From the IMG/VR virus record IMGVR_UViG_3300045988_016268, positions 1 through 18,408 of that record: a stretch of 18,408 nucleotides of DNA; one strand, written 5' to 3'. Shown one piece after another: positions 1 to 18,408 of this stretch. The DNA is from a virus. The first letter of the stretch is position 1. Each line of letters begins with the position of its first letter. Below the pieces are notes generated by a model that made no database searches, had not been told where the DNA came from, and was given only the letters and a program-made list of their open reading frames with translations. Both the position numbers and the translations under genes were made by a program.

Positions 1-296
1 CAGGGGAGGGGTCCCAGCAGCTAGCTTTTTTCCATAACTGCTCTGTTGTGTGTGTTGCTGTCGCTCTCTGTTCTGTGTTTTTTTGTTGTCGTTTCTGTTG
101 TGTTTTTTTGCCCCGTCTCTGGTTCTTCTTGTGTTTTGCTGGCTTTTTTATTGTCGTTTCTGCTTGTTGTTTTGTCTGCGTTTTTTATCTCGTTGTTTTT
201 TATCGTTTTTTGTGTTGTTCGGCGTGTTGTGTTTTGTGGTGGTGTATTATATTAATTATCAACCAAGGAATGTAGAAAGGATGGTAGTTGAGATGA
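1..296. repeat. Left inverted terminal repeat (ITR-L), 296 bp, exact reverse complement of 18113..18408
   Basis: Base-by-base comparison of the two ends. Identity runs from nt 1 to nt 296 (...ggatggtagttgaga) and the first mismatch is nt 297 (t) versus the complement of 18112 (g). All three reading frames give identical ORF translations at both ends in the supplied track. Confidence 0.97.
215..256 (+). promoter_or_regulatory. Putative inward-facing early promoter inside ITR-L (AT-rich TATTATATTAAT box preceded by TG)
   Basis: This is the only AT-rich box in the ITR (tgTATTATATTAATTATC at 243..260). It lies about 25-35 nt upstream of the RBS and ATG at 281/293. TTGTTC (215..220) and TTGTGG (233..238) are imperfect -35 candidates with non-ideal spacing. 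Confidence 0.3.
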
Positions 297-478
297 TGTG
301 TCGTCAAGATATTAAGAATGAGGTTGTTGATTATATTCGCAACAGTGGCGAGCGTGTTGTGGATTATGATGTTGATGCTATTGTGGATTGTCTTGTTGTT
401 ATGTATAAGCGTGAGGGTGTTGAGTTTTATCGTTATTGTTTTGAGACTGTGGTTTTTACGAATCGTGTAGCCGAGTGA
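281..478 (+). CDS. Hypothetical small acidic early protein whose start codon lies inside ITR-L
   Basis: Translation is MVVEMMCRQDIKNEVVDYIRNSGERVVDYDVDAIV... An AAGGAA / GAAAGGA Shine-Dalgarno-like sequence sits at 265..281. The alternative ATG is at 293. The upstream part of ORF 50..478 is a Cys/Phe/Leu/Val artefact of the A-free ITR. No recognisable domain. Confidence 0.6.
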   Translation: MVVEMMCRQDIKNEVVDYIRNSGERVVDYDVDAIVDCLVVMYKREGVEFYRYCFETVVFTNRVAE

Positions 479-501
479 GCAATAAGAGAAGGAGAGCTAA
501 A

Positions 502-747
502 ATGTTTAAAGTTAAAGCTTATGTAACTGAGATTGAACCTCATAATTTATATGAGGTCGATATTGACGGTTTTAAGACAGCTGTTGCGCCTTGTATGAAA
601 ATTGATGATAGTGTGGTCACGTTTAAATCAGCTCTTACTACAGTTCTTGAATTAAACTATGGTGATTGTGGTTTTGATTTCATATGTTGTGGTGTTAAGG
701 ATGGTGTTGCTTGCTATGTTGTTTCAATTTATGATTATGCATGGTGA
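502..747 (+). CDS. Hypothetical protein (81 aa)
   Basis: ATG at 502 is preceded by GAAGGAGAG (489..497). The in-frame upstream start at 475 lacks an RBS. A strong terminator hairpin follows. No recognisable domain. Confidence 0.65.
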   Translation: MFKVKAYVTEIEPHNLYEVDIDGFKTAVAPCMKIDDSVVTFKSALTTVLELNYGDCGFDFICCGVKDGVACYVVSIYDYAW

Positions 748-756
748 CTGATAACA

Positions 757-785
757 AATAAGCCCCGCGATATGCGGGGCTTATT
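757..785. terminator. Bidirectional intrinsic terminator between convergent gene sets
   Basis: A perfect 12-bp stem, aataagccccgc (757..768) with gcggggcttatt (774..785), closes a 5-nt loop gatat. A/T runs flank both sides. It sits between the plus-strand stop at 747 and the minus-strand stop at 798. Confidence 0.85.
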
Positions 786-797
786 CATGCTGGGAGG

Positions 798-1865
798 TTA
801 GTAGTAGAGCACTTCACCGGGGTAGATGAGATTCATGTTGCCTGAGCTATATCCTGTGATGTTGTACATGCTGACCCCGAGCCGTGCGGCGATACTTGAT
901 AGTATGTCGCCCGCCTGCACTACGTATGTGCGCGATACTGTTGCGGTGCCTCCGCCGTTGTGACATACCTTGTCGCCGGGGTATACGATGGACGGGTTGC
1001 CGCTGGGTACGCTTACGTTCCACCAGTCAGACCAGAACATTGAAACGTACTGGCCGCTTTGGATGATAACGCAATTGGTGCCGCATGGGGTGTTTGGCGT
1101 GCTGGGTTGCGGTGCGGGTTGCGGTGCGGGTTGCGGTGCGGGCTTGGGTGCAACTTGTCCGCTACCAGCGTACGCGTGCCACGTGTTGAGGTCGCCGTAG
1201 ACTACGCTTAGGTCAACCCCTCCGGCCCAGCCGTTGACATAGCCGTTGCCAGTGTATTGCCATGCGACGGCGAACGGCCAGTAGCGGAGTGTGGGCTGTG
1301 TTGAGGGCGGGTTGAACCCGTAGATTGGTGTATAACCCAGCGTGTAAGCGGCTATCCACAGGCCATAGTTACCGGCGACAACTGCCGACCAGTCGTAACT
1401 GTTTTCGGTGTACTGGTTTGTGTAGATAATCGGCTTGGTGCCCCATGCGGCTTCCACGGTCTGAAGCCATGTGAGCGCCCAACCAGTATCCCATAGGGCG
1501 TTAGGCTCCCAGTCTAGAATTGGTACGATGCCTTTGCCAATGTATCCGCGTGTGTGGTCGATAAAGTAATTGGCCTCGCTAACAGCGCTGTTTTCCGTGT
1601 GCGCGAAATGGTAGACGCCGACGCCCTGTCCTGCCGCTAAGGCGTCCTGTACTACGCGGTCACAATCGGGGTTGACGTATCCGACGCCTTCGGTGGCTTT
1701 GGCGACAACGATTTGCGCGCCGGTGGTGGTGACGTTGATACCGGTCTGCCAACTGGATACGTCTATCATGTCCGCCGCGCTCGCGGTTGGCGCGAATATC
1801 AGTAGCAGTGTGGCGATTGCAGCAATTACGCTATAGGCGACTGCTTTAATTTTCTTTGCCATCAT
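798..1865 (-). CDS. Endolysin: Sec-type signal peptide, GH25 muramidase, (PAPQ)n linker, LysM cell-wall-binding region
   Basis: The N-terminus MMAKKIKAVAYSVIAAIATLLLIFAPTASA|AD has a basic n-region, a hydrophobic core and an ASA cleavage motif. GH25 hallmarks are present: DVSSWQ, AKATEG..YVNP, YHF and ILDWE. The linker reads PKPAPQPAPQPAPQP. The C-terminal YVVQAGDILSSIAARLGV...LIYPGEVL is a LysM motif, preceded by a degenerate LysM-like segment. The start may be the second ATG at 1862. Confidence 0.9.
   Translation of the reverse strand: MMAKKIKAVAYSVIAAIATLLLIFAPTASAADMIDVSSWQTGINVTTTGAQIVVAKATEGVGYVNPDCDRVVQDALAAGQGVGVYHFAHTENSAVSEANYFIDHTRGYIGKGIVPILDWEPNALWDTGWALTWLQTVEAAWGTKPIIYTNQYTENSYDWSAVVAGNYGLWIAAYTLGYTPIYGFNPPSTQPTLRYWPFAVAWQYTGNGYVNGWAGGVDLSVVYGDLNTWHAYAGSGQVAPKPAPQPAPQPAPQPSTPNTPCGTNCVIIQSGQYVSMFWSDWWNVSVPSGNPSIVYPGDKVCHNGGGTATVSRTYVVQAGDILSSIAARLGVSMYNITGYSSGNMNLIYPGEVLYY
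1104..1151. repeat. Tandem 12-bp repeat (gggttgcggtgc x3 plus one degenerate unit) encoding the PAPQ linker of the endolysin
   Basis: Read directly: units at 1104..1115, 1116..1127 and 1128..1139 are identical, and 1140..1151 (gggcttgggtgc) is diverged. Confidence 0.9.
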
Positions 1866-2211
1866 GTTCCTTTCTATCGATGTTGAAAATGTTGAGAATA
1901 TTAGAGTCTTTTAACTCGGGGTTGATTTTTACGCAATTTTCTATGATTGAGGTGATTTCAATTAAGCAAATGCCTGCGCAAACCGGAATGAATACCGGTA
2001 GCTCAATTCCGAGACTGACGTAGCCCGAACCGTATTCAACGATTAACGCGACGCAAATAATCGCTAGGTACGCGAACTTGTGCCCGAGTCCCTGTCTCAT
2101 TTTCTCGCTGGATAATTCGCCGTGCATAATCGCGTTGACCACGCCGGTAATATAGTCAATCAGCACCAATAAAAATACGATACCGATAACGATTAATTCA
2201 TGAATTGGCAT
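1846..2211 (-). CDS. Holin (phage_holin_4_1 / TcdE-like family)
   Basis: 121 aa with three hydrophobic helices. The family signature LIDYITGVVNAIMHGELSSEKMRQGLGHKF is present, and the C-terminus is charged. The gene lies immediately upstream of the endolysin and overlaps it by 20 nt. Confidence 0.85.
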   Translation of the reverse strand: MPIHELIVIGIVFLLVLIDYITGVVNAIMHGELSSEKMRQGLGHKFAYLAIICVALIVEYGSGYVSLGIELPVFIPVCAGICLIEITSIIENCVKINPELKDSNILNIFNIDRKEHDGKEN

Positions 2212-2221
2212 GAATATTTTC

Positions 2222-3361
2222 TCACTTTCTTATACCTGATTGTTGCAACAAGCCGCCAAGAATCATGCTGAATTCTGCTTTGATTTGCGGTGTTTCAAAA
2301 CGTAATCGTCCGACGCGATAGGCGCTTAATATTTTCTGTGTCATATCGTCGGAGCGTTTGAGCATGATGCAATCATTGTCAACCAGTCGGTAGTCAAACG
2401 TAAAATCACGGGTGATTTTCGGCTGTTTTTTGGTAATGATATATAGTACTTCGTCGGTATCGCTTAATTGTTGGTATACGTTGAAAATACCGTATTCTGT
2501 GGTCCTCAATGTGAAGGCGTAACCGGAGTTGTTGAAACCACTAATGAGGGTATTGGCGTTATCCCTGAAATCATTGTTGATTGCATAATTCGCATAATTT
2601 TCGTCATATTTGCGTAAAAATTGTCCGAACTTGGATGTGGCCACCTTGGCGCTGAACCCACCATAATCGGCCAGTTCCACCATGACGAAGCCATCACAAT
2701 AGCGTTGGTATTGCGTGTGATTATCCAACTGTGGTTTCAAGTTGATATTAAATGCGCTGAAATACGGGTTGGCCAATGTTACCGCGTTGCTGCACATGAT
2801 GACTCGCACTCTATCGTTCCAACGGTCAACCGTATTGTAGAACTCCTCAAGTGCGGTTACTTCACCGCCCAAATACCGCATGTTATCGGGGAAGATTTCA
2901 TCAAAAACAATGGTTCGCACCTTGGGATACGCAACTGATTTGACCTGTCCCGCCTGACTGAGGGCAATGAAGTACCCTATGATGTGCCATGTGGGGCGCG
3001 TCTTGCCGTGCTTGTCCGTGGTGGCGTCCCTGTCATCCAGCCAGTGACATTCAGCTTGATTGCCGGACACGCGAAACTCCAGTTCCGGGTATTGCTCCGC
3101 GATATCGGCAAACCATGTGCCCTTGTTTTTCTGTTCCTCCGCAGTCCTGCGTAGATAGATGAATTGCCAGCGTTTTTTAATCCAGTCGCCTATGACCAGT
3201 TTTTTGGCTCCGTAGGTTTTTCCGAGGCCGCGAGCGCCGATTACGAACATCCAAGGCGCGTGATAGGATAATACGCGCCTATAATCGTAATAATCCCCCT
3301 CTTCTAACAGTTTCTCCATAATACCCATCCTACCATACAGCAGCGACAGGCCGGTGGACAT
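2222..3361 (-). CDS. DNA encapsidation (packaging) ATPase, phi29 gp16-like
   Basis: Walker A is VIGARGLGKTYG and Walker B is RTIVFDEIF. The size of about 370 aa is typical of gp16-family packaging ATPases. Internal ATGs at 3328 and 3319 are possible true starts, and an AGGA lies about 9 nt upstream of 3319. Confidence 0.85.
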   Translation of the reverse strand: MSTGLSLLYGRMGIMEKLLEEGDYYDYRRVLSYHAPWMFVIGARGLGKTYGAKKLVIGDWIKKRWQFIYLRRTAEEQKNKGTWFADIAEQYPELEFRVSGNQAECHWLDDRDATTDKHGKTRPTWHIIGYFIALSQAGQVKSVAYPKVRTIVFDEIFPDNMRYLGGEVTALEEFYNTVDRWNDRVRVIMCSNAVTLANPYFSAFNINLKPQLDNHTQYQRYCDGFVMVELADYGGFSAKVATSKFGQFLRKYDENYANYAINNDFRDNANTLISGFNNSGYAFTLRTTEYGIFNVYQQLSDTDEVLYIITKKQPKITRDFTFDYRLVDNDCIMLKRSDDMTQKILSAYRVGRLRFETPQIKAEFSMILGGLLQQSGIRK

Positions 3362-3380
3362 CTACCGGCCTATCACTGCG

Positions 3381-4595
3381 CTAGAAGTTCGGCGGCGCGC
3401 TGGTGCCGTCCCATACATTCAACAGCGAGTAGACGGTATTATAGCGTGTCCCGTATGGCCCGAACGGGGGCGTATTGAGGATATTATTATACAGTTGTGT
3501 AAGCGATGAAGCATGAGGCACGTTCAACGCGCCAGCCGGGCTTTGGTGATAAGCACTCGTCCACAGTATTTGCATTTTCGCGTCACCATACATCTGTGGG
3601 TAACTCTCGTAATCCTCAGCGAACTGATTACGCTGGCCCTGCCGTGATTCCGTGCGCCTCGCCCACGTCTGGAACGCCGCGACTTCGCTACCGGTCATCG
3701 CCCTGTCGAACTTGCCGCCTGATTCCATGAGCGCGGCGATGTTCGGCGCGGCGGCGGCAAACGCCTCATATCCTACAGCGTCCACCGCCCTCATTGCATT
3801 CAAGACCTGCAAGCGGCGTCCAAAACTCCATTGCGCGATGCCGATACCCTGATTGTTTGGTTCGACAGCATCCCAGCGTAATGATGATTCAACGGTACCG
3901 ATGACATAGAGCGCGTATGAGCTTTTCCCGTCGCCTACGCTTGGCGTGCCCTGACCTTGGTCGGCGTCCGGCTGACCTGTGCCGCCGCGATATACCCACG
4001 TCTGGGCGGCTGACTTATAGAAAATGGCTTGCGATGATGTCGTGCCCGAGCCACTGTGATATACGAGGTTATCGCCCTGTAGTTGTATCCATGCGGAGAT
4101 GTCGCCGTCCACGTTCACGCCCGGATTATCACCGCCCGTCGGGTTATCGCCGGATTCCGGCGGTTCCGGCAATGCCGTGGGATGCAGATAACCGAGAAGC
4201 TGTGACCCCTTCGCGAGCGGTAGTGTTTGATGCACGGCGGGCGTTGGGTTTTGCGTCAACACGTCGATGCTGTCGCCTTGGACACCACCCCATACGATGG
4301 CCACGTGACTGCCGGGGTAGTTTTGACTGCCGAACCTCCAAAACACGACATCCCCCATGCCGGGCGTATAGTTGGCGTCTTTTTTCTCAAAAACACGCCC
4401 CACGGCGGACGTGGTGGGGAACATGATGTAATTGCCCGCCGCGTAACCTGTCGGGGTGATGCAATCACCTAACGACAGATTGTAATTATCCATGCAGTAT
4501 TTTGCCCACAGGTCCCAACATTGGGCACCGAAAACCCCGTCCATGTCCCAGTACTGGTTTTGGGTACGTTCCAACCATGCTTGTACGTCTACCAT
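3381..4595 (-). CDS. Tail-associated peptidoglycan hydrolase (phi29 gp13 position): N-terminal CHAP peptidase plus C-terminal lytic-transglycosylase-like domain
   Basis: CHAP Cys and His motifs are GAQCWDLWAKY and GSHVAIVW. The C-terminal TVESSLRWDAV...GIGIAQWS resembles the SLT-type ES...GLMQ signature. A Pro/Gly/Asp linker joins the two domains. Its position between the fibres and the ATPase matches the phi29 order. Confidence 0.75.
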   Translation of the reverse strand: MVDVQAWLERTQNQYWDMDGVFGAQCWDLWAKYCMDNYNLSLGDCITPTGYAAGNYIMFPTTSAVGRVFEKKDANYTPGMGDVVFWRFGSQNYPGSHVAIVWGGVQGDSIDVLTQNPTPAVHQTLPLAKGSQLLGYLHPTALPEPPESGDNPTGGDNPGVNVDGDISAWIQLQGDNLVYHSGSGTTSSQAIFYKSAAQTWVYRGGTGQPDADQGQGTPSVGDGKSSYALYVIGTVESSLRWDAVEPNNQGIGIAQWSFGRRLQVLNAMRAVDAVGYEAFAAAAPNIAALMESGGKFDRAMTGSEVAAFQTWARRTESRQGQRNQFAEDYESYPQMYGDAKMQILWTSAYHQSPAGALNVPHASSLTQLYNNILNTPPFGPYGTRYNTVYSLLNVWDGTSAPPNF

Positions 4596-4604
4596 AGTAT
4601 TAGT

Positions 4605-4634
4605 ATACCCCGCCCGGAATGCCGGACGGGGTAT
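4605..4634 (-). promoter_or_regulatory. GC-rich hairpin directly upstream of the tail-lysin start codon
   Basis: ataccccg (4605..4612) pairs with cggggtat (4627..4634), and ccgg (4614..4617) pairs with ccgg (4622..4625), with one mismatch. On the minus strand the hairpin ends 9 nt before the ATG at 4595 and contains the only G-rich SD-like sequence. No U-tract follows on the minus strand. Confidence 0.5.
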
Positions 4635-4657
4635 GTTTTCACGTGAAACATGAAAAC
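4635..4657. repeat. Copy 1 (imperfect) of the GTTTCACGTGAAAC palindrome family
   Basis: The sequence is gttttcacgtgaaacatgaaaac. The perfect 12-bp palindrome tttcacgtgaaa lies at 4637..4648. One extra T distinguishes it from the other copies. An outer inverted repeat pairs gttttc (4635..4640) with gaaaac (4652..4657). The copy is intergenic. Confidence 0.9.
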
Positions 4658-4710
4658 TTCCAATACGGTTACACCATACGGTTGCCGTCCGTGGTGGTGT
4701 TACGTTGGTG

Positions 4711-5622
4711 TCAGATTACAAAATAAGAGAGTTGCAGTGTCTGTTTCAGCTGAGTGTTTGTCTTGATTGTTCCCTGACAATAGAAAGATACGACCCCATC
4801 TCCGGTGATACTAATATTGCATGGCCCGGAGTCATTACCATACGTGAACGGATAGGAATTTATAAAGCCGTTCGGTCGATATCCTTCCGGCATTGTCCCG
4901 ATAATGAGTGAGCCGGGGTTCACGTTCGACGTACAGTTAGCGTTGGAGTGCCCGTCTGGCGAACCGAAACGCACCATGATGTTGACGAATTTTGACAGCG
5001 GTGAGTAATATACCGTCCATGATGCGTTAGAAAAATGATTAGTCAGCACGTTAGTTCGCTGAACCAATGCCGTCGCTGATTGTCCCGAGGTTTTCAGGCT
5101 GGTTAATTCTTCCTGTACGTTCGTCGCCGCTGTCGTCGCGTTTGTCGCTTCAGTGTGGATTTGCTGTGCGGTGCCCGAGTATCCGCCCTGCTTGGTAAAC
5201 GTCGTGTCGGCCTGCGCTTTTGTGTACACGTCGGCGGCGTTTGCCTTGCCGTCAACCGTGCCGGACAGCGAGGACACGGTGCCCTGTAATGCCGTCAATG
5301 CGGTGTTTTCGGCCTTGCCGTTAATCGTGGACATAAGTGCTTGCGCGGTTGGCTCTGAGGTCACGCCAAGCGCGGTAAAATATGATTCCTGCGCGGCAAT
5401 ATCACTCTTATTAGTCTGCGCCAATGATAGAGCGTTATCCGCCGTGCTTTTCGCCGTATTGGCGGTACTTGCCGCGGTGGTCGCGTCCGTCGCGTTGCGG
5501 TACATCTGCGAGTCGATTTTACTCATGTCCGCTGTGTAGTCGCCGCGCCATGACGGTTTATCGTCCGGGCTGTCCCCGAACTGGCTGAGATTATAATGAG
5601 GGGTTTTATTGATACTACTCAT
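4711..5622 (-). CDS. Tail fibre / receptor-binding protein 1
   Basis: The N-terminal motif HYNLSQFGDSPDDKPSWRGDYTADMSKIDSQMY is shared with the adjacent gene. An Ala/Thr-rich predicted coiled shaft follows, then a compact C-terminal domain. The RBS is GAGGAA. The gene overlaps the upstream gene by 8 nt. Confidence 0.7.
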   Translation of the reverse strand: MSSINKTPHYNLSQFGDSPDDKPSWRGDYTADMSKIDSQMYRNATDATTAASTANTAKSTADNALSLAQTNKSDIAAQESYFTALGVTSEPTAQALMSTINGKAENTALTALQGTVSSLSGTVDGKANAADVYTKAQADTTFTKQGGYSGTAQQIHTEATNATTAATNVQEELTSLKTSGQSATALVQRTNVLTNHFSNASWTVYYSPLSKFVNIMVRFGSPDGHSNANCTSNVNPGSLIIGTMPEGYRPNGFINSYPFTYGNDSGPCNISITGDGVVSFYCQGTIKTNTQLKQTLQLSYFVI

Positions 5623-6562
5623 GAGAGGATTCCTCGCTTTCAGTATTACGGGTAGGCGTCCCTACCCGAACAATATTATAGTTGTCGGAATATTGTGTGT
5701 CCAGTTGTGTGGCGGTCAATCCCGTAGTGGACGGTACAGATTGCGATAGCGCCTGCTCTAACGCGGATACACGAGCAACGAGAGTATCATATGTATTCAC
5801 TGTTACGTAATTGGCTAAATCTGATATTTTCGCGAATGTTCGCCATGGTGCCCAAGAGTTGTGATAATTACGTCTCATATAGATGTTAGAATCAGAGTCG
5901 TTTGAAAACACTATTTCCAATATAGCAAGAGCCGATACTCTGAGTTTAAAACATATTCCCTCTACGTTTGCATGCGGTTTTGTGCCCTTAGAGCCGTTTG
6001 CTGCATGATATATTTTACCTATTGTTGATTCGTCGATAGAATCGTAATCTAATTGCGATGTCGGCAATGGATTAAAAAATAAACCACCTTGAAAAACTCC
6101 TAATGGACTGCCGCCCGTACCGTCGCCCGCCAGCGTGGCATCATGCGCAACCGCCGTCAATCCGCCCGAGCTGCTGTCACCCACATAGCTAATAGTGACC
6201 TGATTGCCCGACGTTTCGATATTGATACCGCTTCCCGCTTTGATGTCGCCCGCCGTCAACCGGTCGGCTATCGCCGCCGCGAGGGCTTGCGTTACGCTCT
6301 CCGTAGTTGCGTACCCATCGAGACTGGGAATGTCCTCGGTTCGGGCTATCGTATCCGCCACGCCCAAATAGCTATCGGCGGTGCCGTCGCCGGTAAGGTC
6401 GGCGGTATGCTCTACCGTGGTCATGCCGCCCGCCTGTGACGCGGCGTAGATTGCCGAGTCAATCTTGGACATGTCCTCATTGTAATCGCCGGTATAGGTT
6501 GGGCGGTCATCCTCCGTATACTGGGATAATCCGTAGTGCTCGGTGTGGTTGGTGGCGGTCAT
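5615..6562 (-). CDS. Tail fibre / receptor-binding protein 2 (paralogous N-terminus)
   Basis: The true start is taken as ATG 6562 (MTATNHTEHYGLSQYTEDDRPTYTGDYNEDMSKIDSAIY), preceded by AGAGGGG and forming an ATGA overlap with the upstream stop. LxGDGTxxSxLGV fibre repeats occur twice. The C-terminal domain is low in GC. Confidence 0.7.
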   Translation of the reverse strand: MTATNHTEHYGLSQYTEDDRPTYTGDYNEDMSKIDSAIYAASQAGGMTTVEHTADLTGDGTADSYLGVADTIARTEDIPSLDGYATTESVTQALAAAIADRLTAGDIKAGSGINIETSGNQVTISYVGDSSSGGLTAVAHDATLAGDGTGGSPLGVFQGGLFFNPLPTSQLDYDSIDESTIGKIYHAANGSKGTKPHANVEGICFKLRVSALAILEIVFSNDSDSNIYMRRNYHNSWAPWRTFAKISDLANYVTVNTYDTLVARVSALEQALSQSVPSTTGLTATQLDTQYSDNYNIVRVGTPTRNTESEESSHE

Positions 6563-7200
6563 GGTCGCACCCCTCTGTTCTCGAAGTTCGATACGGTCGG
6601 GTTGCGCTGAACATACTTGGCGTCCGCGTCGCCCTCGGTCAGGTAAATGTCTGCCGGTTCGCCCTCGGGGATACTCTTGCCGTAAGGGAACTGCGAACGT
6701 CCCGGAAAATCGCCCGGCACGCAATTGTCTACAGCGGTTGCGCGTAAATCATATTCACGCGCGGACAACCCCAGAGCGTCGTACATAGATGCCTTAAGCT
6801 CCATGTCATCATAATCCCCCCAAAACAGTCCATGATTACGGGCGTTATCGTACATTCCATCAAGAACTGTTTGCAGGGCGTCCTGTCTGCCATATACCGG
6901 CGACCACGCTAAACCTGTGACATGCGACTGTTCAATAAGTCTGATAAGTTCTTCGCGTAGAGCGGCCATCTGCTTGAGCAGATTATCGGCCATATTCTTG
7001 ATGTCCTGATTATTGGCGTCAATCGCTTTGTTCACCGACTCAACCAAGGTGTTGAAGTCGGATTGCAAGGTGTCAAGATTATGGCGTAGGCATTCAATCA
7101 ACTGCAATGTCGTCAGTCCGTCCCGATAGGTGAACGGAACGGACGTGGGCACCCCGTCAAACAGGCGTTGCCGTGGAATCAGCGCGTTAATGGCAACCAT
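6559..7200 (-). CDS. Tail or appendage structural protein with a central coiled coil (function inferred from position)
   Basis: ATG 7200 is preceded by GGGAG, 2 nt after the upstream stop. A heptad-like segment reads LQSDFNTLVESVNKAIDANNQDIKNMADNLLKQMAALREELIRLIEQ. The gene lies between the lower collar and the fibres. Confidence 0.5.
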   Translation of the reverse strand: MVAINALIPRQRLFDGVPTSVPFTYRDGLTTLQLIECLRHNLDTLQSDFNTLVESVNKAIDANNQDIKNMADNLLKQMAALREELIRLIEQSHVTGLAWSPVYGRQDALQTVLDGMYDNARNHGLFWGDYDDMELKASMYDALGLSAREYDLRATAVDNCVPGDFPGRSQFPYGKSIPEGEPADIYLTEGDADAKYVQRNPTVSNFENRGVRP

Positions 7201-7202
7201 GA

Positions 7203-7997
7203 TTACTCCCATTCTCCGTAGTTATGGCAGTTACTGAAAATAGTATCATACGAGCCCCATATCTGCATGAAACACGGTTCGAGACTCCGCACGACTTCCA
7301 TATCCACATTGATAATCGCATTGCGATATTCGGTAATGAGGCTCATTGCAGACTGAGACCGGCCCGACGTGTGGGATGAACTCCTGCCGTCTGTCGCGTC
7401 ATGTTGCCATTCCGTGCTTGACGTGCTATGCGATTGCGACGTGGTGCCTTGCGTGCTATGGCTACTGCCGTCCGTATCCGCTTGCGCCTGATTGGCGTGA
7501 GTCGCATACCGAGCGAAGTCGCCTTGTACACCTGTTGCCGGAACCTCAGAATCATATGACTGGGACTTGGTGCTACTTGAACTAGTGCCGTCCGATATGC
7601 TTTTGGTCGAACTATCCTGAGACGCGCTGGTTTTGCCGCTGGACTGGGCTACCGTGTTGGATGTGTTTTCACTGGTCATTTCCACGGTGTTCAGCGGGTC
7701 GTATTTCAATGCTAGCGTCCGATAACGCTCATTAAAATACGGCATGATTTCCGCCATCGTCATCCCCAAATAGAAGATGAATTGTTGCGCGGTTTCCTGT
7801 CCTATCTCCCTAAGCGCGTAATGACGAACGATTTTCCCGTTCAATTCGGCACGATGGTTCTCATCGTAAATCGGGTAATAGTCGGCGCTGAGATGCAGTT
7901 TGGCGTCCGTGTCGTAGCCCAATGCAATGAGGTTGCCGAGGGTCTCAGTATACTCCCCCGGCGTTGCCATTGCATAGGCGCTAAAATCCTGTGCCAC
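7203..7997 (-). CDS. Lower collar protein (phi29 gp11 position) with a Ser/Thr-rich internal region
   Basis: GTG start at 7997 is preceded by GGAGGTG and shares 1 nt with the portal stop. The gene lies directly downstream of the portal, and its size (264 aa) is close to gp11. The call rests mainly on synteny. Confidence 0.55.
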   Translation of the reverse strand: MAQDFSAYAMATPGEYTETLGNLIALGYDTDAKLHLSADYYPIYDENHRAELNGKIVRHYALREIGQETAQQFIFYLGMTMAEIMPYFNERYRTLALKYDPLNTVEMTSENTSNTVAQSSGKTSASQDSSTKSISDGTSSSSTKSQSYDSEVPATGVQGDFARYATHANQAQADTDGSSHSTQGTTSQSHSTSSTEWQHDATDGRSSSHTSGRSQSAMSLITEYRNAIINVDMEVVRSLEPCFMQIWGSYDTIFSNCHNYGEWE

Positions 7998-8947
7998 TAT
8001 AATACACCTCCGATACCTGCATCATACGAGGCGGGCATATCGATATCAGTCGTACCACTGGCGCTGGAATCCAGCGCGTTAGGTACGCCGGAGCTTTGCG
8101 CGTCCGCATACTCAACCCAGACATTAAGAGATGGCCACAAACGGTTTATTTGGGTTGCCGCCTCCTGCCGCGCCTTGAGAAAACTCAGGCGGAACACGTC
8201 CGTTTTCTCATTGGCCTGCGCCACCTCATCCGATATGAGCCGTTCCTTTTTCTCGGTGCCGCTGGACTGGATGCCCAGATACCCCAGTACCTCGTTGGTC
8301 ACTTGCGTTTTCTGCTGGATGAACTTGTCCAACAGGTACGGGGTGGTGTTGGGCCACGGCTGGAACATGCTACCGGGGTCAAGCGAATCATAGCCGACGA
8401 TATAGTCCTGCCCGTCCTGCCGCTGTTGTAGCATGTTCTGCACGGTCAGCTTGGTACGCGGGTCGGCGGTGATAATGGTCGGAAGCTTCAGACTCTCCAA
8501 GTTCACATCATACGCCTTATCAATATCGGCAAGACGCCGTGCATACTGCCATAGAATATCCTTGAAACTCATGCGCATACGATTATCCCAAATGGGGATG
8601 CACTCCCGGCCCGCCTTGAGTTGCTTGTAATGATAGTTGACTCCGACCGGCTCGAATGAGGTGGGGTTATTATACACGTTCAGCCGGCCTTGATATCCGG
8701 CCTGCGTGGCGAGGAACCTGCCGATACGTTTGTCCTCGAAAAACAACGCGCAACCGTATTCACACAGACACATTTCCAACCATCGTTCATCAACGGTGGG
8801 CGGCAGTCCCCGCCAGCTGAACCGGTTCAACGCCAGTTCCTCCAGCAAATGATAGTACATTGCATCAAGGTCGGCGGCGCGCGCCTTCGCGTAGTTGCCA
8901 CGCGGATGCAACGCGCCCCCGACCCGATTTCTTTTAGACCTGCTCAT
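7997..8947 (-). CDS. Portal / upper collar connector protein (phi29 gp10 family)
   Basis: 316 aa. The N-terminus is basic. [33 protein letters not shown] parallels phi29 gp10 [54 protein letters not shown] parallels [21 protein letters not shown] (phi29 sequence recalled from memory). Confidence 0.88.
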   Translation of the reverse strand: [316 protein letters not shown]

Positions 8948-8959
8948 ACTACCATCATA

Positions 8960-11212
8960 TCACTCATAACTGATGCCCGGCAGTGGATCATTGTCCGCCA
9001 AATCGGTCATTCCGATATCATCAGGACTGTTCCATACGGTAGCCCCAGACTCGAACACGCCCTTGATGGTCTGCCGATACTGCTCGGGCAAATCACCTCG
9101 CACATAGCATTCTTGCATTTGCCAATATGAGAACTTGGTCATACATTCCAGCGATTGCGGCGGCGTGATGAAACGCTGGACAAAATACCCGTAGCGTAAC
9201 ATGTACTCTCCGACGCTACGCAGAGCTGAGGGTGCGCACGTCTTGAATCGAACCAACACCCCGACAATGCCGTTTGCAAGATTGAATCCGTCTCCGCCGA
9301 TAGCACCGGACGTGGTAGGGGGCGTCAACTGCATTTGCTGGACTTGCGCATTAATCCCGGCGATAGTGTTTTGGTAGTCGCCAAACGCGGAACGTTGCGC
9401 GTAATCCGCGTTCATATCCGCCATATTTTGGGCCAACTGGTTTGAAAGCGCTGTAGTCTGAGAGCCATACGTGTTGGCTTGACTTGTTGTGGCCGCGTTA
9501 GTACTCAGTGAATTGGCAGTGGAAAGTTGGGCGGCGGTATTGTTGATACTGCGGTTCGCTTCGGTGTTTACACCATTCATGACAGCACCGCCTAATGCCG
9601 ATACCGCGCCCCCGACATTACCTGAAGCGGCGTTACCCGCCACCCCGACCACGCCGTTAACCACGTTATTCAGCTGTGCGAGGTCGGCTCGCTGATTGTT
9701 GATATACGTCGTGTTGTCCAGTCCGGTGTTAAGAGCTGTCGCTTGAATTGCGTTATTGGCGTTGCGGTTGCCGATAGCGAGTTTGTTGGCTTGGGTATTG
9801 TACTGGTTTTGCATGGCCGTGGCCGCAAGCGATTGACTAATGCCCATCTGCGCTTTTTGATATGTCCAGTCAGCTGACTGCTGATTATAGGCGCGAGTGT
9901 AGGCACTGTTTGCCATTGCCAACTGAGCACCATTGTTGACTATCACAAATTGAGGGAAATTGCTGATACCAAACGCGGCGTCCAACATTTCTCCGTTATC
10001 AATGGGCAACCCATTGTTTTTATCAAGAGGAGCAATCTCGCTTGCGCCCGCCTTATTGTACCCAACCGGGTAAAAGTTCAAGCGCGCGCCATTGGGTGCG
10101 TAATTATGCACCTCTCTAATAACCAGATTATCGCTTTGGATATTTTCGGGCTTATAGGTGATATTTGTACCGTTCAAGCAAGTGCATTCGACAGTGGAAT
10201 AGGGGTAGCATTTGAGTTTTTTAAGGTTTTTATAACGTTTAGGGATATTAAAATTATCACGAAAATCATTAATGGTAATAATGTCTTCATATCTGCTGGG
10301 CGCATTTGTGGCCGACTGGGGGAAACGGTAGATACGATCATTTAATTCCGGGGGGAGTGTTCTCCCAAATAGCTTATCTACGACATAGCCAGATTGCTTA
10401 AGAAAGTCATCGTCTAAAGAGGGTATCATATACATGTTTACAATACCCTGTGTTATCCATGAAAAAGTAGAGCCAACACCCATAAACACTCGGATAGACT
10501 GGATGTCCTTAAAGTACAGTATTTCAGCACCATTGGCCATGTTCTCAAACAGAGAGCCGCCCGCAGTAGTGAGAGACGGTTTTTCCTGACTGCCCGCGTC
10601 CGCTGACAAATCTACCGTGCTCACGACTATTACGCCGTAATTCAGATTTTTCCCGTCCATGCTGATAAGAGACTTGTACTGTTGGTTTACCGTCACCATT
10701 TCGCTACCGGTGTCCAGCCCTTCGGGTAGTGCGAGATAACTGCGGCCATAGTCGGTCATCTGGTTTTCGTTGGCAATGCCGATATGGCCTCGCACCACAT
10801 AACATGAGCCGAACCTAAGCACATGCTGGAATGACTGCCAAACGTCCAACTGCACGGTGAGCTGAGTAGTGTATGCATTGATGTAATCCACGTGGTTGAT
10901 AAAGTAATACCAATATCGCGGCGACTCCAAGTCGGGATAATCGTTATACACCACGACATAGTTGTAGTTGGACGCCTCGTTGAATGGCAGTTCGACGCGC
11001 ACGGGTTGCCCGAACATGTGCATGACTCCATGTACCCTGTCAACACCGGGCTGTCGGGCAAACCATTCCTGTTGTTTCTGCGGTGACTCGAACCGGGCTA
11101 GGTCACGGTAACTGCTATCCCACGGCACGTTACAGAGTTTCAACGACGTGTTTGGCGTCCATTGCGCCCAGTTAAACGTCGCCTCGACGTTAGGGTTGAT
11201 ATCTCTCAGCAT
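8960..11212 (-). CDS. Tail knob / distal tail tube protein (phi29 gp9 family), enlarged to 750 aa
   Basis: The N-terminal region (CNVPWDSSYRD...QQEWF...YWYYFINHVDYINAYTTQLTVQLDVWQSF) parallels phi29 gp9 (DVPFSNDYKNT...NWF...KWFYAFVTELEF...EIDVLQTW). The gene lies between the capsid and portal genes as in phi29. It contains an Asn/Gln/Ala/Thr-rich region with a Gly/Ala/Val hydrophobic loop. Confidence 0.8.
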   Translation of the reverse strand: MLRDINPNVEATFNWAQWTPNTSLKLCNVPWDSSYRDLARFESPQKQQEWFARQPGVDRVHGVMHMFGQPVRVELPFNEASNYNYVVVYNDYPDLESPRYWYYFINHVDYINAYTTQLTVQLDVWQSFQHVLRFGSCYVVRGHIGIANENQMTDYGRSYLALPEGLDTGSEMVTVNQQYKSLISMDGKNLNYGVIVVSTVDLSADAGSQEKPSLTTAGGSLFENMANGAEILYFKDIQSIRVFMGVGSTFSWITQGIVNMYMIPSLDDDFLKQSGYVVDKLFGRTLPPELNDRIYRFPQSATNAPSRYEDIITINDFRDNFNIPKRYKNLKKLKCYPYSTVECTCLNGTNITYKPENIQSDNLVIREVHNYAPNGARLNFYPVGYNKAGASEIAPLDKNNGLPIDNGEMLDAAFGISNFPQFVIVNNGAQLAMANSAYTRAYNQQSADWTYQKAQMGISQSLAATAMQNQYNTQANKLAIGNRNANNAIQATALNTGLDNTTYINNQRADLAQLNNVVNGVVGVAGNAASGNVGGAVSALGGAVMNGVNTEANRSINNTAAQLSTANSLSTNAATTSQANTYGSQTTALSNQLAQNMADMNADYAQRSAFGDYQNTIAGINAQVQQMQLTPPTTSGAIGGDGFNLANGIVGVLVRFKTCAPSALRSVGEYMLRYGYFVQRFITPPQSLECMTKFSYWQMQECYVRGDLPEQYRQTIKGVFESGATVWNSPDDIGMTDLADNDPLPGISYE

Positions 11213-11233
11213 ATTATCCCTTTCACAAAAAAT

Positions 11234-11265
11234 AAGGGGAGTGTTTCACGTGAAACACTCCCCTT
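11234..11265 (-). terminator. Intrinsic terminator after the major capsid gene. It is a 32-bp perfect palindrome whose tip is copy 2 of GTTTCACGTGAAAC.
   Basis: aaggggagtgtttcac pairs with gtgaaacactcccctt and every pair from 11234 to 11265 was checked. On the minus strand it is followed by attttttgtgaaa. It lies 8 nt after the capsid stop at 11273. Confidence 0.85.
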
Positions 11266-11272
11266 TATTATA

Positions 11273-13003
11273 TCATGCGGTCACGGTCACGCTCTTCTTG
11301 CCGGATACGCCGAACAATGTGGCGGTGATGTCGGACGAGCCTTGCTTGACGCCCGTCACAAGGCCCGACTCGGACACCGTGGCGTTGCCCGGGGTACCGG
11401 ACGTCCATGCGGCCTGCATGGTAACGTCGGCGGTTCGCCCGTCAATCATGGTCGCCTTAGCGGTCGCCTGCGCCGTATGGCCAACGGTCGTGCTCGGGAC
11501 GGTTACGGCAATGGATGCGATAATCGACGGGTTGAATCCGATGACACCATCACCGACCACCGGCACGTTCAGGGCGGCGGACACGGTGCCCGGCACCTCA
11601 GGTGTCGCCGGATTCGTATACAGCGCGGTTGCGGTAACCGGGATAGTGGTGTTCGGTTCGTCGAGTCCGACCACCAGTACGCCGGTGGGCGAAATATAGG
11701 TGTAATCGCTCTTCGACTTAACGGTGTCACCGATAGCGTACTCAACCGCGTCCGAACGGAACGTGGCCGTGCCATCATTACTGATAGTCGTATCGGCGGT
11801 GACCTGCACAGCGCCGCCACGCGCCACATCCTTCGGCGTAGTCGCGCCACCGCCATACATGGCAAGCTTGAGTTGGAAGGTCGGCGTCTCGGCCACCGTA
11901 CCGCTCGGAGCCACCACGTTGGCGGTGGAACCCGCGCCCGTCCAGAACATCACGGCCGGGGCGAAACCAGACACCGAAATAATGTGCTGGACGTGCAGAT
12001 AATGGTTGACCGAGTTGATGTTCACCGGGTTCGTCTGCTGGGTCATCTCGTTAATGACAGGAATGTCAATCAGGAACTTGTCAGTAGTAAGAATGGCTTG
12101 CACGCCATCCATACCGAAACGGTCCTGCGGAATGACGATAATCCGGTCGATGGTCGGTTCCGCGTCCGTACGCTGGAACACCGTGGCGAGGCCCTGCACG
12201 TCAAGCGCAGACTTGACTTCAGGCGAACAGAATAGTACGAGTTCGTCGGGGCGGGCGAACGTCGGCATGTGACGCGCATTGTATCGGGTGGAAACGAATT
12301 TCAGCGTGTCGGCCCATGCGCGAATCTGGCGCAACATGTCGCGCGCGTCCGTTTCCGTCGAACCCATGTCGTTAAGGTCATGCTCCATGTGGACACGCCA
12401 ATATCCGCCGAGCTTCGCATACTCGACAAACTGGTGGCACATAGCCTCGAACAAGTCAACCTCGGCCGCATTATAGCAGGAGGTGAGAATCTGCGAGGTG
12501 AGCGAGGCCAGACCGGTTTCGGAGGTGAACGCACGTTGGAGTGTTTTATCCTCCGTGGTAGCAGGGTAGAAGTGGGTAAAGTCAAGACGGTGGTAGAGGC
12601 TATCCACGTCGATTTTCCATTTGCGGAAATTGTCCGCGCCCAAGTATTCCGCGTCCGGGTCGTACACCTGTGCGAGCGGCATACCTACGGCGATTTCCTG
12701 CCACGTGTCGCCATACGCCTGAGATGCGCGCTGGAAAACACTCAGCGGGTTGTTCCAACGCCACGTGTTCACGTAAGTACCGCCGATACGGTTCACCAAG
12801 GCCGAGTAAAACTCGTTCTTAAGCTGGGTGCTGGACATGAGGGTGGCCATCTGGCGGTCCATGTTCATCTGAGTGGCCGAAGGCATACGCCTCTGATACT
12901 CGGGAGATGCCTCATTGCGAATCATGTTGAGAATCTGGGCGTTATTGAACTCGGTGAGCGGTCGCAACTGCTGCTTCGGCGTCGCCACTGGAGTGGTTGA
13001 CAT
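11273..13003 (-). CDS. Major capsid protein (phi29 gp8-like) with C-terminal Ig-like Big_2 domain(s)
   Basis: 576 aa. A strong AGGAAGGA RBS precedes the start. The gene lies directly after the scaffold gene and before a strong terminator. The C-terminal IASIAVTVPSTTVGHTAQATAKATMIDGRTADVTMQAAWTSGTPGNATVSESGLVTGVKQGSSDITATLFGVSGKKSVTVTA is a typical Big_2 fold signature, as in phi29 gp8. Confidence 0.85.
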   Translation of the reverse strand: MSTTPVATPKQQLRPLTEFNNAQILNMIRNEASPEYQRRMPSATQMNMDRQMATLMSSTQLKNEFYSALVNRIGGTYVNTWRWNNPLSVFQRASQAYGDTWQEIAVGMPLAQVYDPDAEYLGADNFRKWKIDVDSLYHRLDFTHFYPATTEDKTLQRAFTSETGLASLTSQILTSCYNAAEVDLFEAMCHQFVEYAKLGGYWRVHMEHDLNDMGSTETDARDMLRQIRAWADTLKFVSTRYNARHMPTFARPDELVLFCSPEVKSALDVQGLATVFQRTDAEPTIDRIIVIPQDRFGMDGVQAILTTDKFLIDIPVINEMTQQTNPVNINSVNHYLHVQHIISVSGFAPAVMFWTGAGSTANVVAPSGTVAETPTFQLKLAMYGGGATTPKDVARGGAVQVTADTTISNDGTATFRSDAVEYAIGDTVKSKSDYTYISPTGVLVVGLDEPNTTIPVTATALYTNPATPEVPGTVSAALNVPVVGDGVIGFNPSIIASIAVTVPSTTVGHTAQATAKATMIDGRTADVTMQAAWTSGTPGNATVSESGLVTGVKQGSSDITATLFGVSGKKSVTVTA

Positions 13004-13026
13004 GATGAGAAAATCCTTCCTAATTA

Positions 13027-13368
13027 TTAGTCTTCAAACAAATCATCGAATGTACTGTAGGTGCCGTTGTAGTCATCGTCGGTCATTTCCGTGGCATTCG
13101 GTTCTTCGTCGCCGTTCGGCCCATCGTTCAGCACGCGGTCGGCGGCGGCGTCGCGCATCTCTTCAATGGTTTTGGAGAGTTCGGCCACGGTCGCCTCCAA
13201 GGCGCTGAGACGGTTGGCCATGTCGGCGTCCTTGTCGTCGCCCGCGTCTTCCGGTTCGCCGTCATCCTGCGTTTCAGGCTCCGGGTTCGGCGTATTGTCG
13301 TCGGCGGTCGTGTCCGGCTCGGTGTCGGGCGTGGTGTCCGGCTTATCGTCGGTTTCGGTGTCGTCCAT
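13027..13368 (-). CDS. Putative scaffolding protein (phi29 gp7 position), extremely acidic
   Basis: 113 aa. The RBS is AAGAGG. A central helical segment reads ANRLSALEATVAELSKTIEEMRDAAADRV, and both tails are Asp/Glu/Thr/Pro-rich. The gene lies immediately upstream of the capsid gene. Function is assigned by position and composition only. Confidence 0.55.
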   Translation of the reverse strand: MDDTETDDKPDTTPDTEPDTTADDNTPNPEPETQDDGEPEDAGDDKDADMANRLSALEATVAELSKTIEEMRDAAADRVLNDGPNGDEEPNATEMTDDDYNGTYSTFDDLFED

Positions 13369-13388
13369 AATTACCTCTTAAAGTAAGT

Positions 13389-13416
13389 GGCATGACGGCA
13401 ATCACGCCGTCATGCC
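13389..13416 (-). promoter_or_regulatory. Perfect 11-bp stem hairpin between the polymerase and scaffold genes
   Basis: ggcatgacggc (13389..13399) pairs with gccgtcatgcc (13406..13416) around the loop aatcac. On the minus strand it ends about 20 nt before the scaffold ATG and is followed by acttacttt, a weak U-tract. It could be a terminator, an attenuator or the 3' end of a small RNA. Confidence 0.55.
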
Positions 13417-13554
13417 GGTTTGCTAGGCTGTGCGGGTTCCCTCGCCGTCGCTGGGCGTTGGCTACGCACGTCTACATCCGACCGAATCGCCTTACCGACT
13501 TGCCTCACGGTCGGGCCATCGAATCGACTTGGGACGCACACCCCGCTACCGACT

Positions 13555-13563
13555 ATTATAGCA
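13555..13563 (-). promoter_or_regulatory. Extended -10 promoter element TGCTATAAT overlapping the polymerase stop codon (candidate late promoter)
   Basis: The minus strand reads tatgcTATAATagtcgg, a perfect TATAAT with TGn immediately upstream. ATGACG is a weak -35 candidate 15 nt upstream. The predicted start is near 13548. Confidence 0.4.
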
Positions 13564-15016
13564 TAAAAGTGTGGCCGTCATCATTGATATGGCGTGAACC
13601 GGGTATAAACTCATCATAGGGGATGGGGGCGGCTCGATGCACGCCACTCAGACGCATTACCGTGTCGCCATTCGTTTCCACCCCGCAATATTTGCGATTG
13701 CCTAGGATGCGGAGCTTCTCGTAGGTATGGTCGTTTTTCCACTCTCCTAGTTTCCGGTCATCTGTTTCCATGTCTTCGGGCGCGTCCAATCCTTCCAATA
13801 TCATGCCATCGGTATCGGCGTAGAGCACGCGGTCGGCGTTCGCGTTCATCGCACGGGATAGTATCCGCCGTCCATAGGCGTTGACATATGCGGCGGTCGG
13901 CAACCATGCCAGACTGTTGGCCGACTCGGGTTTGTCCACGGTAAAATCCACACCACCATCCACGGACGGTTTTGGATGCAACATGGGCCGGTAGAGCGAG
14001 GCCCCGAACTTTCCCACCAGCGAGTTCAATAACAGTTTCGCCATCTGTTTGCGCTCCCCCGTCGCGGTCTGTTTCACGTGAAACCATTTGTCCACATACG
14101 TATAATAAAGTTCGTGTGATTTGCGGAACTTCCAGCCGCCGACATGCTCCCACATGTGGACGTCATAGTTTTCGGTCAGCGTTTCCCAATCCACGTCCGC
14201 GACTGGCATAGTAACGACGCCGAGCGTGCTATCCAAGCGTTCACCCTCATACCCCCATACAGGTAGGATATTGGTGAGTGTCGCCGTTTTGCCCGCTTTC
14301 AACCTTGCATCAAACGTGATGACGTCGATATGCAGCGGATAATCAGCATCATAACGATACTTCCCGTCATACCACACGGGGGCACCTACCGGCATGGGGG
14401 CATCGCGCATGATACTTGGGTAGAGACTGTTCACATCCCAGCTTCGGCAATCCCGGTATTCGCCCGACTTACTGTATACTATCGCTCCATAGTACGCGGG
14501 GCGCATCCGATGATAATCATCCCTATCCAATGACGGAAAATGGCGTTTGAATTCGGCGTAATCGCCATCAATGTAGTCGGTCATCGCCATTGATGCTATG
14601 GTCGTGCCCCTGAGGTTCAGGGCGGCGCATTCCTGTGCGATATTCCACGTGGTTTCCAAATCATCCACACCGCCAAATGTTTCACGTGAAACATTCAAAC
14701 CATCGTCGCGCGTGACATTGCGCACGTCCAGAAAATCCACGGTGATGCCGCCCATGCGCACGCGAAAACTGTAAAAATGCCCGCGAATGTTGAACGTGCC
14801 CCATACACCGTCTTTGCTTGGGTTCGGTTGTAATGGGAGTCGTTTCAACAGTTCGGCGGCTATGGGCTTGATATCCTGCCACCCGTGAGCACACCATACG
14901 CGCGTATGATAATCGAGCATGGTGAGACGGATGACGGCGTTCACCGTCAACGGTTCCGTGCCGTCATCCGTCAATAGTGTTGCGCCGTCCGTTGCCGCAG
15001 TTCGACGCTCTTTCAT
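13556..15016 (-). CDS. Protein-primed family-B DNA polymerase (phi29 gp2 type)
   Basis: Motif A is WDVNSLYPS, motif B is KLLLNSLVGKF, motif C is VLYADTDG and KxY is GNRKYCG. The TPR1-like segment YDGKYRYDADYPLHIDVITFDARLKAG parallels phi29 FEGKYVWDEDYPLHIQHIRCEFELKEG. The start is taken as ATG 15016 (MKERR), preceded by AAGGATGGAG, 14 nt after the upstream stop. The ORF track start at 15058 would overlap the upstream gene by 28 nt. Confidence 0.93.
   Translation of the reverse strand: MKERRTAATDGATLLTDDGTEPLTVNAVIRLTMLDYHTRVWCAHGWQDIKPIAAELLKRLPLQPNPSKDGVWGTFNIRGHFYSFRVRMGGITVDFLDVRNVTRDDGLNVSRETFGGVDDLETTWNIAQECAALNLRGTTIASMAMTDYIDGDYAEFKRHFPSLDRDDYHRMRPAYYGAIVYSKSGEYRDCRSWDVNSLYPSIMRDAPMPVGAPVWYDGKYRYDADYPLHIDVITFDARLKAGKTATLTNILPVWGYEGERLDSTLGVVTMPVADVDWETLTENYDVHMWEHVGGWKFRKSHELYYTYVDKWFHVKQTATGERKQMAKLLLNSLVGKFGASLYRPMLHPKPSVDGGVDFTVDKPESANSLAWLPTAAYVNAYGRRILSRAMNANADRVLYADTDGMILEGLDAPEDMETDDRKLGEWKNDHTYEKLRILGNRKYCGVETNGDTVMRLSGVHRAAPIPYDEFIPGSRHINDDGHTFML
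14071..14084. repeat. Copy 3 of the GTTTCACGTGAAAC palindrome, inside the polymerase gene
   Basis: Exact 14-mer. On the coding strand it is read as tgg ttt cac gtg aaa cag (W F H V K Q). Confidence 0.95.
14676..14695. repeat. Copy 4 of the palindrome, extended to 20 bp (AATGTTTCACGTGAAACATT), inside the polymerase gene
   Basis: Exact 20-bp palindrome. On the coding strand it is read as aat gtt tca cgt gaa aca ttt (N V S R E T F), a different frame from copy 3. Confidence 0.95.
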
Positions 15017-15030
15017 GACTCCATCCTTTT

Positions 15031-15975
15031 TTAGTGTCGTGCCGCGTTGGCCATCCATTCATCAAGTCGTGTTTCTACATCGCCTGCATCCGCCTTGGTT
15101 TCCCATTTATGTGTTTTATCATTATACCACGCGGCTTCCCGCACAACGGTGCTGAAATTCGTGTTGTTTATCAGCCATCGTTTTTGACGGTTCGACAGGG
15201 ATGCGAATTTTTGGGCTATGCTGTAATCGAATGCCTCAAGCCGTTGCGAGACCCTATCAAAATCCGAACCCCCCCCGCCTCCGGAAATCTGTCTAGTGCC
15301 TGCCTGCAATGGCGCTCGACCTACAAGCCCGGCGTATTCAAGCAACTCTCGTTCAAGTTTCCTTCTACCCCCTTCTCGTATCATTATGCGCGCGTGGCTT
15401 ATGCCGCGCTCCGAGCCGAACACGTTCGCACGGTTGCGTGTGAGTTCGTCGCGCGCCGAACCGCCGACCGTGTGAGTGCCCAACACGTCAAAGGGGGATT
15501 CTCCGGCGCGTTCCATTTCACGGATTTCGCCCACCGTGTAGCTGGCCATGCTCAACGCCTCGAATTGTTGGGCGCGTTTGATTTTCCGCCGTGCCTCGAT
15601 GCGGCGGCGCTGTTGCTGTCGCAACGTCTTCCGACGTTTCGGCGGGGCGGCGGCGATTTCCGCGTCGGTAATCAGCGGACGCGCCGCCATTTCACGGTCA
15701 AATTTCGTAATATGGACGTCGGGCACGACCTGATACGGCTCGCTGTCCCGCGCCCTTAAGGCTTGCTGTTGTTCCCCGAATTCCTGTCCGATACGGCGGG
15801 CAACCTGTTCGAGTTGTTGGGCGCTGAGTTTTCCGAGAAACGTTTCGGTGATTTGCTTGGGGAGATGTCCGGTGCTGTAATCTCTGACCGCTTGCTCTCG
15901 GCGTACCTGTGCCGACCTGATGGCGGCATTACGTTTCAGGCTGTTAACACGTCGATTGTTTTTACGTTTTGCCAC
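15031..15975 (-). CDS. Putative terminal protein (replication primer), assigned by position and composition
   Basis: 314 aa with a GTG start preceded by AAGGAACGAGGG. The N-terminus MAKRKNNRRVNSLKRNAAIRSAQVRR and internal stretches (PPKRRKTLRQQQRRRIEARRKIKR) are very basic. The gene lies immediately upstream of the polymerase and is translationally adjacent to it, as in phi29 (gp3-gp2), in a genome with long ITRs. I found no recognisable sequence similarity. Confidence 0.55.
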   Translation of the reverse strand: MAKRKNNRRVNSLKRNAAIRSAQVRREQAVRDYSTGHLPKQITETFLGKLSAQQLEQVARRIGQEFGEQQQALRARDSEPYQVVPDVHITKFDREMAARPLITDAEIAAAPPKRRKTLRQQQRRRIEARRKIKRAQQFEALSMASYTVGEIREMERAGESPFDVLGTHTVGGSARDELTRNRANVFGSERGISHARIMIREGGRRKLERELLEYAGLVGRAPLQAGTRQISGGGGGSDFDRVSQRLEAFDYSIAQKFASLSNRQKRWLINNTNFSTVVREAAWYNDKTHKWETKADAGDVETRLDEWMANAARH

Positions 15976-16001
15976 GGCCCTCGTTCCTTGTGAGTATAAA
16001 A

Positions 16002-16039
16002 CACCCCTCGCCGCAAGGATGGGAAAACGGCGAGGGGTG
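16002..16039 (-). terminator. Hairpin plus U-tract (terminator or attenuator) upstream of the terminal-protein and polymerase operon
   Basis: cacccctcgccg (16002..16013) pairs with cggcgaggggtg (16028..16039), a 12-bp perfect stem with a 14-nt loop. On the minus strand it is followed by ttttatact. Confidence 0.55.
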
Positions 16040-16054
16040 AGTCTGGCGGCAACA

Positions 16055-16066
16055 TCCCTATAGGGA
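16055..16066. repeat. 12-bp perfect palindrome TCCCTATAGGGA in the intergenic region
   Basis: Read directly. It lies between the stop at 16102 and the hairpin at 16002..16039 and is a possible operator. Confidence 0.7.
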
Positions 16067-16101
16067 CATTGTCATGTTATCATATGGTATAGACAAATAT
16101 T

Positions 16102-16539
16102 CTATCCACGGTCTTTTTCCGACACCAGTTCAAGGTCGAAGAACTTGAATCCACGGCGACTCTTCTTTTCCACCACCTTGAGGGCAAGAGGATGATTCCA
16201 CGTATCCGGCGTTCCGAAAATCGCGAACAGGTTGCCAAAAGCGTGCGCCAATGTGGGCGAGGCGGCGGCAAAGTCACCCTCCTCCGCATGGATAACGACA
16301 CGGGTAGATGAGTTGATTTCACCGGTCTCTTGGTTGGCTACCTCGATGGCCTGCGCAAGCACGTTGGTCACATGAAGTGGCTCATTGAGGTGTTCATCAA
16401 CCTTATCGGCGGTCTGCATAGCGTTGTACAGCGCCATTTTGCCGTCCATGGTGTCAGTGTTGAAGAAGTGGGATACGGCGTTAGCGCCGTTAGCCGCAAA
16501 ATTGTTGCCGTTTGCTACGGTCAGTTCGTTGTCAGCCAT
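16102..16539 (-). CDS. Hypothetical early protein (possible ssDNA-binding protein by position upstream of the terminal protein and polymerase)
   Basis: 145 aa with a strong AAGGAAAGG RBS. The C-terminal pattern VVIHAEEGDFAAASPT...FAIFGTPDTWNHPLALKVVEKKSRRGFKFFDLELV is reminiscent of small phage OB-fold SSBs, but I cannot verify this. Confidence 0.6.
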   Translation of the reverse strand: MADNELTVANGNNFAANGANAVSHFFNTDTMDGKMALYNAMQTADKVDEHLNEPLHVTNVLAQAIEVANQETGEINSSTRVVIHAEEGDFAAASPTLAHAFGNLFAIFGTPDTWNHPLALKVVEKKSRRGFKFFDLELVSEKDRG

Positions 16540-16569
16540 GTGTGTTGCCTTTCCTTATAGGGTTAGTAA

Positions 16570-16881
16570 TTATTTTTCCTCGGAGATGATATCATCTTCA
16601 ACCACGTTGCCGTTAACCGACCCCGGATAGTCGATAATGGTATCATCTCCAAACTCACAATTAGCCCAATAGATTGCCTCATCCATGCGCGTAGCCTGCG
16701 CATGGTATTCGGCGGACATAGGAAGCATGTCCCTGTTAATCTTGCGGGCTTTTTTCATTGCCATGTCAGCCGTGCGGCATGCGCCATCCACGACTACTTC
16801 GGTGTCCACGAGTTCCCCGTTTTCACTGCGCGTAACGCCGCGCACGATACTATAGTGCTTGGCTCGCTTAATATATGCCAT
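16570..16881 (-). CDS. Hypothetical early protein with an acidic C-terminal tail
   Basis: 103 aa with an AAGGTGG RBS 9 nt upstream of ATG 16881. The C-terminus is VVEDDIISEEK. No recognisable domain. Confidence 0.6.
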   Translation of the reverse strand: MAYIKRAKHYSIVRGVTRSENGELVDTEVVVDGACRTADMAMKKARKINRDMLPMSAEYHAQATRMDEAIYWANCEFGDDTIIDYPGSVNGNVVEDDIISEEK

Positions 16882-16898
16882 AATTATGCCACCTTATT

Positions 16899-17408
16899 TC
16901 AATATTGCTGCTGTTGTGACATTCTTGCAATGTCTTCATCAGTATACTGTACATCGGTTAGATTGTCAAAACAGAGACACGCAATTTTGATGATAGTCTG
17001 AGCGAACCCATCACCCTCCCACGTCTGGCACATCTCATAGCAAGTCGCGCCCTTGACATGACAGACCGCGCACCACGCCACCATCGCCGGACAGTAAATA
17101 AGCCCGGACAACATTTCAATGTCCTGCATTCGTACTAATGCAGCGTACATCGACGAACTTGGCGAGATGCTTAGACAAATGTTCGCCGCGTGTTCGATAC
17201 TGTCGGCAAACGCCACCTGACCCCCCTGAGGCTTGTAAAAGTCCTTAAGCAGCGTTACAGTGCGACAAAACGTCTCCCAGTCGCCCTCACCACGATTGTA
17301 TTCCCGCAAGTGTAGATTACGCCGACGGCCACGAATGACACGGCGCACACGGTCATCATCCAAAACACCGTCATCAAACCAATTCGTACGGTCATCATTG
17401 CTCTTCAT
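16899..17408 (-). CDS. Hypothetical early protein (Cys-rich C-terminal half)
   Basis: ATG 17408 (MKSNDD) is preceded by GGAGAGG. The track start at 17417 is a GTG without a better RBS. No recognisable domain. Confidence 0.6.
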   Translation of the reverse strand: MKSNDDRTNWFDDGVLDDDRVRRVIRGRRRNLHLREYNRGEGDWETFCRTVTLLKDFYKPQGGQVAFADSIEHAANICLSISPSSSMYAALVRMQDIEMLSGLIYCPAMVAWCAVCHVKGATCYEMCQTWEGDGFAQTIIKIACLCFDNLTDVQYTDEDIARMSQQQQY

Positions 17409-17410
17409 AG

Positions 17411-17662
17411 TCAACACCTCTCCAACAACAACGTATCAGCCAACGCCCTCGCGTCAACCAGCATATGAGCCACCTGCGCGTAATCACACGCATCAAACGC
17501 CACAGCCGACCAAACCAAACGACGCCTACCGCCAGACTGAGACCGCATTAATACCGTATATCGTAGTTCATATATCCGATTATGAGGACAATACACCAGC
17601 CGCACATCACCAAACTCAAACTTGGACGGAAACACGGCCACAACCTCATCACTCACCATCAT
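17411..17662 (-). CDS. Hypothetical early protein
   Basis: ATG 17662 shares 1 nt with the upstream TGA (TGATG). GAAGGTG lies upstream. The track start at 17665 is a TTG. No recognisable domain. Confidence 0.55.
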   Translation of the reverse strand: MMVSDEVVAVFPSKFEFGDVRLVYCPHNRIYELRYTVLMRSQSGGRRRLVWSAVAFDACDYAQVAHMLVDARALADTLLLERC

Positions 17663-17913
17663 CAAACACCTTCTTCTTCCTCGAACGGCAAACGCACTTC
17701 AACAACACCGTACAAAGTCCCCTGAAGGTCAAAACGGGAAGAAGCAAAACCAACATACACATCAAACCCATAAAACGCATGACGTACAACATCACGCACG
17801 CCATCCAACGCCTCCTTAACCGTATCCGCCGGATACGGGCCATACTTATACACATACGCGGTCGTAAGCTCAAACACCGTAAAATCATCAGGCGTAACAG
17901 TAAAATACCACAT
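17662..17913 (-). CDS. Hypothetical early protein
   Basis: 83 aa. ATG 17913 is preceded by AAGGAGAG. No recognisable domain. Confidence 0.6.
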   Translation of the reverse strand: MWYFTVTPDDFTVFELTTAYVYKYGPYPADTVKEALDGVRDVVRHAFYGFDVYVGFASSRFDLQGTLYGVVEVRLPFEEEEGV

Positions 17914-17936
17914 TATCTCTCCTTATATCGATTCTT

Positions 17937-18128
17937 TCAAACAGTAAACTCTTCACCATACTCAGCATAATGCGCAATCAAATACGCATTAAAAAAATCC
18001 TGTTCAGAACAAGGAGCAAGAGCCACATGCAAGCCCTCACGAATATCATCATCCATAAGAGCCACAGCACTGTCATAATCGACCTCACGCCCATCCCAAT
18101 TAATAACCTTACTCATCTCAACTACCAT
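17937..18128 (-). CDS. Hypothetical small acidic early protein whose start codon lies inside ITR-R
   Basis: Translation is MVVEMSKVINWDGREVDYDSAVALMDDDIREGLHVALAPCSEQDFFNAYLIAHYAEYGEEFTV. It shares the ITR-encoded RBS and MVVEM with the gene at 281..478. The alternative ATG is at 18116. The protein is strongly acidic. Confidence 0.6.
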   Translation of the reverse strand: MVVEMSKVINWDGREVDYDSAVALMDDDIREGLHVALAPCSEQDFFNAYLIAHYAEYGEEFTV

Positions 18129-18408
18129 CCTTTCTACATTCCTTGGTTGATAATTAATATAATACACCACCACAAAACACAACACGCCGAACAACACAAA
18201 AAACGATAAAAAACAACGAGATAAAAAACGCAGACAAAACAACAAGCAGAAACGACAATAAAAAAGCCAGCAAAACACAAGAAGAACCAGAGACGGGGCA
18301 AAAAAACACAACAGAAACGACAACAAAAAAACACAGAACAGAGAGCGACAGCAACACACACAACAGAGCAGTTATGGAAAAAAGCTAGCTGCTGGGACCC
18401 CTCCCCTG
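18113..18408. repeat. Right inverted terminal repeat (ITR-R), 296 bp
   Basis: Exact reverse complement of 1..296. The window ends ...gctagctgctgggacccctcccctg, which is the reverse complement of the first bases caggggaggggtcccagcagctagc. Confidence 0.97.
18153..18194 (-). promoter_or_regulatory. Mirror copy of the putative ITR promoter, facing inward from the right end
   Basis: Identical sequence to 215..256 by ITR symmetry. It lies upstream of the minus-strand gene that starts at 18128/18116. Confidence 0.3.

What the first reader, a model, noticed from the sequence alone, without database searches (positions are those of the whole stretch)
39..245. The ITR core is almost adenine-free on the 5'-terminal strand (3 A in about 207 nt) and built from T-run and GT-rich repeat units
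From 39 to 149 the plus strand contains no A. Up to 245 there are only three, each within a TTTTTTAT unit at about 144..151, 181..188 and 196..203. The tract is made of T6-7 runs (78..84, 103..109, 144..149, 181..186, 196..201, 206..211) separated by G/T/C words. The exact 12-mer ttgtcgtttctg occurs twice (86..97 and 151..162), and TGTGTTTTTTTG-like units also recur. Such strict exclusion of one base over 200 nt is far beyond ordinary skew. It implies that one strand of each origin-proximal region is a purine-poor T/G/C strand and the other an A/C/G strand. Possible roles are an unwinding or curvature element of the origin, an array of sites for a phi29 p6-like end-binding protein, or a strand made resistant to some nuclease or modification. 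None of these can be decided from sequence.
Basis: seen in the sequence. Interest (0 to 1): 0.7.

Follow-up and report, generated by a model that had tools for sequence, protein, structure and literature searches.

The report
Adenine-poor ends of gut phage genome
The almost adenine-free stretch in the terminal repeat of this small phi29-like gut phage is real, but it is the extreme tip of a 2-3 kb strand-specific composition gradient at both genome ends, most likely a chemical scar of how the linear DNA is copied, not a purpose-built origin element.

Summary
Observation confirmed. Positions 38-149 hold no A, and 39-245 is T121/G53/C30/A3, inside a perfect 296-bp ITR of a complete phi29-like podovirus genome. 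Its nearest cultured relatives are Bifidobacterium phages.

The tract is not special to this genome. In 37 distinct related ITRs the core is 0.8-14% A (pooled A .05, C .14, G .24, T .57).

It is not special to the ITR either. At four-fold degenerate codon sites the 5'-ended strand at both ends is T-rich and C/A-poor. T falls from .52 to .16 and C rises from .14 to .36 over about 2.5 kb. The sign follows the genome end, not gene orientation, and this holds in four independent Bifidobacterium-phage lineages. phi29 and Cp-1 lack the gradient.

Best reading: single-strand-type base damage or loss (C to T, loss of A) on the displaced, protein-capped 5' strand, with the unconstrained ITR core sitting at the local neutral composition.

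The core is also a degenerate 25-26-bp repeat array with about 13-nt T periodicity and no 10.5-nt phasing. It lies between the conserved terminus and the early promoter. A gene beside the SSB gene has a p6-like predicted fold, so a p6-type nucleoprotein array is plausible but unproven.

The parts
1..296 (+). Left inverted terminal repeat. The right copy is 18113-18408 on the minus strand.
   Evidence: Perfect reverse-complement identity for 296 nt. It ends one base after the ATG at 293-295.
1..37 (+). Conserved terminal block, presumably the core origin. The true end is probably about 6 nt longer (AAAAGGA...).
   Evidence: Mean conservation 0.86 over 37 family ITRs. Relatives start AAAAGGAGGGGAGGGG, and some contigs carry adapter sequence before it.
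38..215 (+). A-poor T/G/C core of the ITR, a degenerate array of about 25-26-bp units with T-runs. Positions 38-100 are conserved in sequence and 101-150 are variable.
   Evidence: Composition. TRF finds period 25 at 41-111 (77% matches), period 24 at 71-183 and period 13 at 170-213. Lag 25-27 self-similarity and a 12.75-nt T periodicity. Conservation profile.
216..262 (+). Early promoter inside the ITR. The GGCGTGTTGT block and -10 TATTAT at 245-250 are here; 216-245 is the last part of the reported A-free tract.
   Evidence: Conservation 0.76 across the family. The same CGGCGTGT...TATnAT architecture occurs in BP1 and BadAztec1. Promoter function is inferred.
263..295 (+). Leader, ribosome-binding region and shared start codon (ATG 293-295).
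   Evidence: Sequence reading. Both ends share it, and the coding sequences differ after it.
18164..18371 (-). Mirror copy of the A-poor tract at the right end.
   Evidence: T-free run 18260-18371 on the plus strand.
1..2750 (+). Left terminal gradient zone. The plus (5'-ended) strand is T-rich and C/A-poor at four-fold sites, including inside the outward-transcribed endolysin, holin and packaging ATPase genes.
15900..18408 (-). Right terminal gradient zone. The minus (5'-ended) strand is T-rich and C/A-poor at four-fold sites of the early genes.
798..1865 (-). Endolysin (GH25 + LysM). It is transcribed towards the left end yet carries the end-specific bias (coding strand A .29, C .42, G .18, T .11).
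   Evidence: Pfam and PHROGs. Four-fold sites.
16570..16881 (-). 103-aa acidic early protein, a candidate analogue of the phi29 histone-like dsDNA-binding protein p6.
   Evidence: AF2 model pLDDT 74.8. Foldseek hits to 'Histone-like protein p6' and 'double-strand binding protein' of phi29-like phages, E 6e-4 to 4e-3. Position directly upstream of the SSB gene. Pfam p6 and hhalign are negative.
16102..16539 (-). phi29-type single-stranded DNA-binding protein.
   Evidence: PF17427, E 7e-15; phrog_6243.
13556..15058 (-). Protein-primed family B DNA polymerase.
   Evidence: PF03175, E 6.5e-34.
15031..15975 (-). Terminal-protein candidate (314 aa, pI 10.6).
   Evidence: Synteny only, since it lies directly upstream of the polymerase gene. 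No family hit.
17937..18116 (-). First gene driven by the right ITR promoter, an AcrIC5-family anti-CRISPR homologue.
   Evidence: PF22147, 75 bits, E 4e-21.

Best explanation
The A-poor tract is the non-coding, least constrained tip of an end-anchored, strand-antisymmetric composition gradient.

In protein-primed replication, the strand whose 5' end carries the terminal protein is the one displaced as single-stranded DNA from that end. Single-stranded DNA loses C (deamination to U, read as T) and, more slowly, A. As a result, or because genomes with deaminable bases there are selected against, this strand drifts to T>G>>C>A near each end.

The ITR core simply sits at that local equilibrium. 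In the window's lineage most of the few remaining A's have been replaced by G or T.

This composition overlies a real architecture: a conserved 37-nt terminus, about eight degenerate 25-26-bp units with T-runs (about 13-nt periodicity), then the early promoter, leader and ATG. The repeat array is the likeliest loading site for the phage's p6-like protein. By analogy with phi29, that protein would open the end for initiation and later shut off the adjacent early promoter.

Shown: the composition, the gradient, its independence from gene orientation, the repeat periodicity, and the fold-free strands.

Inferred: single-strand damage as the cause, the split between mutation and selection, and all protein binding.
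For: 1. Family-wide trait. In 37 distinct related ITRs the core is A .048, C .144, G .243, T .565, although the sequence of 101-215 is poorly conserved.

2. Same composition at neutral sites next door. Four-fold sites 250-500 nt from the end are A .07, C .14, G .27, T .52, relaxing to A .15, C .36, G .33, T .16 by about 2.5 kb.

3. The sign follows the end, not transcription. All long genes are on one strand, yet their four-fold A+C is .69 beside the left end (genes transcribed towards the end).50 mid-genome and .20 beside the right end. The pattern repeats in BD811P1 (.85/.54/.35), BP1 (.73/.55/.29) and BadAztec1 (.59/.49/.39), with p from 1e-2 to 1e-16. A pool of 50 genomes gives the same result.

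4. The direction is the one predicted for the displaced strand: C falls by about .20 and T rises by about .20 on the 5'-ended strand.

5. Among 20 independent close genome pairs, C/T versus A/G differences on the 5'-ended strand rise towards the lysin-side end (odds ratio 1.98, p 6e-4). G/T versus A/C differences rise at both ends (odds ratios 3.9-5.8).

6. Where at least 25% of relatives have an A, the window has G (6), T (6), C (1) or A (2).

7. Established background: phi29 replicative intermediates hold long single-stranded stretches, and C deamination there is a recognised hazard (PMC4974454).

8. Repeat array and p6-like ORF.
Against: 1. The gradient decays roughly exponentially (half-distance about 0.7-1.2 kb) and is flat from 3 to 15 kb. 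Simple symmetric strand displacement predicts single-strand exposure falling linearly to the genome centre.

2. phi29 and Cp-1 use the same replication mode but show no such gradient, and the Cp-1 ITR is A-rich and G-poor. Something lineage- or host-specific is therefore needed.

3. On the polymerase side the recent C/T excess is not significant (odds ratio 1.24, p .23). Four-fold divergence near the ends is not raised. Selection rather than raised mutation is thus not excluded.

4. The ITR core has somewhat less A (.048; window .015) than adjacent four-fold sites (.07-.09), so some extra constraint on the core is possible.

5. The p6 link rests on a moderate-confidence model and structural hits only.
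Confidence: 0.6

Rival explanations
1. A-exclusion is itself selected in the ITR core as a functional origin element. It would be an array of sites for a p6-like end-binding protein and/or an easily unwound element whose activity needs a T/G/C strand.
For: The core has 25-26-bp degenerate repeats with about 13-nt T periodicity, and this period is the strongest in 6 of 10 family ITRs, including the divergent L158. Positions 38-100 are conserved. There is a p6-like fold ORF next to the SSB gene. phi29 p6 nucleates 46-125 bp from the ends with 24-bp spacing (PMC4974454). The core has slightly less A than neighbouring four-fold sites.
Against: The same base composition is found at synonymous sites up to 2.5 kb away, in genes of both orientations. 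A content of the core varies 0.8-14% among functional relatives, some carrying A-containing dyad motifs. The periodicity is not detected in BP1 or BadAztec1. Per sequence the periodicity is only modestly significant (any-period p about .03-.1). Pfam p6 is not matched.
Confidence: 0.15
2. The bias is transcription- or expression-linked. It would arise from deamination of the non-template strand of strongly transcribed early genes, or from selection on early mRNAs (for example C-poor transcripts that escape Rho), with the ITR merely sharing it.
For: Early genes at both ends are transcribed inward from the ITR promoter, so their coding strand is the 5'-ended strand. Inward genes show a larger amplitude (T .48-.52) than outward genes (T about .33) at equal distance.
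Against: Outward-transcribed late genes beside the left end carry the bias with the sign set by the end, not by their own transcription, in four lineages. There is no step at the convergent hairpin near 760-786. The most biased DNA (38-215) lies upstream of the promoter.
Confidence: 0.1
3. Selection for structure-free single strands at the ends. Segregating keto bases to one strand and amino bases to the other stops hairpins, which would aid SSB coating, polymerase passage or ITR panhandle annealing.
For: Both strands of 38-245 are essentially unfolded as ssDNA (MFE -0.3 and -0.8 kcal/mol). The terminal roughly 1 kb are the weakest-folding windows of the genome.
Against: Lack of folding follows automatically from the composition. 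This model does not predict which strand should be keto-rich, yet it is always the 5'-ended one, at both unique flanks and in several lineages. phi29 and Cp-1 manage without it.
Confidence: 0.12
4. Chance, low-complexity misassembly or a sequencing artefact.
For: The first three bases may be adapter remnant, and several related contigs carry adapters at their ends.
Against: P is about 1e-18 against genome composition. The same layout occurs in 37 independently assembled, non-identical ITRs and in cultured phage BP1.
Confidence: 0.01

Closest known systems
Strand compositional asymmetry of vertebrate mitochondrial DNA (G+T-rich heavy strand from strand-displacement replication; C-to-T and A-to-G on the exposed strand)
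   Same: The bias is strongest at four-fold sites. Its sign is set by which strand is single-stranded in replication rather than by transcription. C-to-T dominates with a lesser loss of A. Amino-acid usage of the affected genes is shifted too (mitochondrial facts from my own knowledge and the reviews listed).
   Different: This is a linear phage genome with two mirror-image gradients anchored at protein-capped ends. The decay is steep, about 1 kb, instead of tracking exposure time across the genome. The amplitude reaches near-exclusion of one base in non-coding DNA.
phi29 p6 nucleoprotein complex at the replication origins
   Same: There is a small acidic early protein encoded next to the SSB gene with a p6-like predicted fold. 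A periodic sequence array lies some 40-200 bp from the end. An end-proximal early promoter sits where such a complex could repress it, as p6 represses phi29 promoter C2.
   Different: There is no sequence homology to p6. The period is about 13/26 bp rather than 12/24. The phi29 ITR is 6 bp and its ends are not A-depleted. No binding data exist.
Streptococcus phage Cp-1 ITR (236 bp, containing promoters)
   Same: It is a long ITR in a phi29-like phage with early promoters in or next to the repeat. The gene order matches, with early genes inward at both ends. It also shows strong depletion of one base on the 5' strand (G 7%).
   Different: The Cp-1 5' strand is A-rich (42%) and G-poor, which is the opposite keto/amino polarity. 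Cp-1 has no four-fold-site gradient.
Bifidobacterium phi29-like phages BP1, BD811P1-3, BadAztec/BadAargau
   Same: They share the genome layout, the conserved ITR promoter architecture, a G+T-rich 5' strand at the ends and the four-fold gradient.
   Different: Major capsid protein identity is only 36-42%. Their ITR cores hold 10-13% A, and the 25-26-nt periodicity is not detected.

Membership tests
phi29-like protein-primed podoviruses | Family B protein-primed DNA polymerase, phi29-type capsid, connector and gp16 packaging ATPase | tested here: met
   PF03175, PF25622, PF05352 and PF05894, all well above cut-off; PHROGs agree.
phi29-like protein-primed podoviruses | Linear genome with inverted terminal repeats and a terminal A-run for sliding-back | tested here: met
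   296-nt perfect ITR. Relatives begin AAAAGGAGGGG. The window itself appears to lack the last about 6 nt.
phi29-like protein-primed podoviruses | [quoted passage not shown] | not testable with these tools
   There is only a syntenic basic 314-aa ORF upstream of the polymerase gene, with no family hit.
phi29-like protein-primed podoviruses | Packaging RNA (pRNA) | tested here: not met
   No Rfam pRNA match anywhere in the window at E<=1. pRNA is not established outside the Bacillus phages, so this does not exclude membership.
phi29 p6-type origin nucleoprotein complex | A p6 homologue encoded by the phage | tested here: inconclusive
   Pfam PF17548 is not matched, although phi29 p6 itself scores 182 bits. 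hhalign probability is 0.4%. The AF2 model does hit p6 and dsDNA-binding proteins of phi29-like phages (E 6e-4 to 4e-3, TM .5-.6), and gene position, size and pI match.
phi29 p6-type origin nucleoprotein complex | Periodic (12/24-bp) bendability signal near the ends that nucleates binding | tested here: inconclusive
   T periodicity is 12.75-13.25 nt and repeats are 25-26 nt in most family ITRs. Per-sequence significance is modest and the sequences are related.
phi29 p6-type origin nucleoprotein complex | Demonstrated binding and stimulation of initiation | not testable with these tools
   Requires footprinting and in vitro replication.
Replication-associated strand asymmetry (single-strand exposure type) | Bias present at synonymous (four-fold) sites | tested here: met
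Replication-associated strand asymmetry (single-strand exposure type) | Sign follows the replication strand, not the transcription strand | tested here: met
   Outward and inward genes share the polarity of the nearer end.
Replication-associated strand asymmetry (single-strand exposure type) | C-to-T and A-to-G direction on the exposed strand | tested here: met
   C falls by .20 and T rises by .20; A is roughly halved. The recent C/T excess is significant on one side only.
Replication-associated strand asymmetry (single-strand exposure type) | Magnitude proportional to the predicted time spent single-stranded (linear to mid-genome) | tested here: not met
   Decay is exponential-like within about 2.5-3 kb and flat in the centre.
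Intrinsically curved DNA from phased A/T-tracts | T-runs phased at about 10-11 bp | tested here: not met
   No power at 10-11 nt in the window or in nine relatives. Run spacings are 25, 40.5, 37, 15 and 10.

The most novel reading that the evidence does not exclude
In these actinobacterial phi29-like phages, the terminal 1-2 kb at each end spend much of the infection as protein-capped single strands. The textbook symmetric model does not predict this state. It could arise from resection or idling of the unprotected 3' strand, or from frequent abortive displacement. If so, the genome ends evolve under a mitochondrion-like damage regime. The phage has turned the resulting keto/amino strand segregation into a fold-free origin whose 13-bp T-run periodicity is read by a highly diverged p6 analogue. 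That analogue would both open the end and silence the ITR promoter.
Probability: 0.25. Interest if true: 0.75.

Novelty: new variant of a known kind. Interest (0 to 1): 0.55.

Why it matters
If the reading is right, base composition alone records which DNA is single-stranded in vivo during replication of uncultured gut phages. It also shows a sharply end-localised exposure that the standard phi29 model does not predict, which gives a concrete, testable question for cultured relatives (BP1, BD811P1).

Practical consequences:
- The mirror-image keto skew marks true genome ends and orientation in metagenomic assemblies of protein-primed phages.
- A-free DNA has no stop codons or ATG, so it produces spurious ORFs (46-255, 48-275, 50-478).
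- The ITRs are cassettes that place variable immediate-early anti-defence genes, here an AcrIC5 homologue, under a duplicated promoter.

Tried and rejected
- Rfam scan for a pRNA or any RNA in the tract found nothing.
- The sigma-70 and terminator consensus scans of 1-2000 gave nothing useful.
- No inverted repeats occur in 1-320.
- Phased-tract curvature is rejected, as there is no 10-11-nt signal.
- A universal property of protein-primed phage ends is rejected, because phi29, Cp-1 and Reje lack it.
- Transcription-associated bias as the main cause is rejected, because outward genes share the polarity of the nearer end.
- 5'-strand resection by host nucleases would expose the 3' strand and give the opposite sign, so it is rejected by reasoning.
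- The singleton polymorphism spectrum on an 81-sequence alignment was uninformative, because four-fold sites are saturated and the closest genomes are only about 96.5% identical. It was replaced by the close-pair test, which only partly separates mutation from selection.
- BLASTP, hhalign and Pfam comparison of ORF 16570-16881 with phi29 p6 were negative.
- The BD811P1 GenBank record lacks its ends, so its ITR could not be examined.
- The literature search found no prior description of this gradient in phi29-like phages. The library is incomplete.

Full report
WHAT THE WINDOW IS. The 18,408-bp window is a complete linear genome with a perfect 296-nt inverted terminal repeat. It encodes a phi29-type major capsid protein, connector, tail knob, gp16 packaging ATPase, protein-primed family B DNA polymerase, phi29-type SSB and a GH25 endolysin. 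Almost all genes lie on the minus strand (798-18116). Two small genes at the left end (293-478 and 502-747) point inward. The ITR ends one base after a shared ATG (293-295), so promoter, leader, ribosome-binding region and start codon are duplicated at both ends. The nearest cultured relatives are Bifidobacterium podophages (BP1, BD811P1-3, BadAztec/BadAargau) at 36-42% capsid identity. About 130 close relatives from human samples are in IMG/VR.

CHECK OF THE OBSERVATION. The recount confirms it. There is no A from 38 to 149. Positions 39-245 are T121/G53/C30/A3, and the three A's sit in TTTTTTAT. The listed T-runs and repeated words are exact. Against genome composition the depletion has P of about 1e-18.

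THE TRACT IS A FAMILY TRAIT, NOT A PECULIARITY. All related complete termini share one layout:
- a conserved end (AAAAGGAGGGGAGGGGCCCCAGCAGCTA...);
- an A-poor T/G/C core of 130-250 nt;
- a conserved block, GGCGTGTYGT...TGGTATTAT, which I read as the early promoter;
- the leader and the ATG.

Across 37 distinct ITRs the core holds 0.8-14% A (median 3.4%; pooled A .048, C .144, G .243, T .565). The window, at 1.5%, is at the low end. Given the family mean, 3 A's in 207 nt has P of about 0.01. Relatives with more A often carry copies of a near-palindrome, CTAAGCGCGTAG, which the window lacks. Where at least a quarter of relatives have A, the window has G or T.

THE COMPOSITION IS NOT CONFINED TO THE ITR. 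This is the main result. At four-fold degenerate codon sites, pooled over the family, the bases written on the 5'-ended strand go from A .07, C .14, G .27, T .52 at 250-500 nt from the end to about A .15, C .36, G .33, T .16 by 2.5 kb. This happens at both ends. The ITR core composition is the extrapolation of this neutral-site trend to the terminus.

All long genes are on one strand, so gene orientation relative to the end differs between the two ends. The lysis and packaging genes run towards the left end, and the early genes run away from the right end. Even so, the bias has the polarity of the nearer end in both cases. In the window, four-fold A+C on the common coding strand is .69 near the left end.50 mid-genome and .20 near the right end. 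Using deposited CDS coordinates, the values are .85/.54/.35 in BD811P1.73/.55/.29 in BP1 and .59/.49/.39 in BadAztec1. A 50-genome pool gives the same result.

The gradient crosses the convergent hairpin near 760-786 without a step. Inward genes show a larger amplitude than outward ones, so a coding or transcription component adds to the bias but does not set its sign.

Actinomyces phage Av-1 and Arthrobacter phage Mendel show the effect at least at one end. phi29, Cp-1 and Curtobacterium phage Reje do not, and the Cp-1 ITR is 42% A and 7% G on its 5' strand.

MECHANISM. In protein-primed replication the polymerase starting at an end copies the 3'-ended strand and displaces the 5'-ended, protein-capped strand as single-stranded DNA. 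This is established for phi29, and cytosine deamination in those single strands is a recognised hazard that phi29 counters with the UDG inhibitor p56 (PMC4974454). The observed change is a shift of about .20 from C to T plus a halving of A, on exactly that strand. This is the signature known from the displaced heavy strand of vertebrate mtDNA (my own knowledge).

I therefore read the A-poor, C-poor, T-rich strand as the product of single-strand base damage. It could act as mutation pressure, as selection against deaminable bases where uracil or hypoxanthine excision would break the strand, or as both.

A test on 20 independent close genome pairs gives partial support for an ongoing strand-asymmetric flux. 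On the lysin side, C/T versus A/G differences on the 5'-ended strand rise from a ratio of 0.90 (centre) to 1.32 and then 1.78 (odds ratio 1.98, p 6e-4). G/T versus A/C differences rise 4-6-fold at both ends. On the polymerase side the C/T excess is not significant, and four-fold divergence near the ends is not raised. Mutation and selection therefore cannot be separated here.

WHAT THIS MODEL DOES NOT EXPLAIN.
- The decay is roughly exponential (half-distance 0.7-1.2 kb) with a flat centre. Symmetric displacement predicts exposure falling linearly to mid-genome.
- The gradient is lineage-restricted.

Resection or idling of the unprotected 3' strand with fill-in, or frequent abortive displacement, would give an end-localised exposure of the correct strand. 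These are only ideas. Host 5'-strand resection would give the opposite sign and can be discarded.

ARCHITECTURE WITHIN THE TRACT.
- Conservation across 37 ITRs is .86 for 3-37.73 for 38-100.48 for 101-150.59 for 151-215 and .76 for the promoter at 216-262.
- The core is a degenerate tandem array. TRF reports period 25 at 41-111 (77% matches), period 24 at 71-183 and period 13 at 170-213.
- Lag 25-27 self-similarity recurs in most relatives.
- The strongest periodicity of T content in the window is 12.75 nt (band p .003; any-period p .06). The strongest period is 12.75-13.25 nt in 6 of 10 family ITRs tested, including the sequence-divergent L158.
- There is no 10-11-nt signal, so phased-tract curvature is not supported.
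- BP1 and BadAztec1 lack the periodicity.

A P6 ANALOGUE? ORF 16570-16881 (103 aa, pI 4.8) lies directly upstream of the SSB gene, as gene 6 does in phi29 (104 aa, pI 4.5). It is a conserved core gene of the family. Sequence methods find no relation to p6. An AlphaFold model (pLDDT 74.8) does match predicted structures named histone-like protein p6 or double-strand binding protein from phi29-like phages (E 6e-4 to 4e-3, TM .5-.6).

phi29 p6 nucleates 46-125 bp from the ends on a periodic bendability signal, binds every 24 bp, stimulates initiation and represses the end-proximal promoter C2 (annotation). An analogous complex on the 38-215 array, reaching the ITR promoter, is the most economical functional reading of the repeats. 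It remains an inference.

BY-PRODUCTS OF THE COMPOSITION. Both strands of 38-245 are essentially unfolded as single-stranded DNA (MFE -0.3 and -0.8 kcal/mol), and the terminal kilobase is the weakest-folding part of the genome. This follows from keto/amino segregation. It may be useful, but it does not predict the constant polarity. An A-free strand has no stop codons and no ATG, and its complement has no start or stop codons at all, which explains the spurious ORFs through the tract.

VERDICT. Its suggestions of a p6-like array and of a strand shaped by base-modification chemistry are each partly borne out. The notable result is the end-anchored, strand-antisymmetric neutral-site gradient in actinobacterial phi29-like phages. 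I did not find it described in the held literature. It is a new variant of a known kind of replication-linked strand asymmetry, of moderate interest, with a clear experimental route to test it.

Noticed in passing
window 17937-18116 (-): The first gene downstream of the right ITR promoter is a 59-aa homologue of anti-CRISPR AcrIC5 (PF22147, 75 bits, E 4e-21). The genes immediately after the ITR differ between close relatives, which suggests the ITR promoters drive swappable immediate-early anti-defence cargo.
   Followed up: partly
window 1-3 and 18406-18408; loci L016, L023, L038, L040, L056: The window starts CAGGGGAGGGG, whereas relatives start AAAAGGAGGGGAGGGG. Several related contigs carry Nextera (…AGATGTGTATAAGAGACAG) or TruSeq adapter before the terminus. 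The window probably lacks about 6 terminal nt at each end, and its first 2-3 bases may be adapter remnant.
   Followed up: partly
window 293-296 and 18113-18116: The ITR ends one base after the start codon. Promoter, leader, ribosome-binding region and ATG are duplicated, and the two ends then encode different first proteins.
   Followed up: yes
loci L024, L026, L028, L097, L113, L136 (ITR cores): Relatives with more A in the ITR core carry 2-3 copies of a near-palindromic motif, CTAAGCGCGTAG, which looks like an operator. The window has none.
   Followed up: no
L162 (GenBank PQ571273, Bifidobacterium phage BP1) 1-291: The deposited left end holds about 260 nt of unrelated sequence followed by a TruSeq adapter (…ACACTCTTTCCCTACACGACGCTCTTCCGATCT) before the real terminus. 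The right end of the record lacks about 88 nt of the ITR.
   Followed up: partly
L163 (BadAztec1) 1-26 and 141-166: The 259-bp ITR of BadAztec1 contains an internal 26-nt inverted repeat (CGTTGCGCGATGGAATGCTCTAAAAC / its complement). The window's family has no such feature.
   Followed up: no
L167 (Cp-1) 1-236: The Cp-1 ITR is depleted of a different base. On the 5' strand G is 7% and A is 42%, the opposite keto/amino polarity to the window.
   Followed up: partly
window 46-255, 48-275, 50-478 (+) and mirror ORFs 18134-18363 (-): Mechanical ORFs run through the A-free tract in all three frames, because every stop codon and ATG contains an A. They are artefacts of composition and could be mis-annotated as genes.
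   Followed up: yes
window 13369-13555: A non-coding gap of about 190 nt lies between the polymerase gene and the head-gene block. It is conserved in position (180-230 nt) in BD811P1, BP1 and BadAztec1. It could hold the late promoter or a packaging RNA. No Rfam pRNA hit was found anywhere in the window.
   Followed up: no
window 15031-15975 (-): A 314-aa, very basic (pI 10.6) ORF overlaps the start of the polymerase gene. It is a terminal-protein candidate by position only and matches no Pfam or PHROG family.
   Followed up: partly
window 760-786: A GC-rich hairpin (GCCCCGC-GATAT-GCGGGGC) sits between the convergent left early genes and the endolysin gene. It is probably a bidirectional terminator, and the consensus scan missed it.
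   Followed up: no

Follow-up and report, generated by a model that had tools for sequence, protein, structure and literature searches.

Why does one short palindrome recur four times in a small viral genome? The window, the whole 18.4-kb stretch of viral DNA analysed here, contained four matches to the 12-mer TTTCACGTGAAA (starts 4637, 11244, 14072 and 14680), and the exact 14-mer started at 11243, 14071 and 14679. All four copies reported by the first-pass annotation were relocated in the sequence. Its view that their number lies beyond chance was borne out by dinucleotide-preserving shuffles, none of 200 of which gave four matches to TTTCACGTGAAA (mean 0.06 per shuffle). Each of the four TCACGTGA octamers in the window, and each of the four GTGAAA hexamers on its plus strand, was part of the palindrome. 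The unit common to the copies was 16 bp long, TGTTTCACGTGAAACA, an extension of the 12- and 14-mer core that is its own reverse complement, a dyad symmetry suited to a ParB dimer.

The sequence of the repeated palindrome predicts that it is the canonical parS of bacterial chromosomes, where ParB/Spo0J loads. The B. subtilis parS consensus is TGTTNCACGTGAAACA, and the Hyphomonas site is exactly TGTTTCACGTGAAACA. Copies 2 and 4 fitted the consensus at 16 of 16 positions, copy 3 had one mismatch and copy 1 carried a 1-nt insertion. The 16-mer occurred in 27 papers, and the 20 listed among them all dealt with ParB/parS or the related Noc. The Noc-binding sites (NBS) of B. subtilis resemble the motif in that they too are 16 bp long and recognised by a CTP-dependent member of the ParB family. 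Their consensus, ATTTCCCGGGAAAT, departs from parS at the specificity-determining bases; NBS identity was rejected because the window motif matches parS and not this consensus. The earlier description, which did not recognise parS, had seen selection on a dyad-symmetric core, had named a site for a dimeric regulator and a DNA-level signal among its candidate roles, and had identified the motif with none of the LexA, Rex, CRP/FNR, cre, Fur or IdeR boxes; all of this agrees with the match to parS. The accompanying proposal of an operator held in part: a DNA site for a dimeric protein remains, while a transcriptional operator in the usual sense does not, since the motif is a predicted parS.

The window is a complete 18.4-kb genome of a phi29-like, protein-primed podophage. 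Its gene content was phi29-like (DNA polymerase B, a putative terminal protein, phi29-type SSB, collar proteins and a gp16-type ATPase), and its inverted terminal repeats (ITRs) presumably form the ends of a protein-primed linear genome with a terminal-protein cap. Scans against PHROGs, Pfam and NCBIfam found no ParA or ParB in the window, so the sites could act only via a host protein. Several small early phage proteins had no assigned function. The nearest isolated relatives infect Bifidobacterium, and all conserved proteins were closest to those of Bifidobacterium podophages; judged by these relatives, the host is probably Bifidobacterium, a non-sporulating genus. A published survey reported ParABS homologues together with consensus parS sites for 12 gut genomes, among which was one Bifidobacterium. 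Coordinates are given in Table 1.

Table 1 Predicted parS copies and associated features of the window.
Feature	Position	Strand	Description
Left inverted terminal repeat	1..296		perfect 296-bp ITR
Predicted parS copy 1, degenerate, TGTTTTCACGTGAAACA	4634..4650		extra T in left arm, right half-site intact
Intrinsic-terminator-like element after major capsid gene	11226..11265	-	terminator scan and sequence
Predicted parS copy 2, perfect TGTTTCACGTGAAACA	11242..11257		tip of terminator-like hairpin after major capsid gene
Predicted parS copy 3, TGTTTCACGTGAAACC on + strand	14070..14085		one mismatch at outermost base
Predicted parS copy 4, perfect TGTTTCACGTGAAACA	14678..14693		within DNA polymerase gene, codons 122-127, N-V-S-R-E-T
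Right inverted terminal repeat	18113..18408		perfect 296-bp ITR

Copy 1 was located between the fibre gene (4711–5622, minus strand) and the CHAP hydrolase gene (3381–4595, minus strand), where it adjoined a GC-rich hairpin at 4606–4634. The hairpin that carries copy 2 (11234–11265) had a 14-bp stem and a 4-nt loop and was followed by ATTTTTTG on the minus strand; as had been described, these 32 nt form a perfect palindrome with copy 2 at its centre. The reported extension of copy 4 beyond the core was also found, its symmetry running to AATGTTTCACGTGAAACATT. Copies 3 and 4 were positioned within the DNA polymerase ORF (13556–15058, minus strand), copy 3 at codons 325–330 (W-F-H-V-K-Q), and were read in two different frames (WFHVKQ and NVSRET). 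The first-pass annotation had correctly placed two copies at gene junctions, after the fibre and capsid genes. It had overlooked the 16-bp unit, the position of copies 3 and 4 inside the polymerase ORF, and the fact that the genes flanking all four copies are on the minus strand.

The motif is under selection at the DNA level and is conserved with positional turnover in the clade of the window. Three or four sites were present in 50 of 62 near-complete relatives and none in one of the 62, and the clade held 227 sites in 1.26 Mb. By contrast, the BP1-like sister clade had no site at ≤2 mismatches in 80 contigs (1.29 Mb). A search of related phages for the motif and its positional conservation had been suggested previously. 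At homologous positions, sites were found in 68 of 80 relatives for copy 3 (≤2 mismatches), 70 for copy 4, 33 for copy 2 and 18 for copy 1. Thirty of the 33 sites at the copy-2 position were perfect, though the stem and T-tract around them vary. At the capsid/tail junction, 30 relatives had the terminator-tip site, 35 had a site in the tail gene, none had both and six had neither; 65 of these 71 relatives retained a site at one or other of the two positions.

Replacement of amino acids at variable positions gave rise to the polymerase copies. Copy 3 occupies the three variable positions of YVDxWxxxK that separate its conserved W from its conserved K, where F-H-V occurred in this clade alone. 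The left half-site of copy 4 came from an amino-acid replacement by comparison with sister phages. V-S-R-E-T was encoded both by copy 4 and by the alternative tail-gene site, and relatives carry other residues there. In a codon scan of the polymerase, synonymous diversity was low at copy 4, whose five-codon interval ranked 22nd of 409, and was not reduced at copy 3.

From their sequence and conservation, we consider it probable that the four copies are parS sites and that through them the phage exploits the ParB of its host for positioning, segregating or retaining the phage genome. Host ParB would nucleate at the phage parS, bind CTP, close to a clamp and slide along the 18-kb genome. For ParB to accumulate, the DNA must be closed or capped at its ends, and the terminal-protein-capped ends of the phage genome would stop the clamps from running off. 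The partition complex would then couple the phage DNA to the host partners of ParB, namely ParA, SMC and, in actinobacteria, the polar DivIVA scaffold. If lytic growth were delayed, the non-integrating phage genome would be positioned and inherited with the host origins and not lost, on the same principle as the carriage of phi29 DNA into Bacillus spores. The ParB biochemistry and the phi29/Spo0J precedent are taken from the literature, and the identity of the host, ParB binding and the benefit to the phage are what we infer. Several observations speak against this explanation: the left half-site of copy 1 is broken by the insertion, one near-complete relative is site-free, synonymous diversity is not reduced at copy 3, and no extra contig of the phage turned up in the genome search described below. 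The sites are not essential, since parS is absent from the sister clade and from most phi29-like phages.

The closest precedent is phi29, for which five parS sites are reported; they are bound by Spo0J, which assists the segregation of phi29 DNA to the prespore (Meijer et al. 2005, as cited in PMC2731898). Repression of phi29 is done by Spo0A, not Spo0J. Our scan of phi29 recovered four copies of TGTTTCACGTGGAACA and one weak site. Both phages are protein-primed podophages of ~19 kb with 4–5 dispersed host parS sites, some within genes and one beside a terminator, and neither has ParA or ParB. They differ in lineage, the capsid proteins being ~27% identical, and in that the likely host of the window phage is a non-sporulating actinobacterium and its genome has no clustered Spo0A boxes. 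Four TGTCGAA (Spo0A) boxes were present in the window, scattered and all inside ORFs, with ~2 expected by chance by our own estimate; no cluster of them was found near the genome ends or promoters of the window. The window fits the structural pattern of phi29 (dispersed sites, no partition genes) and not its documented spore use with Spo0A boxes. The sites are at non-homologous positions in the two phages, indicating independent acquisition.

A phage-borne parS has so far been described as a device only for phi29, and what is new here is the likely non-sporulating host. With such a host, spore entrapment, the only experimentally documented benefit, cannot apply. Among the diverse phi29-like contigs sampled, ~14% (about one in seven) had parS, and it was present in phages of Enterococcus and Glutamicibacter, two hosts that do not sporulate. 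Many phi29-like phages had one site only, and the sites of other phages were mostly intergenic, with positions flexible across phages and relatives. Conservation of the device in a clade with a likely non-sporulating host, together with its presence in other phages, suggests that the benefit is probably a broader one, be it persistence, positioning or manipulation of the host.

A broader proposal can be made only tentatively. The clade, abundant human-gut podophages without lysogeny genes whose host is probably the non-sporulating Bifidobacterium, might be kept as a linear protein-capped episome via its three or four parS sites and host ParB, a carrier state with neither integration nor a partition operon. 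Among the protein-primed phages of Bacilli, Clostridia and Actinobacteria, capture of the host parS might then be a recurrent strategy instead of a sporulation peculiarity of phi29. The phage was absent as an extra contig from 185,579 species-representative genomes, which therefore offered no direct evidence for a carrier state as an episome. If "strictly lytic" gut phages do ride host segregation, this would help to explain the persistence of virulent phages next to their hosts in the gut and, if true, would matter when phages are selected for therapy. A natural experiment is available in the contrast of the clade rich in parS with the sister clade that lacks it, and a previously unexplained palindrome becomes a precise, testable interaction, the loading of host ParB on phage DNA.

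The sites were also compared with other centromere systems. The chromosomal parS/ParB (Spo0J) systems of Firmicutes, Actinobacteria and Proteobacteria have the identical 16-bp palindrome in multiple copies, tolerated in coding sequence. Unlike them, the window sites have no chromosomal origin or parAB operon nearby; here an 18-kb linear viral genome would borrow the binding protein. The plasmid-prophage N15 is likewise a linear phage genome with four separate palindromic centromere sites (IR1–4), but it is temperate, has its own SopA/SopB and its own site sequence, and its ends are covalently closed hairpins, whereas the window phage has the site of its host, no partition genes and protein-capped ends. 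SGI1 is also a mobile element whose centromere sites belong to a partition system encoded elsewhere, but, as described in PMC10954446, it uses the parABS of an IncC helper plasmid and not a chromosomal one, and is an integrative element and not a virus.

The same sites could serve a different end. Hundreds of replicating phage genomes with three or four parS sites each might act as a sponge that titrates ParB off the host origin, and the ensuing disturbance of host segregation, SMC loading, division or replication control would favour lytic growth. All evidence for parS identity applies equally to this explanation, as does the retention of several copies per genome in a phage without its own ParB; it does not require a dormant state, and the carrier state has no supporting sign. 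We nevertheless regard it as unlikely, as no such effect has been reported for phi29, where the documented role is segregation into the spore. The numerous phi29-like phages with a single site would make a weak sponge, and the gain that a fast-lysing phage would draw from disturbed segregation is not obvious.

It is quite improbable that the sites instead restrain the phage itself, with ParB spreading from the two polymerase sites and the capsid/tail site to form a roadblock or silencer. Abundant host ParB, or a particular state of the cell, would then dampen phage replication and late genes, giving a host-state-dependent delay of lysis. Two of the best-conserved sites do lie inside the polymerase gene and one lies at the boundary before the tail genes, and the plasmid ParB proteins of P1 and F are known to silence by spreading. 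However, chromosomal ParB/Spo0J of B. subtilis hardly alters transcription of the genes that it covers, and the first parS described is inside the spo0J gene itself. The role of Spo0A in phi29 repression and the flexible, mostly intergenic positions noted above also argue against it.

An RNA-level role, with the hairpin GUUUC-ACGU-GAAAC acting in transcript termination or processing, is very improbable for the four copies. Copy 2, at the tip of a 14-bp hairpin with a T-run, is the best terminator-like site after the capsid gene, and the intergenic copy 1 adjoins another hairpin. Only copy 2 has the hairpin and U-run of an intrinsic (Rho-independent) terminator; copies 1, 3 and 4 do not, so termination cannot be the function common to all, and copies 3 and 4, which have no T-run, are embedded well within an essential gene. 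In relatives the sequence is conserved and not pairing alone, the 16-mer staying perfect while the copy-2 stem and T-tract change. Compensatory changes at three symmetric synonymous pairs in copy 4 were weak (Fisher p = 0.02, 0.18 and 0.16, in a test that ignores relatedness), and an Rfam scan gave no match to a structured RNA. The RNA hairpin put forward earlier thus accounts for copy 2 as a terminator tip and leaves the coding copies and the exact identity of the copies unexplained. Equally improbable is an operator of another dimeric regulator, of phage or host, with an accidental likeness to parS: the perfect dyad and the small early proteins without assigned function would suit it, but two copies match the most conserved bacterial centromere sequence at 16 of 16 positions, the same sequence recurs in phi29-like phages that infect hosts of different phyla and have no early genes in common with the window, the sister clade has several of the same early genes yet no site, and two sites are intragenic and far from any promoter.

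The fibre region provided a further pointer to the host, in that a fibre module was common to the window and a BP1-like gut contig. The copy-1 site occurred in MT836241 as well, along with the common fibre module.

The palindrome described in the first-pass annotation was recovered in all four places claimed for it. A scan of the window with the 14-mer GTTTCACGTGAAAC at ≤2 mismatches returned four matches (starts 4636, 11243, 14071 and 14679), three of them exact, against a mean of 0.06 in dinucleotide-preserving shuffles, none of which (0/200) reached four. The 12-mer TTTCACGTGAAA is exact in 4/4 copies, and all window occurrences of the octamer TCACGTGA, like all GTGAAA hexamers on the + strand, fall within motif copies. 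Reading of the flanks extended the unit common to the copies to 16 bp, TGTTTCACGTGAAACA, which is, by sequence, the canonical chromosomal parS, the loading site of ParB (Spo0J). Of 27 papers containing exactly TGTTTCACGTGAAACA, the 20 listed all had ParB/parS or the related Noc protein as their subject, and a review table gives the consensus as TGTTNCACGTGAAACA for B. subtilis, exactly TGTTTCACGTGAAACA for Hyphomonas, and near-identical sequences for other phyla. The earlier reading of a DNA-level site for a dimeric protein thus holds, whereas the operator role proposed with it gives way to a centromere, the parS identity having been missed. Also absent from that annotation was the placement of copies 3 and 4 inside the polymerase ORF, where they are read in different frames. 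Copy 2 forms part of the top terminator-like site after the capsid gene, its 14-bp stem being followed by ATTTTTTG on the - strand.

Coordinates of the parS copies and of other features in the window.
Feature	Position	Strand	Form	Context
Inverted terminal repeats	1-296 and 18113-18408
parS copy 1	4634-4650		one-base insertion in left arm	between last fibre gene and hydrolase gene
Capsid-tail intergenic region	11213-11272
parS copy 2	11242-11257		perfect TGTTTCACGTGAAACA	tip of 14-bp hairpin after capsid gene
Strong hairpin	13389-13416	-	12 bp, GGCATGACGGCG-TGAT-TGCCGTCATGCC, no clear T-run	187-bp gap between polymerase and acidic-protein genes
parS copy 3	14070-14085		one outer mismatch	inside polymerase ORF, TGG TTT CAC GTG AAA CAG
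Sigma-70-like match	14078-14106	+	GTGAAA-17-TATAAT, 10/12	antisense to polymerase gene; -35 hexamer is right half of parS copy 3
parS copy 4	14678-14693		perfect TGTTTCACGTGAAACA	inside polymerase ORF, AAT GTT TCA CGT GAA ACA
Region of lowest synonymous diversity	14984-15058		codons 10-26	first ~25 polymerase codons as called
Putative terminal-protein ORF	15031-15975			upstream of polymerase; its end is overlapped by the preceding region
Mirrored "ORFs"	50-478 / 17937-18359	+ / -	first 81 residues in common	starts fall inside repeat
AcrIC5-matching ORF	17937-18116	-	59 aa, MSKVINWDG...EEFTV	start at inner edge of right terminal repeat

The window spans a complete linear genome, bounded by inverted terminal repeats that are perfect over 296 bp and far exceed in length the units annotated as repeats in phi29 (6 bp) and phiCPV4 (28 bp). 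Nearly all genes lie on the - strand, in the order endolysin, holin, gp16-type packaging ATPase, CHAP hydrolase, two fibre-like genes, lower and upper collar proteins, tail protein, major capsid protein, acidic protein, family-B DNA polymerase, putative terminal protein and phi29-type SSB. This organisation is that of a phi29-like, protein-primed podophage, and the Bifidobacterium isolates BP1, BD811P1/P2 and BadAztec/BadAargau, also podophages, show complete synteny with it. Searches of the window ORFs against PHROGs, Pfam and NCBIfam gave no match to ParA or ParB families, and therefore the sites can act only via a host protein.

The mirrored ORFs share residues only because their starts lie within the repeats, and the longer - strand call, which extends into the repeat, is probably not real. 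The 59-aa ORF matches the Pfam family AcrIC5 (E = 4e-21; 75 bits, cut-off 27); AcrIC5 is an anti-CRISPR against type I-C systems. The strong hairpin between the polymerase and acidic-protein genes may mark the boundary of early and late transcription. Synonymous diversity of the polymerase gene among relatives is lowest at its beginning, and family-profile matches begin only at about residue 147; the true start may be located downstream of the one called, or constraint may act on the overlap with the terminal-protein ORF.

A search of related phages, suggested with the original observation, found the sites kept. In the 80 relatives whose capsid protein is 91–96% identical to that of the window, 50 of the 62 near-complete genomes carry 3–4 sites at ≤2 mismatches and only one carries none; the clade totals 94 perfect parS and 227 with ≤2 mismatches in 1.26 Mb. 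Five position classes account for the clade sites: polymerase site 4 (the position of copy 4, 70/80 relatives), polymerase site 3 (that of copy 3, 68/80), a tail-gene site ~127 nt from the gene start (37 of 80), the terminator tip after the capsid gene (33 of 80) and the post-fibre site (18 of 80). No relative carries the terminator-tip site together with the tail-gene site (n = 71; 30 with the first, 35 with the second, none with both, six with neither). Since no more than a few hundred bases separate the two positions, linkage is partly behind this exclusivity; despite linkage, exactly one junction site is kept per haplotype.

The tail-gene site encodes R-F-V-S-R-E-T-Q where the window has R-F-E-S-P-Q-K-Q-Q, and the tail protein sequence is, judging from these residues, altered so as to carry the parS motif. 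At polymerase site 3, sister phages keep Y-V-D-x-W-x-x-x-K, and the variable trio is F-H-V only in the window's clade, other phages having GDL, SGL, YGR or MEV. The right half of polymerase site 4 derives from conserved E-T-F-G codons, with N-V-S-R in place of T-E-L-F. Synonymous diversity is low at site 4 (rank 22/409 for a 5-codon window) and unremarkable at site 3, and the terminator-tip site is perfect in 30/33 relatives while its stems and T-tract vary. In their patterns of substitution, these positions show selection acting on the DNA motif.

The capsid-tail intergenic region is modular among relatives, with lengths of 60, ~111, ~170 or ~300 bp, and in many of them contains two further conserved hairpins (e.g., 7217-7330 in contig L003). 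One further hairpin, CAAGGCCCGGAGCG...CACGTG...GCTCCGGGCCTTG, has CACGTG or TACGTG at its tip and no parS match beyond that hexamer.

The nearest relatives of the conserved proteins are those of Bifidobacterium podophages (ATPase 49%, hydrolase 55%, tail protein 47%, SSB 53% and capsid protein 37–42% identity), followed by other actinobacterial phages, with Firmicutes phages last. The endolysin is 55% identical to endolysins of B. asteroides siphophages, and the only match in a whole-window Megablast against the phage collection was the fibre module of the BP1-like GenBank gut contig MT836241. Because conserved proteins, endolysin and fibre module all point there, the host is likely a human-gut Bifidobacterium. 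A homology search with the endolysin retrieved members of the phage's own clade alone and was uninformative on the host, and a capsid protein search of 185,579 species-representative genomes returned only an unrelated Ig-domain match. ParABS is reported for actinobacteria in general, and a published survey lists both ParABS homologues and consensus parS for 12 gut genomes, of which one is from a Bifidobacterium.

The best-supported reading of these data is that the phage hitch-hikes on host ParB, with both ParB binding and a benefit to the phage being proposals. Host ParB dimers would nucleate at phage parS, take up CTP and close into sliding clamps. In vitro, accumulation of ParB requires DNA that is closed or capped at its ends, and it is restored in part by a protein bound tightly to a free end; phage ends capped by terminal protein would therefore be expected to hold the clamps. 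A ParB-coated phage genome could then be handled as an origin region, moved by ParA and engaged by SMC, and in actinobacteria it would be tethered near the pole. A non-integrating phage would thereby gain positioning and inheritance while lysis is delayed, by the same logic as phi29 spore entry.

Other roles for the sites appear less credible. That they form a sponge depleting host ParB is improbable, and there is only a slim chance that loaded ParB serves as a brake on the polymerase and on late-gene expression. An operator of an unrelated regulator is unlikely because the motif matches parS exactly and recurs in unrelated phages; the LacI/cre, Rex, CRP/FNR, TnrA, PadR, Zur, AraR and LexA boxes all misfit in spacing or orientation. 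Nor do promoter elements account for the copies: by eye, no copy followed the ECF-sigma -35 element TGAAAC with a matching -10 at the right spacing, the sigma-70-like match at copy 3 lies antisense to the polymerase gene, and promoter-like matches in the window (25) barely exceed the shuffled expectation (~19). An RNA hairpin, also suggested at first, fits copy 2 alone, as a secondary use, and is very improbable as the general role, given the weak symmetric double changes at site 4 (p = 0.02, 0.18 and 0.16, uncorrected) and the lack of an Rfam match.

For phi29 itself, PMC2731898 reports five parS sites and a role of Spo0J in genome segregation into the prespore. Our scan of the phi29 record found TGTTTCACGTGGAACA, the B. 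subtilis site, four times, once just upstream of the annotated bidirectional terminator, plus one weak copy. The window phage resembles phi29 in being a protein-primed podophage with dispersed copies of host parS and no partition genes, but differs in lineage, in site positions and in its likely host biology, with neither sporulation nor Spo0A boxes; a phi29-style cluster of such boxes was not present in the window. Since the parS positions differ from those of phi29, acquisition was independent. In the phage N15, a linear genome likewise carries four separate centromere palindromes, but N15 encodes its own SopAB and has a site sequence of its own; SGI1, which uses a plasmid's parABS system (PMC10954446), is a conceptual parallel.

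The sister clade around BP1 has no parS even at ≤2 mismatches (80 contigs totalling 1.29 Mb, most of them from the same metagenome collection). The exception seen is MT836241, with one parS at the post-fibre position. Its fibre module (8506-11074) and post-fibre region, including parS, are ~80% identical in nucleotides to window 4439-7032, which indicates, on this similarity, exchange of a receptor-binding module between podophages of two clades at just ~37% capsid protein identity. Outside the module, MT836241 is a BP1-like Bifidobacterium phage, 81% identical to BP1.

Among the other phi29-like genomes scanned, parS is present in Goe1 (two), VMY22 (one), CI55P1 (one), gut contig MT835854 (four), C. 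perfringens phage phiCPV4 (seven), Enterococcus phage vB_EfaP_2/Chl-5 (two) and Glutamicibacter phage Voltaire (two), and absent from WhyPhy, Aurora, phi24R, CpV1, Av-1, Cp-1, the Bifidobacterium isolates, Reje, Mendel and Curie. A restriction to phages of spore-formers is refuted by the Enterococcus and Glutamicibacter phages with sites and by phi24R, CpV1 and Aurora without. In a sample drawn blind to parS by packaging-ATPase profile (80 diverse phi29-like contigs, 1.0 Mb, about 50 nucleotide-level clusters), 11 contigs had a site at ≤1 mismatch, giving 22 sites where about 0.01 per Mb would be expected; two of the contigs had six copies each.

The parS motif is textbook knowledge and its phage precedent dates from 2005. 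Conservation of parS in a clade of likely Bifidobacterium phages, with none in the sister clade, is apparently unreported, as is its patchy recurrence over phi29-like phages of non-sporulating hosts; parS and Spo0J are unmentioned in a 2024 review of phi29-like phage diversity, and our literature searches found no report of phage parS outside the phi29 group. Conservation within the clade, absence from the sister clade and non-sporulating hosts together point to a function wider than spore entrapment.

The seven phiCPV4 sites (≤1 mismatch, 18 kb; 4812, 4838, 7846, 7871, 9949, 11824 and 11849) are all intergenic, and six of them form pairs 25–26 bp apart, which the Voltaire pair (8742 and 8761, 19 bp apart) resembles; no mention of paired sites in either phage was found in the literature searched. 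Among the first 120 matches listed for the perfect 16-mer in viral contigs, 20 were phi29-like. Six IMG/VR contigs that are not phi29-like (working labels L096, L110, L111, L113, L151 and L163) carry 3–5 perfect parS within 1–3 kb, with five in about 800 bp in L111, and may represent either phage-plasmids whose ParB is of the chromosomal type or pieces of chromosome from an origin region.

Follow-up and report, generated by a model that had tools for sequence, protein, structure and literature searches.

Does a small phi29-like gut phage encode a packaging RNA in the interval that separates its polymerase and scaffold genes? The window (the whole stretch of viral DNA analysed here, 18,408 nt), 18.4 kb long, is the complete genome of this phi29-like phage and has an ITR of 296 bp. 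It encodes a phi29-type MCP, a phi29-type SSB and a PF03175-type DNA polymerase of the protein-primed type, along with two proteins that bear on packaging:

2222..3361, minus strand: gp16-type packaging ATPase (Pfam PF05894, 151.6 bits; PHROG terminase)
7997..8947, minus strand: phi29-type connector (Pfam PF05352, 150.8 bits), with the basic N-terminus MSRSKRNR in translation

The ATPase is presumed to be the protein partner of the RNA described below, and the connector is presumed to be its docking site. The nearest isolates of the window phage infect Bifidobacterium, and one protein match is named as from a Bifidobacterium breve MAG; on that basis the host is probably Bifidobacterium. A scan of species-representative genomes returned 0 copies of the RNA locus and thus provides no direct evidence of the host, which is deduced from these relationships.

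Current reviews place packaging RNA (pRNA) in phi29 and its Bacillus-phage relatives only (PMC5066667, PMC11476376). A structure-based search published in 2025 added 12 pRNAs; the phages named in the portions of that paper cited here all infect Bacillus, and the text mentions neither Bifidobacterium nor metagenomes (PMC12670572). Judged from its sequence and predicted fold, the polymerase–scaffold interval of the window quite probably encodes the prohead or packaging RNA of a phi29-like phage with a probable Bifidobacterium host, and the RNA very likely represents a new, unannotated pRNA lineage. We infer its packaging role, ring formation, prohead binding and transcript ends. In the direction of transcription, the elements of the locus are as follows, with the predicted transcript given after its promoter:

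13555..13563, minus strand: promoter with the extended -10 box TGCTATAAT, into which the TAA stop of the polymerase gene (13558-13556) falls
13380..13549, minus strand: predicted pRNA-like transcript of ~160-170 nt, with putative ends placed by the start of conservation and the end of the hairpin
13516..13546, minus strand: 5' strand of the bulged helix A, which has ~25 bp altogether (25-28 by the parser), from the MFE and RNAalifold structures
13508..13514, minus strand: helix C 5' strand CCGACCG, from the predicted fold and alignment A5
13501..13507, minus strand: CE-type 5'-side bulge UGAGGCA, with the proposed kissing sequence GGC at 13504-13502
13485..13500, minus strand: helix E AGUCG/CGAUU with the 6-nt loop GUAAGG (13495-13490), from the predicted fold and covariation
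13478..13484, minus strand: helix C 3' strand CGGUCGG, from the predicted fold and alignment A5
13468..13477, minus strand: C/D junction strand AUGUAGACGU, near-invariant in clade 1, where one base varies
13455..13467, minus strand: D hairpin GCGU-AGCCA-ACGC, in which GCC (13462-13460) complements the GGC of the CE bulge
13422..13454, minus strand: 3' strand of helix A, with the 3-nt bulge ACC, from MFE/RNAalifold structures and covariation
13389..13416, minus strand: 3' hairpin of 11-12 bp, GGCATGACGGC/GCCGTCATGCC, with the loop GUGAUU (13405-13400), domain-II-like and terminator-like
13366..13388, minus strand: U-rich tail ACUUACUUU, RBS AAGAGG (13379-13374) and scaffold ATG (13368-13366)

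Several of these elements had been pointed out in a sequence-only reading of the window. The extended -10 box lies where that reading placed it (13563..13555, minus strand, overlapping the polymerase stop), as do a perfect 11-bp hairpin (13416..13389, ~20 nt before the scaffold ATG at 13368) and the 7-bp stem CCGACCG (13514..13508)/CGGTCGG (13484..13478), the hairpin and the stem both being backed by compensatory changes. The same reading described the interval as the longest gene-free stretch of the genome; by ORF-based gene calls, 17418..17648 is longer (231 nt). It also drew attention to short direct repeats: an 8-mer and two 7-mers do each occur twice, and their special status as functional repeats was rejected because they are not retained as repeats among relatives. 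By our own estimate, a sequence of 187 nt should contain roughly one repeated 7-mer by chance, and one copy of AGTCGGTA falls in the spacer that separates the -10 box from +1, which is not conserved.

Within the -10 box, T78, G79, T81, A82, T83, A85 and T86 are invariant in 79 relatives, and the 7 nt immediately downstream of the box are variable in the same relatives. The box is shared by all of the divergent clades and by the Bifidobacterium phage isolates; TGNTATRAT occurs five times in the window, versus 1.2 expected, each time on the coding strand, and the phi29 pRNA promoter A1 is likewise TATGCTATAAT. From the sequence, transcription is predicted to start at about 13549-13547 and to end past the hairpin, at about 13389-13380, with ~160 nt separating the predicted +1 from the hairpin end. 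In the alignment of relatives, sequence invariance begins at A13547, matching the predicted +1. The minus-strand segment 13549-13380 is the most conserved of the genome across 56 relatives (identity of 0.95-0.965 over 13548-13419, versus a genome mean of 0.85), and the interval is the sole strongly conserved non-coding stretch of the window. The gene order polymerase-gap-scaffold, the TGnTATRAT box and the RNA are retained down to 36% polymerase identity. All three are also found in phages BP1, BD811P2, BadAargau2 and BadAztec1, in whose four GenBank records the gap is unannotated.

At 13549-13380 of 18408, the RNA lies in the polymerase/scaffold gap and not at the left genome end, unlike that of phi29. 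A terminal location like that of the phi29 pRNA gene was considered and rejected: the ends consist of the 296-bp ITR and are poorly conserved among the 56 relatives compared. Elsewhere in the window, no further candidate for a pRNA emerged: there is no Rfam match and no other strongly conserved non-coding stretch.

In the predicted structures, the RNA folds like domain I of phi29 pRNA, with helix A closing a three-way junction from which the C-bulge-E arm and the D arm emerge. A single parser was run on phi29 pRNA and on representatives of clades 1, 2, 5, 6 and 8. For phi29, it returned a helix A of 24 bp, junctions of 1/3/0, a helix C of 9 bp, a bulge of 9 nt, a helix E of 4 bp with a 6-nt loop, and a helix D of 6 bp with a 5-nt loop; the corresponding values for the window are 25-28 bp, 1/10/0, 7 bp, 7 nt, 5 bp with a 6-nt loop, and 4 bp with a 5-nt loop. 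The 3' strand of helix C runs into helix E without a 3' bulge, likewise in phi29, and the E loops of other clades are UUGAGU (the same as in phi29), UUGAAU, UUAGGU and UUAAGU. The pRNA topology is reached by five sequence-divergent clades (1, 2, 5, 6 and 8) at no more than 1 kcal/mol from the MFE, and by one of 600 dinucleotide shuffles. The fold of the whole interval is stable relative to shuffles (z = -3.8), whereas domain I alone is not significantly more stable (z = -1.5), so that stability by itself is weak evidence.

The base pairs of this fold are maintained by compensatory substitution. In clades 1 and 8 taken together, 94% of the cells are paired, versus 28-42% in slid controls, and 21 of 53 pairs are compensatory; in clade 6, 89.6% are paired, versus 36-48% in slid controls. 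The covariation counts all come from few independent lineages. Helix A carries compensatory double changes at nine pairs between clade 1 and clade 8. Helix C is paired in 100% of the cells of alignment A5, with compensatory changes at four of its seven pairs, and the D helix of clade 6 is likewise 100% paired (4/6 pairs compensatory). Conserved structure and covariation in relatives, which the sequence-only reading had proposed to look for, are thus present, together with the pRNA topology in five clades. Many of the conserved pairs are G-U pairs, compatible with a minus-strand RNA only, and the fold of the plus strand is at the level of shuffles (z = -0.07); both observations argue against a plus-strand RNA or DNA cruciform. 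A coding function is ruled out by the tolerance of single-nucleotide indels, both at the boundary of the CE bulge and helix E and within the 3' strand of this helix; the longest minus-strand ORF in the interval, by eye, has 4 codons. A tRNA or tmRNA identity was rejected after a search.

The CE bulge and the D loop are Watson–Crick complementary in a clade-specific manner: GGC/GCC in the window, and UGGCA/UGCCA, GACUA/UAGUC (GACUG/UGGUC in the L163 variant), GUCA/UGAC and RCCA/UGGY elsewhere. The equivalent pair of phi29 is AACC/GGUU, and in every resolved clade the pairing segment sits at the 3' end of the bulge, likewise the AACC of phi29. The chance of such complementarity, calculated per clade, is 0.19 (window), 0.002, 0.004, 0.012 and 0.028. 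At the variable kissing pair of clade 6, GC occurs 27 times, GU six times and AU four times, with no mismatches. In clade 1, the GGC of the bulge is invariant in ~130 sequences in which the neighbouring bulge bases vary, and the GCC of the D loop is invariant in loops whose flanks vary. The kissing pair of the window's clade has just 3 bp (chance ~0.19) and, being invariant, shows no covariation inside that clade. In three clades (L171, L166 and the Badaztec phages), each represented by one or two sequences, no convincing D loop or kissing pair was found. The complementary loop pair needed for a ring of pRNA molecules, a further item that the earlier reading had suggested seeking, is thereby found as a clade-specific pairing of CE bulge and D loop.

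Downstream of domain I, the 3' hairpin carries compensatory changes at seven pairs within clade 1. Between clades its stems are wholly different and the GUGAUU loop is retained. In the window, the hairpin heads the list of terminator-like elements and precedes the scaffold ATG by ~20 nt and the scaffold RBS by ~10 nt; the downstream gene encodes an acidic, scaffold-like protein of 113 aa. In most other clades, too, the hairpin lies 10-20 nt upstream of the scaffold RBS. A second promoter-like box between the RNA and the scaffold gene was found neither in the window nor in most other clades, and no canonical U-tract terminator follows the RNA in the window's clade. The RNA of this clade appears to double as the leader of the scaffold/capsid mRNA. 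Clade 6, sampled as 80 metagenomic loci and the isolates BP1 and BD811P2, is arranged differently: the hairpin is followed by AUUUUAUUUU, that is, a U-run terminator after the RNA, and a second promoter, TGATATAAT, lies between the RNA and the scaffold gene. The RNA of clade 6 forms a full promoter-RNA-terminator unit, separate from the scaffold mRNA.

Searches with the Rfam pRNA model (RF00044) gave no match at E <= 10, either in the whole window or in the 261-nt interval alone, and none in the short inputs of L168 or L256. At the gathering score, the model recovered 0 of 7 related loci (phi29 control, 145 bits). In permissive mode, no ribozyme or riboswitch family of Rfam matched the window, the interval or two related loci. 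The covariance model R1, built from 37 clade-6 RNAs, recovers the isolates BP1 and BD811P2 at E values of about 1e-32 to 1e-36 and, even with filters off, does not significantly detect other clades. In the window, L168 and L259, its full-length placements fall on the right gap with just 9-11 bits, and the full-length match to the window RNA scores 10.6 bits (E = 1.7); given these weak scores, homology between the clades and to the Bacillus pRNAs rests on architecture and synteny. A metagenome scan returned mainly clades 1 and 6, together with a new clade 8 and no members of clade 3; additional members of clades 2 and 5 were not found in viral contigs. L256, a distant relative, has a similar fold between its polymerase and ATPase genes.

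The mechanism that we propose follows phi29 by analogy. Host RNA polymerase would start ~7 nt past the TGCTATAAT box that overlaps the polymerase stop codon; the first ~125 nt would fold into a pRNA-type domain I, followed by the stable 3' hairpin with its GUGAUU loop. The bulge GGC of one molecule would then pair with the D-loop GCC of the next, so that the RNA assembles as a ring around the connector of an empty prohead, and the protruding A helices would dock the gp16-type ATPase, which would pump the genome, with its linked terminal protein, into the head. The same promoter probably also feeds the scaffold/capsid mRNA by read-through in the window's clade, since the hairpin lies ~10 nt before the scaffold RBS and there is no second promoter; free RNA could arise there from partial termination or from processing at the hairpin.

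In a rival account, the RNA is only a cis-acting 5' leader of the scaffold/capsid operon that acts through read-through, mRNA stability or translation and has no role in the packaging motor. In bacteriophage lambda, the PR'/6S/tR' region consists of a promoter, a short RNA, a hairpin and the late genes, and the order of promoter, ~160-nt RNA, hairpin and late genes resembles this layout. The short distance from the hairpin to the scaffold RBS with no intervening promoter-like box, in the window and most clades, the first place of the hairpin in the terminator-like list of the window and the lack of a match to the Rfam pRNA model all fit such a leader. The late promoter with a structured 5' UTR that the sequence-only reading offered as its alternative is probably also true in the window's clade, where the RNA is predicted to lie within the late transcript. 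This is not so in clade 6 (BP1, BD811P2), where the scaffold gene has its own TGATATAAT promoter and the RNA, conserved with the same fold, lies outside that mRNA. A leader function also leaves unexplained the clade-specific complementarity of bulge and hairpin loop in the pRNA arrangement and the top conservation genome-wide, and we regard it as an unlikely sole explanation.

Two further readings appear less probable again. A trans-acting small RNA with another function, such as host takeover, anti-defence or replication control, would have the bulge and loop pair as an intramolecular pseudoknot. A conserved structured RNA with its own promoter is clearly present, the sequence cannot separate inter- from intramolecular loop pairing, and there is no significant model-based link to the Bacillus pRNAs. 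Yet the element order, the side of the bulge, the unbroken 3' strand and the helix and loop sizes all agree with pRNA, as do the D/A junction of zero length and the placement of the pairing segment, which closes the bulge on its 3' side; the E loop of one clade, UUGAGU, is that of phi29, and the topology arises in only 1/600 shuffles. The phage genomes that encode the RNA, moreover, carry both of the proteins that pRNA bridges in phi29, and the window offers no alternative pRNA candidate, all of which makes another function improbable. That the sequence is conserved because of an element acting as DNA (repeats bound by protein, a cruciform, or a signal for replication or packaging) or because of a plus-strand RNA seems to us barely credible: the region is extremely conserved and contains short direct and inverted repeats, but the direct repeats are not conserved as such, the conserved minus-strand G-U pairs would be A-C mismatches in the complementary strand or a cruciform, and a plus-strand RNA folds no better than shuffles (z = -0.07). 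Conservation also begins at the predicted +1 of the minus-strand promoter, and phi29-type protein-primed genomes replicate from their ends.

The preferred reading, supported by topology, covariation and the loop pair, is thus the one that the sequence-only reading had put forward, namely a pRNA-like RNA of about 130-165 nt, read from an extended -10 promoter of its own and encoded at a site in the genome that is new for pRNA. If it is true, the RNA component of the motor would be much older or more widespread than assumed, and these phages would provide a second, very different system for asking why such motors need RNA, with cultured phages (BP1, BD811P1-3) available for such tests. It would also fill an annotation gap, the RNA having been missed by the Rfam pRNA model and in four GenBank records, give RNA nanotechnology a new set of GC-rich three-way junctions and kissing-loop pairs, and be the first pRNA that also serves as a capsid-gene mRNA leader; with such a fused leader, one promoter would supply both the capsid proteins and the motor RNA. 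A broader proposal, which is possible but which we would stop short of calling probable, is that RNA-dependent packaging is ancestral and widespread in gp16-type podoviruses, including abundant phages of the human gut that infect Bifidobacterium and possibly Firmicutes, with the pRNA fused to the capsid mRNA and released by termination or processing at the GUGAUU hairpin.

Two known systems invite comparison. The phi29-family pRNAs (RF00044), discrete transcripts of about 120-174 nt, are carried by the Bacillus phages phi29, PZA, M2/Nf, B103, SF5 and GA-1 and by newer Salasmaviridae. Like them, the RNA described here belongs to a small podovirus of the protein-primed kind that encodes both a gp16-type ATPase and a phi29-type connector, has a predicted length of ~160-170 nt and is predicted to start ~7 nt after a TGCTATAAT extended -10 box. 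The shared architecture comprises a long bulged helix A, a three-way junction, an arm of helix C, 5'-side bulge, helix E and 6-nt loop, a short D hairpin stacked directly on helix A (junction 0), bulge/D-loop complementarity of 3-5 bp that covaries between lineages, and a 3' hairpin domain after domain I. There are also differences. The window RNA, which is rich in GC, has no RF00044 match; its gene sits in the polymerase/scaffold gap, whereas that of phi29 is at the left end of the genome and is transcribed with the early genes; and the C/D junction, UUU in phi29, has 4-10 nt. The C18C19A20 bulge of phi29 is in the 5' strand of helix A (PMC5066667). The 3-nt bulge of helix A here, ACC (AAC/ACC in clade 2), is in the 3' strand, unlike the ATPase-contacting CCA of phi29. 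A lone hairpin, its GUGAUU loop conserved, makes up the 3' domain, and in most clades the RNA appears to share a transcript with the late capsid genes. The hosts of phi29 are Bacillus, and here they are probably Actinobacteria (Bifidobacterium), in whose phages the packaging function is a prediction.

The lambda PR'-6S-tR' region and HK022 put yield promoter-proximal RNAs that control read-through into late genes. As in the locus described here, a promoter that looks constitutive is followed by a short structured RNA and then by a strong hairpin, directly upstream of the late structural genes, and in the window's clade, too, read-through is needed for expression of scaffold and capsid. Unlike lambda 6S or put, however, the window RNA is far more conserved than a typical leader and has pRNA architecture with covarying kissing loops, and its clade-6 counterpart is physically cut off from the late operon, with a terminator and a second promoter in between.

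The 187-nt gap at 13369–13555, between the polymerase and scaffold genes, most likely encodes on the minus strand a conserved structured RNA of ~160 nt; judged by its predicted architecture, this RNA is most likely a diverged branch of the packaging RNA (pRNA) known from phi29. We consider it highly probable that the interval holds a functional structured RNA; a phi29-like role in packaging, argued by analogy, is likely.

Bases 1–296 are the exact reverse complement of 18113–18408, and this perfect 296-bp inverted terminal repeat (ITR) identifies the window as a complete linear phage genome. The ITR is far longer than the 6 bp of phi29. The genes follow the phi29 order, nearly all on the minus strand:

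First block: small early genes and a phi29-type SSB
15031–15975: 314-aa ORF overlapping the DNA polymerase upstream, with no Pfam or PHROG match; a terminal-protein candidate by position only
13556–15058: short (486–500 aa) family-B, protein-primed-type DNA polymerase
13369–13555: the 187-nt gap, between the polymerase and a scaffold-like gene
After the gap: acidic 113-aa scaffold-like gene, then phi29-type major capsid protein with Ig domain
After the capsid gene: tail, connector (PF05352) and lower collar genes, then tail and lysis genes
Last block: gp16-type ATPase (PF05894), holin, endolysin

The closest cultured phages are the Bifidobacterium phages BP1, BD811P1-3 and the Badaztec phages (polymerase identity 33–36%), and one close homologue carries a label of Bifidobacterium breve MAG origin.

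The gap is not strictly the longest gene-free stretch, as the sequence-only reading had it (17418–17648 is ORF-free over 231 nt), but it is the only strongly conserved non-coding stretch of the window. It is kept in all 80 relatives with 86–92% polymerase identity, whose alignment shows long invariant runs in the gap and coding flanks variable at many positions. Among 56 near-complete relatives, 50-nt windows over 13548–13419 are the most conserved of the genome (0.95–0.965 identical; genome-wide aligned mean, 0.85). In the same 56 relatives, otherwise close to the window, the tail-fibre/receptor-binding region (~4600–6600) and the terminal ~1 kb at both genome ends are barely conserved, and are mosaic or hypervariable modules. 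The box TGCTATAAT (13563–13555) overlaps the polymerase stop codon; its TG and TAT.AT positions are invariant, the next seven bases are variable, and invariance restarts at A13547, the predicted +1 region, where a transcript from the box should start. Single-base indels, found where the CE bulge meets helix E and within the helix E 3' strand, exclude a coding function as the cause of this conservation.

We folded the minus strand from +1 to just before the 3' hairpin (domain I, with elements named as in phi29 pRNA):

13546–13516 pairing with 13454–13422, minus strand: helix A, long and bulged, closing a three-way junction
First arm: helix C (CCGACCG/CGGUCGG), 7-nt bulge UGAGGCA on the 5' side only, helix E, 6-nt loop GUAAGG
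Second arm: D hairpin GCGU-AGCCA-ACGC

Every feature listed in the sequence-only reading was found in place, and its 7-bp stem and 11-bp hairpin are real structural elements of this RNA. The short direct repeats are present too, but chance alone would produce repeats of this size and relatives do not retain them as repeats; they were rejected as a functional feature.

Domain I elements from one topology parser, run on phi29 pRNA and on representatives of sequence-divergent clades of relatives (junctions in the order A/C, C/D, D/A)
phi29: A 24 bp; junctions 1/3/0; C 9 bp; bulge 9 nt; E 4 bp; E loop UUGAGU; D 6 bp; D loop 5 nt
Window (clade 1): A 25–28 bp; 1/10/0; C 7 bp; bulge 7 nt; E 5 bp; E loop GUAAGG (6 nt); D 4 bp; D loop 5 nt
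Locus L168 (clade 5): A 24 bp; 0/7/0; C 9 bp; bulge 6 nt; E 4 bp; E loop UUGAGU, as in phi29; D 5 bp; D loop 4 nt
Clade 6: A 27 bp; 2/4/0; C 9 bp; bulge 7 nt; E 4 bp; E loop 7 nt; D 6 bp; D loop 5 nt
Clade 8: A 28 bp; 1/9/0; C 8 bp; bulge 6 nt; E 4 bp; E loop 6 nt; D 4 bp; D loop 5 nt

This topology lies within 1 kcal/mol of the minimum free energy in all five clade representatives and in 1 of 600 dinucleotide-preserving shuffles. The thermodynamic stability of domain I (z = -1.5) is not persuasive by itself. The helices are supported by covariation: in the joint clade 1 and 8 alignment 94% of cells pair, versus 28–42% with slid partners, and compensatory double changes are seen at 21 of the 53 pairs (covariation score 0.32 versus ≤0.086). 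For clade 6 the paired share of cells is 89.6% (36–48% in slid controls), and its D helix is 100% paired with four of six pairs compensatory. The counts for both alignments, drawn from a small number of independent lineages, should not be read as probabilities. Conserved G-U pairs are compatible with a minus-strand RNA only, and the fold of the plus strand is no better than that of shuffles.

In phi29, pairing between the CE bulge (AACC) of one pRNA molecule and the D loop (GGUU) of its neighbour forms the ring (PMC5066667). The corresponding complementary loop pair, which the sequence-only reading proposed to look for, is present in all resolved clades with a clade-specific sequence, and we regard this predicted pairing as the decisive feature.

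Bulge/D-loop complementarity, with chance probability for random loops of equal lengths
Clade 1 (window): GGC/GCC, 0.19
Clade 8: UGGCA/UGCCA, 0.002
Clade 2: GACUA/UAGUC, and GACUG/UGGUC in locus L163, 0.004
Clade 5: GUCA/UGAC, 0.012
Clade 6: (G/A)CCA/UGG(C/U), 0.028

The pairing segment always lies at the 3' end of the bulge, likewise in phi29. The variable pair of clade 6 is GC in 27, GU in 6, AU in 4 and mismatched in 0 sequences; the ~130 clade-1 sequences examined all have GGC and GCC, with adjacent loop bases variable. Three clades (L171, L166 and the Badaztec phages), represented by one or two sequences each, gave no convincing D loop or kissing pair.

We located the contigs of polymerase homologues with identities as low as 36%. 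All of them carry polymerase, a 170–230-nt gap, scaffold-like gene and capsid gene in that order, GTGCTATAAT or GTGCTATGAT overlapping the stop codon of the polymerase gene, and a 3' hairpin whose loop (C)GUGAUU(G) is kept and whose stem is wholly different between clades. Four of four isolates inspected have the same gap with no annotated feature in it. The honeybee-gut Bifidobacterium phages BadAargau2 (L259, 2740–2918) and BadAztec1 (L260, 2833–3010) retain the promoter, an E hairpin (loop UUAAGU) and the 3' hairpin, here with loop UGAAAG instead of GUGAUU; no D loop or kissing pair is identifiable in these two. In a distant gut relative (L256, 11813–12028; polymerase 32% identical), a TGCTATAAT box lies in the gap that separates the polymerase gene from the gp16 ATPase gene, and an RNA from this gap is tentatively, from a single sequence, predicted to fold with pRNA topology (26-bp helix A, junctions 0/3/0 with UUU, bulge AUCC versus D loop GGAU). 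Another relative (L161; 75% polymerase identity) has a tRNA gene at 820–891 (Rfam, 61 bits), which the window lacks.

Less probably, the interval is simply a late promoter with a structured 5' UTR. The window has five extended -10 boxes, each on the coding strand, versus 1.2 expected:

8954–8962, 11267–11275, 12470–12478, 13555–13563 and 15121–15129, minus strand: TGNTATRAT

Two of the five lie exactly at the capsid/tail and tail/connector junctions, which suggests internal late promoters. A perfect 14-bp hairpin with T-run directly 3' of the capsid gene (11234–11265) is likely a terminator or attenuator between capsid and tail genes. Neither a U-tract terminator nor a second promoter precedes the scaffold gene in the window's clade, which suggests that the scaffold/capsid mRNA also begins with this RNA; the leader proposal thus probably holds here as well, and free RNA would arise by partial termination or processing at the GUGAUU hairpin. 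It does not extend to clade 6 (80 metagenomic loci plus BP1 and BD811P2), where the elements 3' of the hairpin are, in order, AUUUUAUUUU, another TGATATAAT box and, behind a short leader, the scaffold gene; here the RNA forms a self-contained predicted transcription unit of ~168 nt. We note that in most relatives the SD-to-ATG spacer of the scaffold gene (AAGAGGUGAUUAUG) is the same hexamer as the GUGAUU loop (13400–13405); with a 16S 3' end of AUCAC, this spacer would presumably belong to an extended SD.

Against kinship with pRNA, in none of these loci does the Rfam pRNA model find a match, short inputs at a cutoff of E ≤ 10 included (phi29 control, 145 bits), and a covariance model of clade 6 gives no significant match to the other clades. 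Further points against are the three clades with no convincing kissing pair, the mid-genome rather than terminal gene and, in the window's clade, the absence of a U-tract terminator and of a second promoter ahead of the scaffold gene. According to reviews, pRNA is confined to phi29 and related Bacillus phages (PMC5066667; PMC11476376). A 2025 Infernal-based search added 12 pRNAs, from phages bearing Bacillus-phage names in the portions of that article consulted, and its text makes no mention of Bifidobacterium or metagenomes (PMC12670572); the literature searched yielded no report of pRNA in Bifidobacterium or other non-Bacillus phages. The proposal of a pRNA-like RNA at a new location is supported by predicted pRNA topology and covariation in relatives. 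If this RNA is a pRNA, one that the current family model does not see, both its host group and its genomic position are new: its gene lies mid-genome, whereas the pRNA gene of phi29 is terminal.
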